DNA of 64,000 nucleotides from a candidate division WOR-3 bacterium (GTDB taxonomy: Bacteria > Hydrothermota > Tepidihabitantia > Tepidihabitantales > Tepidihabitantaceae): NCBI GenBank assembly GCA_965649295.1, contig CBFGKH010000005.1, positions 64,001 through 128,000 on the forward strand, written 5' to 3'. A program made the translations under genes and the position numbers. This document shows positions 1 to 64,000 of the stretch, one piece after another (the first letter of the stretch is position 1; each line of letters begins with the position of its first letter). The notes beneath the pieces are model-generated. The model saw nothing but the letters and a program-made list of their open reading frames with translations. It made no database searches and was not told the origin of the DNA.

Positions 1-472
1 TAAAGTGACTCGTGTTGAGCTGCAGCGGATTGAGCCACCTAATGATGTGACCGAGGCGATGCACCGGCAGATGAAAGCAGAGCGTGACCGACGCGCGGCA
101 GTGCTCGAGGCTGAAGGCTTCAAGCAGGCGGCCATCCTCAAAGCCGATGGCGAGAAGCAGGCACGCATCCTGCAAGCCGAAGGTCAGGCTCAGGCTATCG
201 AGAAGGTGGCTGATGCCGAAAAGTACAAGCTCCTAACCGTGGCCGAGGGCGAGGGGCAGGCAATCGAGCGGGTTTATCGGGCTATTCATAACGGCAACCC
301 CACTAAGGACCTGATCACAATCAAGTATCTTGAGGCCTTGGCGAAGATAGCTGATGGCAAGGCGGCCAAGCTTTTTGTTCCCTACGAAGCATCGGGTGTG
401 CTGGCTGGGTTGGGTGTCATCGCCGATGTGCTTGGTGAGCGTAAGGGCGAAGAGAGGGCGGCCAAGGATTAG
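1..472 (+). CDS. SPFH/band-7 (paraslipin/QmcA-like) protein, 3' part; gene truncated by window start
   Basis: TRVELQRIEPP...AMHRQMKAERDRRAAVLEAEG..QAAILKADGEKQARIL coiled-coil typical of SPFH/stomatin-like C-terminal halves; frame is open to the window edge. Confidence 0.85.
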   Translation, partial: KVTRVELQRIEPPNDVTEAMHRQMKAERDRRAAVLEAEGFKQAAILKADGEKQARILQAEGQAQAIEKVADAEKYKLLTVAEGEGQAIERVYRAIHNGNPTKDLITIKYLEALAKIADGKAAKLFVPYEASGVLAGLGVIADVLGERKGEERAAKD

Positions 473-490
473 CGAGCCAAGAACACAGTT

Positions 491-518
491 TTGACTGGGT
501 ACCGCTCTTGGACAGAAT
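491..518 (+). promoter_or_regulatory. putative sigma70-type promoter of P-type ATPase
   Basis: TTGACT (491-496), 16 nt spacer, CAGAAT (513-518). Confidence 0.45.
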
Positions 519-527
519 AGCTGCCCA

Positions 528-3272
528 TTGAAGACAATGCATAGTCAACCGGTTGGCGATCGCTGGCACCTTTTGCCGAAAGAAGAAGTTCTGAGCCAGC
601 TTGGTTCGAGTGCGGTTGGACTCGAGCCAGCTGAGGTGAAGTCTCGGCAGGAGCGATTCGGAGCAAACGCGCTGGTCGAGCGTGGTGCCAGACCGCCGCT
701 TGCCATCCTCAAGGACCAGTTTACATCAGTGATGGTTCTACTGCTCATCGGGGCAGCAGTTGTGTCGGTGTTTCTCCATGAGTACGCCGATGCCGCCGTC
801 ATCATGGTCATAGTCGTTCTCAATGCCATCCTTGGATTCGTGCAAGAGTACCGGGCCGAGCGGGCAATCCAGGCTCTAAAACTGCTGGCAGTACCGACCG
901 TGCGGGTTCGGCGAGGCGGACACCTTGTGGAAGTCTCGGCTCGTGAGCTTGTACCCGGCGACGTGGTCCTACTCGAGGCCGGGAGCCACGTGCCAGCTGA
1001 TGGTCGGTTGATTGAGGCTGCGAACCTGCGTGTCCAGGAAGCGACACTGACCGGTGAATCCGAGCCGGTCGAAAAGATAACGGGAACGCTTCCTGCCGGA
1101 GACCGAGCACTTGGCGATCGGCGCAACATGGTGTACATGGGTACGGCTGTCGTGGCCGGTCGCGGTACGATGGTAGTCACTAGCACCGGAATGGCAACGG
1201 AGCTCGGTCGAATTGCCGACATGTTGCAGAGTGTAGAGCGAGAGCCTACGCCGCTACAAAGGCGGATGGTACAACTAAGTCGCGGCCTGCTCTACGCGGT
1301 GATTGTTCTCGTGGTTGTCGTGTTTCTTGTCGGACTACTGCATCATCGGGCTGACATTCGTGTCTTGGTGTTGACTGCAATCAGCATGGCAGTTGCGGCT
1401 GTGCCCGAGGCGCTACCCGCAGTGGTGACGATTGCGCTTGCCCTTGGTGCACAGCGAATGCTCAAGCGCCGAGCGTTGCTGCGCAAGTTGCCAGCAGTCG
1501 AGACGCTCGGTTCGGTGGACGTCATCTGTTCGGATAAGACCGGTACGCTGACCGAGAATCGGATGGCAGTAACAGTGCTGGATGTGGCCGGGCATCAGTT
1601 TGAGATAACGCCGACGACTGGCCCGAACGACGCCGCGGCGGTTGGTGCGCCGGCGTTGGAGTTGCTTCTTGTCGGCGGTGCGCTCTGCAATGATGCTGTA
1701 CTGGAGGTTGGCGAAGACGGTCGCCATCGTGCTATTGGTGACCCGACCGAGGGAGCGCTTGTTATCGCTGCTGGCCGTTTTGGTTTCGCGAAACCTGAAC
1801 TAGAAAGGCTCCTACCACGCGTCGCTGAGATTCCATTCAGTTCTGAGCGCAAGCGAATGACGACAATTCACCATAGTAACACCGAGCAGCCGGCAGGGCT
1901 GCTCAGTGCGGCAGGAATTTCCACTCCGTATCTTGCGATAACAAAGGGCGCGGTGGACGTCATTCTGCGTGATGCTGACACGGTGCTCGATGGCAAGCTG
2001 ATGAGGCCGCTCGACGAGAGTATGCGGAGGCGAATTGAGGCCGCCAACGACCGCTTTGCTCGTGACGGAATGCGGGTGCTGGGTCTGGCAGTTCGTCCGC
2101 TGGGTTTGTTGCCGGCAAGGATTGATGAAACTAACGTCGAGAAGGAGATGGTTTTTGTCGGCCTGGTCGCGATGATTGACCCGGCGCGGCCCGAGGTCAA
2201 AGCAGCGGTTGAGACTTGTCGCGCGGCGGGCATCAGACCGATCATGATTACCGGTGACCATCCGCTGACCGCCCGTTTCATAGCTAGTGAGCTGGGAATG
2301 ATTGACGCTAGTAGCCGCGTTGTTACTGGCGTTGAACTGGAGCGAATAACTGTTGACGAACTGACGACTGTCGTCGAAGAGACTGCAGTCTATGCGCGGG
2401 TTGCGCCGGAGCACAAGCTGGCAATCGTTGATGCGCTTCAGCGTCGAGGTCACGTCGTGGCGATGACTGGTGATGGGGTTAACGATGCACCGGCACTGAG
2501 GAAGGCTGATATCGGCGTCGCGATGGGTATCACCGGTACTGATGTCTCAAAGGAGGCCGCTGATATGGTACTCCTTGACGACAATTTCGCCACAATCGTG
2601 GCGGCCGTCGAGGAAGGCCGAGTCATCTACGACAACATTCGAAAATTCCTTAAGTACACACTGACGTCGAACGCGGGCGAAATTTGGGTGATGTTGCTAG
2701 CTCCGTTTTTGGGCATGCCGATGGCCCTACTACCAGTGCAGATTCTTTGGGTAAACCTGGTGACTGATGGCTTGCCTGGCTTGGCCTTGACTGTTGAACC
2801 GGCTGAACGCAACACGATGAAGCGGCGGCCCTACCATCCATCGGAAAACATCTTCGGTCGTGGTCTGGCAATTGATGTGGTCTGGGTCGGTTTGGCGATG
2901 GGGGTTACATCGCTCGTGATTGGTTTCCTGTCGTGGCTAAGTAATCGTGATGGAGCTTGGCAGACTATGGTATTCACGACTCTGACGATTAGTCAGATGG
3001 GTAATGCTCTCGCTACTCGGTCCGAACGCGATTCGCTATTCTCGGGTGGACGGAGGGCTAACCACGCTCTGACGGCAGCGGTGTTGCTGACACTTGGCCT
3101 GCAGCTTGCAGTAACCTACGTGCCGTTCTTGCAGCGGGTGTTCCATACTAAGCCGCTGTCTTGGCTCGAGCTGGCACTTAGTCTTGTGGCCAGCACCGCT
3201 GTCTTCTGGAGCGTTGAGCTGGTTAAGCTGGGCCGTCGCTTGCGCAGCCAACGTCGCGCAGCGTCGGCGTAG
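528..3272 (+). CDS. cation-translocating P-type ATPase, type IIA (Ca2+-ATPase-like)
   Basis: [11 protein letters not shown] phosphorylation motif, [38 protein letters not shown]; start TTG 528 or ATG 537. Confidence 0.95.
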
Positions 3273-3338
3273 GGCAGTCTATCCCGCTGGGGTGATCAGA
3301 CGGAAGTTGGACAGGTCGCTAGACCTGGCCAGTAGCAA

Positions 3339-3845
3339 TCAAAGTAATGTTGGGCAGTTGCAAGGGCCCTGGTTCAGGTCTGCGCCGCAGGTTGGGCACA
3401 GGCCTCGGCAGTTCTCACGGCAGCAGGGGGCAATCGGTACGGCAAGGTGAATGGCGTCGTGGATTATTGGGATCAGCTCGAGTTCATCGCCCCAGAGTTG
3501 ATTCTGGTCAATTTCCTCGTCTCTTATCCGGTGCGGACTGCGCGGTAGCGAGTAGTCGGCGAACTCGGCGGTGAGGGGTTCGTCGAAGTTGCACTCGTAG
3601 TCATCGCCACAGAGCGAACAGGCGAGTTCAGCCCGAAATCGGATCCGGCCGTTGAGGAGCAATCGTTGGCCGGTACGGGTGATGCTGAAGTCGGTCAGCA
3701 GAGAACCAATGATACGCTTGAAGGACGGGTTCTCACTCACCTCGCAGGGTGCGAATCCGAGGTCGTCTGGTGAAAGCCTGAAGCCGAACCTATTCTCACC
3801 CTGCTTGAGCATGGCGAGCCGAATAACCAAATGACGTTGTCTCAC
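3339..3845 (-). CDS. yceD: DUF177/YceD family protein
   Basis: CSLC motif plus C-terminal PCCRENCRGLCPTCGADLNQGPCNC; GTGA overlap with moxR stop. Confidence 0.88.
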   Translation of the reverse strand: MRQRHLVIRLAMLKQGENRFGFRLSPDDLGFAPCEVSENPSFKRIIGSLLTDFSITRTGQRLLLNGRIRFRAELACSLCGDDYECNFDEPLTAEFADYSLPRSPHRIRDEEIDQNQLWGDELELIPIIHDAIHLAVPIAPCCRENCRGLCPTCGADLNQGPCNCPTLL

Positions 3846-4834
3846 AGTTCTCTTACTAGTCTTTCGACAATCAGGTCGGGCTTGATGTTCTCGGCTTCAG
3901 CAGTGAAGTTGGTGACGATGCGGTGACGCAGGACCGGCTGGGCAACGGCGCGGACATCGTCAATGGAGGGGGTGTAGCGGCCGGCAAGCATGGCTCGGGT
4001 TTTGGCCCCAAGAATCAAATACTGGGAGGCACGCGGACCCGCGCCCCAGGTTACCCAGTCTCTTATCATCTTGGGCGCGGCGTCGGACGATGGGCGGGTG
4101 GCGGCGGCGAGCCGGACCGCATAGTCAATTACTTCGTCGGCAACCGGCACACGTCTGACCAGTTCTTGCAGGGCGCAAATTTCGGCGGCGGTTAGAACAC
4201 GGTTCAAGTCAGGCTTGTAGGCCGATGTTGTGCTCTTGACTATTTCCCGTTCCTCAGCGGTTGACGGATAACCGACGTTGATGGAGAACATGAATCGGTC
4301 AAGTTGGGCCTCGGGCAGCGGATAGGTGCCCTCCAGTTCGATTGGGTTCTGCGTGGCTAGCACAAAGAAGGGCGAGGGCAGGGGATAGGTGCGGCCGGCG
4401 ACCGTGACCTGGTACTCCTGCATCGCCTGTAACAAGGCGGCTTGTGTCTTGGGTGGTGTGCGGTTGATTTCGTCGGCGAGCACCACGTTAGCGAATACTG
4501 GTCCTTGGACAAATCGGAAGGTGCGGCGGCCGGTAGTGGCATCTTCCTCGATAATCTCAGTGCCGGTAATGTCTGATGGCATCAGGTCGGGTGTGAACTG
4601 CACCCGGTTGAAAGACAGGTCCAGTACGCGGGCGAGCGTGTTGACGAGCAGGGTCTTGGCGAGACCGGGTACACCTATCAGCAAGCCGTGGCCGTGGGCT
4701 AACAGACAGATAAGGGTCTGCTCAACGACTGATTGTTGGCCGACAATCACCTTAGCAACTTCTGATTCGATGCGGCGCCGGGCTTCACCGAGGCGCTGGA
4801 CAGCGGCAACATCGTTGCCGGTGCTATTGGGCAT
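3842..4834 (-). CDS. moxR: MoxR family AAA+ ATPase
   Basis: GVPGLAKT Walker A, RVQFTPDLMPSDITG, LADEINRTPPKTQAALL, ATQNPIELEGTYPLPEAQLDRF; ATG 4834 preceded by GGAGG. Confidence 0.95.
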   Translation of the reverse strand: MPNSTGNDVAAVQRLGEARRRIESEVAKVIVGQQSVVEQTLICLLAHGHGLLIGVPGLAKTLLVNTLARVLDLSFNRVQFTPDLMPSDITGTEIIEEDATTGRRTFRFVQGPVFANVVLADEINRTPPKTQAALLQAMQEYQVTVAGRTYPLPSPFFVLATQNPIELEGTYPLPEAQLDRFMFSINVGYPSTAEEREIVKSTTSAYKPDLNRVLTAAEICALQELVRRVPVADEVIDYAVRLAAATRPSSDAAPKMIRDWVTWGAGPRASQYLILGAKTRAMLAGRYTPSIDDVRAVAQPVLRHRIVTNFTAEAENIKPDLIVERLVREL

Positions 4835-5630
4835 TGGCAACCTCCAAGATCGTGCCGACAAGTTCTCGGCACAGCAACTGGATCAGATATTCGATATCAA
4901 CCACCAACCGTCTTCGGTCTTCTCGGTCAGTGACCAGTGCCTGGATTCGTTTCGAGCCGCCGTTGAAGGCATCTTTGGCCTGCCAGAGAACCTCGCCGGT
5001 CTCGACGTCAACCAGCCGAGCCTGAACGCCGACAGCTGCAGCCGGAGCACGGGGTCGGGTAATGAGAAAGATGATACCGACAATCGAAATCACTGCCAGC
5101 GCGGCAGCAAATACCTGCCAAGCATCGTCGTTGCGATCGTCGTCAATAATGACGACTGGCGGCGCTGGGCGGTCGTGATGTCGGCTACGGTAGCGGTGGC
5201 GAATGGTGTCAGGCCGGAGCTGGGGATGGGGTTCGAACTTGGTGACGCTACCCAGAATGACTGCTTCGGCGCCAAGCATCTTGCCGATGCGAACAGCGGT
5301 GGCCTGGTCGAAGCGAGAGGTTGTGTCTAGGTCCTGTTCCTGCCAGAGCTCTTCGATTCGGCTTCGTTCGATCAGCGAGAATAGCCCGGTGCGACCAAGT
5401 TGGAGAGTGAACTCCTCAGCAACAATGCCAGCGGCAGCCGGTTCCTTAGTTAGGTTCTCAAACGGCAGAACCGCGACGCGGACGAGCCTGCGTTCACGCA
5501 GGCGAGGCGAGCCGAAGTAGTTAGTGACCCGGTAGGGTCGAACCGTGGCACAATCAAGCGAAAATAGCAATGAAAGGGCCAGTCCGACGCAGAGGGGCCG
5601 CCGCCAGGCACCGGTGAAGTTCTGCATCAT
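4824..5630 (-). CDS. CsgG/HfaB-like (GNA1162/LpoB-fold) lipoprotein with an inserted hydrophobic segment
   Basis: signal ending LDC; RVAVLPFEN, LIERSRIEELWQEQ, AVRIGKMLGAEAVILG, ARLVDVETGEVLW. Confidence 0.75.
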   Translation of the reverse strand: MMQNFTGAWRRPLCVGLALSLLFSLDCATVRPYRVTNYFGSPRLRERRLVRVAVLPFENLTKEPAAAGIVAEEFTLQLGRTGLFSLIERSRIEELWQEQDLDTTSRFDQATAVRIGKMLGAEAVILGSVTKFEPHPQLRPDTIRHRYRSRHHDRPAPPVVIIDDDRNDDAWQVFAAALAVISIVGIIFLITRPRAPAAAVGVQARLVDVETGEVLWQAKDAFNGGSKRIQALVTDREDRRRLVVDIEYLIQLLCRELVGTILEVANAQ

Positions 5631-6184
5631 TGGATAGACTCGGCCAACAATTGACAGAGCCAGCGGGCAAGGTAGTCAGGCTGAGTGCGCAAACGTTCGC
5701 GGTCCTCGCGTTCAGTAACCAGCGCCTGGACGCGGGGGTCTGAGCCGTTGAGAGCATCGGCGCCCTGCCAGGCGATTGCGCCGGTTTCAACCGCAACCAG
5801 CCGGACATTGGCACTAACCCGGCCAGGCCGGTAGTCGCTGACAGTGCCCATCACCACCGCGTGGGCACCAAGCATCTTACCAAGTCGGACCGCGGTTGAC
5901 TGATCGATTCGGTCTGGATCGAGGTCTTGCTCGGCATACAGGTCTTCGATACGGCTGCGTTCGACAAGCATGAAGCGATTCAGCCGACCAAGCTGGATTG
6001 CGAATTCTTCGGCAAAACGTCTACCTTCCGGGCCGGACATCGGCAGAACCGCAACCCGTTGCTGACGGATGCTGTTCATTGCCTGCTGGTTCTGGGTGTA
6101 GTTGGTGAACCGGTAGGGACGGGCAGTTGCGCAGAAAAGCGTCAGCAAGACTGGCAACAGTACGATTAGTCTTCTTAGTGCCAT
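5627..6184 (-). CDS. CsgG/HfaB-like lipoprotein (paralog of downstream gene)
   Basis: signal ending LFC; RVAVLPM, LVERSRIEDLYAEQ, AVRLGKMLGAHAVVMG, VRLVAVETGAIAW; SD AAGGAG. Confidence 0.75.
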   Translation of the reverse strand: MALRRLIVLLPVLLTLFCATARPYRFTNYTQNQQAMNSIRQQRVAVLPMSGPEGRRFAEEFAIQLGRLNRFMLVERSRIEDLYAEQDLDPDRIDQSTAVRLGKMLGAHAVVMGTVSDYRPGRVSANVRLVAVETGAIAWQGADALNGSDPRVQALVTEREDRERLRTQPDYLARWLCQLLAESIQ

Positions 6185-6276
6185 GGCATCTCCTTCGGCA
6201 TTGCCGCCTTCTAGGCTAGAGTGGCGGCTGCCTTTCTAGCCCTAATCTACTACCGCGGCCTTGGTCTTATTCCCAA

Positions 6277-7389
6277 CTAACGGCTTGTCTTTCCCTGTCT
6301 GGCTATCAGCTTCTCAAGCACCTGGGGTAGAGTAGTGTACTCCATGTCTTTCAGTCCCAGGCGATGTGGCTCGAATGGGCCATGGCGTCGCAGATAGTCG
6401 GCCTGTTGATTAGCCAGTTCGCGGGCCCGGTCGAATGACGGATCATCGAACATGTCGCGTGGTCCGACAAGCATACCCTGAGCAATCTGGAATCCAAGGG
6501 CAATCACGCGCGGCGGGCCATCAAACCGGGACGGCGTGGCCTTGGTCTGGGCTACCGGCATCAGCGGGCCGTAATGTGAGCCACGCATCCAGCCAGAGAC
6601 TGTGTGAGGGAACGCGAACGGTTCGAGCGCTTCACCAACTGCTGGCAGGCCGGCCTGGCACCGCACGATCATTACCGGGTCGTCTTTGCCGACGTAGCGG
6701 CCGGCAATCAGAGCGAGTTTCTGGGTCGAACTGGCAGCCGCAATCTCGCCCGACTTCTTATAGACGTTCTTGATGATGTAGTTCTCGGGTGAACCGATCA
6801 GCACCAGCAGGTCATACATCTCTTCTGGGCAGGATAGTATGATGTCGTTGCCCTTGTGCACGTCGTGGACTTCGAACTTGAATCCATCGTGCATTGATGG
6901 GTCAATCACCAGACCGATTGTGCAGAAGGGGTCAGCAAACATACGGAATAGTGGCATGTTCCATGCCCCGGGCGCGCACTTATCCCCGCAGAAGACGATG
7001 ACAGGCTCGGACTTGCGCTCGACAAAGGTCATCTCGGCGACGCCCGGGCCCATCCCGCGGACATTGCCGGAAAAGGCATCGGAAAGAATGTCTTGGCCCG
7101 CGCCATAGAGTCCGAGTTTGCGTGCAAGCTTGGTACCGGCAACGAAGACATCCCAAGCCAGTTTGTGGATGGCTTTGGAGTCATTGCCCTTGTTGTGGGT
7201 CATTATCAGTTCGAGGTCATCACCGACGCTCGAGACGTGGAAGTCAATGATCGTGCCGTTCTTCTTGGCAACTCCCAGATGCTTGCGGGCAAGCTCCAGA
7301 ATATCAGGATGGCTGGCCGAGTGGCCAACGTAGCCGCCGATATCGGCCTTGATTACAGAAATGGTCACTGGCTTGGTCGTGTTCTTCAT
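6277..7389 (-). CDS. fbp: bifunctional fructose-1,6-bisphosphate aldolase/phosphatase (class V FBPase)
   Basis: ISVIKADIGG, GDDLEL, LYGAGQD, FSGNVRGMGPG, GRYVGKDDP (catalytic Tyr/Lys), GWMRGSH, RRHGPFEPHRL; ATG 7389 with GGAGG. Confidence 0.95.
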   Translation of the reverse strand: MKNTTKPVTISVIKADIGGYVGHSASHPDILELARKHLGVAKKNGTIIDFHVSSVGDDLELIMTHNKGNDSKAIHKLAWDVFVAGTKLARKLGLYGAGQDILSDAFSGNVRGMGPGVAEMTFVERKSEPVIVFCGDKCAPGAWNMPLFRMFADPFCTIGLVIDPSMHDGFKFEVHDVHKGNDIILSCPEEMYDLLVLIGSPENYIIKNVYKKSGEIAAASSTQKLALIAGRYVGKDDPVMIVRCQAGLPAVGEALEPFAFPHTVSGWMRGSHYGPLMPVAQTKATPSRFDGPPRVIALGFQIAQGMLVGPRDMFDDPSFDRARELANQQADYLRRHGPFEPHRLGLKDMEYTTLPQVLEKLIARQGKTSR

Positions 7390-7420
7390 CAGTTTGTCCT
7401 CCATGCAGTTGTAGATGAAG

Positions 7421-7449
7421 ACTATATGAAACTGCCGAACAGGAGTCAA
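7421..7449 (-). promoter_or_regulatory. sigma70-type promoter of fbp
   Basis: minus strand TTGACT, 17 nt, TATAGT. Confidence 0.65.
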
Positions 7450-8128
7450 GGACGGGCATATCTGGTGAGCTACTAGTCGAGCGAATCATTTGCTTTATGT
7501 TGGGCCGTATGGGTCCTGTCCAGCAGCAGCTTTCGGTCTGTCCAGCCGACCCAAGCCGACTGCTGGGACCGCGACACAAGGTGAGACGTGTCTCGAGATG
7601 CTGGCGAAAGTATTGTACGAGGTCTGGTCTGAAGCTGGGCCTGAGAGGCTATCGCCAGTCAGTTGCTGAGTTGCATGTATGGTCTTCTCCGAAGAGATGG
7701 AACAAATCCATAGGCAGGCCATTCTGCAGGCGCAATCTCAGTCGCCTCTGGTGAGGCATTCGGTGACCAGCTGGAGAGTTCGTCCGCAGACAGTCTTAGG
7801 GATGTCTTTCAAAACAGCGTGGGGAAGGGTTGGGGGAACTATTCCCGGGATGATACCCGGGATACCGTGCTAGATGCGTCTAACTTGTTGCTTCGTGGTG
7901 GGTTGCGCCGAAAAATCGGCGCAGACGATGGTCCAGTTAGGAGTCGAGAAAATCAACTTGCTGACTGTGTCCAATTCAGGTTCTGCTGGCCATTTCTCGT
8001 GCTCTCATACTGTGTTTGGCGCATATAATAATAAGGTGATTAAGGGTGCGGCTGCAGTTGGTCGCTGCCATGTTCTGACAGGCTACGTCGGTTTAATGCG
8101 AGAGCGTGACAGAGATAGCGTGCACCTG

Positions 8129-8157
8129 TTGACCAGAGCAGCGAATGGCGGCAGAAT
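8129..8157 (+). promoter_or_regulatory. putative promoter of lipoprotein gene
   Basis: TTGACC, 17 nt, CAGAAT, then AAGGAG SD. Confidence 0.45.
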
Positions 8158-8189
8158 CCTTTCAGGGTGTCGAACCAAAGGAGTCCAAA

Positions 8190-9035
8190 ATGAGGCGAGC
8201 AGCAGTGATTCTGGCAGCGTTCGCGGTCGCTACGATGCTGCCGTCGTGTCAGAAGTATGATCCGGCCGCCGACCGGGCAGCGATTGAAGAATTGGTGCGG
8301 GCCGACACTGTGCACTTTGCTGCGAGCACGCAGCATGACTCAACCGGGTCTGGTTTCCTGGTGGACGGAGAAACGACTTTTGTTTGGTGGCGCGGCGCAC
8401 AGACGCACGATTCGGCCTTGGTTGTGGTATCGGTTGAGAAGGATTCAGCAACTGTCACTTGGGCGCGACACAATTACGGCTGGCTGAGTGTGCTGCTGTT
8501 ACGGTGGGGACAGCCAGCTGTAATCTGGAACAAGCCGCTCACCGAACTGGTGCAGCTCTCAGCAGTCTATGTGCGTGTTGGTAAACAGACTGATGAGGAC
8601 CGGGGTTGGCGGTTCCGAAGAATATCGCTTGCAGCCGGCAGGTCGGATTCGGTGAACACGGTGCGAATAGATTCGCTGCGTATCCAGAGCTCGCTCAAGA
8701 ATATTCTCATTACCAATCCGCTTGCTACCTACTATCGTGCCGACAGTCTTGTATCGTTCACGCCCGGCGAGCAGGTGACACTGACCCTGTACACCAATGC
8801 GACGGACGGAGTTGCTTTTCTGCACACTTTCATTCTAGCTTGGCCGTTCTACATCAGGTTGCGGTTCGAGGACGCTGGTAACGGTGTTTTTACCGGCACT
8901 TGGCATGCTCAGGGCTGGCCGTCGTTCCGGTTTGCCATCTTTGACCTGATGAGTCGTTCGAGCATCTATCAGGAGACCGGGCCTTATGACTTCAATGGCT
9001 GGCTATTCCCGTATCGGATACAGACGGCAAGGTAG
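8190..9035 (+). CDS. uncharacterised lipoprotein (beta-rich)
   Basis: ATG 8190 after AAGGAG; MRRAAVILAAFAVATMLPSC lipoprotein signal; shares motifs with 16123-17214. Confidence 0.8.
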   Translation: MRRAAVILAAFAVATMLPSCQKYDPAADRAAIEELVRADTVHFAASTQHDSTGSGFLVDGETTFVWWRGAQTHDSALVVVSVEKDSATVTWARHNYGWLSVLLLRWGQPAVIWNKPLTELVQLSAVYVRVGKQTDEDRGWRFRRISLAAGRSDSVNTVRIDSLRIQSSLKNILITNPLATYYRADSLVSFTPGEQVTLTLYTNATDGVAFLHTFILAWPFYIRLRFEDAGNGVFTGTWHAQGWPSFRFAIFDLMSRSSIYQETGPYDFNGWLFPYRIQTAR

Positions 9036-9056
9036 CTAGTCTTCGGCAGGTGAACT

Positions 9057-9088
9057 GCTGGCGGCGGGCTTTTTGGCCCGCCGCCAGC
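9057..9088. terminator. perfect 13-bp hairpin between convergent genes
   Basis: GCTGGCGGCGGGC-TTTTTG-GCCCGCCGCCAGC. Confidence 0.75.
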
Positions 9089-9106
9089 TCGTTGTCTTGC
9101 CCCGGG

Positions 9107-10489
9107 TTACTCGACCCAGTCGACGTCGGTGAGGCCGAGTTCCTCTCTGGTGACGTTGCCAATGACCACCATGACGTAGCGGTCAGGGTTGATGTGCGTG
9201 CGCGCCGCTGCATTTACTTCCTGGAGTGTTGCGGCATTGACCAGGCGTGGGTAGCGCTCGAGCCAGTCAAGGCCAAAACCGTTCAGTTCGATGCTGGCGA
9301 CCTGTTCGAGTTTGCCGGTACCGGAACTATAGGTCAGGGGAAAGGAACCGGTGAAGTAGCCCTGGGCGCGAACAAGTTCAGCTCGGGTCAGGCCGCTCTC
9401 GCGAATCCGACGGAGTTCGCCAAATATCAGCCGCAATGCTTCAGCCGGGCGATTGGTTTCAACTGAAGAGCGGAAAGCGCCCTGATAGCGAGTACGATCG
9501 AACCAGGCATTGACGTCGTAGGCCAGGCCGGCCTTCTCGCGAACAGCAATGCCCAGCCGGGAGGAGAGGGCCGAGCCGCCGAGAATGTAGCTCATCAGCC
9601 GGGTGGCGATCATGTCTGGAGCGGTGACCGTTGTCCCGGGATGGCCGAGCATGATACTGGTTTGGTTCAGGTCGGGTCGGGTGACTAACTTGATGCGAGG
9701 CCGGTCTGGCCAGTTCGGAGCTGGAACTTCGGGCTTTGCCACCGGTCTGGGCTGCCAGCTAGCGAACCGTCGTTCCACTGCGGCGAGCACGCTTTCGCGT
9801 TGGACATCACCAACGACGATCAGGAATGAGTTATTGGGAACCCAGTGCTCGCGATGAAACGAGATGATGTCTTCGCGGGTGATGAGGGGAATCGTTGTCG
9901 TGTCGCCGCCGTCGGGGGTAGCCTGTGGGCCGGAGCCGAAGAGCAGGCGGTTGAACTCAAGTCGGGTGCGCGCAGTCGGAAAGTCATAGGCACGGCGCAG
10001 GCCGTCGAGTGACTGGGCAAGGGCGAGCTTGAGTTCAATTGAGTCGAAAGTCGGGTGGAGCACCGCATCGGCGAGCAGATCAAAGGCAACCTCCTTGTCC
10101 TTGGCGAGGACGCGCAGTTGGAGCCGGGAGTTGTCGAGTTCGGCCCGCCCCGAAAAGCTTGCGCCGAGGAAGTCAACAATGCTGGTTACCGAATCGGCGC
10201 TCATTGAACTGGTACCACGTGTCATTAGGTAGGCAGTGTGATGAGCAACGCCAGCTCGACCAGTCGGGTCCGAGGCGTGACCAGAACGGCAGATGAGCGC
10301 GATGTCAACGAGCGGTTGACGGTGTTCTTCGTAGGTGAGTACGACCAGCCCTGAGGCAAGGGAGTCACGGAAGAGAGGAAGTGCGGTTGCAGGCGAAATC
10401 AGCATGCCGACTGCCGATGTCAAAGTGCACAGCGAGAAGATAGTGGACATGGGAATTCGGTAGCGGCGAACTTCAGTTCGGCTTCTCAT
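9107..10489 (-). CDS. M16B (pitrilysin-like) peptidase, non-catalytic subunit, exported
   Basis: M16 fold without HxxEH (AHHTAYLMTRGT); SSRLGIAVREKAGLAY R/Y pair; hydrophobic N-terminal signal. Confidence 0.88.
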   Translation of the reverse strand: MRSRTEVRRYRIPMSTIFSLCTLTSAVGMLISPATALPLFRDSLASGLVVLTYEEHRQPLVDIALICRSGHASDPTGRAGVAHHTAYLMTRGTSSMSADSVTSIVDFLGASFSGRAELDNSRLQLRVLAKDKEVAFDLLADAVLHPTFDSIELKLALAQSLDGLRRAYDFPTARTRLEFNRLLFGSGPQATPDGGDTTTIPLITREDIISFHREHWVPNNSFLIVVGDVQRESVLAAVERRFASWQPRPVAKPEVPAPNWPDRPRIKLVTRPDLNQTSIMLGHPGTTVTAPDMIATRLMSYILGGSALSSRLGIAVREKAGLAYDVNAWFDRTRYQGAFRSSVETNRPAEALRLIFGELRRIRESGLTRAELVRAQGYFTGSFPLTYSSGTGKLEQVASIELNGFGLDWLERYPRLVNAATLQEVNAAARTHINPDRYVMVVIGNVTREELGLTDVDWVE

Positions 10490-11823
10490 CTTGTCCCCTT
10501 GTCAGCAACTAGCCAGCCGACTGTCAGGTGATCAGGTTTCAGCCATGTTCGGCAGAAGTCACGTACCTGTTCGCGCGTGACCGATTGAATGCGGTCCGGG
10601 TATTCGACAAACCAGCGCCAGTTGCCGGTAGTGATGTGGCTCGCAGCCAGCAGGTAGGCAATATCTGATATGTCATCCCGTTCAAAGATATGATTGGCGA
10701 GCACTCGGTTCTTGACGCCCTGTAGTTCTCTTTCGCTTATGAGCTCAGTTCCCATCCGTCTGACCTCATCGGCCACTGCGGTTTCAATTGCCGGCATCAA
10801 GCTCTCGGCGCGGGGTGTAATGTGGATGCGAAGAAGACCCGGGTCGCGTTCGACCGAGTTCCAAGCACTGGCACTGGTTGCGAGACCTTGCTCTCTTACG
10901 AGTCGGCGATAGAGTCGGGATGAGCGGCCGTCACCGAGTACGGCGGCGGCGACTTCGGCCACATAGAAAAGTGAATCGCGGATGCCAGGGCTACGATAGC
11001 CCATTATGAGGCTCGGCACGTTGACCCGACGCCGGACAGTGACTCGACGCTCGCCAGACTGCTGTGGTTCGATGTCGTAGTAGTCAGTCCTGACAACTGG
11101 TCGCCCCTTGATCCGGCCAAAATACTTGCGGGCAAGGTTGAATACTCGTTCGGGCTCGACATCACCGGACACGACCAGCAGGGCGTTGGCCGGGTTGTAG
11201 TAGCGGGTGTACCAGTCGCGAACCGCAGCCGCGGTGAAGCGGGCCACGTCGTCGGGCCAGCCGATGGTGGGGTTACGTTGGGGATTGGCCAGAAACGCCG
11301 TTGCCTCAAACTGCTCCCAGAGAGCTGACGTAGGGCGATTGTCACCCAGCCTACGTTCCTCGGCAACTACCTGGTGTTCACTTGTGAACTCGGAATCGAG
11401 GATGACACAACTGCCCATTCGCGCAGCCTCGATGCGAAGCGCGAACTCCCAGCGGTCACTGGCAAAGTCCTCGTAGTATCCGGTGTAGTAGGTTGAGGTG
11501 AAGCCGTTGTTGCGGCCACCAGCCGAATCAACGATGCGGTCAAAGTCGCCAGGCTGGTAGATGTTTGTGCGCTTGAAAGTCATGTGCTCGAGCATGTGGG
11601 AAATGCCGGTCAGGCCGATTGGCTCATCATAAGAGCCGACTCGGTAGTAAACATTGGTGGAGACGACCGGTGCGGACGAATCAACATAGACGATTATCTC
11701 CAGGCCGTTGGCCAACCGGTGTTCGAAAACATGGGACGATAGGTTGTCTTCAGCCCGAGCTAGAGTGGCTGCCAGTAGCAGTGATATCCAACACGAGCCA
11801 GAACGCAGTGTTGCAGTCAACAT
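10486..11823 (-). CDS. M16B zinc peptidase, catalytic subunit, exported
   Basis: GISHMLEHM (HxxEH), NGFTS, VVAEERR, YYNPANA, RSSRLYRRLV; signal peptide LLLAATLARA. Confidence 0.92.
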   Translation of the reverse strand: MLTATLRSGSCWISLLLAATLARAEDNLSSHVFEHRLANGLEIIVYVDSSAPVVSTNVYYRVGSYDEPIGLTGISHMLEHMTFKRTNIYQPGDFDRIVDSAGGRNNGFTSTYYTGYYEDFASDRWEFALRIEAARMGSCVILDSEFTSEHQVVAEERRLGDNRPTSALWEQFEATAFLANPQRNPTIGWPDDVARFTAAAVRDWYTRYYNPANALLVVSGDVEPERVFNLARKYFGRIKGRPVVRTDYYDIEPQQSGERRVTVRRRVNVPSLIMGYRSPGIRDSLFYVAEVAAAVLGDGRSSRLYRRLVREQGLATSASAWNSVERDPGLLRIHITPRAESLMPAIETAVADEVRRMGTELISERELQGVKNRVLANHIFERDDISDIAYLLAASHITTGNWRWFVEYPDRIQSVTREQVRDFCRTWLKPDHLTVGWLVADKGTR

Positions 11824-11861
11824 GATGTGTGCCTCGTATTAGGTTGGGATTGTCCTGAAAG

Positions 11862-11889
11862 AGCATAGCCGCTTGCCGTTGCGCTGCAA
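11862..11889 (-). promoter_or_regulatory. putative promoter of M16 pair
   Basis: minus strand TTGCAG, 16 nt, gcTATGCT. Confidence 0.5.
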
Positions 11890-11989
11890 GTGGTGCCAGC
11901 AGACGGCCGGACTGGTAGTGGCATCTGTCTTCATCATCACTGCGATGGCAGTTTCTCAATCACGGGAGTTTGTCGTACCAGTTGGCGGC

Positions 11990-12017
11990 TTGACAGGCGG
12001 TCTGATTTGATTAGATT
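11990..12017 (+). promoter_or_regulatory. putative promoter of exbB-exbD-tonB operon
   Basis: TTGACA, 16 nt, TAGATT. Confidence 0.6.
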
Positions 12018-12065
12018 GAGATGAGGACCTGTAGTTCGAGACAAACCCTTTAAGGAGGACTGAAA

Positions 12066-12692
12066 GTGATACAGGAATTCAAAGACGGCGGCGGCATGAT
12101 GTGGTTCCTGCTCGCCTGTGCTGTCATGGGCCTGGCGTTGACGTTGGAACGGTTGTTCACTCTGACTCTGCGCCTGCCTCTGAATGTTAAGCGTTTCAGT
12201 CGCCAGCTCGTCGAAACCATCGACAAGCAGGGCGTGAAGGCCGGTATCGAGCTCTGTAACAAGACGCCGAGTCCGGCGGCTCGAGTACTGGCTGCGGCGC
12301 TGGCCAAGGTTGATCGCGGCAAGACCGCAATGGAGGATGCGATTGTGCTGGCCGGGGCGACTGAGCTTGCGTTCCTTGATCGCGGAATGGCACTGATTGC
12401 TGGTCTGACAACAGTCGCGCCTTTTTTCGGTTTTCTGGGCACTGTTACCGGTATGATTGGCGCATTCAAAGCAGTGGCAGCAGTGGGTGAGGTCGATGCA
12501 ACTGTCGTCGCGTCCGGTATCGCCGAGGCACTAATTACGACCAAGTGGGGCCTGATGGTCGCGGCACCGCTGGCGATTGTTCACATCCTGTTCCAGGGCC
12601 GTGTCAACGGCTATCTGCGGGACATGGAGACTGCCTCAAGTGAACTGCTTGATTTCCTGATTGCCAAGGGTGTGATTGGTAAGGAGAGCTGA
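12066..12692 (+). CDS. exbB: MotA/TolQ/ExbB proton channel protein
   Basis: APFFGFLGTVTGMIGAF, VASGIAEALITT; SD AAGGAGG. Confidence 0.92.
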   Translation: MIQEFKDGGGMMWFLLACAVMGLALTLERLFTLTLRLPLNVKRFSRQLVETIDKQGVKAGIELCNKTPSPAARVLAAALAKVDRGKTAMEDAIVLAGATELAFLDRGMALIAGLTTVAPFFGFLGTVTGMIGAFKAVAAVGEVDATVVASGIAEALITTKWGLMVAAPLAIVHILFQGRVNGYLRDMETASSELLDFLIAKGVIGKES

Positions 12693-13120
12693 TGGCGCTT
12701 CGTCTCCGGAAGAAGGCCGCTGGTGCGCCGCCGAACATTCCGACGGCTTCGACCGGTGATATCGCTTTCCTGATACTCATCTTCTTCCTTTCCACCAGCG
12801 TTTTCGCCAAAGAGAAGGGATTGAAGATCGTACTGCCCGAAAAAGGTGAAGCAACGAAGATCAAGGCTGAGAACATCCTGCAGGTTGCCGTCAATCCCAG
12901 CGGTCAGGTCTTGATTGGCGACCGAGTCGTAGAGATTCCCGATGTGAAAGAGATCATCGTCGCCAAGATTGCCGAGAACCCTGAGTTGGCAATCTCACTG
13001 CGTGTCAGTCGTAGTGCTCCATACCACGTTATGGTTGATGTCTTTGACCAGCTCAAGCTGGCCAAAGCTGAACGCATCAGCCTGATACCGGTGCTCACCG
13101 AGGAAGGAGCGGCGCCATGA
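12692..13120 (+). CDS. exbD: biopolymer transporter ExbD
   Basis: IPTASTGDIAFLILIFF transmembrane segment with conserved Asp. Confidence 0.9.
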   Translation: MALRLRKKAAGAPPNIPTASTGDIAFLILIFFLSTSVFAKEKGLKIVLPEKGEATKIKAENILQVAVNPSGQVLIGDRVVEIPDVKEIIVAKIAENPELAISLRVSRSAPYHVMVDVFDQLKLAKAERISLIPVLTEEGAAP

Positions 13121-13539
13121 AGCGCATTGCTCAGAAGAAGGCGTCGCGGTCAGAAATCCCCACCGCCTCGACCGGCGATATTGCCTTCCTGCTCATCATC
13201 TTCTTTCTTGTCGGCACGACCTTCCGCGTCACCGGCGGTTTCAAGGTTGTCCTGCCAACAGCTGAGTCAACCGAACGGATTCTGAAGAAGCGCAATGCTG
13301 AGAACGTTTGGATTGACAAGTCAGGTAGGATATCGGTTGATGATAACCTCGTCATGCTAGCTGGCGTGGCCTCGGTGATGGCCGAAAAGGTAATCCAGAA
13401 CCCCGACGTGGTTGTTGTGCTGCAGGCTGATAAGGACGTCCCTTATGGTTTTGTTACCGATGTTCTTGAGGCGCTTAAGGATGCCCGAGCACTGCGGGTT
13501 ACATTTGCCACTGGGTATCGGACCGGAGGCGGAGGATAA
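13117..13539 (+). CDS. exbD: biopolymer transporter ExbD (second copy)
   Basis: IPTASTGDIAFLLIIFF, ADKDVPYG. Confidence 0.9.
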   Translation: MKRIAQKKASRSEIPTASTGDIAFLLIIFFLVGTTFRVTGGFKVVLPTAESTERILKKRNAENVWIDKSGRISVDDNLVMLAGVASVMAEKVIQNPDVVVVLQADKDVPYGFVTDVLEALKDARALRVTFATGYRTGGGG

Positions 13540-13541
13540 CG

Positions 13542-14174
13542 ATGGAGTATCGAAGCGCGACTATTCACGCCCTTGAATGGGAGGACCGCTACTACGCTGT
13601 TGCTCTTCGATTGGCTACTGTTGTCGCTCTCGTCATTGTGACCGGTGCTTTTCTCATACTGCCCCAGGAGTTCGTTGTTCGGCCATACCAGTTGCGACGG
13701 TCGGTTGAGATGGTGATGGAGGACCTGCCACCGCAACTGGAGAAGATTGCCGAACCTCCCAAGGCGGTGAAGCCGGCGACAGTGCCGGTGGCGGCGACCA
13801 ATGAGGCCGAGATTGAACAGCAGACGATCGAGGCTACGACATTCCAGGAGGTAATCAAGCGAACTGAGGAGACCGACATTCCAGTAGTGCCGTTCTGGAA
13901 GGTCGAGATCAAGCCTCAGCCGATTGATATTCCGGTGCCCAAGTATCCGGAAATGGCGCGCAATGCTGGGATTGAGGGGCAAACAGTGGTTGAAGCACTT
14001 GTCAACACTGACGGCACAGTCGGTGAAGCTCGGGTGCTGAAGAGTTCGGGCAATCAGTCGCTTGACGCTTCGGCAATCGAAGCAGCAATGCGTGCACGGT
14101 TCACGCCGGCAAGACAGCGTGACAAGCCGGTGCGGGTCTGGGTTTCGATACCATTCCGGTTCACGCTGCAGTAG
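13542..14174 (+). CDS. tonB: energy transducer TonB
   Basis: N-terminal TM helix, Pro-rich linker, C-terminal YPEMARNAGIEG..FTPARQRDKPVRVW. Confidence 0.9.
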   Translation: MEYRSATIHALEWEDRYYAVALRLATVVALVIVTGAFLILPQEFVVRPYQLRRSVEMVMEDLPPQLEKIAEPPKAVKPATVPVAATNEAEIEQQTIEATTFQEVIKRTEETDIPVVPFWKVEIKPQPIDIPVPKYPEMARNAGIEGQTVVEALVNTDGTVGEARVLKSSGNQSLDASAIEAAMRARFTPARQRDKPVRVWVSIPFRFTLQ

Positions 14175-14284
14175 CGGAGGCGGCCTCAGGTTGAGGCAGA
14201 GGAGCAATGATAAAGCGTGGCTGGATGCGAGCCACAAGCAAAGAGGGTGGCAGAAGGCCACCAGAAAAGCAAAGGAGGAGTCTG

Positions 14285-16009
14285 ATGCGTAATGTGCTGA
14301 TGGTCATGCTGCTTGTGCCGATGATGGCACTGGCGGTGGCAACACGACCAATGACCTCGCTGCCGGAGAGTGGTATCCTGCCACCGGCGCAGCCCGCTGG
14401 TGATGTCCGGCAGACGCCTAAGGCGTCTGTGCCGCTCGTAGGCAGGGTTGATACGGTCGGCGGTACCACCTATGACTGGTGGTATAATGGGGCTTGCTGG
14501 CGTCAGCTAGCCAACACGCCCGGATATGGTTTGCACGCAACCTGGATGTACTCGCAGGATGTGGCAAGCACGGCTTTCCCGGACCGGAACATGCGCTACA
14601 ACTTCTACGACTACTCGACGAACTCGTGGATGTGGATTGATCCTGATTACATGCAGTCTGGGGTCAACGTTTTTGTTGAAAGGTCCGGATATGGCAATCT
14701 TAGCGCCGACAGGACAACCGGCTGCGCAGTGATTGGCCGGCACACCACTGCTGGTAGTGGTGTTATGCACGCTGAGATGGCGCGGGATATCGCACCGGGC
14801 GCTGGCATCTTCGAGTATGCAAATGGCGGTGGGGTCACGAACAACTACCAATGGCCACCGCTGGCTGTTGGCAGCGATGGTGTGATTCACCAATTCATGA
14901 TTACGGCGACCTACTCGCTTGCCTATTCGAAGGTTCAGAACTGGCCAACGTATCAACCGCTTTTTACGACTGGCTGGGACCCAGGGACGACATTCCCAAC
15001 CCACAATATTGCGGCGTCGCGCGTGAGTCCGAAGGTTGCTTGTACCTGGACCGAGAACAGTGACCCGATCGACTACGGTTGTTTGCGTATATCTGAAGAC
15101 GGCGGCGCGACGTGGGGAACGACAATCAGACTCACTCCACCGCGTGTGTTCCGCGGCGATACTGTCGCCTCCTGGCATATAACTTCGCTCTTCCCTTTCT
15201 ACGATCAGAACGATCAGCTTCACATTGTCGGCAACGTCATGCCGGTCATAAACGACACTGGTTACATCATTCCGTCAGTGATCGTTCATTACTTCAATGG
15301 GACATACACGACTATCCACCGTGCCGGCTGCGATCCGAACAACCTGCAGGCGGCTGTCGGTTACAATGCCACCTATGCCTGTCGGCCGAGCATGGGCGAG
15401 GACTACGAGGGTAACCTGTTTGTTGCCTGGGAGCAGTTTGACTCGGCCAATGTCGAACCATTGACCTCGGTGCTGCGGGCTGACATCTTTGTTGCCGGTT
15501 CGCGTGACAACGGCGTTACCTGGTCGCCGGCGTTGAAGATAACCGACGCGGGCACACGCTCGAACCGTTTCCCGACTATCACCGACTGGGTTGACGAGTC
15601 GAACAACGTTCATATCCTCTACGAGAATGACCAGACTGCCGGTTTCTGGGTTCAGAACGAGCATCCCGGCCAAATCAATCCGGTCTTTGTCCACACTGTG
15701 CCCAAGAGTCTGATAATCGGTATTGCTGAAGGCGGTTCAGCAACGCCGGCGCGCGTTGAGCTTTCGGTCACGCCGAATCCGGTGCAGAATCGGGCGTCGA
15801 TTTCGTATGCGGTGCCAAGGGCCGGCACAGTTTCGCTCGTGCTCTACGACGCTGCTGGCCGTCCGGTTCAGACGCTGGTTAACGGTACTAAGGCAGCGGG
15901 TCGCTACACTGCAACGCTCGACGCCAGCAGATTGGTTAACGGCGTCTACTTCTACACACTTACGACTGGCGGCAACTCGCTGAGCAATAAGCTCACGGTT
16001 ACGCACTGA
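14285..16009 (+). CDS. exported beta-propeller/Asp-box (BNR-like) protein with T9SS type-A-like C-terminal sorting domain
   Basis: ATG 14285 after AGGAGGAG; signal peptide; SEDGGATW and SRDNGVTW Asp boxes; CTD PNP...LYDAAGR...GVYF..KLTV. Confidence 0.8.
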   Translation: MRNVLMVMLLVPMMALAVATRPMTSLPESGILPPAQPAGDVRQTPKASVPLVGRVDTVGGTTYDWWYNGACWRQLANTPGYGLHATWMYSQDVASTAFPDRNMRYNFYDYSTNSWMWIDPDYMQSGVNVFVERSGYGNLSADRTTGCAVIGRHTTAGSGVMHAEMARDIAPGAGIFEYANGGGVTNNYQWPPLAVGSDGVIHQFMITATYSLAYSKVQNWPTYQPLFTTGWDPGTTFPTHNIAASRVSPKVACTWTENSDPIDYGCLRISEDGGATWGTTIRLTPPRVFRGDTVASWHITSLFPFYDQNDQLHIVGNVMPVINDTGYIIPSVIVHYFNGTYTTIHRAGCDPNNLQAAVGYNATYACRPSMGEDYEGNLFVAWEQFDSANVEPLTSVLRADIFVAGSRDNGVTWSPALKITDAGTRSNRFPTITDWVDESNNVHILYENDQTAGFWVQNEHPGQINPVFVHTVPKSLIIGIAEGGSATPARVELSVTPNPVQNRASISYAVPRAGTVSLVLYDAAGRPVQTLVNGTKAAGRYTATLDASRLVNGVYFYTLTTGGNSLSNKLTVTH

Positions 16010-16017
16010 CCGCTACC

Positions 16018-16048
16018 GCGGGGCGGGCAGTCATTTTGCCCGCCCCGC
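16018..16048 (+). terminator. 12-bp GC hairpin, intra-locus terminator or mRNA stabiliser
   Basis: GCGGGGCGGGCA-GTCATTT-TGCCCGCCCCGC followed by ACTTTGGTT. Confidence 0.65.
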
Positions 16049-16122
16049 ACTTTGGTTGTGAACAAGCTTCGTGGTCGTACGGCCACGCACGCATTTTCCC
16101 ACCCAGAACAACCCAAGGAGGC

Positions 16123-17214
16123 ATGATGCGCATCCTGCGGCCTTTTTTTCAATCGAAGTGCCAGACATGCGCGGTCACCTTGCCGTTAACGGTCATCACC
16201 GCCGTCTCCATTCTAGTCGGCGGCTGCGGTACCGAACCACCGGCAGACTGGCAGTGGTGGTCGAGCGCTGACAGCAGCGCGGTTCGTGCAGAGCTGGCCC
16301 GCTGGCGTAATACCATTGACATGCGTCAGGCATTGGTTGATACGTTGCGATTGAATCTATCGCTGCCACTAGTATTTACTGACAGTTCTTCAGCGAGCGG
16401 CGAAACTCTCTACAAGTTTAAGCACCTTCTGGCGGTTTGGACTGATATTGATACGGTCGGTCATTACGATGGCTATCTCTTTGGCCGTACCAACGACACT
16501 GTCGCGATGACTGACACCTTCTGTCAGGTCAGTTTCTGCGACACGGTGCGGGCGGCGCGGCTCCATTTCCGCTATGATAGCCTGTGGGTAGTCGGCTATC
16601 GTCCAGACACCATTGTGGACACGACTCGCACGCCGCCGGAGACATCCATCGTCTATGTTGCTAGCTATACCGGGGCGCGGGGATTCAGTGAACCACAAGT
16701 TTTCGTGCGGAGCTACGACTGGACCGCCCGGCGGCTACTGCATTTCAGCAAGACGCCGGGAGTAGCCGAATATCTACTGCGGAGACTGACGGGCTGTGCG
16801 ATGCTTGTTCCGACTCCGCAGGATGCACCGAGCATTACTTGGGTTACGTTGGCTCGTCCCGGCCAGGTTGATACTTTCTTCTATTCCCCTCGGCCGGCAC
16901 CAGATTTGCGGGGCCTCTACAATCTTCGTCATGTTGATTCGCTGTACACAATTGGCCAGAACGAGCAGTTTGATATTACGTTTGTGACTAGTGGTGATTC
17001 GATGACCGATCGTGAACGGTTCTATGTCTGTGTAAACGGGCTGAAGAGAGACATCACGACCGGACCAAAGCGTGGCAGCGGTACAATCAGCATTGCCGAT
17101 ACCGGCTACCAGCACATCTATGTGCAGGCGGTCTCGCTATCCGGTATCACGACTACGGTTAGCACCTACAAGACTTCCTGCTGGGCGATTCCAGTTAGAG
17201 TCACGCCGCGGTGA
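16123..17214 (+). CDS. uncharacterised lipoprotein
   Basis: ATG 16123 after AAGGAGG; lipobox-like LVGGC; stop directly precedes the SD of the TBDR. Confidence 0.75.
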   Translation: MMRILRPFFQSKCQTCAVTLPLTVITAVSILVGGCGTEPPADWQWWSSADSSAVRAELARWRNTIDMRQALVDTLRLNLSLPLVFTDSSSASGETLYKFKHLLAVWTDIDTVGHYDGYLFGRTNDTVAMTDTFCQVSFCDTVRAARLHFRYDSLWVVGYRPDTIVDTTRTPPETSIVYVASYTGARGFSEPQVFVRSYDWTARRLLHFSKTPGVAEYLLRRLTGCAMLVPTPQDAPSITWVTLARPGQVDTFFYSPRPAPDLRGLYNLRHVDSLYTIGQNEQFDITFVTSGDSMTDRERFYVCVNGLKRDITTGPKRGSGTISIADTGYQHIYVQAVSLSGITTTVSTYKTSCWAIPVRVTPR

Positions 17215-17225
17215 TTGGAGGTCAA

Positions 17226-20033
17226 ATGAAAGCCAAACTCAATCAGTTTACGGGGGTTCTACCAGCAGTGTTTGTCTTGCTCGGTCTCGCTGGAACTGCC
17301 GTTGCGGCTGAAACTGGGCGTATCCGCGGCCGAGTGTTTGATGCGGCGACTGGTGAGCCGCTGGTCGGTGCAAGTGTTGTGATTGAGGGCACGGACCTCG
17401 GCGCAGCAACTGATGCCAATGGTGAATACCTGATCGTCAATGTGCCGGTCGGGCGAGTAACGCTGGTAGTATCCTACATCAGCTACTCGACGGTCCGTAG
17501 GGCTGACGTTCCGGTTCTGCTTGACCAGACCGTTACCGAGAGTTTCGCTCTGCGGGTGGGTGCAATTCCGATGAACGAGGTTGTTGCCACCTCGCGGCGG
17601 GCAGCGATCGTTAGGACCGACCCGACTACCAGCCGCTATATGGGCAGCGAGGAGATTGCCAAGATGCCGGTGCAGACGCTGGCTGACATCGTTCGGCTCC
17701 AGGCGGGTATTGTCAGCAGTCAGGGATCAGGTCTGGACGCAGGCCTCCATCTGCGCGGTGGTCGGACAAACGAGGTGATGTACTACGTTGATGGTGTTGG
17801 GACATCGGATCCTCTCTACGGTTATCAGGCAGCACGTGTCAATCCTGAGGCGACCGCCGAAGTCGTTGTTATCGCTGGTGGTTTTGACGCCGAATACGGT
17901 GAGGCAATGTCTGGCATCATTCAAGTAATAACTAAGGAGGGTAAGGACGTCTTCTCGGGCCGACTTGGTTACACGACCGACGAGTTTCTCCCGAACGCGC
18001 TGAATTTCGGCGACAACCGGCTCGAACTCTCATTGGGTGGTCCCTTTCCCGCAATTCGAAGACTGCGGTACTTCCTGTCGGGCGAGCTATACGCTACTGA
18101 TGATTACAACCCGATGCGATATCGGTTAAAGCACCAGCAGCGCGAGGACTACAAGTTGACTGGCAAGCTGACCTACTCGCTTCCGATCAATCAGGGGCTA
18201 CGGCTTAGTGCTGACGGTTTTCTCGCTCGCGAACAATATGAACTCTATCCTTATGTCAGGGATGACGAGAACCATCTCGGATTCAAGTACAATTTGGACC
18301 ACTTTCTGTCGCGTCGCGAGAAAGTGGTCAAGATTGGCATTTCCGCTAACCATATGCTGACGCGTCAAACCTACTACACTGCCAGGTTGGGGTACTTCTT
18401 CAATGAGCGAGTTCAGGCGGTCAGGGATTTGGAGCGAGAGGCTACCGCGCCGCGGGGATTCTTTGGTGACTATATCTTCAAGGCAGAAGATACGGTTCGT
18501 AAGGATCCTTCAGTGCTTTACCGACGAATGCCAGACTACGTCGAGCAGGCCAAGGACAACACTAACAACCCATTTGGTGTCTTCAACCTCTTCTACGGCA
18601 AGGGCGATTATCGTGGTTTCCTGCTGCACTGGTCTGATGTTACCACTTTGAAGGGCGATATCACTCATAACATCGGCAAGGTACACGAACTGAAGACGGG
18701 CGCTGAGGTGAGGCTAAACGGCCTTCATCGGCGTTATAACTCACTGCCATGGACTGACGACCCATTTGTCGATTCCTATGACTACTACCCGACAAATGTT
18801 GCTTTCTTTGCTCAAGATAGGATGGACTTCGAGGACCTGGTCGTCCGCGCCGGCTTGCGGCTCGACTATCTGGATCCGGCGGCAATGAAGCGTGCTAACC
18901 CCACTGATATCGGTGATACGAGTATGGTGGCGGCAAAGACGAAGCTGAAGCTATCGCCGCGGCTGGGCGTTTCTTTTCCAATCACCACCAGTACCAAGTT
19001 CCGTTTCAGCTATGGCCACTTCTATCAGACGCCTGCCTATCGTTTTCTCTACGATAATATATCTTCGGCTGCCTACACGCGCGGAAACCAGATTATTGGC
19101 AATCCGGACCTGCAAGCACAACAGACCGTTGCCTATGAACTCGGGTTGGAGCAACAGGTAACCGAATTGGTTATCGCTGATTTCACCGCCTATTACAAAG
19201 ATGTGTTCGACTTACTGGGAACACGCTATCAGCCTGCGGTTCCCCTTGGTTACTATCCGCTGGTCAATGAGGAATACGGTAGTGTGCGCGGTTTTGAGGT
19301 GGGCCTGCAGAAGCTGCTGGCCAACTACTGGAATGCGCGAGTTTCCTATGGTCTGTCACTTGCTCGCGGCACTGCGTCGTCAACCTATGAGTGGTACTAC
19401 GAGCGTTACCGCTACGGAACTGACCCGGTCACTGGTCAACAGATGGAGCCGCCGCGTCGAGACTATGCTCTGGAATTCGATGAGCGGCATAACGCAAAGG
19501 TGTCAGTTGGGCTTGATTTGCCGTCTGACTTTGGTTTTGCACCGTTGCGCGACCTCTCTGGTTCCATCTTGTTCAATTATGGCTCGGGGCTTCCTTACAC
19601 GCCGCTAGAAGTACGCAAGCTCAACTCCGGACGCCCGACCGGCGAACGCAATTCGGCGAGGATGCCGCCGCGTTTCCAAGCCGACTTGAATGCCGCGAAG
19701 TTCGTTCCAATCGGGCGCTTGCGGCTGGGACTGAATCTGACCGTCATTAATCTGATGGGAACTGAGAACGTCGAATGGGTTTACGGCGCGACGGGACTGC
19801 CTGACGATGATGGTTATGCCGCGACTCTCTCGCCCGCCAATTGGGCGGTAGGTTCGCGTATCACGAGCCTTTCAAGTCAATACCACCCTGCGCGGGACCG
19901 AAATCACGATGGCTACATCAGTGCGGAAGAGGAGTATGTTAGTTACAAGGTTGCCTACCTCGACTTTGTCAACAATCCAATGAATTTCGGCCCACCGCGT
20001 CAGGTTAAGGTCGGTATTACCTTAGAGTTCTAG
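17226..20033 (+). CDS. TonB-dependent receptor with N-terminal carboxypeptidase-regulatory-like domain
   Basis: GRIRGRVFDAATGEPLVGASV N-domain; plug LHLRGGR..YYVDG, GGFDAEYG; LSPRLGVSFP; C-terminal PRQVKVGITLEF; ATG 17226 after GGAGG. Confidence 0.92.
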   Translation: MKAKLNQFTGVLPAVFVLLGLAGTAVAAETGRIRGRVFDAATGEPLVGASVVIEGTDLGAATDANGEYLIVNVPVGRVTLVVSYISYSTVRRADVPVLLDQTVTESFALRVGAIPMNEVVATSRRAAIVRTDPTTSRYMGSEEIAKMPVQTLADIVRLQAGIVSSQGSGLDAGLHLRGGRTNEVMYYVDGVGTSDPLYGYQAARVNPEATAEVVVIAGGFDAEYGEAMSGIIQVITKEGKDVFSGRLGYTTDEFLPNALNFGDNRLELSLGGPFPAIRRLRYFLSGELYATDDYNPMRYRLKHQQREDYKLTGKLTYSLPINQGLRLSADGFLAREQYELYPYVRDDENHLGFKYNLDHFLSRREKVVKIGISANHMLTRQTYYTARLGYFFNERVQAVRDLEREATAPRGFFGDYIFKAEDTVRKDPSVLYRRMPDYVEQAKDNTNNPFGVFNLFYGKGDYRGFLLHWSDVTTLKGDITHNIGKVHELKTGAEVRLNGLHRRYNSLPWTDDPFVDSYDYYPTNVAFFAQDRMDFEDLVVRAGLRLDYLDPAAMKRANPTDIGDTSMVAAKTKLKLSPRLGVSFPITTSTKFRFSYGHFYQTPAYRFLYDNISSAAYTRGNQIIGNPDLQAQQTVAYELGLEQQVTELVIADFTAYYKDVFDLLGTRYQPAVPLGYYPLVNEEYGSVRGFEVGLQKLLANYWNARVSYGLSLARGTASSTYEWYYERYRYGTDPVTGQQMEPPRRDYALEFDERHNAKVSVGLDLPSDFGFAPLRDLSGSILFNYGSGLPYTPLEVRKLNSGRPTGERNSARMPPRFQADLNAAKFVPIGRLRLGLNLTVINLMGTENVEWVYGATGLPDDDGYAATLSPANWAVGSRITSLSSQYHPARDRNHDGYISAEEEYVSYKVAYLDFVNNPMNFGPPRQVKVGITLEF

Positions 20034-20042
20034 GGAGGCGAG

Positions 20043-23000
20043 ATGAGAGTTAGCAGAATGGCTGCTCACCGGCAGATTCTATCACTCGCGCTGATAGTTG
20101 GATTGGCGAGCATAGCTACCGCACGGACTGCCGGTAACCCGTGGCGACCACCAAGGGTATTGGACTATCGTTCGTATCAGAAGAACCAGTGGCGGTTACC
20201 GATCACGAACTACGGAACATTCGGTTACGGTGTGAACGAGGGTGGCGGCGAGTGGCCCGCAGGCTCAGGAGACATCTACATTTACGGTGCCGGTATCTGG
20301 ATTGGTTCGCTTCGTCGTTCGACTGCTGGTCGCGATACGCTTGTCACCTTCGGTTACAACCCGAACTCGGGGGCGACAGAAATGTCGCCGGGCGCTTACG
20401 ACAATGCGCCAGGTGGTTATGCCGGCCGCGACTTTGAGCGAGTGTATGTGTACCCCAATGACTGGCCACCGAACCCGCTTGACTTTCCCAGCGCGTTGCA
20501 GGACTCAGTCGCGACCTATTTGCGTTTGCCACCAAATCTCGACGACACCATTTACTTCTATTTCGTTCCGCGTGCGGCAGTCTCATCGGGTGATGCTTGG
20601 GCGGTGTACAATGACAGAGATCCCGCTCGGCACGTCGCTGGACGAACACCACGCCCGCTGGGAATCGAGGTATATCAGAGCATATACTCCTGGACGCTGC
20701 CCTGGAACAAGGATATCGTCTTTTTCAAACTTGACATCAGAAACCGATCGGCTGACACACTACGTGATGTCTATCTTGGGATGGTTTGTGACCCCGATGT
20801 CGGCCAGGCCCAGGATGACCGTGCTGGGCTTTGCCTTGCTAAATACGTCTATAAGGACGACGCCAGGTCGGACTCAGTTTATGCTGACAATCTCGGTTAC
20901 GTCTGGAGCACAGAACCATCACCAGCCGGATTTGTTGGGTTCGACTTTCTCCAAAGTCCATTTTGGCGCGACCAGAATGGCAGGATGCGAGAAGTTGCTC
21001 CGAAACCAGGAAACGACAGCATCTATCCCAACGGCCGAGATGACAACGACAACGGCTTGGTTGATGAACCGGCAGAGGGCCGACAGCTAGGAATGACCGC
21101 GTTCAAGATTTTCGCACTCTCAAATGACCCAACGACCGATGCAAAACAATACCAGGCCCTGGCTGGTTACGACTGGAATCAGTCACCGCCGGTTTATAAC
21201 CCATACGATTCGACTGATGCTGCTCCCGATGACAAACGATTCTTGCAGGCGACTGGGCCAGTGAGTCTCGCACCGGGCGAGATGACGACCGTGACCATTG
21301 CCGTTATTGGTGCTGTTGCCGATAGAACTGGCAGTCCTAGCACTTGGCCCTACTACCTTGCTCTTGCCTCACGAGCAGCACAGAATGCCTACGATAACAA
21401 CTGGATAATGCCTGAACCGCCACCAAGCCCGAACCTGACGACAATTCCTGGCGACGGCAGGGTGACGTTAGTCTGGGATGACCTACCCGAAAGTGCCAGG
21501 GACCGTTTCTATCCCTTGGCCCCGTCGCTCAACAGCCCCTTCTACCGCGAACAGGACTTCCAGGGCTACAAGGTCTATCGTAGTCGTACTGGTCAACCTG
21601 GTTCTTGGCAGCTTCTTGCTCAGTATGATCGCGCCGACGGGATTGTCTGGCAGGATACGAGTGTAGTCGAGTCGCTACGCACCAAGGCGACTGATGTCGG
21701 ACTGGCCTACAGTCTTGTTGACTCGAGCAGCTTGAGATTGGGCTTCCCGTACTACTACGCCGTGACCTCCTTCGATATCAACTTTCTTGGTGTTGATACA
21801 GTGGGCTCAGTTACTGTTCCGCGCGAGACGCTGTCGCTTGAATCAGGTCAGAGTGCAGTTCGAGCCGTACCCCGCACGCAACCAGCCAACTACATCGCCC
21901 CCGCGACTGAGGTCGTTCAGGTAGCTGGCAGTGATCGTCAGAATCGAATCCTCACCTTTGAGCCGTTGGCCTTGATTCCTCATGCCGTCAGGGATGATAC
22001 TTTCCGATTCCGTTTCCTGCCTGCTGTGTATGATTCGGTCCAACGCGCTCCGCGCTATCGGTTTTCCGTCACCAATGCCGCCGGCGAAACCATCGTGCCA
22101 CTTCAGCAGACAACGGTTATAATCAGCGATACTGCTACTGACACGCGGCGTTTTGTGCCGACACGATTTGACTCGGTGATTACCTTCCTCAAGGAGGAGA
22201 CGGTACTGGTCGTGCGGGAAGGCGTACAGGTAGAGTCGGTTTACACCGAAACAACCAAAGCCTGGCTGCCAGTTGCGCAGGTGACCGTGACGCTGCGGAT
22301 GCGTCAGATACCGACACAGTTCTTCGACCGGGTTGTCGTCAGTGGTCGCTATCCGCGGGACTCGGTGCAGTTACGTGATGACGGAGCGTCGTCGAAGGTG
22401 CTCTGGGCATACCGTGGCTCAAACTATCGTATCGTTTGGCGTGAAAAGGGCGGTGGCAGTAGTGCGCTGACTTGTGACGTTTACGACATTGACAATGATG
22501 TGGCAGTGCCTTACGGCGGCTTGCCGAGTATGTCGCCAGCAGAATCGATCGTCCGAGACCGCGCCAACGGCTGGTCGTTTCAGACAGCGACCGCGGGCGC
22601 CGACACGCTGCTGCCTGGTCAGACGCGATTCTTCTACATCTGCGGCTGTCGTTTTCAGTTCCGTCCCGGTGCTCGGCCGATAATTGACACGGTCCTGCCG
22701 GCGCCAGGCGATACTTGGCTGGTCTACAACAAGGACCTGAACCCTGCGCCCGTTTATGCGGCTTTCGACGTTGTTTTCCGCAAGATGGCTTATGCTGATA
22801 CGGCCCAGCGATTGAATGTTAAGGTCGTCCCCAATCCCTACCTGGTCCGTAACGAATGGGAGCGACACCGGGATTTTCGAAAGCTGAAGTTCATCAATTT
22901 GCCAGACCACTGCACGATTCGGATCTATAATCTTGCCGGCGATTTGGTTCGTACACTGACTCACGATGCCACGAGTCCGGCTGTTGGTGGCCAACCCAAC

Positions 23001-23129
23001 CAGTACGGTGGTGATGAGGATTGGGACCTGCTCAACGAAAGCCGGCAGAAGCCGGCGCCCGGAGTATACATCTTCCACGTCCAGTCAGAGCAGGGTAGCC
23101 AGACCGGCAAGTTCGTTCTCATATTCTAG
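20043..23129 (+). CDS. large exported protein (Ca-binding motif, FN3-like module) with variant T9SS/FlgD-like C-terminal sorting domain
   Basis: signal peptide; WPAGSG..IYGAGIWIG; PPPSPNL..GDGRVTLVWD..FQGYKVYRS..YYYAVTSFD; KVVPNPY..IRIYNLAGDLVRTL..WDL..GVYIFHV..KFVLIF. Confidence 0.8.
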   Translation: MRVSRMAAHRQILSLALIVGLASIATARTAGNPWRPPRVLDYRSYQKNQWRLPITNYGTFGYGVNEGGGEWPAGSGDIYIYGAGIWIGSLRRSTAGRDTLVTFGYNPNSGATEMSPGAYDNAPGGYAGRDFERVYVYPNDWPPNPLDFPSALQDSVATYLRLPPNLDDTIYFYFVPRAAVSSGDAWAVYNDRDPARHVAGRTPRPLGIEVYQSIYSWTLPWNKDIVFFKLDIRNRSADTLRDVYLGMVCDPDVGQAQDDRAGLCLAKYVYKDDARSDSVYADNLGYVWSTEPSPAGFVGFDFLQSPFWRDQNGRMREVAPKPGNDSIYPNGRDDNDNGLVDEPAEGRQLGMTAFKIFALSNDPTTDAKQYQALAGYDWNQSPPVYNPYDSTDAAPDDKRFLQATGPVSLAPGEMTTVTIAVIGAVADRTGSPSTWPYYLALASRAAQNAYDNNWIMPEPPPSPNLTTIPGDGRVTLVWDDLPESARDRFYPLAPSLNSPFYREQDFQGYKVYRSRTGQPGSWQLLAQYDRADGIVWQDTSVVESLRTKATDVGLAYSLVDSSSLRLGFPYYYAVTSFDINFLGVDTVGSVTVPRETLSLESGQSAVRAVPRTQPANYIAPATEVVQVAGSDRQNRILTFEPLALIPHAVRDDTFRFRFLPAVYDSVQRAPRYRFSVTNAAGETIVPLQQTTVIISDTATDTRRFVPTRFDSVITFLKEETVLVVREGVQVESVYTETTKAWLPVAQVTVTLRMRQIPTQFFDRVVVSGRYPRDSVQLRDDGASSKVLWAYRGSNYRIVWREKGGGSSALTCDVYDIDNDVAVPYGGLPSMSPAESIVRDRANGWSFQTATAGADTLLPGQTRFFYICGCRFQFRPGARPIIDTVLPAPGDTWLVYNKDLNPAPVYAAFDVVFRKMAYADTAQRLNVKVVPNPYLVRNEWERHRDFRKLKFINLPDHCTIRIYNLAGDLVRTLTHDATSPAVGGQPNQYGGDEDWDLLNESRQKPAPGVYIFHVQSEQGSQTGKFVLIF

Positions 23130-23138
23130 GAGGCGGCC

Positions 23139-24206
23139 ATGAAACTGATCAGAAACTGTTTGTTACCGAGGACCAGTCGTTGTTGCCAGGGGGTAGTAAC
23201 AGCCTTGCTTTTGGCCTTGTTTGTTGCTCCGGCTGAGGCAGCCTTTACCAAGATCGGTATGGCCGGTATGCCGTTCCTCAAGATTGGTGTTGGCCGCTGC
23301 GCTGGAATGGGCGACGCGTTCGTTGCGATTGCTGATGATGCGTCAGCTGCATACTGGAATCCTGCCGGGCTAGCCCTGATCCAGAGCCGTCAGGCTGTAT
23401 TCAATCATGTCGATTGGCTTGCCGATATCAACCACGAGTTTATCGCGCTTGTAATGCCTACCACGGCTGGAAGCTTTGGGGCGGCAGTGACGGCTGTAGA
23501 CCTTGGTCAGTTCGAACAAACAACGATCAACGAACCCCAGGGGACAGGCGTCACTTTTCGTGGTTCGGATATTTGCATTGGTGTCAGCTATGCGCGGCAA
23601 TTCACTGACAAGCTGGCGTTCGGCGTCACTGCCAAAGTCCTGTCTGAGCAGATATGGAGTGTTGGCGCAACAGGTGCGGCGTTCGATTTTGGTCTGCTCT
23701 ACAACACAGGCTGGCGCAATCTCCGTTTAGGAATGGCTGTCGCCAATTTTGGCCCGGACATGCATTACTCTGGCGACTTGCTCAACTTTACGCACGACCC
23801 GGCCGATTGGGACTGGCCTTGGACACGAGAGCCTATCCCCGGTACCTATCTGACCGAGTCGTGTGCTTTGCCGGTAGTGTTCCGATTCGGACTCGCTTAT
23901 GACTTCTTGCGCAATGATCATTCCTACCTGACCGCCGCGGCTGACCTCAACCATTTCAACGACGTGAACGAGAAAGTCAATTTCGGCATCGAGTATTACT
24001 ACAATCCACTCTATCTTCGTACCGGCTATGTCCTCAATACAGACTTCGGTTATGCAGGGGACATCGGCTGGTCGTCCGGTCTTTCGGCCGGTGCTGGGTT
24101 CAGGGTCCGGCCCTTGAGCAGATTCGGTATTAGTCTTGACTACGACTATCGAAACGTTGGTCTGCTGGGAGTGTCGCATCGGCTGACGCTGAGCTTCGAT
24201 TTCTAG
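23139..24206 (+). CDS. PorV/PorQ (UPF0164, FadL-like) outer-membrane barrel
   Basis: FLKIGVGR.AGMGDAFVAIADDASAAYWNPAGLA; ends SHRLTLSFDF. Confidence 0.88.
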   Translation: MKLIRNCLLPRTSRCCQGVVTALLLALFVAPAEAAFTKIGMAGMPFLKIGVGRCAGMGDAFVAIADDASAAYWNPAGLALIQSRQAVFNHVDWLADINHEFIALVMPTTAGSFGAAVTAVDLGQFEQTTINEPQGTGVTFRGSDICIGVSYARQFTDKLAFGVTAKVLSEQIWSVGATGAAFDFGLLYNTGWRNLRLGMAVANFGPDMHYSGDLLNFTHDPADWDWPWTREPIPGTYLTESCALPVVFRFGLAYDFLRNDHSYLTAAADLNHFNDVNEKVNFGIEYYYNPLYLRTGYVLNTDFGYAGDIGWSSGLSAGAGFRVRPLSRFGISLDYDYRNVGLLGVSHRLTLSFDF

Positions 24207-24260
24207 CGGCTGCATCGTCTCGTACCCGGTCCCCGATGAGTACATCGGGCCGGGTGCGGT

Positions 24261-24288
24261 TTGACTACGAGCTTCATGGGGCTAGTAT
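24261..24288 (+). promoter_or_regulatory. promoter of tRNA-Sec
   Basis: TTGACT, 16 nt, gcTAGTAT, ending 16 nt before the tRNA. Confidence 0.65.
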
Positions 24289-24304
24289 ATTTTTGGTGTT
24301 CTAC

Positions 24305-24399
24305 GGAGGCGTATGGGTGCTGGTGTGCCTGGCGGACTTCAAATCCGTGTGGTCTGCGATAAGTGGACCGGTAGGTTCGATTCCTACACGCCTCCGCCA
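24305..24399 (+). tRNA. selC: tRNA-Sec (anticodon TCA)
   Basis: 8-bp acceptor GGAGGCGT/ACGCCTCC, anticodon arm GCGGA-CTTCAAA-TCCGT, long variable arm GGTC..GACC, T arm GTAGG-TTCGATT-CCTAC, GCCA end; 95 nt. Confidence 0.96.
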
Positions 24400-24428
24400 G
24401 TTCTCGTAACAAACAGACGAAGGAAAGA

Positions 24429-25382
24429 TTGAAAAGACTAGTCGGCGGCGTAGCGTTGATCTTGGCTCTCGATGCTGCTCGAGGAGCGGTGCAGCTCGCT
24501 CAGGAGAGACTTAGTCTCGACGGCTGGATACGCGGAGCTGCGCATTACTGGTTCATCAGCAGTGGCGGACTAACGAGCAGTGAGTTCGTGTTCGAGCCGA
24601 CTGATTGCGCGGTAGGGATGGTTGGGCGTCTGAATGAACGGGTGTCGATGCGAGTTTCAGCCGGCCTCAATTCCTACGGCGCATTCTGGCTCCAGGACGC
24701 CTGCGTACGGTTTGAATGGAACGGTGGTTGGGGTCTGACAGCTGGTCAGTTTCTTGTACCAGTCAGTCTTGATGCATCGCTACTGCCCGAGGACTACCCG
24801 CTCCAATTCAACGGTGCGCTCCACACTGGCTACGTGAAGCCAGCGGGACTCTACGACGTTGGCTTAATGGGAGAGTACCGTAGTTGCCGACTTCAGGCGA
24901 TGGTCGGTGTGGTCAATGGCCTTGGCAAGGATGCTTGGTGGGGGGATAATCGCTTTCGCAAGGACCTCTGCGGTCGAGTGATTGGACAGCCGTTCTTAGC
25001 GGCTCCTTGGTTTGGTGCTCGGTTATATCGAGCGCTCGAAGCGGATGGTCAGGCTTGGTTAACGTGGGGTATCGAAGCCACCCACGATGTCGGGCCATTG
25101 CGACTCGCGGCCGAGTACCACAATCACATCTCGCGTAATGCCCATCACAACTCGGCTTACGTTCAAGGTCTCTACTGTATTGGTCGTTTCGAACCGGGTT
25201 TGCGGCTTGAAACGATAGTTCCCGCGGGTAAACGGCCCGAGTACAACATTACAGTCGGGTCGTCTTTTCAACCCTATCAAGGTCTGCCCGTCAAGACGGC
25301 AATACATTACTCATTACACGGCAGCCTTGAAGGTCGCTGGTCTGTCGGTGAAGTTCTTGTAAGGCTACTAACTAGCCTCTAG
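24429..25382 (+). CDS. putative porin (OprO/OprP-like anion-selective porin family)
   Basis: signal peptide; LQDA.V, LTAGQF.VP, YDVGLM, GVVNG.G...DN..KD..GR; alternating beta-strand pattern. Confidence 0.65.
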   Translation: MKRLVGGVALILALDAARGAVQLAQERLSLDGWIRGAAHYWFISSGGLTSSEFVFEPTDCAVGMVGRLNERVSMRVSAGLNSYGAFWLQDACVRFEWNGGWGLTAGQFLVPVSLDASLLPEDYPLQFNGALHTGYVKPAGLYDVGLMGEYRSCRLQAMVGVVNGLGKDAWWGDNRFRKDLCGRVIGQPFLAAPWFGARLYRALEADGQAWLTWGIEATHDVGPLRLAAEYHNHISRNAHHNSAYVQGLYCIGRFEPGLRLETIVPAGKRPEYNITVGSSFQPYQGLPVKTAIHYSLHGSLEGRWSVGEVLVRLLTSL

Positions 25383-26083
25383 CGGCCGATAGGCCGGCGC
25401 GCTCGGTTCAGCTCTGCATCGGTACGGCGCAAATAGATGGGTTCAAGGCTCTGGGCGTCCTCGGGTCCTGATCTGGCCAAGACCTTTTTGGCGATCGCTG
25501 CCACGGCAACTGCTGTTGGATAGCGGATTCCAGTATCTAACGCATCAATTTCAGTTGCCGCAAGAGTTTCAAGACAGAGCGGGACACCGGAGCCGGCGAG
25601 AGCGATGCCAGATTTCAGGGAGGAGACAAGCTGGCGTAGTAGCCCAGGAACCAAAGAAGTCGCTAGGACCCGCGGTGCCAGTAATTCCTCGTCATCGGCA
25701 TATAGGGCGGTGTAAACCTCATCCTTGCGGGCGTCAATCAGAGCGAGTACTGGCACATCCGCAGAGGCGGTTGCCGCAAGAGCTGGCAGAGTTCCAACAC
25801 CGATTGCCGGGACGTCGAGAGCCGCTGCCAGACCTTTAGCAGTACTGAGCCCGACCCGAAGTGATGTGAACATTCCTGGGCCAATGCTGACGCCGACGGC
25901 CTCGATATCCTGTAATGAGGCGTCGGCCTCGTTCAGAAGCTTTCTCAACAGCGGCAGAACAACTTCGTTGTGGGTACTGCCACTTGCCAGCGTCTGCATG
26001 CGCACCTGCTGGTGCCGTACAATGGCGAGACTCGTATGGGTGCCACTTGTCTCAATGCCCAGGATGTAGCTATCTGTTTTCAA
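25379..26083 (-). CDS. tsaB: tRNA threonylcarbamoyladenosine biosynthesis protein TsaB
   Basis: ILGIETS, GPGMFTSLRVG, IDARKDEVY, EPIYLR. Confidence 0.93.
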   Translation of the reverse strand: MKTDSYILGIETSGTHTSLAIVRHQQVRMQTLASGSTHNEVVLPLLRKLLNEADASLQDIEAVGVSIGPGMFTSLRVGLSTAKGLAAALDVPAIGVGTLPALAATASADVPVLALIDARKDEVYTALYADDEELLAPRVLATSLVPGLLRQLVSSLKSGIALAGSGVPLCLETLAATEIDALDTGIRYPTAVAVAAIAKKVLARSGPEDAQSLEPIYLRRTDAELNRARRPIGR

Positions 26084-26795
26084 AATTGAGTTCGTAAATT
26101 GCGGCTAGGCCGAATGATGATAGATCTGGGTTAATGGTAGCTGTGGTAGTTAGCAATGGGGCGAACCTAGCCGCGCGGCCGCCAGTAAGTATGACATTGT
26201 AGCTCCGAGCGGTACTATCTTTGACCTGATTGATGATTCTCTCCACGGCCGCAACGACAGCATTAACCACGCCAGCGTTGATGGCTGTGGTTGTCGAGCA
26301 GGGCAGGCTGGGGGTTCTTAGGTGCAGGTTGACCCGCGGCAGCTGAGCCGTGGTTTGTTGGAGCAGTTCGAGCATGGCGTCCGGCCCTGGCAGGATGTAG
26401 CCACCGATAAAGACACCTTCGGCCGCAACCACGTTCACGGTGATGGCAGTGCCGAAGTCAACAACGATGACGTCGCTGTTGGACTTGCGCCAGGCGCCAA
26501 CTGCCGCGCACACCCGATCGGCGCCTAGTTCGCTGCGGCGGTAGCGAAACAGCATTCCCGTGCGAGTTCGGGGAGTTACGATGAGCGGCGAACTGATGCC
26601 GAGCTGCTCTAGCTCGGTCATCCAACGTGGTGTCGCTTCTGGAACAACCGAGGCGATTGCTGCACCAGTCAGGTATCCGGGTCTGTCGAGATGCGGTGCT
26701 TCCGTTGTCCGGTGTATCTCACGACGGACAATCTTCTTGCCAGCGAACCAGCAGAGGCGCGTGTTGGTGTTACCGATAATGACGGTAAGAATCAC
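26070..26795 (-). CDS. coaX: type III pantothenate kinase
   Basis: IGNTN, LGADR, VDFGTAIT, GGYILPG, LTGG. Confidence 0.92.
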   Translation of the reverse strand: MILTVIIGNTNTRLCWFAGKKIVRREIHRTTEAPHLDRPGYLTGAAIASVVPEATPRWMTELEQLGISSPLIVTPRTRTGMLFRYRRSELGADRVCAAVGAWRKSNSDVIVVDFGTAITVNVVAAEGVFIGGYILPGPDAMLELLQQTTAQLPRVNLHLRTPSLPCSTTTAINAGVVNAVVAAVERIINQVKDSTARSYNVILTGGRAARFAPLLTTTATINPDLSSFGLAAIYELNFENR

Positions 26796-27547
26796 TGCAG
26801 GTTGCGGACTTGACCAAGCCCGAGCACGACCAGTCGGCCAGAATCAGTGCGGAGTACAATACGACATTCTGGGTCAAGGTCGATGACTGTGCCAACATAG
26901 CGACGGAGCAGTGTTGTGACCTCTACCCGTCGGTTGATAACCGCGGAGCGTTGCTTTATCTGCATCAGCAAAGGCGCGAAGTCAGTGCTAGCTTGCCGAA
27001 GCAAGGTGTCGGCTTCTGTTACGAATGTCTCTAGCAGGGCGAAGCGGTCCCAGTCACGGCCGGTTGCTTGCCGTAGGGACACAGCCTCCGGCAGGTCGGA
27101 CGGAAATGATCGCTGGTTGACGTTCAGACCAAGTCCAATCACAACAGCATGATGCCGGCTTTCACAGAGTAGTCCGGCGAGCTTGCGCTGTTGATGAATG
27201 ATGTCGTTGGGCCAGCGGATTTGCACCTCGAGCCCGGTGATTCTTTCGATAGCGATGGCAGCGGCGAGACCGGCAGTAGGAGTCACATATTTCGGATCGG
27301 GGAAAGCGGTTTCATCAGTGTGCAACAAGAATGAGGCGGTTAGACTGTCTCTGTCTGAGAACCAGCGTCGACGGAATCGGCCACGGCCGGCGGTTTGGAT
27401 GCCAGCGATCACGATGGCGCGACGGTGGCGGCTGGCGAGTGCCAGAGCATGGTCGTTGGTTGATGTCACCGTGTCAAACAAATGAACACTGCCGAAAGTA
27501 GCAAGTCTCTCGAGCGTGTCGCCGGGGACTGCTGTCGGTTCGGTCAA
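26792..27547 (-). CDS. birA: biotin--acetyl-CoA-carboxylase ligase (no N-terminal HTH)
   Basis: VTSTND, QTAGRGR, RWPND, KLAGLLCE, IGLGLNV; likely TTG start at 27547 after AAGGA. Confidence 0.9.
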   Translation of the reverse strand: MTEPTAVPGDTLERLATFGSVHLFDTVTSTNDHALALASRHRRAIVIAGIQTAGRGRFRRRWFSDRDSLTASFLLHTDETAFPDPKYVTPTAGLAAAIAIERITGLEVQIRWPNDIIHQQRKLAGLLCESRHHAVVIGLGLNVNQRSFPSDLPEAVSLRQATGRDWDRFALLETFVTEADTLLRQASTDFAPLLMQIKQRSAVINRRVEVTTLLRRYVGTVIDLDPECRIVLRTDSGRLVVLGLGQVRNLQ

Positions 27548-27551
27548 TTTG

Positions 27552-29225
27552 CTAGTCCTTAACTCGGATGAGTTTGACGCCGGGGGCACTGCCAAGCTGG
27601 GCTAGGTAGATGCCAGGTGTAAGCCTGGATAAGTCAACGATGAAGGGTGAACGCGTAATGGCAAATGATTCGATGACACGGCCGCATGGATCGATAACGC
27701 GGAATGTAGTTGAGCCGGCTAGTGAGTCGGAGGTAGAAAAACATACCAAAGACTGGAATGGATTCGGGCTGACTCTCAGACGGTCGGCAGCGAGCAACGG
27801 CTGATGTTCATCAATGGCAGTTGGAGTTGTATTCAAGTAGAGACGGTTGCCGCGGGCACGATCCCAGTTAGTTACTGCTAGGTCGCAGTGAGCTGAGTAG
27901 CGATAGTGACAGATGACAGTGCTACCCTCCAATGGAGCTGTATTCAGGCAGAACCAGCCCGTTAGTGGGTCACAGCAGTAAGTGGCGGTGGGCAAGCGAA
28001 CGCCGTCAATGGTCAGGCTATCAAAGAACTGAGCTGGATATCGCCGCAGAGTCCAGAGTCGTCGGCTACCATCGGCAACAAAGGTATCAGCGTAGGCAAA
28101 GAGATAGCGATTACGCGAATCGGCAAACACCAGTGCCTCGCAGACGAGTGTGCCATTGTTTTGGGATTGCCAGCCTGGCAAGGTATCAAGTAGGCCAGCT
28201 TGGTTCTCAAACACTACTACTGGTTCCCACCAACCGCCAGCAGCAAGTTCTGGAAAACCATCGCCGGTTAGATCGGCCCAGGCGACACAGGCTGAGTAAC
28301 GATTTCTGTTGAGCAGTGTGTAAGCAGCTACAGTATCGAGTGATCCCTGCCGGTTGCGGAAGACTTTGATGCTGTTCGGTTCGCCGGTCTGGTTGTTTGA
28401 GGCGACCGCCAGGTCAGGCCAACCGTCTTGGTCAATGTCCCCAAAGGCAAGACGCAGTACCCAGCCGATACCGTTGTGCGCTGTCCAAGCTGGGACAGGA
28501 TCGATAACTCCAGCATCGTTACGGTACATCGTTACAAACCCGCGGTCTTCATTCGGGACCACCTGTCCGACAAAGAGATCAAGGTCACCGTCATTATCAA
28601 CGTCACAAAACCGTACTGCGTCGCTAGGGTGGCCGTTGTGAGCCGTCCAGCCGGGCAAGGTGTCAAAAGTCCCGCCGCTGTTGAAGTATATGCGAACCGA
28701 GTCAGTCTCGTTTTGATAGGCGTCACCAGCTGAGATTGCAAGGTCCAGGTCACCATCAAGGTCAACATCGCCGAGACAGCAGTCGAAGGAGCAGTGCCGA
28801 TCGGCTGACTTCCAGACCGGGAGGGTATCGAGAACGCCGTCAACGTTACGGTAGAATCGGACACGAAACTCACCGACTGTGCCAGCACCGAGATAGGCAA
28901 CGGCGAGGTCAATATCGCCGTCGTTGTCAATATCGCCAGTATAGCAGTGACCAAAATAGCCGGCATCAGCCGAGCGCCAGCCAGCAAGCGTCTGCAGTCG
29001 GCCAGTGACGTTGTAGTAAACACTGTTACTGTTCTGGGCCATGTCGTTGCCATTGGATGTAACAAGGTCTAGCCAGCCGTCATTATTTATGTCGGCCCAG
29101 GAGCCGCCGGTCGCGTAGTCGTTGTCTTGGGATTCCCAATCCGGTTGCACTGGTAGCGGTATGGAGGCGAAGGCTGCGCTTGAGAACAAGCAGACAATCA
29201 GGCAGCCGGCAGCAGTACGGTGCAT
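27552..29225 (-). CDS. FG-GAP/VCBS repeat protein with T9SS type-A-like sorting domain
   Basis: repeated DxxxDGxxDL (DINNDGWLDL, DIDNDGDIDL, DVDLDGDLDL, DVDNDGDLDL, DIDQDGWPDL); CTD PNPF..DPCGR..PGIYL..KLI. Confidence 0.88.
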   Translation of the reverse strand: MHRTAAGCLIVCLFSSAAFASIPLPVQPDWESQDNDYATGGSWADINNDGWLDLVTSNGNDMAQNSNSVYYNVTGRLQTLAGWRSADAGYFGHCYTGDIDNDGDIDLAVAYLGAGTVGEFRVRFYRNVDGVLDTLPVWKSADRHCSFDCCLGDVDLDGDLDLAISAGDAYQNETDSVRIYFNSGGTFDTLPGWTAHNGHPSDAVRFCDVDNDGDLDLFVGQVVPNEDRGFVTMYRNDAGVIDPVPAWTAHNGIGWVLRLAFGDIDQDGWPDLAVASNNQTGEPNSIKVFRNRQGSLDTVAAYTLLNRNRYSACVAWADLTGDGFPELAAGGWWEPVVVFENQAGLLDTLPGWQSQNNGTLVCEALVFADSRNRYLFAYADTFVADGSRRLWTLRRYPAQFFDSLTIDGVRLPTATYCCDPLTGWFCLNTAPLEGSTVICHYRYSAHCDLAVTNWDRARGNRLYLNTTPTAIDEHQPLLAADRLRVSPNPFQSLVCFSTSDSLAGSTTFRVIDPCGRVIESFAITRSPFIVDLSRLTPGIYLAQLGSAPGVKLIRVKD

Positions 29226-29233
29226 CGTTTGTC

Positions 29234-29262
29234 AGTCTAAGGTACCCGAACTATCGGGTCAA
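29234..29262 (-). promoter_or_regulatory. promoter, likely leaderless, of FG-GAP-birA-coaX-tsaB
   Basis: minus strand TTGACC, 17 nt, TAGACT, 8 nt, ATG; no SD. Confidence 0.6.
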
Positions 29263-29284
29263 GGCGTTGGGAGTAGCGTGCTGT

Positions 29285-29312
29285 TTGACAGTTGGTGGCA
29301 ACGTGCTACGCT
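29285..29312 (+). promoter_or_regulatory. promoter, likely leaderless, of transglutaminase-like gene
   Basis: TTGACA, 16 nt, gcTACGCT, 6 nt, ATG 29319. Confidence 0.6.
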
Positions 29313-29318
29313 GAGGAC

Positions 29319-30725
29319 ATGAAGCGATTCCAGTTGCTATTGTTGGCTTGCAGTGTCCTTATGACAGCTAATTGTGGCCGACGGTCGGACGGCGATCGGC
29401 GAGAACTAGGCGAAGCGTGGCTTGTCAACTATCTCGGTGACCAACGGGTCGGCTACTCGATGTTCCGGTCGCGGCCAGTGGCCGATGGTTACGTTTTCGA
29501 CGGCTATATTCGGCTTCGGTTGGCGATGGGCGGCAAGCCGCAGGAGATTCAGTCGCGTTCGTCGGTTCGAACCGGTAAGGACCTGACAATGCGTGAGTTT
29601 GATTTCAGCTTTGGTTCAGCCGAGCGCGCGTTCGGGGCTAAGGGCCGGGTTGAGGAAGGCAAGCTAGTTATCAGTCAGGCTGGGCAGCGTTCGCGGGAGA
29701 TCAAACTGCAGGGTCCGGTTTTCCCGATGGCCGCGATTGGGCGACTCGTGTCGCAGGCGTCTCTGAAGAAGGATTCCCTATTTCGGATTCCGGTCTTTGA
29801 TGTGTCGGTACTTGACGTTACGCCAGCGGAAATTCGCGTGCTCGGCCGTGAGAAGATTACTGTTAATGGCGAAAACTACAATGCCATTAAGTATAGTACG
29901 CAGATGGCGAAGCTGACGATGACAACCTGGGTTGATCAGAATGGAATGATACTGCGAGAAGAGTCACCGCCGCGGATGCGTTCAGAAAGGGTGAGGCCTG
30001 AGGATGTGCTAGTCGGTGAATCAGAAGACGGACGGGTTGATATTCTGCGAATGTTTGCCGTTCCGGTTGACACAACCGTACCAGCGGCTGGGACTGTCCG
30101 CTACGCTCGAATAGAACTGATTGGGATTGAAGCGGATGAGTATGCGCTGGAGGGTGGAAATCAGCGGGTAGTCTCGAAGAGCCCGTTGATCGTCGAGGTT
30201 AATACACCCGAGCTACCAGCGACACCGGTCGTGCTGCCAGTGTCTGGTGGCGATGAGTTCCTGGTGCCGACAGTCTCGCTGCAGTGTGACGATTCCAATG
30301 TCAAGGCCAAGGCGGCTGAGCTTGTCGGCAAGACGAAGGACGCCGTCGAGACTGTTCGTAAACTCGCCGACTGGGTCTTCGTTGCGCTCGACAAACAGCC
30401 TACCGCTTCTTATCCGACGGCCGCTGACGTTCTGGCCAGCAGGAGGGGTGACTGTAATGAGCACTCGGTCTTGCTTGCTGCTCTCTGTCGCGCTGCCGGT
30501 GTGCCGGCCAAGGTGGTGGTCGGACTGGTCTATATGGACGGTGCATTCTACTACCATGCCTGGAATGAGGTGTTACTCAATCGGTGGGTCCCGGTTGATG
30601 CGACGTTTGGCGAGTTTCCGGCTAGTGCCCTGCGGCTGCGACTTGCTGAAGGCGAGCTTGCCAAGCAGGCTGAGATTCTTGGGTTGGTGGGCCGATTGCA
30701 GATGCGCTTGCTGCAGTTCAAGTAG
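29319..30725 (+). CDS. transglutaminase-like cysteine-protease-fold lipoprotein
   Basis: signal ending TANC; RGDCNEHS, YHAWNEV, WVPVDAT giving a Cys-His-Asp triad. Confidence 0.88.
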   Translation: MKRFQLLLLACSVLMTANCGRRSDGDRRELGEAWLVNYLGDQRVGYSMFRSRPVADGYVFDGYIRLRLAMGGKPQEIQSRSSVRTGKDLTMREFDFSFGSAERAFGAKGRVEEGKLVISQAGQRSREIKLQGPVFPMAAIGRLVSQASLKKDSLFRIPVFDVSVLDVTPAEIRVLGREKITVNGENYNAIKYSTQMAKLTMTTWVDQNGMILREESPPRMRSERVRPEDVLVGESEDGRVDILRMFAVPVDTTVPAAGTVRYARIELIGIEADEYALEGGNQRVVSKSPLIVEVNTPELPATPVVLPVSGGDEFLVPTVSLQCDDSNVKAKAAELVGKTKDAVETVRKLADWVFVALDKQPTASYPTAADVLASRRGDCNEHSVLLAALCRAAGVPAKVVVGLVYMDGAFYYHAWNEVLLNRWVPVDATFGEFPASALRLRLAEGELAKQAEILGLVGRLQMRLLQFK

Positions 30726-30744
30726 TAGAGGCAATTGTCACAAG

Positions 30745-30778
30745 ACGCCGCAGCCCCCGAATGCGGGGGCTGCGGCGT
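30745..30778. terminator. perfect 15-bp hairpin between convergent genes
   Basis: ACGCCGCAGCCCCCG-AATG-CGGGGGCTGCGGCGT. Confidence 0.75.
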
Positions 30779-30799
30779 GCAACGCTCTGTGGTGGTCTG

Positions 30800-33352
30800 C
30801 TACTTCTGTGAGGGGGTCGGCTCGGGTGTCGCCTCGTCAGGTACTGGTTCAGTTACAAAGTCGCTCTCCTTCATGACGATTTCGATCTGTGCGCGGTCGC
30901 GGAGCGAGCGACGTAGCTCTTCGGCCAACTGGGCTTCCTGATTGCGACGCAGCTTGTTTTCAATCTTGCTGCGCACTTCGCTAAATGGCCGAGTATGAGC
31001 AGGCTTCAGCTCTTCATTGGTGACAAACACCCATGTTGAGTCATCGAGCTTGGTGACCGGCGATATGCCGCCGACCGGCAGGGCGAATGCTGCCTTGACC
31101 AGCTTCGGATTCTGCGCCTTGTCGTCGCGCGCAATCCAGTAGAGGTCGCCGCCGGACCAGCGAGTGCTGGCTCCGGAGAAGCGACGAGCAATGTCAGCAA
31201 AGCTGGCCTTCTGAGCAGTATCGCGTTTCGTTGTCTGGAGCAGTAATCGGCCGGCCGTCGTCGTTACCTCGACGAGCCCGGTTCTATTAGGATCATGAAG
31301 GGCAGCGGCGACGTGGGCCGGCAACGGTTTGGTCAGTCGGAGATAGGTACCGAGCCTGAGGCTGTCGGTTAGCGCGGCCGAGTCTAGCCGGGAACCAGCC
31401 AGCTCGCGTAGTCGGTCGATGGTGCCAACGACAAGCAACTCAGGTTCGTAGAGCTGATCATCGCGTGTGAAATCAGCAAATGCCAGGCCGAACTCGGTAA
31501 GCCCGACTGGGTAGGGGCCGACCAGCGACTGGCGCGCACCGATATCGGGGAGGCTCTTGCCGCCAGCTTGAATCAGTGTCAGCCGAGGTAGTTGTTTCGG
31601 CGCGGGCGCGAGCGCATGCTGGGCGACGATTGATTCGATGCTTGCCCCTGATCGGAGGGCGGCAAGCAGGGCGGCATTGGCAGTCGTGTCAGGCACGAGT
31701 AGGCCACGACCGTGAATCATCGGCGGCAGCCGTCCGGCTATTGCCCAGCGTCGTAGTTGCTCGGCACGTTCACGAGTAGGGGCAGTAATCTCGCGGACGT
31801 GAATGCGAGTTGGTTCTTTGAAATCGGCAATGGTCGCCTGATACTCAGCGTAGAGTGTAGCCGAGTCAAGTTTGACTTTGTCGCGGGTCATCATCTGCCG
31901 GTAGGTGTCAACAATTAGGGCATTGCGACGGGAGAGCAGATTATCAACCACTTTGTTGACAAGCCAGAGTTTCTGGCGTTCGGCTTCGACGGCCAACAGT
32001 CGTTCGAGTATCATCTGGTCAAGGATGCGACGGCGGCCTTCGGGAGAGTCAAACTGAGAACGAAAGAATGGCGGAATAGCGCTTATCCGCTCGTCGAGCA
32101 TTGCCTTGGTGATGGCGCGGCCGTTGACAATTGCTAGTGTCTCGCGGTTTTGCTCCAACGCCAGACTGTCGGCAGTAATGTTGGCCTTGCGTTTGAGCTC
32201 GGCGACTGCCGCCTCGTAGAGGCGGGTTGTGTTCTGCTGCCGCAAGTCGGCAGCGATGGTGCTCTTGACCTCGGCGAGCGGCCGCACTGACTGCGGCTTC
32301 TTTTCGGTTACGCGGAGAATGACAAAACCATCCTTGGTCTTGATTGGTTGACTAATCTCGCCAACTGCCAGTCGGAAGGCAGCGTCCTCAATCTCCTTGG
32401 GGTGGACACCACGGGCGAACAGACCCATGTCGCCGCCTCGTTCTTTGTCCGGCGCCAACGAGCTGCGACGGGCAACCGAGTCCCAAACTTGGGTGGTATC
32501 AGTGAGCAGCAACCGACGCAAGGACTCGGCTTCGGCACGAGTAGCGACGAGTATTTGCCAGCCATGGACCTTTGCCGGTGTGGTGTAGCGAGAAACCCGG
32601 TCCCGGTTGTAGGCAGCAGCAATTTCCTTGTCGGTCGGCTGAGCGCGGCTGGTTACGGTTCGTTCATACCACTCCGAGAATAGCGCTCGGTTGCGGCCCT
32701 CGCGGAACTCCTCGATAAAAGCTGGGTTTCGAGTCACGCCAGCAGCGAGAGCGGCGGTGTATAGCAACCGGTAGTCGATCATCGTATCAAGCAAGGCAAG
32801 CTTGCTTTCATACGATTCGTACGCCGACGGGTTGCGGCTGATGCGGTCGTCAAGTTCAATACGGGTTATGGGGTAGCCATTGACGTAGGCGACTCTCTCT
32901 TGATAGTTCTTTCGGAAGCAACGTTCGATTGCGTCAAGCGCGTCAGTTCCGAATCTGCTCCGAGAGTAGCGCGTGGCAACTTTCTCGTAGTTGCGGGCCG
33001 CATCAAGGAATTTTTCTTGCAGTTCCTGGGCCAGCGCCAGACGGTAGAGGACGTCGGGCAGTAGCTTGTGTTTGGGATACTGGGCTGCGAGTTCAGTGAG
33101 AATTCGTTCGGCTTCGGCGTAGTCGTGCTGCTTGTCAAGAAAATAGTCGGCGCGCTCGAGCTCAACCAGGAACCTATCGCCAGGGCGCTGGTAGCGCTGC
33201 GCTAGTCGGGCCAGTAGCCCCTCGGCGGCGGCCAGTTCGCCGGCAGCGTAGAGACGATAGAGCGAGTCCAGGTCGGCGTTCAGGCCGGCGGGTGCGGCCA
33301 GGCAGTATGTCGCCAACACAAAGAGAATGGTTGCGACCGATCCTCTTGGCAT
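30800..33352 (-). CDS. periplasmic chaperone: TPR + SurA/PrsA-like + parvulin (PpiC) PPIase domains
   Basis: signal peptide, TPR helices, VAYVNGYPIT, HGWQILV..GGDMGLF..AAFRLAVGEISQPIKT, second LAIVNGRAIT..GGDL..AAFALPVGGIS. Confidence 0.88.
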   Translation of the reverse strand: MPRGSVATILFVLATYCLAAPAGLNADLDSLYRLYAAGELAAAEGLLARLAQRYQRPGDRFLVELERADYFLDKQHDYAEAERILTELAAQYPKHKLLPDVLYRLALAQELQEKFLDAARNYEKVATRYSRSRFGTDALDAIERCFRKNYQERVAYVNGYPITRIELDDRISRNPSAYESYESKLALLDTMIDYRLLYTAALAAGVTRNPAFIEEFREGRNRALFSEWYERTVTSRAQPTDKEIAAAYNRDRVSRYTTPAKVHGWQILVATRAEAESLRRLLLTDTTQVWDSVARRSSLAPDKERGGDMGLFARGVHPKEIEDAAFRLAVGEISQPIKTKDGFVILRVTEKKPQSVRPLAEVKSTIAADLRQQNTTRLYEAAVAELKRKANITADSLALEQNRETLAIVNGRAITKAMLDERISAIPPFFRSQFDSPEGRRRILDQMILERLLAVEAERQKLWLVNKVVDNLLSRRNALIVDTYRQMMTRDKVKLDSATLYAEYQATIADFKEPTRIHVREITAPTRERAEQLRRWAIAGRLPPMIHGRGLLVPDTTANAALLAALRSGASIESIVAQHALAPAPKQLPRLTLIQAGGKSLPDIGARQSLVGPYPVGLTEFGLAFADFTRDDQLYEPELLVVGTIDRLRELAGSRLDSAALTDSLRLGTYLRLTKPLPAHVAAALHDPNRTGLVEVTTTAGRLLLQTTKRDTAQKASFADIARRFSGASTRWSGGDLYWIARDDKAQNPKLVKAAFALPVGGISPVTKLDDSTWVFVTNEELKPAHTRPFSEVRSKIENKLRRNQEAQLAEELRRSLRDRAQIEIVMKESDFVTEPVPDEATPEPTPSQK

Positions 33353-33388
33353 CTAGTTTACCTCCTTTTTAGCTGTGCCGGAACAGGG

Positions 33389-33994
33389 CTAGCGGATAAC
33401 CTGCAATGCAACCATCATCACTGTTCCGGACAGCAGCGGGATTACTACGTTGTCGTTGACATCAATTGGCAGCGCCTCAACTATTGAGGCAGAAACAGCA
33501 CCAAGGATACCGATACTGAGTGGCAGGTCAAGACCGGGCAGCCGTGAGACAATCCAGGCGACAGTCAAGCAGACGAGCAGGCCGGCCAGCATGCCCTCGA
33601 GGGTCTTGCGAAAAATACGAGTGCGACCAATCGCCAGTCCGACAAGTGCGGCAACCGTGTCGCCAAGCACCAGAAAGGAGATGGCAGCGATGAACACGCC
33701 GCGGCCGGACTGGCTGGCTCCAAAGAGCAGCATGCATGTCAGCGACGCGAGCATCAGGTAGCTACCGCCAGTCAGACCGGTAAGCTCCTTGCGGCGTAGC
33801 ATCGAGCCGAAGAGGATGATGAAGATGCTCTTGAACGGGTTGAGGCGCAGCCGCAGAATATCTATCAGGACGAAGCCAGCAGCGGCCGCGGCCATCAAGG
33901 TAATAGTAAGCTGACGGGATGGAATCAGGTAGTAGAATACCGGGATGACAATGGCGATGAGGTGGGGAAGCTTGCGATAGAACTCCGAGCCTAG
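33389..33994 (-). CDS. diacylglycerol/polyprenol (phytol/dolichol) kinase family membrane protein; start uncertain
   Basis: EFYRKLPH (upstream of first canonical start 33898), GDTVAALVG, KTLEG, DNVVIP. Confidence 0.8.
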   Translation of the reverse strand, partial: LGSEFYRKLPHLIAIVIPVFYYLIPSRQLTITLMAAAAAGFVLIDILRLRLNPFKSIFIILFGSMLRRKELTGLTGGSYLMLASLTCMLLFGASQSGRGVFIAAISFLVLGDTVAALVGLAIGRTRIFRKTLEGMLAGLLVCLTVAWIVSRLPGLDLPLSIGILGAVSASIVEALPIDVNDNVVIPLLSGTVMMVALQVIR

Positions 33995-34926
33995 AACTCG
34001 ACACCTCCGGACAACTGTTGAGGACTACCCAACTCCCTGGCTCCGGGGGCGGCGCTGGTTGCGTAGCCATAGTCAAGATGGAAACGTCCCCAACGGAGAC
34101 CGACACCGAACGCGAAGTTGTTCCGGTAGGAACCGAGTCGTCCGGCCAAGCGGTCGCGAAAGACGTATTCGACTCCGGAGTTCGGAACCAAGTAGCGCGT
34201 TGCTGGGTCAATCTCGGATTCGACCGTTAGTGAAAGTCGGTCCCGACCGAGCAGGAAGTTGCGGGCGAACCCGAGTGCAATCCTAGGTGTGATGAGGTCA
34301 CGGGTGCCAGTATCCCAGAAGAAAGGGGCGGTGCTGGCATTGCGGACGCGCAAGCCTACATCGAAGTTGAGAAAAGGGGTCAAGGTGGCGCCTAGGTCTA
34401 TACCCATGCCAAAACCTGAACCGACACCAAGACTACGGTAGATGAGTTTGACATTGCCGCCAATGGCAAGGGCCGGTGCCAGTCGGCGGGCATAGTTGAC
34501 ATAGCCGACAACGTCGTTGGCAGCAACGATATCGGTGACGTAGGGCCGGTTGGTGTCTGATAGCGGCAGTTCTGGGTAGGGTAGGGCGGTGAGCTTGATG
34601 TTGGGAATGCCGTTGTGAAGGATGGCGAAACCGAATGACTGATTCTGACCGGCAAAGGCAGCGCCAATGAAGTTATGCTTTACCATCCCGGCAAATTCCT
34701 CGGAGTGGAGCAGCAGCACCGAATGGCGCCTGAACCGGGAGGGGAGCGATGGATTGTAATAGATAGCGCTGGCGTCGCTGGCGGCAGCGACTACCGCCCC
34801 ACCCATGCCGACTGCCCGGGCCGAGGTACCTAGTTCTTCAAAGTCCCCGGCATAAGGCGTGGCAGGGACGAGACTGGTCAACATAATGAGTAAGAGCTGG
34901 TAGGCTAGGATTCTTCTTGCTGACAT
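33991..34926 (-). CDS. PorV/PorQ (UPF0164) outer-membrane barrel, second copy
   Basis: SARAVGMGGA..DASAIYYNP, GMGIDLG, terminal Phe. Confidence 0.82.
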   Translation of the reverse strand: MSARRILAYQLLLIMLTSLVPATPYAGDFEELGTSARAVGMGGAVVAAASDASAIYYNPSLPSRFRRHSVLLLHSEEFAGMVKHNFIGAAFAGQNQSFGFAILHNGIPNIKLTALPYPELPLSDTNRPYVTDIVAANDVVGYVNYARRLAPALAIGGNVKLIYRSLGVGSGFGMGIDLGATLTPFLNFDVGLRVRNASTAPFFWDTGTRDLITPRIALGFARNFLLGRDRLSLTVESEIDPATRYLVPNSGVEYVFRDRLAGRLGSYRNNFAFGVGLRWGRFHLDYGYATSAAPGARELGSPQQLSGGVEF

Positions 34927-34975
34927 GCAAGCCTCCTCGCTGGTGAGAGCCGGATAGGATGGAACTTGCTGGTTC

Positions 34976-36289
34976 TCATTGTGGCCGGGCAGTTTGATTG
35001 TCGGGCAGCCGTCGGACCGTTCCGACTAGTTGTTTCTGAAAACGATACTTGGGCGGCCGCGGGTAGGTTGGCTCGACAGCCACTGTCACTTGGTATTCGC
35101 CCGGGGGGACAAGCTGGCCGCGGTTATCGCGGCCGTCCCAAACGATTAGCACCTCACCGGGCTGCTGACGATGGGGCGGGGTGAGTGTCCGGACGGTCTG
35201 GTTTTGAGAATCAGCTACCGTGACTGTGACCTCGGCCAGCTCGGTCACATAGAGGGCAATGGTCGTGCCAGGCTTGTTGGCGTCAAATTCGGCAGGAAAG
35301 AAGCCGATGAGATAAGCGTCAATACCCAGCCAGTAATACTGGCCGCCGTCCGCTTCGACGACAAAGAGCTGGCCAAAGCGCGGCCAGATAGTGATGCCAC
35401 GCGGCGAATTGAGGCGCGAACGGCCCAGGCCTTCCTTGCCATAGGAGATGATGTACTTAAGGCTTGGGTCAAAGATATGGATCTGGTCGTTCAATTGGTC
35501 GGTGATGTAACTGTTGCCATGGCGGTCAATGGCGCAATAGGCAAAGGCTGCTTCGTCGAGACCGATGCGTCGCATGTCAACCTGAGCCGTGACCCGGCCT
35601 GACAGGTCAAGCCTGTTGACGCGGGTGCGGTGGCGGTCAATTACCACTACCGTATTGTGCTTGAAGTCGTTGTAACGCATGCCTTCGTCAATCAACGCCA
35701 CCGCGGTCGGTCCTTCGAGATCGGTGCTCCAAGTCGCGAGCAGACTGCCGCCCGAATCATAGACGACTATTCGGTTGTTTCCAGAGTCGGCAACGTAGAG
35801 CCGTCCTCGCGAATCGAGCGCGACGTCATACGGCGAAGAGAGGGCCGAGTCAACGACGCCAACCCAGCGGAGTTGACCGCCTTCATACTTGAGGCGCACG
35901 ACCCGATTGTTGTCGGTGTCGGCAACATAGACATCACCCTGAGGGTTGCAGCAGATGCCGTGTGGTCGTCGGAATTGGTCGGTGCCGGTGCCTTGAGAAC
36001 CATAGACCTTTGGCTGCAGCAGTCGGACATTATAGACAATCTGGCCGGTGCCGCTGTTGACACTGAACATTGTCAGAATGTGGTCGTCACGCATCGTGCT
36101 TGGGTCGTCTTCCTCGATCATTTTGGCCCCACAGATGCCCTGGGGGTCGCTTACCTTGAAACTGCGACCGAGATACATATTGATGAGCGTTTGGCCAAGG
36201 CGGTTGTAGCCGAGGGTGTGCTCGAACGGCGGCACCAACAGCGTACTTGGACCAGACCAATTCAGCAGCAGGATAACGAACAGGGACAC
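34976..36289 (-). CDS. NHL-repeat beta-propeller protein with C-terminal FlgD-Ig-like domain
   Basis: FRRPHGI..VYVADTDNNRV, PYDVALD..LYVADSGNNRI, LNSPRGI; WDGRDNRGQLVPPGEY. Confidence 0.88.
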   Translation of the reverse strand: MSLFVILLLNWSGPSTLLVPPFEHTLGYNRLGQTLINMYLGRSFKVSDPQGICGAKMIEEDDPSTMRDDHILTMFSVNSGTGQIVYNVRLLQPKVYGSQGTGTDQFRRPHGICCNPQGDVYVADTDNNRVVRLKYEGGQLRWVGVVDSALSSPYDVALDSRGRLYVADSGNNRIVVYDSGGSLLATWSTDLEGPTAVALIDEGMRYNDFKHNTVVVIDRHRTRVNRLDLSGRVTAQVDMRRIGLDEAAFAYCAIDRHGNSYITDQLNDQIHIFDPSLKYIISYGKEGLGRSRLNSPRGITIWPRFGQLFVVEADGGQYYWLGIDAYLIGFFPAEFDANKPGTTIALYVTELAEVTVTVADSQNQTVRTLTPPHRQQPGEVLIVWDGRDNRGQLVPPGEYQVTVAVEPTYPRPPKYRFQKQLVGTVRRLPDNQTARPQ

Positions 36290-36296
36290 TTTTTAG

Positions 36297-36324
36297 AATC
36301 TAGCTGGGGGTAGGGCAAAGTCAA
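36297..36324 (-). promoter_or_regulatory. promoter, likely leaderless, of NHL gene
   Basis: minus strand TTGACT, 16 nt, gcTAGATT, 7 nt, GTG. Confidence 0.6.
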
Positions 36325-36361
36325 GCTGACTGAGGCGACAGAACGCGATTAGTGAGACTGC

Positions 36362-37117
36362 TCAGGGCAACCGGGCAACAGCGATGAGCGATGAGCCGAT
36401 GGGAATGTTGACTGACCGTAGCACCATCCGTTCGACTGTCATCATGAGGCCGAACAGGGCATTGAAGGGGCCAAGTGGCGGTCTGACGCTATATTCGGTC
36501 CGCTGCCGACCGGTAAGGCCGAGCCTGAGCCGGTCAGCGCTCCGCTGCAGAATGAGCAAGGGCAGAAGCAGGCTTGTGTAATAGGAGATGCGTTCAACAA
36601 CGAATCCGGCAGTCTCCAGTTTCTGGACAAGGTCGCCTTGGGTGTAGCGTCGAAAGTGGTGGAGTAGGACATCGTGGTCGCTCCAGAGCCAGGGCAGGGC
36701 TGGTACGGTTATGAGGAGAAACCCTTTCGGGGTAAGCAGGCCGCGGGCAGCGGCCAGGGCCGCAGTGTCGTGCTCGATGTGTTCGAGGACATCGAGCATT
36801 GTGATGATATCGAACTGTTCGCCAAGCGGAACCTGCTCTGGAAAACTCGCCAGCCGGATGTCAATGCCCAGCCTCGCTTGTGCGAGCTCGACTGTTGTCC
36901 CATCTGATTCGAGCACGAGTACGTTGCCGAAACGATGCAGTTCCTTAGGGATGAGCGAGCAGGCGCCACCGATGTCAAGAATTCGCCGGTTGTTGCTACC
37001 AGGATTGAGCAGAGTAATGTAGCGTTCAACCCATTCTAGGACGAGCCGGCGTTTGCTGACGCGCCAGAAGTGGCCCTGCTCGAGTTCGAAGAAGCGGTCG
37101 TAGGCTGAGCGGTCCAT
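36362..37117 (-). CDS. class I SAM-dependent methyltransferase
   Basis: E..HFWR, ILDIGG, FDIITMLDVLEHI, ITVPA..LWS.HD...HHFRRY; start ATG 37117 inferred from promoter position. Confidence 0.88.
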   Translation of the reverse strand: MDRSAYDRFFELEQGHFWRVSKRRLVLEWVERYITLLNPGSNNRRILDIGGACSLIPKELHRFGNVLVLESDGTTVELAQARLGIDIRLASFPEQVPLGEQFDIITMLDVLEHIEHDTAALAAARGLLTPKGFLLITVPALPWLWSDHDVLLHHFRRYTQGDLVQKLETAGFVVERISYYTSLLLPLLILQRSADRLRLGLTGRQRTEYSVRPPLGPFNALFGLMMTVERMVLRSVNIPIGSSLIAVARLP

Positions 37118-37127
37118 TGTTTTCATC

Positions 37128-37155
37128 ATTGTAGCGCCAGTCATGATACTGTCAA
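37128..37155 (-). promoter_or_regulatory. promoter of methyltransferase (short or no leader)
   Basis: minus strand TTGACA, 16 nt, gcTACAAT, 10 nt, ATG. Confidence 0.65.
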
Positions 37156-37581
37156 AGCGGGCTGGTGCCGATACTGGCGTTGGCATAGCAGTTCTAGAAC
37201 AGCATGGGCAACGACACCGGTAATAGCCCTGTCAACGCCGGTGCCGGTACTGGTGCCAGAATTGGGCATAACACTTTTGGTGGCAACTGCTTAGTCGGCT
37301 CATCTCTCGCGCTGGCCGGCGAATCGCCCCTGACAGCCGGGCCGGTTTCGGCCAAGCCAACGCACAGGGAATGGTCAGACGCCAATCTGGCGGGCCGGGC
37401 AAAGGGTTCGGGCAATCTCCAGGCCGGATGCTGTTGCGAAGGCTGGGCCTAGGGCCTGTGGTAAGGGTGAGGGGGACGGCCCCCGTACGGCCCAGGGCAC
37501 GGTGATAGCCGGGTCCCGAGCCATAGTGTCACCCGTGCACCTCGGCAACAGGGGCGTTGAGGTTTAGGTCTGCCAAACTGC

Positions 37582-37610
37582 TTGACTGGGCATAACCGGA
37601 GTTCTATACT
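37582..37610 (+). promoter_or_regulatory. promoter of giant cargo operon with ~200-nt leader
   Basis: TTGACT, 17 nt, TATACT. Confidence 0.7.
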
Positions 37611-37816
37611 GGGTTGCGGTTCCTCAGCTTGCGGGTCGGCAACACCAGCGGGCACCAGGTGTCGGTGTTGAAGTCTGGTTCAGCATCGTGATTCCGACCG
37701 ACCTTCTCCATCGGCCCGGGCGGCCGCCTGGGTTACCTACCGAAGCAAGGCATAATCAGTTGAGAGGTCAGCGGCCGAGCGCAGCCGCCTGACTAACGGC
37801 TGTCAAGGAGGATTGT

Positions 37817-40804
37817 ATGAAGCGTAGTCGTTGTGGCAGTGTCGCCATGCTTGGTTTGGGATCACTACTGCTGCTGGTTGGTTCTGCGGCGGCCCAGATC
37901 CCGGTCTGGGGTGTGTCCTACAGTGGGCCTGGAGTTGTGAGTGGCTGGGATGAAGCGGTAGCCATTGCGCGAACGCCTGACTCGTGCGTGGTTGTCACTG
38001 GCTTTGCCCAGGCTGAAGAGGGTGTCGTCAAGTATGATGTGATTCAAACCATCAAGTACCGGTGTGACAGCGGAACGGTTGTCTGGGAACGGACTTGGTC
38101 GCTACTGTCTGGTGGCAGCTCGACCCAGAATCCGACGGCGCTGGCAGTTGACGATGCCGGGATGATCTACATCACCGGCTGGGTCTATGCGGCTGCAACT
38201 GGGACTGACACCGATCTGGTTGTTCTGAAGTATGAACCGGACGGCAATCTCGCTTGGGCCGTCACCTACGATTATGCGAGCCTGGGTGATGCCGGTACTG
38301 CCTTGGTGCCAGACCGGATGGGCGGCGTTTATGTGGCCGGGCGCTGTCGCAATCCTTTCAATAGCGACATCCTGACGATTCACTTCGATTCTGATGGTCA
38401 GAATCGCTGGTGGCACCGCAAGAATTCCTTCAACGGCAATGATTGGGCCACCGCGATTGCTCTCAGCCCGGCTGGCTGGCTCTACACCGCTGCGGTCTGC
38501 TGGCGTATCCCTTCAAACAGCCACGATTACTATCTCATCAAGTATGATACGACACTGGCTGCACATACCAACCCGAACGATTCGCCGTTTGTCTGGATCA
38601 AGGTGTATAGCGGGTCCGGCGCCGGCGGCTACGACGAGCCAGCGGCGGTCCTATGCGACTCAGCCGAGAATATCTATCTCACCGGTACTAGTTACGAAGG
38701 CATTACCAACTTTGACGGTACTACAATTAAGTATGCCGCTGACGGAACCCAGCTTTGGGTTAACAAGTTCGACGCTGGCCGTCTCGATGAGGACCGGGTG
38801 TACAAGCTCGTTGCTGGGCCGGGGGGCAGGGTCTATTGCGGCGGCTACACGAGCGACGGTAACTACTACAACTTCCTGTTCTATCCGATTGACGAGGTTG
38901 CTGGAGCGCCGTTTGTGCCCTGGTTTGTCAACCGCGACTACTTGACACTCGACGACACCGTCACTGCGCTGGCAGTGGACCAGGCTGGCTACCTGTTTGT
39001 TGCCGGAGCAGGCGTTGAAGGTGACCGCGGCACTACCGATTGGCTGCTCTTCAAGTATCGGCCAGACGGTACCAATGTCTGGTCAACCGATACCGGCAAT
39101 TTTGAGGCTGAGGACGTGCCCAACGCAATGGCGCTTGATGACTTGGGCGATGCCTACGTAACCGGCTACTTCGAGAACCAGCTTGGCGGTGGTCAATATG
39201 ACCTCGCCTGGATGACTATTAAGTATAGCGAGAAGGACGTTGGCGTTACCAGCGTCGTGCTGCCCGATGACAGTTTCCGAGTCGGTGCCCGGGTCAGCCC
39301 GAAGGCCTGGGTACGTAGCTACAGTGCCGCAACCCTGCGTTCGATTGACGTCACCTTCAATACCGGTGAGTGGTTACGCAGCACCAGCATCGAGAGTCTC
39401 TTGCCCTATGATTCGGTGCTGGTTACGTTCAACAGCAAGCTCTTTGAGCCGAGCGATGTCGGTCAGCACCGGGCTGTCTGCTACACGAGCCTGAGTGGTG
39501 ACGCTGATGTAGCAAATGACACGAGCCGTATCTGGTTTGAGGTTATTCCCGGTTGGGAGCGACTGGCTGATGTTCCGCGGGGCAGAAGAGAGCTGAAGGA
39601 CGGCACTGCTCTCACTTGTTTTGGTGATACGCTGGTCTATTGTCTGAAGGGAAGTGGCACGACCGAGTTCTACAAGTATCGGGTTGCGAACGATTCCTGG
39701 TACACGGTCGAGAGCATCCCCTATATCGGCCGCGATGCACGCAAGCGGGTCAAGGCCGGGTCGCAGCTGGCCGTTGACACGAGCGGTCACATCTACGCCT
39801 TCAAAGGTGGCAACTGTCCTGAGTTCTGGCGCTACTACCCTGATTCGGGAGCACTTGGCGTCTGGCAGCAGCTTGACGACCTGCCGCTTGGCACCAGCGG
39901 CAAGCGGATCAAAGGTGGGTCAGGGCTTGTCTATGTGCCGGCGCGGCGTGCTCTTTATGCCTTGAAGGGCAACAACACCGATGAGTTCTACTACTTCGAC
40001 GTTGCCCGAGACACCTGGCTGCCGCGGCGGTCGGTCATACCGGGCAGCCGTGGCTACAAGGTCAAGGACGGTTCGGCCATGGCCTATGATGGCGCCAATG
40101 CCATCTATCTGGTCAAGGGCAACTCGCTTGAACTGTATCGTTACAAGATTGCTCAGGATAGCTGGTACCAGCTCGACAACATTCCCTATAGCGCCATTGA
40201 CCCCAAGCGCCGCAAGTTCAAGAAAGGCGCTGGGCTTGTCTATGATGAGATTAACAACCGGCTCATCGCCGCCAAGGGCGGCAAAGGCCGCGAGCTGTGG
40301 GAGTTTGATATCACGATGGACACCTGGCGTGAGCTGCCGGAGACCGACATGATTCCTGCGCCGGTCGGCACCAAGCTGCCGTTTGGTGGCGCGGCAATGT
40401 GCGCGAGCAAGGGCAAGGTCTATGCGACCAAGGGCAACAAGAGCTATGAGTTCTGGCGCTACAATGCCGACCTGCCGTTCAATCCGCGGCTGCCCGGTCC
40501 GGGACCGATGACGGCTGGGACTGTTGGGTTGGTGCGGCTGGGCCTTGAGGCAGCGCCCAATCCGTTTGGTAGCAGCACGTTCCTGCGTTATTCACTACCG
40601 GTGCCTAGCAACGTTCGGATACTCCTTTACGATGTGATGGGCCGCATTGTGCGAGTTGTCGTTGACGAGTGGCAGGGTTCAGGCTTGCACGTCGTGCCGC
40701 TGGCGGCTAGTGGTCTTGCCCGCGGCGTCTATCTGGTTCGGCTGCGGGCCAGTGCCGAGGCCTTCTCTCTTGAGGGGACGCGAAAGATCACTGTCACCCG
40801 TTAG
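37817..40804 (+). CDS. exported SBBP-like propeller + CARDB-like Ig + basic Kelch-like propeller + T9SS type-A-like CTD
   Basis: signal; A.AVD..G.IYITG and KY..DG...W repeats; DVGVTSVVLP..NDT; six [YI]xxKG..xE[FL][WY]x[YF] repeats; PNPF..YDVMGR..GVYL..KITV. Confidence 0.85.
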   Translation: MKRSRCGSVAMLGLGSLLLLVGSAAAQIPVWGVSYSGPGVVSGWDEAVAIARTPDSCVVVTGFAQAEEGVVKYDVIQTIKYRCDSGTVVWERTWSLLSGGSSTQNPTALAVDDAGMIYITGWVYAAATGTDTDLVVLKYEPDGNLAWAVTYDYASLGDAGTALVPDRMGGVYVAGRCRNPFNSDILTIHFDSDGQNRWWHRKNSFNGNDWATAIALSPAGWLYTAAVCWRIPSNSHDYYLIKYDTTLAAHTNPNDSPFVWIKVYSGSGAGGYDEPAAVLCDSAENIYLTGTSYEGITNFDGTTIKYAADGTQLWVNKFDAGRLDEDRVYKLVAGPGGRVYCGGYTSDGNYYNFLFYPIDEVAGAPFVPWFVNRDYLTLDDTVTALAVDQAGYLFVAGAGVEGDRGTTDWLLFKYRPDGTNVWSTDTGNFEAEDVPNAMALDDLGDAYVTGYFENQLGGGQYDLAWMTIKYSEKDVGVTSVVLPDDSFRVGARVSPKAWVRSYSAATLRSIDVTFNTGEWLRSTSIESLLPYDSVLVTFNSKLFEPSDVGQHRAVCYTSLSGDADVANDTSRIWFEVIPGWERLADVPRGRRELKDGTALTCFGDTLVYCLKGSGTTEFYKYRVANDSWYTVESIPYIGRDARKRVKAGSQLAVDTSGHIYAFKGGNCPEFWRYYPDSGALGVWQQLDDLPLGTSGKRIKGGSGLVYVPARRALYALKGNNTDEFYYFDVARDTWLPRRSVIPGSRGYKVKDGSAMAYDGANAIYLVKGNSLELYRYKIAQDSWYQLDNIPYSAIDPKRRKFKKGAGLVYDEINNRLIAAKGGKGRELWEFDITMDTWRELPETDMIPAPVGTKLPFGGAAMCASKGKVYATKGNKSYEFWRYNADLPFNPRLPGPGPMTAGTVGLVRLGLEAAPNPFGSSTFLRYSLPVPSNVRILLYDVMGRIVRVVVDEWQGSGLHVVPLAASGLARGVYLVRLRASAEAFSLEGTRKITVTR

Positions 40805-40814
40805 GAGGACAGCG

Positions 40815-43800
40815 ATGTTCAGGACTAGTGCTGAAACCGGGCCGCGGATGGCCGGTTGCAATCGGATTCAGGGGGCGCGCTGGTGCGCGCCCCTGGTCTT
40901 GCTGCTGCTACTGCCCGTGGCAGCGCAGGCTGCTTTCCCAGATTCACTCTGGACAACGCTATATGAGGGCCCGCCGTCACCGCCTGCGCCCTGGCCGGTG
41001 ACATGCCGGGCTGCGGATGTAGTGGTTGATACCCTACGTAACCGCATCTATGTCTGTGGTTCAGGTGAGAGCCTGGGCTTGTCGCCACAAACTGACTATG
41101 CTAACATGGCTGTTGTTGCTTTTGACCTTGCCGGCAAGTTCAAGTGGGCTCAGTCTTACGGCGGCAACATAAACCAGGGTGCTTCTCCTGAAGACCTTGC
41201 CCAGGCGATTGCGGTTGACAGTGTCGGTAATGTCTGGGTAGTGGGCACGACCCAGAACCAGAGTCCGCGCTTTGAGGACATCAGTTGGTGCAAGTTCGAC
41301 TCGAACGGCAATAGTTTGCTCGGCTACTCCCCATGGCCGCCCTACATGCCCGGCTGGAAGTCACTCAGGAACGGCGCTGATTATGCATTCGATATTGTCA
41401 TCGGCACTACTGGTGCGGTCTATGTCTGCGGGGCGCACGATACGATGTACCAGGGACAGCAGCGCACCTGCCTGACTGTCGGCCGGCTCCATCCTGACTC
41501 CTGCCGCGCGCTCTGGTGGAAGGACACGGTGCTTGACATCAACGCTGACGGCAAGCGGCCCAGACGACAGCGAGACCGGTATCCGGGAATCCTGCCGTTT
41601 GGCCTCAACGGCGACCCTTACGCGTATAGTGATTTCGACAATGTCGCATTTGCGGCTGCTCCAACTCCAGATGGCGGAGTGGTTGTCACTGGGCTGGGCG
41701 AACATGACGTGACCGACTATGACTGGTTCACGGTCAAGCTCAATCCCGACGGTGTGATTCAGTGGGCAAGGCGCCGGTACGCGCTCCCAAGCCAATACGA
41801 GGACGTCGCGCTCGATGTGGCAGTGGCAACTGACGGAAACATCTATGTCTGCGGCTGGGTAACTGACCTCGCTGACGTGCAGATGTCGGTAGCATGTTAC
41901 AACTCTGCCGGCACCCTGATAGGTTTTTCGAATGGCACCAACAGTGGTGACGACTATGCGGTTGCCTTGGCCCTAGACCAGTCGTCGCCCGAGAAAGTCT
42001 ATGTCACCGCATACAACGAAGAAAACGACGTCATTATCACCCAGAAGTACACCCACAGCCTTACGCCGGTCTGGGGTCTGAACGGTGCGCTCTATGGTGA
42101 CGGCGCGGCGAACTATCCCCATGCGATTAGCTGTCGCGGCGACCGCGTCTATGTTACCGGCTGGTATGGCACTGATGATGTCACGCGCTTGACTGATGAC
42201 GTAATGGTGCTGTGCTACGATACGCTCAACCCGCCCGGCTCGTTGCCCAAGGACACGCTTTGGACCTGGGCCTGTGACGGACCTGATGCCGGCGACGAAG
42301 ACTTTGCTGCGGCGATTACTGTGCTCGATTCCGAGCGCATCTATGTTGCGGGCCAGTTCGGCCGCGAGGGTGATGTCTGGTCCAGTATGTTCCTTACGCG
42401 ACTCCGTCCGACCACCCGCGAGGTGTCAGTCGCACGGATTGTTCATCCCGGTGATACGATTCTTGTCGGCAGTCCGGTGACACCGCAGGTTTGGGTCAAG
42501 AGCGCACCGACCAGCAACGATACGTTTGTGAACTGCCGGGTAGTTCTCCTGATTGACGGTGGAGTGACCTATGCTGACACAGCCGTGGCGGCAGAGGTGC
42601 GGCCGGGAGAATCAACGCTCGTGAGTTTCGACCCTTGGGCCGCACCGACCCTGGGCCCCCATGTCGTGCGTTGTTCGGTTGAGGTGCGGCGCCACGATCC
42701 GATTCCGGCGAACAACGTGCTGATGAAGACTGTGATTGTTGCCGAGCTGGACGTGGCCTGCTCGCGGCTGGTCGGACCGTCCGGCGTGTATGACTCGGGG
42801 ACAGCGGTCGTGCCCCAGGCTTGGGTGAAGAACCTTGGCAACCTGAGTCAGAACTTTGGCGTGCGGATGGCTCTTGGCCAATTCTATGCCGACACGCAGA
42901 GCGTCACCCTAGCGCCGGCTGGTCAGCCGGGTGATAGTCTGCTTGTTTCGTTCAGGCCGGTGACACTCCAGCAGCGTGGTTCTTGGGCAGTTACTTGTTC
43001 GACGATGCTTGCCGGTGACCGGACAGCGACAAATGACTTCCAGCAGGAGTTGATTCGGGTGCGGGTGACCGATGCCCAGTTGCTCGCAGTAGTGTCGCCG
43101 CCAGAGACAGTATTCCTTGGCAGTGATGCTGAGCTGGCAGCTCGGTTCCGTAACGGTGGTACTGACACGGCTCAGTTCTGGACTTACTACCGTGTCGAAC
43201 AGGGAGGGGACAAGGGCAGCGGCAAGGTTTCGCAATCGCCAATTGCGATTAGTCGTCAGTTGCTCGCCGGTAGTGTTGACTCAGTCGTCTGCAACTGTTC
43301 GGCACTCGTAACGCTTGGGCCTTTGGCCGAGACAGTGGTGGTCTATGATACGTTACTCGGTCTGGCTGAGTTGGGTGAGTGGCAGCTAGGTGTGTCGTGT
43401 GTTTTGGCCGGTGACCAGCAGCCGGGCAACAATGCGATCAATCGAACGATGTTTGTCTATGAGCATGATGTTGCCTGTAGCCTAATCGTGGCGCCGACTG
43501 GCGAATATGACTCGGGAACACTGGTTACCCCGCAGGCTTGGCTTAGGAACCTAAGCAGTCAGAGCGAGACCTTCAACTGTTCGTTGGCGATAGGGTCCTA
43601 CTATGGCCGGGTGCGGAGTGTGACCCTGGCCGCTGCCGGGCAGGTTGGTGCGAGTCAGCTAGTTCAGTTTGATACGATACGGTTGCGGGTGCGCGGCCCG
43701 GCCGCGGTGCGCTGCCGGACAATGCTTGCTGGTGACCGGAATCCGAGCAACGACCTCGTGACCGGCTCAATCCGCGTGCGGGTGACTGACGCGGCAGTGA

Positions 43801-45416
43801 CAGCCATCCCGCAACCGCCAGAGACGGTCTTTGGTGGTGATGATGTGCAGTTCGCTGCAGTCGTGGCCAACCAGGGAACCGACGCCGCCGACATTCGCGC
43901 CTACTTCTGCGCGGTCTATGGTGGTGACACTGTTGCTTTCCTTGATTCAGTTGACCTCGTGGTCCAGCCGCTGGCCGATTCGGTTGTAAACTTCCGGACA
44001 ATAGCTGGTATCAACCGGCTCGGCGTCTGGCAGCTTGCAGCCTGGTGCCGGCTGGCTGGTGATCAGCGTCCGGAGAACGATACGTTCCGGGATATGCTGT
44101 TTGTCGGGCCGCCAGGCGGGATAGCCTGGCCGGCGGGCTGGTGGGAAGATGAGTCGCTGCCGCGTGGCAGCTCAAACAAGCTCATCAAGGCAGGCGGCGC
44201 GCTGGCAGTGATGGACAAAGGCGGCCGGCCGGTAATCTACGCCCTGAAGGGCAACAAGACAAACGAGTTCTACTCTTTTGACATCCTTGAGACCGACCCG
44301 CGAATGTGGCGGCCGCTGACCCCGGTTCAGCCTGGCCCTAGCGGCAGGCTGCCCGGCAACGGCGCTTGCCTTGCGACTGACAATCAGCGTTATGTCTATA
44401 TGGTCAAGGGCAATAACACGAGCGAGTTCTGGCGCTATGATACGCAGGACTCGACCTGGCTGCGACTGGAGAGCGTGCCGCCTGGGCCAAAGCGCACCCG
44501 AGTCAAGGGCGGTGGTGACATGGTCTATGTCAGCTATCGCGACTCCGGCTTCCTCTATTTGCTCAAGGGGATGAAGGACGAGTTCTATCGGTTCAACGTG
44601 CTGCGTGGAACCTGGGAGGGGCTTCCGGCAGCGCCGGCCGGCAGTCTCCCGAAATGGAACAAAGGCTCGTTCCTCGTGTATGACGGAGTGCAGACAATCT
44701 ACGCCTTGAAAGCGAAGAATGGCGAGCTTTGGCGCTTTGACGTTGCCCAAGGCCGTTGGGACCTTGGTGCCAATCTTGAGCCGATGCCGCTGATGAACAG
44801 CCGTAACCGTCGCAAGAAGCCGGGCGAGGGTGCGGCCGGAGCCTGGTATCAGGACGGCTTTTATGCCTTCAAGGGCGGCAACACCAATGAGCTGTGGCGT
44901 TATTATGCTGCCACTGATTCCTGGCGCGAATCGGATACGATCAAGCCGATTGGCCATACGATGCGTAAGAAGCTGGTCAAAGCCGGAGGAGACCTGGTTG
45001 AGGTCGGCTATGCGCTTTGGGCATTCAAGGGTAACAACACCAATGAATTCTGGCGCTATGGCATTCCGCTGGGAATGATGGCGCTGGGGCCGGCTGAACG
45101 TTCCGGCGCGCTAGCAGCAGGTCAGGTAGTTGGTGGCAGTTGGCGTTTCAATGTCGCGCCTAGTCTGCTCACTACTGGTCGCGCAACACTGACCTATGAT
45201 GCGCCAGTGCCGGCAGCAATCAGCCTGCGAGTGTATGATGCGTTGGGGCGGGTTGTTGCAGTACCGGTGGCAAATCTGTCGGTTCTGGGAAGCGGTAGTG
45301 TTGTACTTGACCTGACCAACCTGCCGGCCGGCTGCTACCTTGGTCGAATAAGCTGCCCAGGCGCAGGGCCGGATAGGGTGGTAAAGCTGGTCGTGCAAGC
45401 CGCAAACTCAAGGTAA
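40815..45416 (+). CDS. giant exported SBBP-like propeller + five CARDB-like Ig domains + basic Kelch-like propeller + CTD
   Basis: ATG 40815 after AGGAGG; signal ..PVAAQA; DVAC..P.G.YDSG..PQAW and GD...ND Ig repeats; six KG..E.WRY repeats; YDALGR..GCYL..KLVV. Confidence 0.85.
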   Translation: MFRTSAETGPRMAGCNRIQGARWCAPLVLLLLLPVAAQAAFPDSLWTTLYEGPPSPPAPWPVTCRAADVVVDTLRNRIYVCGSGESLGLSPQTDYANMAVVAFDLAGKFKWAQSYGGNINQGASPEDLAQAIAVDSVGNVWVVGTTQNQSPRFEDISWCKFDSNGNSLLGYSPWPPYMPGWKSLRNGADYAFDIVIGTTGAVYVCGAHDTMYQGQQRTCLTVGRLHPDSCRALWWKDTVLDINADGKRPRRQRDRYPGILPFGLNGDPYAYSDFDNVAFAAAPTPDGGVVVTGLGEHDVTDYDWFTVKLNPDGVIQWARRRYALPSQYEDVALDVAVATDGNIYVCGWVTDLADVQMSVACYNSAGTLIGFSNGTNSGDDYAVALALDQSSPEKVYVTAYNEENDVIITQKYTHSLTPVWGLNGALYGDGAANYPHAISCRGDRVYVTGWYGTDDVTRLTDDVMVLCYDTLNPPGSLPKDTLWTWACDGPDAGDEDFAAAITVLDSERIYVAGQFGREGDVWSSMFLTRLRPTTREVSVARIVHPGDTILVGSPVTPQVWVKSAPTSNDTFVNCRVVLLIDGGVTYADTAVAAEVRPGESTLVSFDPWAAPTLGPHVVRCSVEVRRHDPIPANNVLMKTVIVAELDVACSRLVGPSGVYDSGTAVVPQAWVKNLGNLSQNFGVRMALGQFYADTQSVTLAPAGQPGDSLLVSFRPVTLQQRGSWAVTCSTMLAGDRTATNDFQQELIRVRVTDAQLLAVVSPPETVFLGSDAELAARFRNGGTDTAQFWTYYRVEQGGDKGSGKVSQSPIAISRQLLAGSVDSVVCNCSALVTLGPLAETVVVYDTLLGLAELGEWQLGVSCVLAGDQQPGNNAINRTMFVYEHDVACSLIVAPTGEYDSGTLVTPQAWLRNLSSQSETFNCSLAIGSYYGRVRSVTLAAAGQVGASQLVQFDTIRLRVRGPAAVRCRTMLAGDRNPSNDLVTGSIRVRVTDAAVTAIPQPPETVFGGDDVQFAAVVANQGTDAADIRAYFCAVYGGDTVAFLDSVDLVVQPLADSVVNFRTIAGINRLGVWQLAAWCRLAGDQRPENDTFRDMLFVGPPGGIAWPAGWWEDESLPRGSSNKLIKAGGALAVMDKGGRPVIYALKGNKTNEFYSFDILETDPRMWRPLTPVQPGPSGRLPGNGACLATDNQRYVYMVKGNNTSEFWRYDTQDSTWLRLESVPPGPKRTRVKGGGDMVYVSYRDSGFLYLLKGMKDEFYRFNVLRGTWEGLPAAPAGSLPKWNKGSFLVYDGVQTIYALKAKNGELWRFDVAQGRWDLGANLEPMPLMNSRNRRKKPGEGAAGAWYQDGFYAFKGGNTNELWRYYAATDSWRESDTIKPIGHTMRKKLVKAGGDLVEVGYALWAFKGNNTNEFWRYGIPLGMMALGPAERSGALAAGQVVGGSWRFNVAPSLLTTGRATLTYDAPVPAAISLRVYDALGRVVAVPVANLSVLGSGSVVLDLTNLPAGCYLGRISCPGAGPDRVVKLVVQAANSR

Positions 45417-45434
45417 TGTCGCAAAGCGTCGGTC

Positions 45435-46982
45435 CTAGGGAATGACGACTAGCTGCTGATTTACGCTTCGGATACCATCTGTCAGCCGGAGGGTATAGAC
45501 TCCGGCTGACAGGTTATCAAGCCGGAGTTGGACGCGGCTTGGGTGACCGCTATGGTATTGCCGGCTGAACAGCGAGCGGCCGAGGGCGTCGTAAACGGAG
45601 ATGTCCGCCTGCCGGTTTAGTCCTTCTACTATCACCTGAACGTTACCAGCACGAGAAGGATTTGGAGCAATGCTAGGAAGCGGCTGTCCTTTGCTGACTG
45701 TTGTCAAGGCGATACCGGTCTGGGGCAGGCGTGGCCGCAGGGTGCCGTCGCCGATACAAGTCATGCCAAAGAACCAGGCTTGTTCCCATGGTTCCCATTC
45801 ATAGAACATCCGCCAATACAGCCACTCCCGCAGGGCCGCTCCGATTGTCTTGCCGGCGTTCAGGAAGTAGTAGAAGTCGCCAAATTCGAGCATTGAGCCA
45901 GTCTTGGTGGAGCCAACCGCACCTAGACCAGTGGTCGTGCGCAGGACATAGGTGCCAGCGCAGAAGCCGGTTTCGACAAACCGAGCATTGGAGCAGGCAA
46001 AGAGGTTGTAGAAGCAGGCAACTGGATCGAGTATCGGTATCTCGTCAGCGTAGAACCAGTCCCAGTTACGGCCGCGGTTGAACTGCATCGCATGGCCGCC
46101 CGGCCAGGAGTGAGAGCAGAGTGAAATCCACTGCTGGGCCGTTGTATCAATTCGCCGTCGGTAGTCGAGGCAACGGGTTGTCTCCGGATCAACGATGAGG
46201 ATGCGATTGGCATAGAGGTAGCCGACGTCGGCACTCCAATCCCCAGCATACGGCGCCCAGTCGTCATCAACATAGACCAGTGCCTGCTCGGCAACCGGCA
46301 GTCGGCCTTGGCGATAGGCGTGATTGCGCTGGAAGTACTGCCGCAGGAGAAGAATGGGGTCACCGACAGCCGCAGCGGGCAGGCGGGAAACGGCCAGTTC
46401 GGGCAGGATGTTGCCAGAGTGAGTGTCGTAGATGCCATCAGTGCCCGGGACAAGGCTGTCGAGCGTATCAAGTCGGACGAGCGTGTCGAGCCACTCGCCG
46501 TCAATGTCCATGTAGAAGATGTCGGTTGGAAACTCCTCGTATTCCTCATCGGGTTCGCGGCTGCCGCTTGAGTTCCAGTCGTCAATCATCTGAAACCAGG
46601 CCACCGGCAGATTGCCAATCAGCACTGCTTCGCTAACGCCTGAGCCGTAACGTTCACGCAGGAAGAGTCGCAGTGACTCTGGTTGCGTTCCCGAGACCGC
46701 AAAGACTGAAGCGGCTGTGCTCTCGGCTGCCAGGTCGCTAACCAATGTGTCAATTTCCAGAGCAAGCTGGGACAGCAGCGAGTCCTCAACGAGTAGGTCG
46801 CAGCGTCGGTTAAAGGAAGTGTTCAGCAGAACCGGACGAACCTGCCACCGAATTGGGCCACCCATTCGTCGCCGCCATTCCTGAAAGCTCGTAGGGCGGG
46901 ATGAATCTGGGCTGTGCCAGCGTGTTACAGGGATGGCTGGCGGTTTGGCAAAGACCGTCAGTACGAGCAGGGCAACATACAT
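45435..46982 (-). CDS. C25 (gingipain-like) cysteine peptidase with T9SS type-A-like CTD
   Basis: LIGNLPV, FPTDIFYMDIDG.W, PELAVSRL, CSHS (His), FACS (Cys), IGDGTL; CTD PNP..YDALGR..AGVY. Confidence 0.72.
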   Translation of the reverse strand: MYVALLVLTVFAKPPAIPVTRWHSPDSSRPTSFQEWRRRMGGPIRWQVRPVLLNTSFNRRCDLLVEDSLLSQLALEIDTLVSDLAAESTAASVFAVSGTQPESLRLFLRERYGSGVSEAVLIGNLPVAWFQMIDDWNSSGSREPDEEYEEFPTDIFYMDIDGEWLDTLVRLDTLDSLVPGTDGIYDTHSGNILPELAVSRLPAAAVGDPILLLRQYFQRNHAYRQGRLPVAEQALVYVDDDWAPYAGDWSADVGYLYANRILIVDPETTRCLDYRRRIDTTAQQWISLCSHSWPGGHAMQFNRGRNWDWFYADEIPILDPVACFYNLFACSNARFVETGFCAGTYVLRTTTGLGAVGSTKTGSMLEFGDFYYFLNAGKTIGAALREWLYWRMFYEWEPWEQAWFFGMTCIGDGTLRPRLPQTGIALTTVSKGQPLPSIAPNPSRAGNVQVIVEGLNRQADISVYDALGRSLFSRQYHSGHPSRVQLRLDNLSAGVYTLRLTDGIRSVNQQLVVIP

Positions 46983-46985
46983 CGG

Positions 46986-47993
46986 TCAGCGAGTTTTAAT
47001 GATGAGCTGTCGCCTGCGGCCTTTATCGCCATCAAGTTCCAATATGTAGGCACCGGCCGGTAGTTCGGTCATTGCCAGTCGCTGCTCACCGCTGGCAAGC
47101 CGTCGCCGGACCCGGAGCCGACCCTGCGTGTCGAACACTCGAAGCTCGGCCGGAAAACAGTTGGGCGATGGCCTGAGGAGCAGGATGTCGGTGAAGATGC
47201 TAGACGCTAATGGCTCGGCGTCGGTGCAGCGACTGGAGGCTGGAGCCAGTTCGTTGACGGCCGTTGGTGAACCGAGGAGCTGGCCGACTTCGGTTATGAC
47301 AAAGTCCGCCAGACGAACCCAGACAACAAGTCGGGCATAGGCGGTCCCGGTTACGCTGGTGGAGTCCTTGACGCGCCAGACCGAGTCTTTGTACCACTCC
47401 CAGGCGCGGACGGTGGTACTCTCGCGCATCGGGATACCCTGATAGGTCATTGCTAGCGACTGGCGCATGGTTGAGCGAATGAGATAAACGCCGCGATAGA
47501 TGCCGGCAGGAACGGTCACCGTCGTTGTATCGAGAACTCTGACCGTATCGGCCCAGATCTTGAGGGTGTCAACGATTGAGTCCCCGTTGATGTCAACAAT
47601 GTAGTTACCGGCCAGGCCAGTACGCCACCAGTTGCCGATGACAAAGGGAACTCGATAGATGGCCGCGGTGCGGATGCTGTCACCAAGTTGCCAGCGGCCG
47701 TAAAGCAGACTGTCACCAGCCTCATAGGCGGTGTCGGTGGAGGTGAAGGAGGTATCGCCGTTGACAACACTTGAGAGTATCCATGCCGGATCACCGTTCA
47801 CTATCGTCTCGGCAATCACGGTGGTCGTATCAATGAAGTTGATTGTCTTCACCGAGTCGGCGGGAGTGGGCAGGTAGTAGTGAATCGAGTCGCGACGGGT
47901 GTGGGATGTCACTTCCGTCTTACCGACCCAATAACCAAGATAGCTGCCGACCGGTCCACTGATCATCACTAACAATAGCAAAGTGGAGCTCAT
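46986..47993 (-). CDS. exported hypothetical protein with T9SS-like CTD
   Basis: short hydrophobic N-terminus, VTVPAG motif, FDTQGR..LPAGAYIL..QLIIK. Confidence 0.7.
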   Translation of the reverse strand: MSSTLLLLVMISGPVGSYLGYWVGKTEVTSHTRRDSIHYYLPTPADSVKTINFIDTTTVIAETIVNGDPAWILSSVVNGDTSFTSTDTAYEAGDSLLYGRWQLGDSIRTAAIYRVPFVIGNWWRTGLAGNYIVDINGDSIVDTLKIWADTVRVLDTTTVTVPAGIYRGVYLIRSTMRQSLAMTYQGIPMRESTTVRAWEWYKDSVWRVKDSTSVTGTAYARLVVWVRLADFVITEVGQLLGSPTAVNELAPASSRCTDAEPLASSIFTDILLLRPSPNCFPAELRVFDTQGRLRVRRRLASGEQRLAMTELPAGAYILELDGDKGRRRQLIIKTR

Positions 47994-48005
47994 ATTCTTG
48001 TTGGG

Positions 48006-49103
48006 TTAGCTACTGGTTTTTGGCCCCTGAGTGTCGGTTAGCGCTGGCGCTGGTTCGACCGTCAGGGACAGTTTCTCTTCTAACCGGGCAAGTTGTTTAG
48101 CTGCTGAATCGTAACGGTTGTGGGCATTTACAAGATGAGTGCCGACTACCTCGAAGTCATCACGAAACCGTTTGAACTCTTGCTGCAGCCGGCCGAAGTG
48201 ATTCATTATTTCCTGGGCCTGGCGCTCAATCTGTAAGCCGCGCAGGCCAAAGACGATGGCCTGTAAGTAAGCGTAGATGCTGTTTGGTGAGACGGGGATT
48301 ACCCGGCGGGAGATGGCGTAGCCGGCTAGACTCTCTTCTTCGCCTTCTTCGCGAATGATGGTCTCGTAGTAAACGTTCTCGGCCGGGATGTACATCAGGG
48401 CAAAGTCGTAGGTGCCTTCGTCCGGCAGGATGTACTTGCGGCTGATAGCGTCAATGTGTTTCTGGACATCAGCGAGGAAGCGCTTGCGCAAGGAGCGGCG
48501 CTCAGCATCGCTGGCCGCGTTCAGCTTCTGAAAGTTCTCCAGTGGAAACTTGGCATCAATTGGTACAAGCTTCGGCCCCAGCCGAACAACCGCGTCAACT
48601 ATCTCTCCGGAGCGAAAACGGTGTTGCAGTTCGTAGTTGTTGGGCACGACCTGGCGGAGTAGGTCGCCGAGGAACAGCTCGCCGACAACGCCACGTAACT
48701 TGGGAGCACGCAAAATCTGCTGCAGCGACGAAATGTCCTTGCCGATGTCGTAGATTTGCTGGCTTGCTTTGGCCAGCTCGCCCATCGTTGCTGAGACTTC
48801 GCGAATGACCTTGACCGCGTTGTCAAGCCGAGTATTCACCTGGCCGGTTGTGTCGAGCATCGTTCGGTCCATTGCTTGGAGCCGCTGATTCAGTTGATAG
48901 GTCAGGTCGGCAATACGTTGGTCGTAGATTTTGGCGTTGTTGACCAGCGCGTCGGCAGTATCCCGACGCAATGAGACAAGCTGGTCCTGAATTAGGCTGA
49001 GCCCGGTATCGTCGCGTGACCGCGCCAACCGTTGGTTGACAGTCCAGACAAGATAGAGCGTGACGCCGGCAATCAGGCCGACAAGTATGACTAGTGCAAC
49101 CAT
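48006..49103 (-). CDS. rmuC: DNA recombination protein RmuC
   Basis: N-terminal TM and coiled coil, PKLRG..GE, VPIDAKFPLENF, KYILPDEGTYDFALMYIPAE, VSP. Confidence 0.92.
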   Translation of the reverse strand: MVALVILVGLIAGVTLYLVWTVNQRLARSRDDTGLSLIQDQLVSLRRDTADALVNNAKIYDQRIADLTYQLNQRLQAMDRTMLDTTGQVNTRLDNAVKVIREVSATMGELAKASQQIYDIGKDISSLQQILRAPKLRGVVGELFLGDLLRQVVPNNYELQHRFRSGEIVDAVVRLGPKLVPIDAKFPLENFQKLNAASDAERRSLRKRFLADVQKHIDAISRKYILPDEGTYDFALMYIPAENVYYETIIREEGEEESLAGYAISRRVIPVSPNSIYAYLQAIVFGLRGLQIERQAQEIMNHFGRLQQEFKRFRDDFEVVGTHLVNAHNRYDSAAKQLARLEEKLSLTVEPAPALTDTQGPKTSS

Positions 49104-49110
49104 GGAATCC

Positions 49111-49138
49111 AGCATAGGCGAACGATTGGACTGGTCAA
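49111..49138 (-). promoter_or_regulatory. promoter, likely leaderless, of rmuC
   Basis: minus strand TTGACC, 16 nt, TATGCT, 7 nt, ATG 49103. Confidence 0.65.
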
Positions 49139-49152
49139 ATCTGACCAAGTGA

Positions 49153-49180
49153 TTGACAGCGAGATGACCGACGTTACCCT
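49153..49180 (+). promoter_or_regulatory. putative promoter of PKD lipoprotein genes
   Basis: TTGACA, 16 nt, TACCCT. Confidence 0.5.
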
Positions 49181-49186
49181 TGAACT

Positions 49187-50596
49187 ATCAGCAAGAACTG
49201 GAGTCGCCATTCTATCCTACTGGCCGCAGCCATGGTTGGGTTATTGCTTGCCTGTCAGGGTTCGCCACCGCGGACGCCGGTTGTTGGCGGCAGCACTAGT
49301 GTCCAGCCGTCGGAGACGGCAAATCTCTGGGCTGTTACCATTGGTTGTAATCGAGTAAATGTGAGCTATGGATTTGATTTTGGCGACGGCAGCGAGCGGC
49401 TCTGGACAACCGAACTGGCTGTTGGCGATACGTTCTACCAGTCACATGTCTATTCTGAGCCCGGTCTCTGTACAGTTCGTGTTCGAGCGCGGGACGAGAC
49501 CGGCCGCGAGTCGCGGGACGCGCGTCACACGGTGCTGGTTGCCTTTCGGGGGCCGATGACGCCGAGTGCGCCAGTTGGGCCAAGTCAGGTTGAGCGAGGG
49601 AGCACCGTCAGTTTTATGACCGCGGCTGGTCATGTCCGGGGCGAGAGTGTCAGCATTGGATTCGATTGGGACGGCGTGCTGTCGGACTGGTCTGGCTTTG
49701 TTCTGGCGGGAACACCAGTCAGTATGAACGGTTGTTTTGAGAGGCTGGGCAGATATCGTGTTCGCGCTCGGGCCCGAGATAGGCAAGGCAACATCAGCCC
49801 CTGGTCGTCGGCGACCTTGGTTACCGTCAATCCACGGCCAGTGGCTGCTCCGACCGGGCTTGTGTTGCGCGCTGTTGGCGGCATCGCGGTCCGGCTACGT
49901 TGGGTGCCGGGAGAGAATGATGACTCGGTCGTTCATGTTGTCCTCTTTCGGCCGGTTGATAGCTCCAGTTTCGTTGTCGCTGGCACGAGCACGGGAAGCT
50001 CTTTCCTGCACGAGCCGGACGGCGCTACCGGCGATTACACCGTTGCTGCTTACCGGGCCGGTGATACCGCCTTTGCAGCGGAAACAGTTTCAACCCGCCC
50101 AGTGGCAACCCCGCTGTTCTGGATTGGCGACCTCAATAGCGATACGCTCTCTGGCTTTGGTTGGGAACGGCAGACCGGTCTTGGTTGGCGCTGGGATATG
50201 CACGTTGGTGCGAACGCTGACCATGTTGACTGGTATTTTACCGACTTTGCACCAGGTCGGTCAGGACCGTACTACTATGTCGCAAGTCCTGAGGTTGGAA
50301 CTGCTGACCCTGGTGGTGGTGTTCCAGCCGGTAGCTGGCGAGCGACTCGCCTGACATGGGTTGCAGACCCGCGGTGGCCATTGCCGCCCTATGACTCGCT
50401 CCAGTACCAGACTGCCGTCGGGGTAAGCGGTAGCCCGGTTTACATCGGAGTGCATACCATTGACGGGCATTACGCCCTGATTAGTGTGTTTCGACCGGAT
50501 ACCGCTCTTGGCGTAACGTCAGCAGCAGCTTGGTTCCAGCGGATTCCCGGTCTAAGGTTGTTGTGGCATGGGGGTACGGTCGGTGCTGCGCGTTGA
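49187..50596 (+). CDS. PKD/FN3-domain lipoprotein; start uncertain (ATC 49187 or ATG 49232)
   Basis: LLLAC lipobox; FDFGDG..HVYSEPG..VRVRARD and FDWDG..SDWS..VRARARD PKD-like repeats; APTGL FN3-like module. Confidence 0.75.
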   Translation: MSKNWSRHSILLAAAMVGLLLACQGSPPRTPVVGGSTSVQPSETANLWAVTIGCNRVNVSYGFDFGDGSERLWTTELAVGDTFYQSHVYSEPGLCTVRVRARDETGRESRDARHTVLVAFRGPMTPSAPVGPSQVERGSTVSFMTAAGHVRGESVSIGFDWDGVLSDWSGFVLAGTPVSMNGCFERLGRYRVRARARDRQGNISPWSSATLVTVNPRPVAAPTGLVLRAVGGIAVRLRWVPGENDDSVVHVVLFRPVDSSSFVVAGTSTGSSFLHEPDGATGDYTVAAYRAGDTAFAAETVSTRPVATPLFWIGDLNSDTLSGFGWERQTGLGWRWDMHVGANADHVDWYFTDFAPGRSGPYYYVASPEVGTADPGGGVPAGSWRATRLTWVADPRWPLPPYDSLQYQTAVGVSGSPVYIGVHTIDGHYALISVFRPDTALGVTSAAAWFQRIPGLRLLWHGGTVGAAR

Positions 50597-50609
50597 TGGC
50601 GGATTGGTG

Positions 50610-51023
50610 ATGCGAGCGCTTGCCGTGTTTCTATTCCTGTTGCTCGGTGCTGCTGGTTGCCAATCGGGACCGATTGCGGCTAACCGACCGCCAGCTCGAC
50701 CGGTCATTTCTGACCCCACTGAAGTTCAGTGTGGAACAAACAGCGAGTTTGCTGTGACCGTCTTTGACCCTGACGGCGACCTGCTACGAGTCTATGTGAC
50801 TTGGGGTGACGGTGATACAACTGACTACGGCGCTTTTGTAAGTTCCAATGCGACAGTGTTGTTTCAACACAGTTACGTCGCGCCCGGAACGTTTGCCGTC
50901 CGCGCCCGCTGCCACGACCTCCAGCCGCTGTTCTCTGACTGGAGTGCACCGTTACTGGTTGTTGCGGCTGACGGCCCGTCGTTGCCTAGTGCTGTTCAGC
51001 CGCAGCCGTGTCCAGAGCGTTGA
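50610..51023 (+). CDS. small PKD-domain lipoprotein
   Basis: AAGC lipobox, NRPP..P, DPDGD, WGDG, HSYVAPG, SDWS. Confidence 0.75.
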   Translation: MRALAVFLFLLLGAAGCQSGPIAANRPPARPVISDPTEVQCGTNSEFAVTVFDPDGDLLRVYVTWGDGDTTDYGAFVSSNATVLFQHSYVAPGTFAVRARCHDLQPLFSDWSAPLLVVAADGPSLPSAVQPQPCPER

Positions 51024-51831
51024 GCAGAGGGTTGAAGAAGGTGTAGGCCTCGGTTCCTGACTGACAGTTGTTGAGAATGAAGCTGAAGGCGTATTCTTCG
51101 GCTTTGGTCGAAAGATAGCCGGTGAGCGAGAAGACGCCACGGATGAAGCCGGTCTTGGCAGCGACGCGGTCGCCGACGTCGAGTTGGCGATTGATGAGTG
51201 TGCCCGGACGTTGAGGAACAGCCAATGTGGAACGGAACAGCTCGCCATTGGGCGAATTGTGGAGGCGGCTGAGCAGCATTGCGAACGTCAGTGGCGATAC
51301 TCGGTTGCGGTGGCTTAGGCCGGCAGCGTCCCAGACACGGAGCCCAACGCGGGGGATACCTTTCCGATCGAGGTATTTGGCAATCAGTCGGTGCCCGTCG
51401 CAGCTGCGTTGTCGTGCGAGTAGCTCCAGCATCCACTCGGCGATGCGATTTGCGCTCTCGCGATTAGCCAGTACCAGGTGCTGGTAGCCGGCAAAGTCGG
51501 GCCGACTGTCCAGACCGAGCGAGTCGGCCAGAGGCCGATTGACGCGGTGCAGATGACTCTGCAGCGGGGTCTTACTTAGCCGACGATCAAGCGAGCAGAC
51601 AAGCGCCGGGCTCCAGTTGTCGAGGGCACAGGCGGTGACAAGCAGCTTGATTCCTGATGCTGGAATCAAGGGACGGCTGGCATTGTGAGCAAAAAACAGC
51701 GATTCGTCTGAACAGGAGACGATGGCAATGCCAATCTGCCAGTGGGGATTGGCTGAGTCAATTACTGGCGTAAATGCGGTGGACAGGTCAGTAGCGGTAG
51801 CACACAGAATAGCAATCGCGAGCAGACTCAC
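50986..51831 (-). CDS. dacB: D-Ala-D-Ala carboxypeptidase/endopeptidase (S13, PBP4-like), compact form
   Basis: PASGIK (SxxK), SAN (SxN), D.AGLS..N, AKTG. Confidence 0.82.
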   Translation of the reverse strand: MSLLAIAILCATATDLSTAFTPVIDSANPHWQIGIAIVSCSDESLFFAHNASRPLIPASGIKLLVTACALDNWSPALVCSLDRRLSKTPLQSHLHRVNRPLADSLGLDSRPDFAGYQHLVLANRESANRIAEWMLELLARQRSCDGHRLIAKYLDRKGIPRVGLRVWDAAGLSHRNRVSPLTFAMLLSRLHNSPNGELFRSTLAVPQRPGTLINRQLDVGDRVAAKTGFIRGVFSLTGYLSTKAEEYAFSFILNNCQSGTEAYTFFNPLLNALDTAAAEQH

Positions 51832-51832
51832 T

Positions 51833-52783
51833 CTAGACGCCAGCGAAACGAGCGGCGAGATACTCGTGAGCCATCATCGCCGCAAGAGCACCATCGCCGA
51901 CCGCGGTAGCAATCTGGCGCAGGCGCGTGGCGCGGACATCGCCAGCAGCGAAAACACCGGGCAGACTGGTCTGGAGACGGTCGTCAGTGACGATTGCGCC
52001 GGTGGCGTCGAGCGTTAGCAGTTCCTGACACCAGGCAGTGTTGGGAAGCCAGCCAACGTAGATGAAAGCGCCGCTGACGGGCAGAGTTTCAGCTTGCCCG
52101 CTCGGAAGATGGCGGAGAATGACAGCCTCGAGCTTATCCGTACCGCTGAATTCCTGAACCACCCGGGACAAGTGGAAGGTCACATTCGGCCGCTGTCGCA
52201 GTCGCTGCACGGCAAAGCTGCTGCCGCGAAATGCCTCACGGCGGTGAACGAGATGGACGTGGCGAACGATATTGCTGAGATAGTAGGCTTCATCTAGCGC
52301 CGAATCGCCACCGCCGATGACCGCCACTTCCTTATCGCGAAAGAAAGGGCCGTCGCAGACAGCACAGTAGGAAACGCCTCGGCCGGTGAGTTCCTTTTCG
52401 CCGGGGACACTCAGGTTGCGAGGACGAGCGCCGGTACAGACAATCACTGCTCGGGCGACAATGTTGCCATCGGTTGTGCTAACCTGAAAGCCCTCGCCGG
52501 CTGGTGTCAGGGCAGTAATCTCGCTCGTGACCAGGCGGCAGCCAAAACGGGTGGCCTGGCTTTCCATCGCCTGAGCCAGTTCCATTCCGCTGACCTCATT
52601 AGCGAAACCTGGGTAGTTCTCGACGTGGGCAGTCATGGCCATCTGACCGCCGACCAGACCCCGTTCGAGGATCAGGGTGTTGTGGCCGGCTCGAGCAGAG
52701 TATATGCCAGCACTCAAGCCGGCTGGCCCAGCTCCGACTATTAGTATCTCGCAGTCAGGTTTGGTTGTCAGCTCAGCCGTCAT
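51833..52783 (-). CDS. trxB: thioredoxin-disulfide reductase
   Basis: GAGPAGL, VENYPGF, GRGVSYCAVCDG, GGGDSA, HRR, GVFAAGD. Confidence 0.95.
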   Translation of the reverse strand: MTAELTTKPDCEILIVGAGPAGLSAGIYSARAGHNTLILERGLVGGQMAMTAHVENYPGFANEVSGMELAQAMESQATRFGCRLVTSEITALTPAGEGFQVSTTDGNIVARAVIVCTGARPRNLSVPGEKELTGRGVSYCAVCDGPFFRDKEVAVIGGGDSALDEAYYLSNIVRHVHLVHRREAFRGSSFAVQRLRQRPNVTFHLSRVVQEFSGTDKLEAVILRHLPSGQAETLPVSGAFIYVGWLPNTAWCQELLTLDATGAIVTDDRLQTSLPGVFAAGDVRATRLRQIATAVGDGALAAMMAHEYLAARFAGV

Positions 52784-52791
52784 AGGTACGA

Positions 52792-53727
52792 CTAGAATTG
52801 ACGGCGGCCAGCCAGAAGACGAGCAAGCAACGCTCGCTGAGCATGGAGCCGATTCTCAGCTTGTTCGAGAACCAATGCCTGCGGCCCGTCCAGGACTTCT
52901 GAGGTAATCTCTTCTCCACGATGGGCCGGCAGGCAGTGCAGGACGCGAGCATCGGGCTTGGCATGGCGCAGGAGTTCACTGTTCAGCTGATAGGGCCGGA
53001 ATATCTGGCGGCGCTGTTCAGCTTCGTTCTCTTGGCCCATTGATGCCCAGACATCGGTGTATAGATAGTCGGCGGCGTCGGCGGCGGCCTTGGGATCGTA
53101 GGTGAGCAGCAGTTGTGAACCGCTGGCCCGAGCCAGTTCAGTTGCCCGGGTGGTGACCGCTACCGGTGGCTCAAACCCACGCGGGGTTGCTACTCGCAGA
53201 TTGACTCCGCAGAGTCCGCAAGCCAGCATCAATGAGTTACAGACGTTGTTGCCGTCACCGGTCCAGCAGATTGTGACACCCTCAAGACGGCCGCTGTGTT
53301 CGTAAACAGTCAGGAGGTCGGCGAGGATTTGACAGGGATGCTCGTGGTCGGACAGGGCGTTGATTACCGGCACAGTGGCGTGCTCGACGAGCTGCACAAT
53401 CTTGGTGTGTTCGAAGACACGAGCAATGATGCAGTCAACCCAGCGCGAGAGGTTGGCAGCAATGTCAGGGACTGATTCCCGTGTTCCCATGCCAACTTCC
53501 TGAGGCCCGAGATAGATGGCCGAGCCACCGAGGTCGCGCATTGCCTTCTCAAAAGTCACGCGGGTACGCAGCGATGGCTTCTCGAACAGCAGCACTGCCA
53601 TCATGCCTTGGGCGATATCGAATCGCGGCCGTGACTTCAGTTCAGCCTTGAGTCGCTGGGCCTGGGTAATGATTTCAAGTATTTCACGACGATCAAGGTC
53701 GGTGATTGTTGCCAAGCTGTTGGTCAT
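52792..53727 (-). CDS. argF: ornithine carbamoyltransferase
   Basis: FEKPSLRTR, HPCQILAD, GDGNNV, DVWASMG, HCLP, QAENRLH. Confidence 0.93.
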   Translation of the reverse strand: MTNSLATITDLDRREILEIITQAQRLKAELKSRPRFDIAQGMMAVLLFEKPSLRTRVTFEKAMRDLGGSAIYLGPQEVGMGTRESVPDIAANLSRWVDCIIARVFEHTKIVQLVEHATVPVINALSDHEHPCQILADLLTVYEHSGRLEGVTICWTGDGNNVCNSLMLACGLCGVNLRVATPRGFEPPVAVTTRATELARASGSQLLLTYDPKAAADAADYLYTDVWASMGQENEAEQRRQIFRPYQLNSELLRHAKPDARVLHCLPAHRGEEITSEVLDGPQALVLEQAENRLHAQRALLARLLAGRRQF

Positions 53728-53758
53728 GATTTTTGTTCTCCGTTGTTTGCACTGCCGG

Positions 53759-53786
53759 AATATAGTAGCCGTCGCTCGGAAGTCAA
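53759..53786 (-). promoter_or_regulatory. promoter of argF-trxB-dacB
   Basis: minus strand TTGACT, 16 nt, TATATT; leader carries GGAG SD. Confidence 0.6.
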
Positions 53787-53807
53787 GGTTTGAGCATAGC
53801 CCGGTGC

Positions 53808-53835
53808 TTGCACTGTTAGCACCAAGCGCTAGAAT
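53808..53835 (+). promoter_or_regulatory. promoter, likely leaderless, of nucleotidase-ComEA fusion
   Basis: TTGCAC, 16 nt, gcTAGAAT, 6 nt, GTG 53842. Confidence 0.6.
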
Positions 53836-53841
53836 TGGGCA

Positions 53842-55473
53842 GTGTCCGTTATCCTGTTGATATTGCTGGCCACGCCCGTTCAGCAGCCGGCCGAGTTTCG
53901 CTCGTTACGAATCCTGTTCACAGCGGACATTCATGCGCGGTCGCAGCCGACAGTTGATTTTGAGTCACCGGGCCGGCCACGCAGACGGCTCGGTGGCTGG
54001 GCCGGGCTGCGACGGACAATTGATTCACTCCGCACGCCGACGACCCTGCTGGTTGACTGTGGTGATTTTGCTTTTGGCTCACCTGAATCGGATAGTCTTC
54101 AGGGGCGTCTCGTGGTGCAGTTCATGAATAGGCTCGGCTATGATGCAGCAGCACTGGGTCCCCGTGACTTCAGTGGCGGGCTTGCTAATGTCGAGTTCCT
54201 GGCGACGGCGGCCGGGTTTCCGCTGCTTGCTGACCCGATGCTGAACGTCGCACTCAATCGCCGAGCTCCGCTGTTCAGTCCCTATGTGTTGCGAAAGGTC
54301 GGGGGAATGCGGGTGGCACTGATTGCGGTCACTGGCCCGCTGACAGCAGCATTGGACGGCAGGAGCGGAATCAGGGCCATTGCATCGAGCTCAGTGGTTG
54401 AACAGGTGCGACGCTGCCTGGCGTTTGCTCAGGACGATTCAGCCGACATTGTTGTCGTCTTTGGTCGCATTGCGGTGGAAGCGGGACTAGCGGTGGCCGA
54501 TTCCTGCCCGGGTGTAAGCTTGGTCCTCTGTTCTGGTCCCGCAAGGGCTGATTGGCCGACCGGACAAACAGGGACACCGGTGCTGGCTAGCGGTGAGTAC
54601 GGTCAGCGAGTCGGTGTTGTTGACCTTGTCTATGACCAGACGACGAAAAAGACGCAGTTCTTCTCGTTTACGCTTGCGAATGTCGAGCCGGTCGCGGAGA
54701 GTACAACGAATGAGCCGGTGCTGGCCAGCAGTAGTGATGACTTTCCGTCTGATTCAGTCGGCAGACTGAGGCTTGGTCTGCAGGTTGCCGAGGCACTCCG
54801 AGCCTTCACTCGAACGAGCATCGCCATTGTGCCGCTATCCTCAATTGAATCCGGTATCGCAGCCGGGCCGATTGGCTCATACGATGCATTCGGCGTAGTC
54901 CCTTACCGGGATCGAGTTCGGATTGTTGAGGCTGATGATACGATTCTGGCTGGTTTGCTGGTAACGGCGGGGGATTCGGCACTGCCAGCGCCGGCAGTTG
55001 CTGGTGCTGATTTCTTTGTGACGAGCGATACTTCTTACTGGCCGACAGTGGGCAGTGTCGCACGGCTCCGACCGCGCGAGCGACGCTTGGGCGCTTACCG
55101 GGTCGCGGTAACCGAGCAGTGGCTTGCCCAGCTTCATTCCCCTCCCAGCGGCCGACTACTGGAACAGGACCTAACAACCGTTTGGCTTTCCTGGTTGCGT
55201 GGCGCGGGTGCGTTGCGTTCGCAGCAGTCGGTTCGGCTTTATCCGGCAACGCCCGGTGTCCAGCGGCCGGCTGAGCTAGGGCTTGTCAATATCAACACTG
55301 CCGATGTTGAGCTACTCTGTACGTTGCCCGGTATTGGACCAAAGACTGCAGCTCGAATAGTTGAACACCGGCAGTCAATTGGGCGGTTTCGGGCAGTCGA
55401 GGAGCTAATGAACGTCCGTGGTATCGGGCCAAAACGTTTTGCCCAGATCCGGTCGCTAATCTGCGTACGCTAG
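53842..55473 (+). CDS. 5'-nucleotidase-like (degenerate metallophosphoesterase) domain fused to ComEA helix-hairpin-helix DNA-binding domain
   Basis: FTADIH, VDCGD, MNRLGYDAAALGPRDF; C-terminal VNINTA..L.TLPGIGPKTAARIV..R...GRF..VEEL.NVRGIG. Confidence 0.82.
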   Translation: MSVILLILLATPVQQPAEFRSLRILFTADIHARSQPTVDFESPGRPRRRLGGWAGLRRTIDSLRTPTTLLVDCGDFAFGSPESDSLQGRLVVQFMNRLGYDAAALGPRDFSGGLANVEFLATAAGFPLLADPMLNVALNRRAPLFSPYVLRKVGGMRVALIAVTGPLTAALDGRSGIRAIASSSVVEQVRRCLAFAQDDSADIVVVFGRIAVEAGLAVADSCPGVSLVLCSGPARADWPTGQTGTPVLASGEYGQRVGVVDLVYDQTTKKTQFFSFTLANVEPVAESTTNEPVLASSSDDFPSDSVGRLRLGLQVAEALRAFTRTSIAIVPLSSIESGIAAGPIGSYDAFGVVPYRDRVRIVEADDTILAGLLVTAGDSALPAPAVAGADFFVTSDTSYWPTVGSVARLRPRERRLGAYRVAVTEQWLAQLHSPPSGRLLEQDLTTVWLSWLRGAGALRSQQSVRLYPATPGVQRPAELGLVNINTADVELLCTLPGIGPKTAARIVEHRQSIGRFRAVEELMNVRGIGPKRFAQIRSLICVR

Positions 55474-55482
55474 CAGCCTAGC

Positions 55483-56922
55483 CTAATAGGTCCGAGCGTA
55501 GTAGATTACCCGGGATTGCTCACGGCCACAGATAATGCATTTTCCCCGTTCGTTCTGTTCGTGAAGCGGCAGGTTGCGTGGAGTCGTCCGTGTTTGGTCA
55601 ATGATGGCCCGTTCGCAGTCTGCTGAGCCACACCAGAAGACTTTCACAAAGCCAGGAGCAGCAGTAATCTTCTCCATAAACTCGGCAATCGTGCTTGCCT
55701 GAGAAGTTCGGCTTGCGACAAAACGACGTGCACGGTCGAGCATGCCGCGCTGAATCTGGTCAAGCAACCGGCCCAGCTCAACCGGCAGGTTATCGATCGG
55801 CACCGCAAGTTTGCCTGAGCCGTCACGCGGCACCAGGACGCACTTCCCAGCCTGGACGTCGCGAGGCCCAATTTCGATTCGCACCGGTACGCCGCGCATC
55901 TCATATTCGTTGAACTTCCAGCCGGCGGTCTGATTTGGGCGGTCGTCAAGGTGAACGCGGAAGTTGGCTAGTGAGGCAAGGACCTGGCGACAGGTTGCTA
56001 ACACGGTCTCATCGTTCTTACCGAACAGTATCGGAACGATAACAGCCTGATGGGGAGCAACGCGAGGCGGCAGAAAGAGCCCATTGTCATCGCCGTGCAT
56101 CATCACCAGCGCGCCAACCAGTCGCGTGGTCACGCCCCAGGACGTTCCCCAAGGTCGCTTCTCGGTGTTGTCCTCGTCCAGATAGCGAATGTCGAATGCT
56201 TCAGCAAAGTGCTGGCCGAGGTCATGCGATGTACCGGCTTGCAGTGCTTGGCCATCGGGCATCAGTGCCTCAATCGAGTAGGTGGCACCAGCACCGGGGA
56301 ACTTCTCACTCTCTGGCTTCAGCCCGGCAACCACCGGTACGGCAAGGTCATTCTCGACGAAGTCCACATAGATATCGAGTATCCGAAGCGCCTCGGCGCT
56401 GGCTTCGGCGTGGGTGCGATGGAGCGTATGTCCTTCCTGCCAAAGGAACTCGAGCGTACGCAGAAAGAGCCGAGTTGCCTTTTCCCAACGAAAGATGTTG
56501 CACCACTGGTTGATGAGAACCGGCAGGTCGCGATAGCTCTTCACCCACTTGGCATACATTGTGTTGATAATGGCCTCGCTCGTCGGACGGAGCGCTAGCC
56601 GCTCAGCCAACGGCGAGTCACCGCCCTGAGTTACCCATGCTACCTGCGGTGCGAACCCTTCGACGTGCTCAGCTTCACGAACTAGCAGCCCTTCCGGGAT
56701 GAGGGTGGGGAAGTAGGCGTTGACGTGACCGGTTGCCTTGAGACGCTGGTCGAGAAGTCGCTGCATGTTCTCCCAGAGCGCATAACCATAGGGTCTGATA
56801 ACCATGCAGCCACGCACCGGCGCATAGTCGGCTAGTTCGGCTTTCAATACGACAGCCGTGTACCAGTCTGAGAAAGATGCTGACTTCGCCGGAATCTGAA
56901 TAACTGTGCCGTCTGATTTCAT
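55483..56922 (-). CDS. proS: proline--tRNA ligase, archaeal/eukaryote-like type
   Basis: FSDWY, VRGCMVIRPYG, LRPTSE, NQWCN..RWE, FLRTLEFLWQEGHT, QAGTSH.LGQ, C-terminal CIICG..YARTY; ATG 56922. Confidence 0.96.
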   Translation of the reverse strand: MKSDGTVIQIPAKSASFSDWYTAVVLKAELADYAPVRGCMVIRPYGYALWENMQRLLDQRLKATGHVNAYFPTLIPEGLLVREAEHVEGFAPQVAWVTQGGDSPLAERLALRPTSEAIINTMYAKWVKSYRDLPVLINQWCNIFRWEKATRLFLRTLEFLWQEGHTLHRTHAEASAEALRILDIYVDFVENDLAVPVVAGLKPESEKFPGAGATYSIEALMPDGQALQAGTSHDLGQHFAEAFDIRYLDEDNTEKRPWGTSWGVTTRLVGALVMMHGDDNGLFLPPRVAPHQAVIVPILFGKNDETVLATCRQVLASLANFRVHLDDRPNQTAGWKFNEYEMRGVPVRIEIGPRDVQAGKCVLVPRDGSGKLAVPIDNLPVELGRLLDQIQRGMLDRARRFVASRTSQASTIAEFMEKITAAPGFVKVFWCGSADCERAIIDQTRTTPRNLPLHEQNERGKCIICGREQSRVIYYARTY

Positions 56923-56930
56923 CGTCGCGT

Positions 56931-56958
56931 ATAGTAGCTGGCAGAGTGGGCGAGTCAA
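56931..56958 (-). promoter_or_regulatory. promoter, likely leaderless, of proS
   Basis: minus strand TTGACT, 16 nt, gcTACTAT, 8 nt, ATG. Confidence 0.65.
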
Positions 56959-57210
56959 GTTGAGGCATCACCCTTGGGTTCGGCCATGGCGTGACTTGCC
57001 GCAGCCGAAGCTGCCTCATCGGTCACAATACAGCTCTATCGTGACGAGTGTCTATTAGTTATATGGAGCCGACACTGGTTTTGTGCGAACAAAACCGAAG
57101 GGCAAGCAATTGAGGAGCGGGGACAGTGACTGCGGACAGTGGTTACGAAAGTGGCTAATAAGCGCTGACAAACAACGGCGATACAAATTGTTAGGATGAG
57201 GTAGCTGGGT

Positions 57211-57444
57211 TTGGATGGTCCCCCCAGTGGACTGTCCCGGGAGTGGTCTCCTGAGCCTGTTCCTAAGCTGTCACTGGAGCTGATTTCGGCGGAGCTGGCG
57301 TCACCGCTTCCCGAGGAGATTCGCATTATCAGTGGTTCGCTGATCGCCGACAGGATTGCAGCGAAGTCCCTAGGTCTGCTGCTCAGCGTGTCTCATGATA
57401 TGCTTACCAATCGCGTTGCGTTTCTCATTCGTGGGGAGACTTAG
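57211..57444 (+). CDS. possible small hypothetical protein (77 aa)
   Basis: TTG start after GAGG in an otherwise empty region; amphipathic-looking sequence; no recognisable motif. Confidence 0.35.
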   Translation: MDGPPSGLSREWSPEPVPKLSLELISAELASPLPEEIRIISGSLIADRIAAKSLGLLLSVSHDMLTNRVAFLIRGET

Positions 57445-57581
57445 GTGCTATCTATCGATTAGCTTGGGATTATGCGTCGGTAGGAGCTAGCGACATTCAC
57501 ATCCAGCATTGCGCTTAGGCCCGAGAAGTGGCTGGAAGAACAGAGCAACGCCACGAATCGGTGCTAGAGCAGCTTGTTCCG

Positions 57582-57609
57582 TTGACTTGTTGCTTTGGCC
57601 AGCTATAAT
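57582..57609 (+). promoter_or_regulatory. near-consensus sigma70 promoter
   Basis: TTGACT, 16 nt, gcTATAAT. Confidence 0.75.
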
Positions 57610-57713
57610 AGTACACGAAGAGTGGAAACGATGGGTTACGGTTTCTTTAGCTGCAGGCGCGGACAGACGATGGTCCAGTGGCCTGCTTTTCTGTCTTTGG
57701 TGGAGGTAACAGC

Positions 57714-58031
57714 ATGAAAGGTCCCTATCTTTTGCGGCCAATCAATATTGACATGTCGGTGCCGACGCGAGTGGGCGGAGTATATTGCCTTGGCCGTAGT
57801 TCACGCAATGTCGTCTATGTGGGCCGGGCCGAACGAGACCTGCGCGACAAGATAAAGTCCCATTGGCCTGAGTACCAGATGTTCTGGTATGAGCCGGCCT
57901 TGTCACCCCGTGAGTGCTACATCCGCCATTGCCACGCCTATCATCGTCACGAGAACAATGGTCTCGAAGTGAAAGAACATCCAGTGCCGCCGGCTAACGT
58001 CGACGTGAAGTGTCCAGTTTGCGGCGCCTAG
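57714..58031 (+). CDS. small GIY-YIG-like protein with C-terminal CPVC motif
   Basis: SD GGAGGT; GGVYCL..VVYVGRA..L..KI.SH; HP...CPVCG. Confidence 0.7.
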   Translation: MKGPYLLRPINIDMSVPTRVGGVYCLGRSSRNVVYVGRAERDLRDKIKSHWPEYQMFWYEPALSPRECYIRHCHAYHRHENNGLEVKEHPVPPANVDVKCPVCGA

Positions 58032-58067
58032 CAGGCAACTAGTCACGAGGCCAGAGCTTGGACGATG

Positions 58068-58090
58068 AGAACGGCCGTTGCGGCCGTTCT
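58068..58090. terminator. 10-bp hairpin between convergent genes
   Basis: AGAACGGCCG-TTG-CGGCCGTTCT followed by GCATTTT. Confidence 0.6.
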
Positions 58091-58096
58091 GCATTT

Positions 58097-60886
58097 TCAG
58101 GGTAGGTCAGCAGGTGCCGCAGTCTCGGTAAGGTAGCGGAGCGGATTGCGGTTTGGATTCATGCCTACGAAGATGTTGCTGAGTATGTCGCTTTGGATAC
58201 CGCCATAAAGTTTGAACGATTCGGAAGGTAGTAGTTGGCCAGCAATACCCACCGACAGACTGGCTGGGACCAGATGCAGTAGTACAACATCAAGGCGAAG
58301 TTCGCAGCCTACGCTGAGAACGACGTTGGTCAGTTCTGTTCGGGTTGGTAAGCTACCGCCTGCAATCAAGCCAGCATCAGTGAAGACGGCAGCGTTTGGA
58401 TTCTGAAGAAACAGCGGCGCGGTACTGATGCCGCGTTCCAGCCACCATAGCGGCTTGCGTAGTTGCAATCCGGTAGTGACGATGGTGCGACCGTACATTG
58501 GTTGGTTGATGCCGCGTACACCGATGATTGCTCGGTGAGCGAGCTGCCAGGCCCGGTTGACTGCTGAGTCGCCGATTGCTGTTCCCAAAGCAAGATGAGT
58601 GCGCAGACTCCAGTCTTGGGGTGGACGGCCAAAATAGTGGACGTAGGTGCCGAGGACCCGAACCAGATCGTTTGGGCCGAACAAACGTCGCGCAGTCGCA
58701 TCGAGATGAAGTCCGGTGATTCGTCCCTGGACCGGGGCGACGCAGAAGCGATAGCGCAGGGCGTCAGAGAATGTCCACTCGGCATCGAAACGCGCACGAA
58801 GTAAGCGAGTCCGAGTAGCTGAGGCAGCTAGATCAAGCCAGTTCGTATGACTGGTTCCGTACCAGCTGAATCCGATACCGGTACTCGCCTGTTGAGTCTT
58901 GCGGGCCGCATCAACCACCATGCTCAGTGTCGGCCCGAGACCGCTGTAGCTGTACCCAAAGTTGAGATGGGGCGTGCTATCGTGGAAACGCCATCCGCCA
59001 AGAAACGAGTAGTTGTGGAGTCGAAGCGCATCCCAGCCGATGGTGAATAATTCAGCAGTCAAGCCAGTCCCGTCAAACGGCAGCGGTAGCCAGAATTGAG
59101 GCCAGAGTGAGGGAAACGGGCTATAGTAGTATAGAGTTGTAGCAACCGTACTTTCCGGACGAAAAACAGGCGGCAAACTCGGTTCGAGGGCTGTGACTTC
59201 GTGCCAGTTGGCGGTGTTCAGTTCAATTAGTTCGATGTCATCGCCGATTGCTGAACGGCCAATGACAGCAATCCGCTGGTTGTCAGGCGAAATGGCTGGC
59301 TCGAAGTAACCATACAGCGAATTGGTACACTGAAGCAGTCTGCCAGTCGCAAGTTCATAGGCAAACAGGTTATAGACTCCAGTACGGTCAGACGCGAAGA
59401 ACAGGAATCTGCCCGTGCGAGACCAACAGGGAGATAGGTCATTGGCCAAGTCATTGGTTATTGGAATCGTCCAGCCGGAACGATAATCGATGAGTTCGAT
59501 GTCGGCATAGCCGCCGGCCCGTTGGACACCCACTGCCAGCCACTTGCCACTGGGCGAGAACCGCGGGCGGTGATAGACAGCTCCATCAGTACCGTCTGCG
59601 AGCACATGGGTTTCACCGGTACGGTAGTCAAGAAGACGAACTTCGGTTCGCTCGCCGACTGTTGCAACAAGGGCTATTAGAGTCGTGTCAGGAGCAAAGT
59701 CTGGGTCGCGGGCGCGCTGGCCGTGTGTCAGTCGCCGTGTTCTGCCTGTTGCAATATCCAGCCAGAAGAGGTCATCGAACTCGTAATAGTTTTGGAAACG
59801 GTGGCGTTCCGAGAAGACCAGCCAACGTCCATCAGGGGAGAGGCTGAGGCTAGAGTTGAGGAGTCCACGGTGGAGCACTTCAACACTGCCGTCGGCGGTG
59901 TCCACTGCTTTGATTGCCGGGTACTCGCGGCCGTTACGTGATACGTAATAGACCTTGCCGCCGCCACTCGACCAGCAGGGTGCGACTGTGTAAAACCCCT
60001 CGTTAGTCAGGCGACGAGAGGGTGTTGTCGCACCGATGGCTGCGCGGACTGAATCGGAGTAGGCCTTGGCCGCTATCTGCCAGTCGCGCCAGTACCGGCT
60101 GAGCGTCCTACCAATACTGCGTCGGGCATTGTAGTTATCGAGAAAAGGAAATGACCGGGCTCGAGCCAGGTTGAAACGGCGCGCGGCGAGCGAATCGTGT
60201 TCGGAGATGTATTGGAACAGCCTGCTGCCATACAGATATGGTGCGTTTCCGGCTGGGTAGCGCCGGAGTTCGTAGTTGCCGCAACGATCGATTGGTAGCA
60301 ATGTACCATTGTCAGCAGCGGCCCGAATCATCGCATCGTAGTCGGCGCTGCGGAGTCTGCCGAACTCTGAGTAACGGGTCTCGCAGAAGATAGCGTATCC
60401 TTCATTAATCCAGGCAGGGGCGATGGCGTTGGGTAACGCAACTCGGCCGAATACGCGCCGGAGAATGAGCGGAAGGCCACCAGCCATGTCGGTCTGGAGA
60501 ATGTGAGCGTATTCGTGCAGTATCAGGGTGCGAAGCCAGTCGTCGTCATTGGTACGGCTACCTGGTTCGGGGGTTGGGATGATTGTGATTGTGTTGTTCG
60601 GGAATGGCGTTGCCCAACCGTTGAGATAGTCATAGAAGCTGGCTATCACGATGTCAGTGCGGCCGGTGGGATGCCAGCCGGCCACCGGGGCGAGTGTCGT
60701 GTGTATCTCCTCGGCTAGGTTTGCCACACGTTGAGGCAGGACTAGCGATTCTTGGGCGATTGGTCCAGACAGCGGAAAGTGAACCGCAAAGTGCTCACTC
60801 TCGAGAGTGTACCAGCGCAGGCGCGGATCAATGCTGACACTGCCCGGTAGCTGACTGCAAACGAGTATCAGGATGAAGAGGCTCAT
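58097..60886 (-). CDS. gluzincin-like metallopeptidase + PD40/TolB-like propeller + Omp85-like barrel fusion
   Basis: LILHEYAH..WINEGYA; PD40 repeats (LSPDGRWLVF, DPDFAPD, PRFSPSGKWL, PCWS.TGRFLFFASDRTGVYNLF); C-terminal amphipathic strands incl. GVRG. Confidence 0.75.
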   Translation of the reverse strand: MSLFILILVCSQLPGSVSIDPRLRWYTLESEHFAVHFPLSGPIAQESLVLPQRVANLAEEIHTTLAPVAGWHPTGRTDIVIASFYDYLNGWATPFPNNTITIIPTPEPGSRTNDDDWLRTLILHEYAHILQTDMAGGLPLILRRVFGRVALPNAIAPAWINEGYAIFCETRYSEFGRLRSADYDAMIRAAADNGTLLPIDRCGNYELRRYPAGNAPYLYGSRLFQYISEHDSLAARRFNLARARSFPFLDNYNARRSIGRTLSRYWRDWQIAAKAYSDSVRAAIGATTPSRRLTNEGFYTVAPCWSSGGGKVYYVSRNGREYPAIKAVDTADGSVEVLHRGLLNSSLSLSPDGRWLVFSERHRFQNYYEFDDLFWLDIATGRTRRLTHGQRARDPDFAPDTTLIALVATVGERTEVRLLDYRTGETHVLADGTDGAVYHRPRFSPSGKWLAVGVQRAGGYADIELIDYRSGWTIPITNDLANDLSPCWSRTGRFLFFASDRTGVYNLFAYELATGRLLQCTNSLYGYFEPAISPDNQRIAVIGRSAIGDDIELIELNTANWHEVTALEPSLPPVFRPESTVATTLYYYSPFPSLWPQFWLPLPFDGTGLTAELFTIGWDALRLHNYSFLGGWRFHDSTPHLNFGYSYSGLGPTLSMVVDAARKTQQASTGIGFSWYGTSHTNWLDLAASATRTRLLRARFDAEWTFSDALRYRFCVAPVQGRITGLHLDATARRLFGPNDLVRVLGTYVHYFGRPPQDWSLRTHLALGTAIGDSAVNRAWQLAHRAIIGVRGINQPMYGRTIVTTGLQLRKPLWWLERGISTAPLFLQNPNAAVFTDAGLIAGGSLPTRTELTNVVLSVGCELRLDVVLLHLVPASLSVGIAGQLLPSESFKLYGGIQSDILSNIFVGMNPNRNPLRYLTETAAPADLP

Positions 60887-62040
60887 TGAGTCATCACGAG
60901 TCGCTTCAGCAGGATAGTGGCGTAGGCACCGGCTGGTAGAAACATCCCGAGAGTTAGCTTGAGTTTATCAGGATAGAGCTCGTCAGGCTCGGGCGCGGTT
61001 ACGGTTAGCTGCTGTGGTACGATACGGGCAGAACGTAGATATGGTTTGAAGTAAATGCCGTGGATACGAGTCTTGAACTTGAGGTCTGCAAGCTTCAGAC
61101 CCTGGGCCCGCAGGACTTTGGTAACGATGGCCTCGATGCGTCTATCGTTGAATTGGGTCCGGGGAGCAACGGCCGGTATCTGCAAACCGGTCAGGTAGCC
61201 ATCTTGATTTGCTGAGAGTTCTGACCAGAAGACGAGTTGGCCATGGGAATACTTTATTTCATTGGTGGCCGCGCCAAGCTGCCGCACAAGAGTCGCAAGG
61301 GTGTCATTCCAAAACCAGGCTTGGTAGGCGGCTATGAAAAGTTCAAGCATGGCGCGCGGTATCTGCGCTACCGCACCTTTGAAATCACGGGGCTTGCGGA
61401 TGAGATGTTCGATTACCGGTCGGGCTTCCCGTGGTACTATCTGAGTAATCTTGGCCCACTGTCCCCAGTTCTCGGCGATTAGTCTCTTTGTCCGCCTCAC
61501 TTTGGGCGGATCGGCAAACGATGGGGTCGCGAGGTAGAGTTTGAGAGCACCATTGAAGTGTCCGTCAATGAGCTTGCGGGCTACGAAGCCCTCGCGGTGT
61601 CTGGCTGAGCCAAGGCGCTGTTCATCGTAGTAGTTCGCGTAGCCGAATTGTTGGACAAGTGGGAGGCCGCGTAGTATCGCGTCAGCTTCCTGTTTGGTCA
61701 AATCACGGACCGTTATCAAGAACTCGTTACCCAGCAAGTCGCGCCGACTCACTGGTCGCTGGCTGCGTCCGCAGTAGTCGAGCTGGTAGTTCTTCTCGAC
61801 TATCTTCCGTGGGCCCTGACCGCGAACCGAAATGTACTGAGTTGAAAGCGAATAGCGGTCCTTCAGTCCGGCCCGACCGGTAGCCATAAGCCCGTGACGA
61901 CGTTCAAGCTCGCGAATGACGTCAAGAGTATTCCAGAGCCGCTTGCGCAGACGATAGACAGAGTGAGGTCCGGTTCTGCCCAGCGCCAGATTCAGTCGCT
62001 CGCAGACCTGGAAGTCTTCAGGGCGACACTTGATACGCAC
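60883..62040 (-). CDS. truD: tRNA pseudouridine(13) synthase
   Basis: IK.RPEDFQV.E, AGLKDR, GNEF.I.VR, NYYDEQR, LPAGAYAT; GTG 62040 overlapping upstream TAG. Confidence 0.92.
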   Translation of the reverse strand: MRIKCRPEDFQVCERLNLALGRTGPHSVYRLRKRLWNTLDVIRELERRHGLMATGRAGLKDRYSLSTQYISVRGQGPRKIVEKNYQLDYCGRSQRPVSRRDLLGNEFLITVRDLTKQEADAILRGLPLVQQFGYANYYDEQRLGSARHREGFVARKLIDGHFNGALKLYLATPSFADPPKVRRTKRLIAENWGQWAKITQIVPREARPVIEHLIRKPRDFKGAVAQIPRAMLELFIAAYQAWFWNDTLATLVRQLGAATNEIKYSHGQLVFWSELSANQDGYLTGLQIPAVAPRTQFNDRRIEAIVTKVLRAQGLKLADLKFKTRIHGIYFKPYLRSARIVPQQLTVTAPEPDELYPDKLKLTLGMFLPAGAYATILLKRLVMTQ

Positions 62041-62321
62041 TACGTGCGTAATGTCCGGATGATTAGTAATGCACCAAGGGTTACAAAGATGATGCCGGCG
62101 CCAAGGTGCAGCCACTTCACAGGAACAAAACGTGATATCAGTCCACCCAGCAGGCAGGCGAGCAGCGAACTAGCAACAAGGGCCAGCGACGACCCAATGA
62201 AGACACTCCACACCGACTGATTGCTACAAGCAAAAGAGAACGTCGCCAACTGTGTCTTGTCGCCGAGTTCAGCAAGGAATACTGAGCCGAAGGTAACGAA
62301 CAGCAGTTTCCAGTCCATCAA
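62040..62321 (-). CDS. TMEM165/GDT1 (UPF0016) family Mn2+/Ca2+ transporter, single-domain form
   Basis: FLAELGDKTQL motif, 3 TM segments. Confidence 0.9.
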   Translation of the reverse strand: MMDWKLLFVTFGSVFLAELGDKTQLATFSFACSNQSVWSVFIGSSLALVASSLLACLLGGLISRFVPVKWLHLGAGIIFVTLGALLIIRTLRT

Positions 62322-63244
62322 GAGCTCCCGGTTTCTAACAACGTCGCGACCTCCAAAGCCTTGCCGAGGGGCTTGACTGTTAGGTCACGGTTTATCCGTC
62401 TCACGAGTCCAGCCAAGACTTGTCCTGGGCCGACTTCGTAAAAATAGGTGCAGCCCATTGTTTGAGCGCTGACAATCGTATCGGTCCAGCGCACAGGATT
62501 GGTCAACTGCCGACGCAACTGCTCGCGCAGTTCGGCCGCGTTTCGGGCAGGTTTGCCTGATAGATTGGGGATGACCGCAAAACGGGGTTCGTGGAACTGG
62601 AAGCGGTCTAGATAGTCGCTGAACTCGGCTGCCGATTCCTCAAGCAGCGGTGAGTGGAATGCTCCAGACACCGGGAGCATGACAGTTTTCAGCGCACCTC
62701 GTTGCTGGCATGCGGCAGCAACCTGTCTTACCGCCTCTATCTCGCCGGATACGACTATCTGCCTCGGTTCATTGTAGTTGGCTGGCACGACGATTCCTGG
62801 TGTCTCCTCACAGATTTGCTCAACTATCGCCTGGTCGAGGCCAATGATGGCCGCCATTGTTCCTGGCTTCTTTGAACCTTCGGCAAACATCAATTCACCA
62901 CGTCGCTTCACCAGTCGCAGCACTGAGTCAAAGTCAAGCACACCAGCAGCATACAGAGCGGTGTACTCGCCGAGGCTGTGGCCGGCGACACAGAGCGGTT
63001 CGAGATTGGGTAGCAATGCCAGGACTGCTAGCGAGTGAGTGAGAATGGCTGGCTGGGTGTAACGTGTTTGCCGAAGTTCGTCTTCGGGTCCTTCAAACGA
63101 CAGGCGGCGAATGTCAATCTCAATAATGTCTGTCGCCCGATCGTAAACATCACGGGCAGCCGGGTAGCGTTCATACAGGTCAGCGCCCATGCCGACAGTC
63201 TGCGAGCCTTGTCCAGGGAATAACAGACCGAAGTTCGTGTTCAT
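62318..63244 (-). CDS. fabD: malonyl-CoA:ACP transacylase
   Basis: FPGQGSQ, TQPAI, GHSLGEY, VSGAFHS, EVGPG. Confidence 0.96.
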   Translation of the reverse strand: MNTNFGLLFPGQGSQTVGMGADLYERYPAARDVYDRATDIIEIDIRRLSFEGPEDELRQTRYTQPAILTHSLAVLALLPNLEPLCVAGHSLGEYTALYAAGVLDFDSVLRLVKRRGELMFAEGSKKPGTMAAIIGLDQAIVEQICEETPGIVVPANYNEPRQIVVSGEIEAVRQVAAACQQRGALKTVMLPVSGAFHSPLLEESAAEFSDYLDRFQFHEPRFAVIPNLSGKPARNAAELREQLRRQLTNPVRWTDTIVSAQTMGCTYFYEVGPGQVLAGLVRRINRDLTVKPLGKALEVATLLETGSS

Positions 63245-63283
63245 AGTTCACTCCAGTTTGTTGGGGGCCATCGCCATCCGGCA

Positions 63284-63312
63284 ATCTTACGAGCTACCCT
63301 CGATGCGGTCAA
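63284..63312 (-). promoter_or_regulatory. promoter of fabD operon
   Basis: minus strand TTGACC, 17 nt, TAAGAT; leader carries GGAG SD. Confidence 0.6.
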
Positions 63313-63322
63313 GCTGACCGGA

Positions 63323-63350
63323 TTGACTATGCGGCGACGAGAGGTATCAT
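63323..63350 (+). promoter_or_regulatory. promoter with very short leader
   Basis: TTGACT, 16 nt, TATCAT, 11 nt, ATG 63362. Confidence 0.6.
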
Positions 63351-63361
63351 CTAATCACCCG

Positions 63362-63859
63362 ATGACAAGACTACTGATTTTGATTGTATTGACGTTAGCC
63401 GTTGCTGTTGGTGCCAGCACCGGGTTCTTGACAATCACAGTCGATTCGATGCCAGCGCAGGTTTATGTTGACGCAACTACGGTGTTTCTTGCCGACGGAC
63501 CTAGGGTTATCGAGGCTGAGCCGGGCAAGCACTTCGTGTCGCTGTTCCCGCCAAGCAAGGTGTATCGGGCAGCTAAGGAACAAGCTCCTGACCATTTCTG
63601 GAGCCGATTGCGTCAAGCCGGTGCAATTGGCGATGAGTATGGCCTGTTAGCGAGTTACGAGGCCGGCGCGGTTAGGGCTGGGACCGATTGGGTTTATGTT
63701 GTCCCGGATGAAACGCTGACGGTCGCGCTCTCCCGAGCGGCTGTCGCTAGAACCTATCGCCAGGATTCAGGCTGCGTGGCGCGAACCTTTGTTGGCTGGG
63801 CAGCATTGATTGGTGTCGCGATGGTTCTGAGCGTGGTGCTGGCCGCCGTAACTCCCTGA
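63362..63859 (+). CDS. exported PEGA-like protein with C-terminal TM anchor
   Basis: signal peptide; G.L.I..DS.PAQVYVD..PGKH.V; C-terminal hydrophobic helix. Confidence 0.6.
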   Translation: MTRLLILIVLTLAVAVGASTGFLTITVDSMPAQVYVDATTVFLADGPRVIEAEPGKHFVSLFPPSKVYRAAKEQAPDHFWSRLRQAGAIGDEYGLLASYEAGAVRAGTDWVYVVPDETLTVALSRAAVARTYRQDSGCVARTFVGWAALIGVAMVLSVVLAAVTP

Positions 63860-63880
63860 GGCCCGCGTGAGATTCCAGAA

Positions 63881-64000
63881 TCAGGGCAGTCTCACAACCC
63901 GCACTCTGCTACCCATGCCATTGCCGGAGTCCTCAAGGACGAAGTAAACACCAGCGCCAAGATAGCGGCCGTCTAGTCCCAATCCGTACCACGACGTGGG
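63881..64000 (-). CDS. 3' end of a protein with FlgD/T9SS-like C-terminal domain (truncated by window; not in ORF track)
   Basis: minus-strand frame reads PTSWYGLGLDGRYLGAGVYFVLEDSGNGMGSRVRVVRLP*. Confidence 0.7.
   Translation of the reverse strand, partial: PTSWYGLGLDGRYLGAGVYFVLEDSGNGMGSRVRVVRLP

Follow-up and report, generated by a model that had tools for sequence, protein, structure and literature searches.

A transporter, a CTD-bearing partner and a PorV-family barrel as a probable counterpart of SusC/SusD in a WOR-3 bacterium

The locus described here shares features with several known systems, among them the SusC/SusD (RagA/RagB) nutrient-capture pair, the pairs formed by PorV/PorQ barrels and long-tailed CTD proteins, and the Fus and YddB-PqqL systems of Proteobacteria. 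Parts of PMC11285876 and PMC10202324 describe the CTDs of PorZ and PorU as uncleaved, longer and held by PorQ/PorV, and passages of PMC6793856 describe the M16 proteases of Fus and YddB-PqqL as two-domain, single-chain and iron-regulated. Outside the Bacteroidia, susD seems to be missing from many degraders of sediments, hot springs and the sea, so that searches for utilisation loci based on susCD would miss their uptake loci.

The original prediction for this locus was a self-contained protein-utilisation module without SusD. We consider it moderately likely that a trio of genes within it encodes an outer-membrane importer analogous to SusC/SusD, in which PorV tethers the partner and the housekeeping Ton motor supplies the energy; the neighbouring M16B pair would not be a dedicated part of it. 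A literature search, covering mostly openly available main texts, yielded no published description of the trio.

Gene content and transcription signals

The window is the whole 64,000-nucleotide stretch that was analysed; it belongs to a WOR-3 genome. ORFs and families agreed with the genes as first annotated, and the coordinates were found to be right. The range given for the locus, 8190..24206, has to be shortened at its left end: a lipoprotein gene (8190..9035, plus strand) is convergent to M16b, with a terminator-like hairpin (9057..9088) between them. This gene was rejected as a member because its orthologues, matched in 10 genomes of the family, sit apart from both the trio and the M16 pair in all of them; it is an incidental neighbour, possibly a distant relative of the locus lipoprotein.

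Back-to-back promoters had been placed at 11862-12017. The rightward one was confirmed: a sigma-70-type promoter at 11990-12017 (plus strand) agrees with the consensus at 10 of 12 positions and is kept upstream of exbB in relatives. The leftward one was not: near 11862-11890 the promoter scan gave no match, and about 7 of 12 positions agree by eye. The gene order of the nine co-oriented genes also held, but not as a single undivided run, which is cut by a strong GC-rich hairpin 3' of the Asp-box gene (16018..16048, plus strand). A hairpin of varying sequence occupies this position in 15 of 15 orthologous loci, and the position is one of the breakpoints of the locus among relatives. Synteny splits the locus into three separable blocks rather than one system; with its blocks separating among relatives and the M16 pair only loosely linked, the module can hardly be called self-contained.

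The Asp-box (BNR) protein (14285..16009, plus strand; ORF opening at 14207) carries an ordinary type-A CTD and travels with the Ton block. It was compared with GH33 sialidases, which are marked by an Arg triad and a Tyr/Glu pair in a six-bladed propeller: it matches PDB entries through its Asp-boxes alone (E 0.003-0.05), and conserved Arg, Glu and Tyr are present. The locus lipoprotein (16123..17214, plus strand; ORF opening at 16036, with the ribosome-binding site favouring 16123 or 16126) is a WOR-3-restricted accessory that accompanies either the trio or the Ton block. Its sequence had no match in PDB. The model is nearly all-beta (pLDDT 86.5), with a C-terminal Ig-like domain and a fold that is not SusD-like; the fold search gave Ig-like matches alone, all at Z <8, and SusD was not among the matches listed. 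The SusD families PF07980 and PF14322 matched nothing in the locus or in the whole source genome, while controls matched, in agreement with the predicted lack of a SusD-like gene.

The transporter, its partner and the barrel

The first gene of the trio (17226..20033, plus strand) encodes a TonB-dependent transporter (TBDR) with a CarboxypepD-like extension, a plug and a barrel; the ORF opens at 17211, and the ribosome-binding site favours the ATG at 17226. The N-terminal extension is SusC-like, and a conserved TonB-box-like stretch lies at about residues 119-128, numbered from the 17211 ORF. Against TIGR04056 (SusC/RagA family) the protein scored 60.2 bits, below the cut-off of 368.25.

The second gene (20043..23129, plus strand) encodes a secreted partner of 1028 aa that falls in no Pfam family and has no sequence match in PDB. 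It comprises a beta-supersandwich (about residues 35-460), an FN3-like domain, variable beta domains and an atypical long CTD (about 920-1028). Partners range from 612 to 1280 aa among loci, with large, variable middle domains. The family is very large and unannotated (4,419 clusters at 50% identity, E<=1e-30); the ESM Atlas returned unnamed clusters only, and Foldseek with the whole partner gave no informative match.

The CTD predicted for this protein is present, but not as a type-A domain, since it scored 18.4 bits against TIGR04183, for which the cut-off is 23. The tail is all-beta in the model and has extra residues inserted behind its fifth strand; its best matches are PorZ and PorU, both weak. 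A profile of the partner tails gave 151 and 116 bits on the two trio partners of the genome, the score of the window's own partner being high by construction because these families themselves supplied the profile, and at most 19.6 bits on anything else, the 92 CTD matches of the same genome serving as the ordinary comparison set. Judged from its sequence, the partner CTD is a distinct, atypical variant class.

The third gene (23139..24206, plus strand) encodes a barrel of the PorV/PorQ family (NF033709, 207.6 bits, cut-off 90). It matches the PorV chain 6h3i_F in PDB (E 1.9e-5) and stays under the equivalog cut-offs of both PorV and PorQ (69/250 and 90/220). This barrel would be a private anchor for the CTD of the partner.

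The TBDR gene lies directly upstream of the partner gene in all 40 WOR-3 loci, and the PorV gene directly downstream in 38 of the 39 informative ones (scripted count), the exception having a split partner gene. In a wider survey of 74 loci the TBDR gene was found within 400 bp of the partner in 53/68 cases and within 5 kb in 62/68, and PorV adjoined the partner in 61/65; a few loci (L047, L077, L098 and L103) are without TBDR or without PorV. Well-supported splits of the TBDR tree recurred in the partner tree (45 of 53), as did those of the partner tree in the TBDR tree (48 of 54). As far as gene order can tell, the trio is the invariant core of the locus. Synteny, congruent trees and the distinct CTD class support the idea of a SusD-less TBDR working with a CTD protein and its own PorV; synteny and congruent trees would, however, also follow from operon inheritance by itself. 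We infer physical contact within the trio. A complex prediction for the TBDR barrel and partner N-domain of the relative L056, made with the plug omitted, scored 0.00 alongside controls that were not folded, and carries no weight either way.

In fold, the supersandwich best matches N-domains without catalytic function that belong to glycoside hydrolases and phosphorylases (Z 19.9, rmsd 2.8, 235 aligned, 9% identity). An assignment as glucoamylase/phosphorylase was dropped because only this non-catalytic domain matches and the model, a beta-supersandwich followed by beta-domains, has no helical catalytic barrel. The partner could nevertheless be a surface-tethered enzyme, or an adhesin, that produces or retains substrate near the TBDR without docking to it, like SusG or an SGBP on a private anchor. 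Its N-domain has the fold of GH174 and galactose-mutarotase-like proteins (Z 13-15), has conserved Asp, Trp and Tyr residues, of which D191, D250 and D259 are compatible with an enzyme role, and is followed by the variable middle domains. However, no His or Glu is conserved in it at >=75%, its position beside the TBDR is strict, and the same domain occurs beside cargo of the glycan, peptide, peptidoglycan and phosphatase kinds, unlike a substrate-specific enzyme. We regard the tethered enzyme as unlikely and prefer a partner that serves the transporter.

Some trios lie amid LacI, sugar ABC and GH144/GH2/GH130/GH97 genes and others amid peptidase/OPT genes; this place among cargo genes is that of SusCD in PULs. 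A C11 (clostripain-like) peptidase gene with intact His/Cys motifs follows PorV in 15 of the 25 other WOR-3 loci and in the second trio of the genome; it is absent at this locus and from all 15 orthologous loci. Protein or peptide utilisation, as originally proposed, is plausible for the WOR-3 branch in view of the C11 neighbours, but a protein-specific trio is not, since the trio also occurs in clear glycan loci of other phyla. At this locus a peptide substrate is plausible, and the N-domains found as best supersandwich matches lean towards binding of carbohydrate over peptide.

Ton motor, type IX secretion and the M16B pair

The genes exbB-exbD-exbD-tonB (12066..14174, plus strand; starts at 12066, 12692, 13117 and 13542) are translationally coupled, with gaps of -1, -4 and 2. 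In several WOR-3 families they are found together with the trio, and four loci (L074, L110, L112 and L113, three of them titled Cloacimonadota) have them within it; outside WOR-3 most trios are without Ton genes (exbB in 8/74). Where the trio leaves, a CTD protein remains beside the Ton block. This block is probably the housekeeping Ton motor of the cell. Another ExbB-ExbD2-TonB operon, on contig C1, is linked to genes for a PorV barrel and a TPR protein.

The whole-genome search for type IX components recovered SprA (445.8 bits in frame, cut-off 200) and two near-full-length PorU-like genes, together with many PorV-family barrels, but not the Gld proteins. SprA matches were found in 42 of 43 WOR-3 genomes, 40 of them over the cut-off. 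GldL passed its cut-off in 0/43 WOR-3 genomes against 3/3 controls, GldM was absent from the source genome against 7/31 Bacteroidota over the cut-off, and GldN was found in 0/3 genomes against 2/2 controls; the genome is 100% complete and the controls matched, although very divergent homologues could escape such searches. With SprA, about 90 CTD cargoes and no detectable GldL/M/N, the WOR-3 bacteria make type IX energisation without the motor a testable question. One answer would be that the Ton proteins of the locus, with or without the TBDR, power type IX export as a substitute for the missing GldLM, the partner and PorV being secretion parts. The many CTD proteins need exporting, and the Ton block keeps the company of one of them after the trio has gone. 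Against this, the plug of the TBDR is normal and its TonB-box-like stretch is conserved, and a TonB is required both by this transporter and by the other TBDR-like genes of the genome; exbB is infrequent in the wider trios, where the cargo is substrate-specific; the C1 operon is a better candidate; and divergent Gld homologues may have escaped the searches. An export role for the locus motor is improbable, and powering of import through the TBDR remains the preferred reading.

M16a (10486-11823, minus strand) has the motif HMLEH, and M16b (9107-10489, minus strand) is without a zinc motif, an active HXXEH subunit beside an inactive one as in an M16B heterodimer. Both have a signal-like N-terminal stretch by eye. 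The nearest solved structure to M16a is 3amj, 'zinc peptidase active subunit' (E 2e-78, residues 31-439). A scan with a Fur-box consensus gave 0 matches, 0.56 being expected by chance; regulators other than Fur may act here.

The 16-kb locus as a whole could be a dedicated protein-import unit in which this pair processes what the TBDR imports, comparable to FusC and FusA. In the source genome (G000), G035 and G075, which do not form one clade, the M16 operon and exbB point away from each other as neighbours, so that this arrangement may go back to the ancestor of the family. Among the metagenome loci, 10 of the 40 informative ones also have it (13 when a divergent M14 gene at the contig end is counted), all with at least 71% ExbB identity. 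Two distant trios (L076 and L114) have a single-chain M16 and an M1/M28 peptidase right after PorV, and PMC4411801, in part, presents WOR-3 as peptidase-rich. On the other side, orthologues of M16a occur in 12/12 family genomes and adjoin the locus in two; the pair is adjacent in 2 of 14 informative orthologous genome loci and in none of the 25 other WOR-3 loci, some of which are short. In the near-complete G024, G030 and G095 the pair shares the contig with the locus but at a distance of 160-210 kb, an M14-M16a-M16b operon (M14 being carboxypeptidase-like) was present in 10/10 other family genomes examined, and L152 and L157 keep the pair beside the Ton genes with no TBDR after them. Finally, a two-gene pair is not the two-domain, single-chain type of FusC and PqqL. 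A dedicated unit is thus very unlikely: the survey retained the TBDR, partner and PorV as a triad and M16 linkage at the family level only, and the pair looks, from its gene neighbourhoods, like a loosely attached neighbour rather than the processor first proposed.

Proposed mechanism and known systems

The trio probably stands in place of the classic SusC/SusD pair. Its partner would leave the cell through the SprA translocon, directed by the CTD, and by analogy with PorZ on PorQ the long CTD may stay uncleaved on the co-encoded barrel; tail length is no proof of retention, because the title of PMC11285876 calls the extra hairpin of PorU/PorZ 'functionally not relevant'. The beta-supersandwich, beside the TBDR, would act as a lid or a binding protein that captures substrate, and the adjacent ExbB-ExbD2-TonB would open the plug through the TonB box, as is established for other transporters. 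The substrate may depend on the clade; for WOR-3 the peptidase neighbours tip the balance slightly towards peptides or proteins over glycans. The M16B pair may act as a general periplasmic peptidase, encoded by its own operon, that digests imported peptides.

The trio stays together across many Bacteroidetes relatives and, if it is a functional stand-in, would mark the uptake loci that susCD searches miss and widen the role of PorV-family barrels beyond housekeeping in secretion, to the anchoring of transporter partners. The broadest version, in which a three-protein importer class replaces SusCD in a dozen FCB-related lineages, WOR-3 imports polypeptides and the Ton motor also drives a GldLM-less type IX system, is highly doubtful.

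With the canonical type IX system the genome shares SprA over its cut-off, two PorU-like genes, PorV-family barrels and the CTD proteins, but it is without matches to GldL, GldM and GldN. The heterodimeric M16B zinc peptidase 3amj/3ami, from Sphingomonas sp. A1, has the same active subunit and adjoining inactive subunit, whereas most members of the family have the pair beside a carboxypeptidase-like M14 gene with a CTD. As in Fus and YddB-PqqL, a TBDR lies near an exported M16 protease; unlike there, the protease is a divergent two-gene M16B pair of unstable linkage. Of the 26 PDB matches of the TBDR profile at E<=1e-5 none was a FusA or YddB chain. The PorQ-PorZ, PorV-PorU and PorP/SprF-type B pairs also place a PorV/PorQ barrel gene beside a long-tailed CTD protein, with surface anchoring by a retained CTD proposed in part of PMC10202324, but they have their functions in secretion, LPS attachment or gliding, and the pair here is tied to a TBDR. 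From SusC/SusD the trio differs in its all-beta type IX CTD partner with its own barrel instead of a helical SusD lipoprotein, in a TBDR far under the TIGR04056 cut-off, and in a genome without SusD; it resembles that pair in a TBDR with a CarboxypepD-like extension, a co-evolving surface partner encoded directly after it, and variable cargo.

Conservation of the TBDR, partner and PorV genes

ORF calling and profile searches of the locus matched the ORFs and protein families of the original prediction. By the names of its homologues, the genome belongs to candidate phylum WOR-3. The genome (2.28 Mb, 100% complete, 0.58% contaminated) carries a TBDR gene (17226..20033 +) followed by genes for a 1028-aa CTD partner (20043..23129 +) and a PorV/PorQ-family barrel (23139..24206 +). 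A second such trio was found on contig C3 (C3:135368-146467), with a 677-aa lipoprotein, TBDR, partner, PorV and a C11 clostripain-like protein that ends in a CTD-like tail.

The partner was matched in 107 of 121 WOR-3 genomes. In 40 WOR-3 loci, picked from the strongest listed matches and not randomly, the TBDR gene is always directly upstream of the partner, and a script found PorV to be the next gene downstream in 38 of the 39 informative loci; in the sole miss, L040, the partner gene is split and PorV then follows. The TBDR/large-CTD/PorV synteny expected by the original prediction held, also in most of a wider set of at least 74 loci among the GTDB matches listed (a few are WOR-3-like, and L043 duplicates L004). 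Titles in this set include KSB1, Ignavibacteria, Calditrichota, Zixibacteria, Marinimicrobia, Cloacimonadota, Eisenbacteria, Poribacteria, Glassbacteria, Gemmatimonadetes, Rhodothermales and Stahlbacteria. Of 68 informative loci among these listed matches, 53 have the TBDR within 400 bp of the partner and 62 have it within 5 kb, and PorV adjoins the partner in 61 of 65; exceptions to the trio order are L047, L060, L077, L098, L101 and L103. The partner family counts 4,419 representatives at E<=1e-30. For 80 paired sequences, the partner tree reproduces 45 of the 53 supported TBDR splits, and the reverse comparison gave 48 of 54, a congruence that is expected from shared inheritance as well.

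Minimal partners of 612-672 aa (L060, L063, L078 and L108; two in tandem in L063) keep the N-domain and the tail and are without most middle domains. The last TBDR loop (~19900-19935, residues 896-909) carries an EF-hand-like acidic motif, present in ~60% of 80 aligned trio TBDRs.

The AlphaFold model of the partner (pLDDT 88.1, pTM 0.81) is nearly all beta, with no helical catalytic barrel. Residues 35-460 are modelled as a beta-supersandwich, whose top fold match is to glucodextranase, in its non-catalytic N-domain (Z 19.9, rmsd 2.8, 235 aligned, 9% identity), followed by GH15/GH94/GH116 N-domains, mutarotase-like proteins and the YidC periplasmic domain (Z 12.8). The predicted fold names no substrate and leans to carbohydrate. 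The tail, of ~108 residues, falls below the type-A CTD cut-off and is weakly closest to the tails of PorZ and PorU; its profile scores 151 and 116 bits on the two trio partners of the genome vs at most 19.6 elsewhere, in a genome with 92 ordinary CTD hits and nine PorV-like ORFs that score at least 36 bits. An excerpt of PMC11285876 describes the PorU and PorZ tails as uncleaved, 108 and 96 residues long, with an extra hairpin that it calls functionally not relevant. According to a portion of PMC10202324, PorZ remains bound to PorQ, and a cognate barrel may serve to protect its cargo and to anchor it.

Further barrel or porin-like genes were also observed: a PorV/PorQ-like one at 33991-34926 (-), with 81.8 bits vs a cut-off of 90, a porin-like gene past porV (24429-25382 +) whose position is not conserved in relatives, and, on contig C4 (C4:107562-112303), a gene for a 581-aa PorV-family protein that comes immediately after one for a CTD-like protein and whose C-terminal extension is OmpA-like by eye.

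Separable blocks upstream of the trio

The locus consists of separable blocks and is not one unit. All 15 orthologous loci have the exbB-exbD-exbD-tonB genes (12066..14174 +) and the Asp-box CTD gene (14285..16009 +) joined to the trio; outside them, exbB accompanies it in 8 of the 25 other WOR-3 loci and in 8 of the 74 wider loci among the matches listed. In four of these wider loci, three of them titled Cloacimonadota, the Ton block sits between TBDR and partner. Among the 14 of 66 metagenome loci opened in detail, some have a Ton block that lacks the trio; the break is downstream of the Asp-box gene in L152, L154, L157 and L175 and downstream of the lipoprotein gene in L187, L192, L197 and L203.

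M16a (10486..11823 -) has an HMLEH motif and resembles 3amj, the active subunit of a heterodimeric zinc peptidase (E 2e-78); M16b (9107..10489 -) lacks the motif. The original prediction made this pair part of a self-contained module. That claim was not supported: an M16a orthologue is present in 12 of 12 family genomes and adjoins exbB in just two, and L152 and L157 hold M16 and Ton genes without the trio, so that the pair tracks the exbB promoter region and not the TBDR. Elsewhere the pair is preceded by a gene of 645-700 aa (10/10 family genomes), which in L003 has an M14 carboxypeptidase as its counterpart. M16-exbB adjacency was seen in 10 of 40 informative metagenome loci, or 13 when divergent M14 genes at contig ends are counted, all with ExbB identity of at least 71%; 66 of 80 loci were examined, 14 at ~35% identity were dropped, and kin are not independent. 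Since the adjacency is scattered over these loci and over three genomes that do not form one clade, the link probably arose early within one family and probably was lost repeatedly. A single-chain M16 gene directly follows PorV in two distant trios (L076, L114).

Back-to-back promoters had also been proposed. The rightward one (11990-12017) stands, scoring 10/12, with a promoter-like element ahead of exbB in most WOR-3 loci printed; the leftward one, for the M16 side, was not recovered in the promoter scan. As the region has 13 promoter-like sites vs 8.2 +/- 3.0 in shuffles, the rightward call rests on conservation and not on the scan. A 13-pair hairpin (16018-16048) lies 3' of the Asp-box gene, and a hairpin of varying sequence occupies this position in 15 of 15 orthologous loci. 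The Asp-box protein has paralogues on C4 and tandem duplicates in L014, L175 and L187; its conserved Arg-Pro, Arg, Glu and Tyr recall a propeller active site. Two tandem CsgG/LpoB-like genes (4824-6184 -) lie upstream of a MoxR ATPase gene.

Export machinery and energy source

Besides its plug, the TBDR has a conserved TonB-box-like stretch, which follows a CarboxypepD-like extension; part of PMC12204202 connects that extension with TonB interaction in Bacteroidetes. SprA was found in 42 of 43 WOR-3 genomes. GldL exceeded the cut-off in none of the 43 (four weak matches in long ORFs; controls 3/3), and profile searches of this genome, with positive controls, found neither GldM nor GldN; SprA without GldL recurs in four trio carriers outside WOR-3 (G121-G124). 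The genome also has two PorU-like genes, with scores of 370 and 340 vs a cut-off of 420. Given SprA and the undetected GldL/M/N, export energised by a Ton motor, the alternative raised originally for the locus Ton genes, is possible. ExbB-like genes occur at three places in the genome: at the locus, in a Tol-like set on C4 and, on C1, in a set linked to PorV and TPR genes. As candidate energiser of such a GldLM-less T9SS, the C1 set is preferable to the locus one. That second operon, outside the window (C1:68980-77762), encodes in order a CTD-like protein, a PorV-family barrel, an 828-aa TPR-like protein, ExbB, two ExbD, TonB and a 287-aa protein that has a TonB-box-like stretch close to the N-terminus; a similar operon occurs in L047.

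Substrate and relation to known systems

By Pfam scans of 87 of the 249 representatives of neighbour-gene clusters, some trios lie near LacI, sugar ABC, GH144, GH2, GH130, GH97 or CBM genes, others near M14, M20, S51 or M1/M28 peptidases or an oligopeptide transporter, and further ones near amidase, sulfatase or phosphatase genes. In the trees, the WOR-3 branch is separate from the trios linked to glycan genes. The TBDR of the window nests among loci that have a C11 peptidase downstream (15/25), a gene found in 0 of 15 loci of its own clade; of 16 such C11 proteins, 15 retain intact His and Cys motifs, as does that of this genome. C11 could alternatively be a maturation enzyme. Part of PMC4411801 lists WOR-3 among peptidase-rich lineages. 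Peptides are judged slightly more probable than glycans as the substrate of the trio here.

SusD was not detected in the locus or the genome. The model of the locus lipoprotein (16123-17214 +) combines an Ig-like domain with long beta strands, two of them very long (34 and 38 residues), gave no fold match above Z 8 and is predicted to be unlike SusD. A second lipoprotein (8190-9035 +) is possible kin of its family (hhalign probability 66%); orthologues occur, unlinked, in 18 of 27 genomes.

No description of the trio was found in the literature passages and listings searched; new here are the peptidase-linked WOR-3 branch, the block structure of the locus and the finding that the M16 link is limited. 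We propose that the partner would be exported, retained on its own barrel and docked on the TBDR, where it may capture substrate. The trio is probably not a Fus system; in this putative capture role it would work like SusCD, yet it is not itself a SusCD pair.
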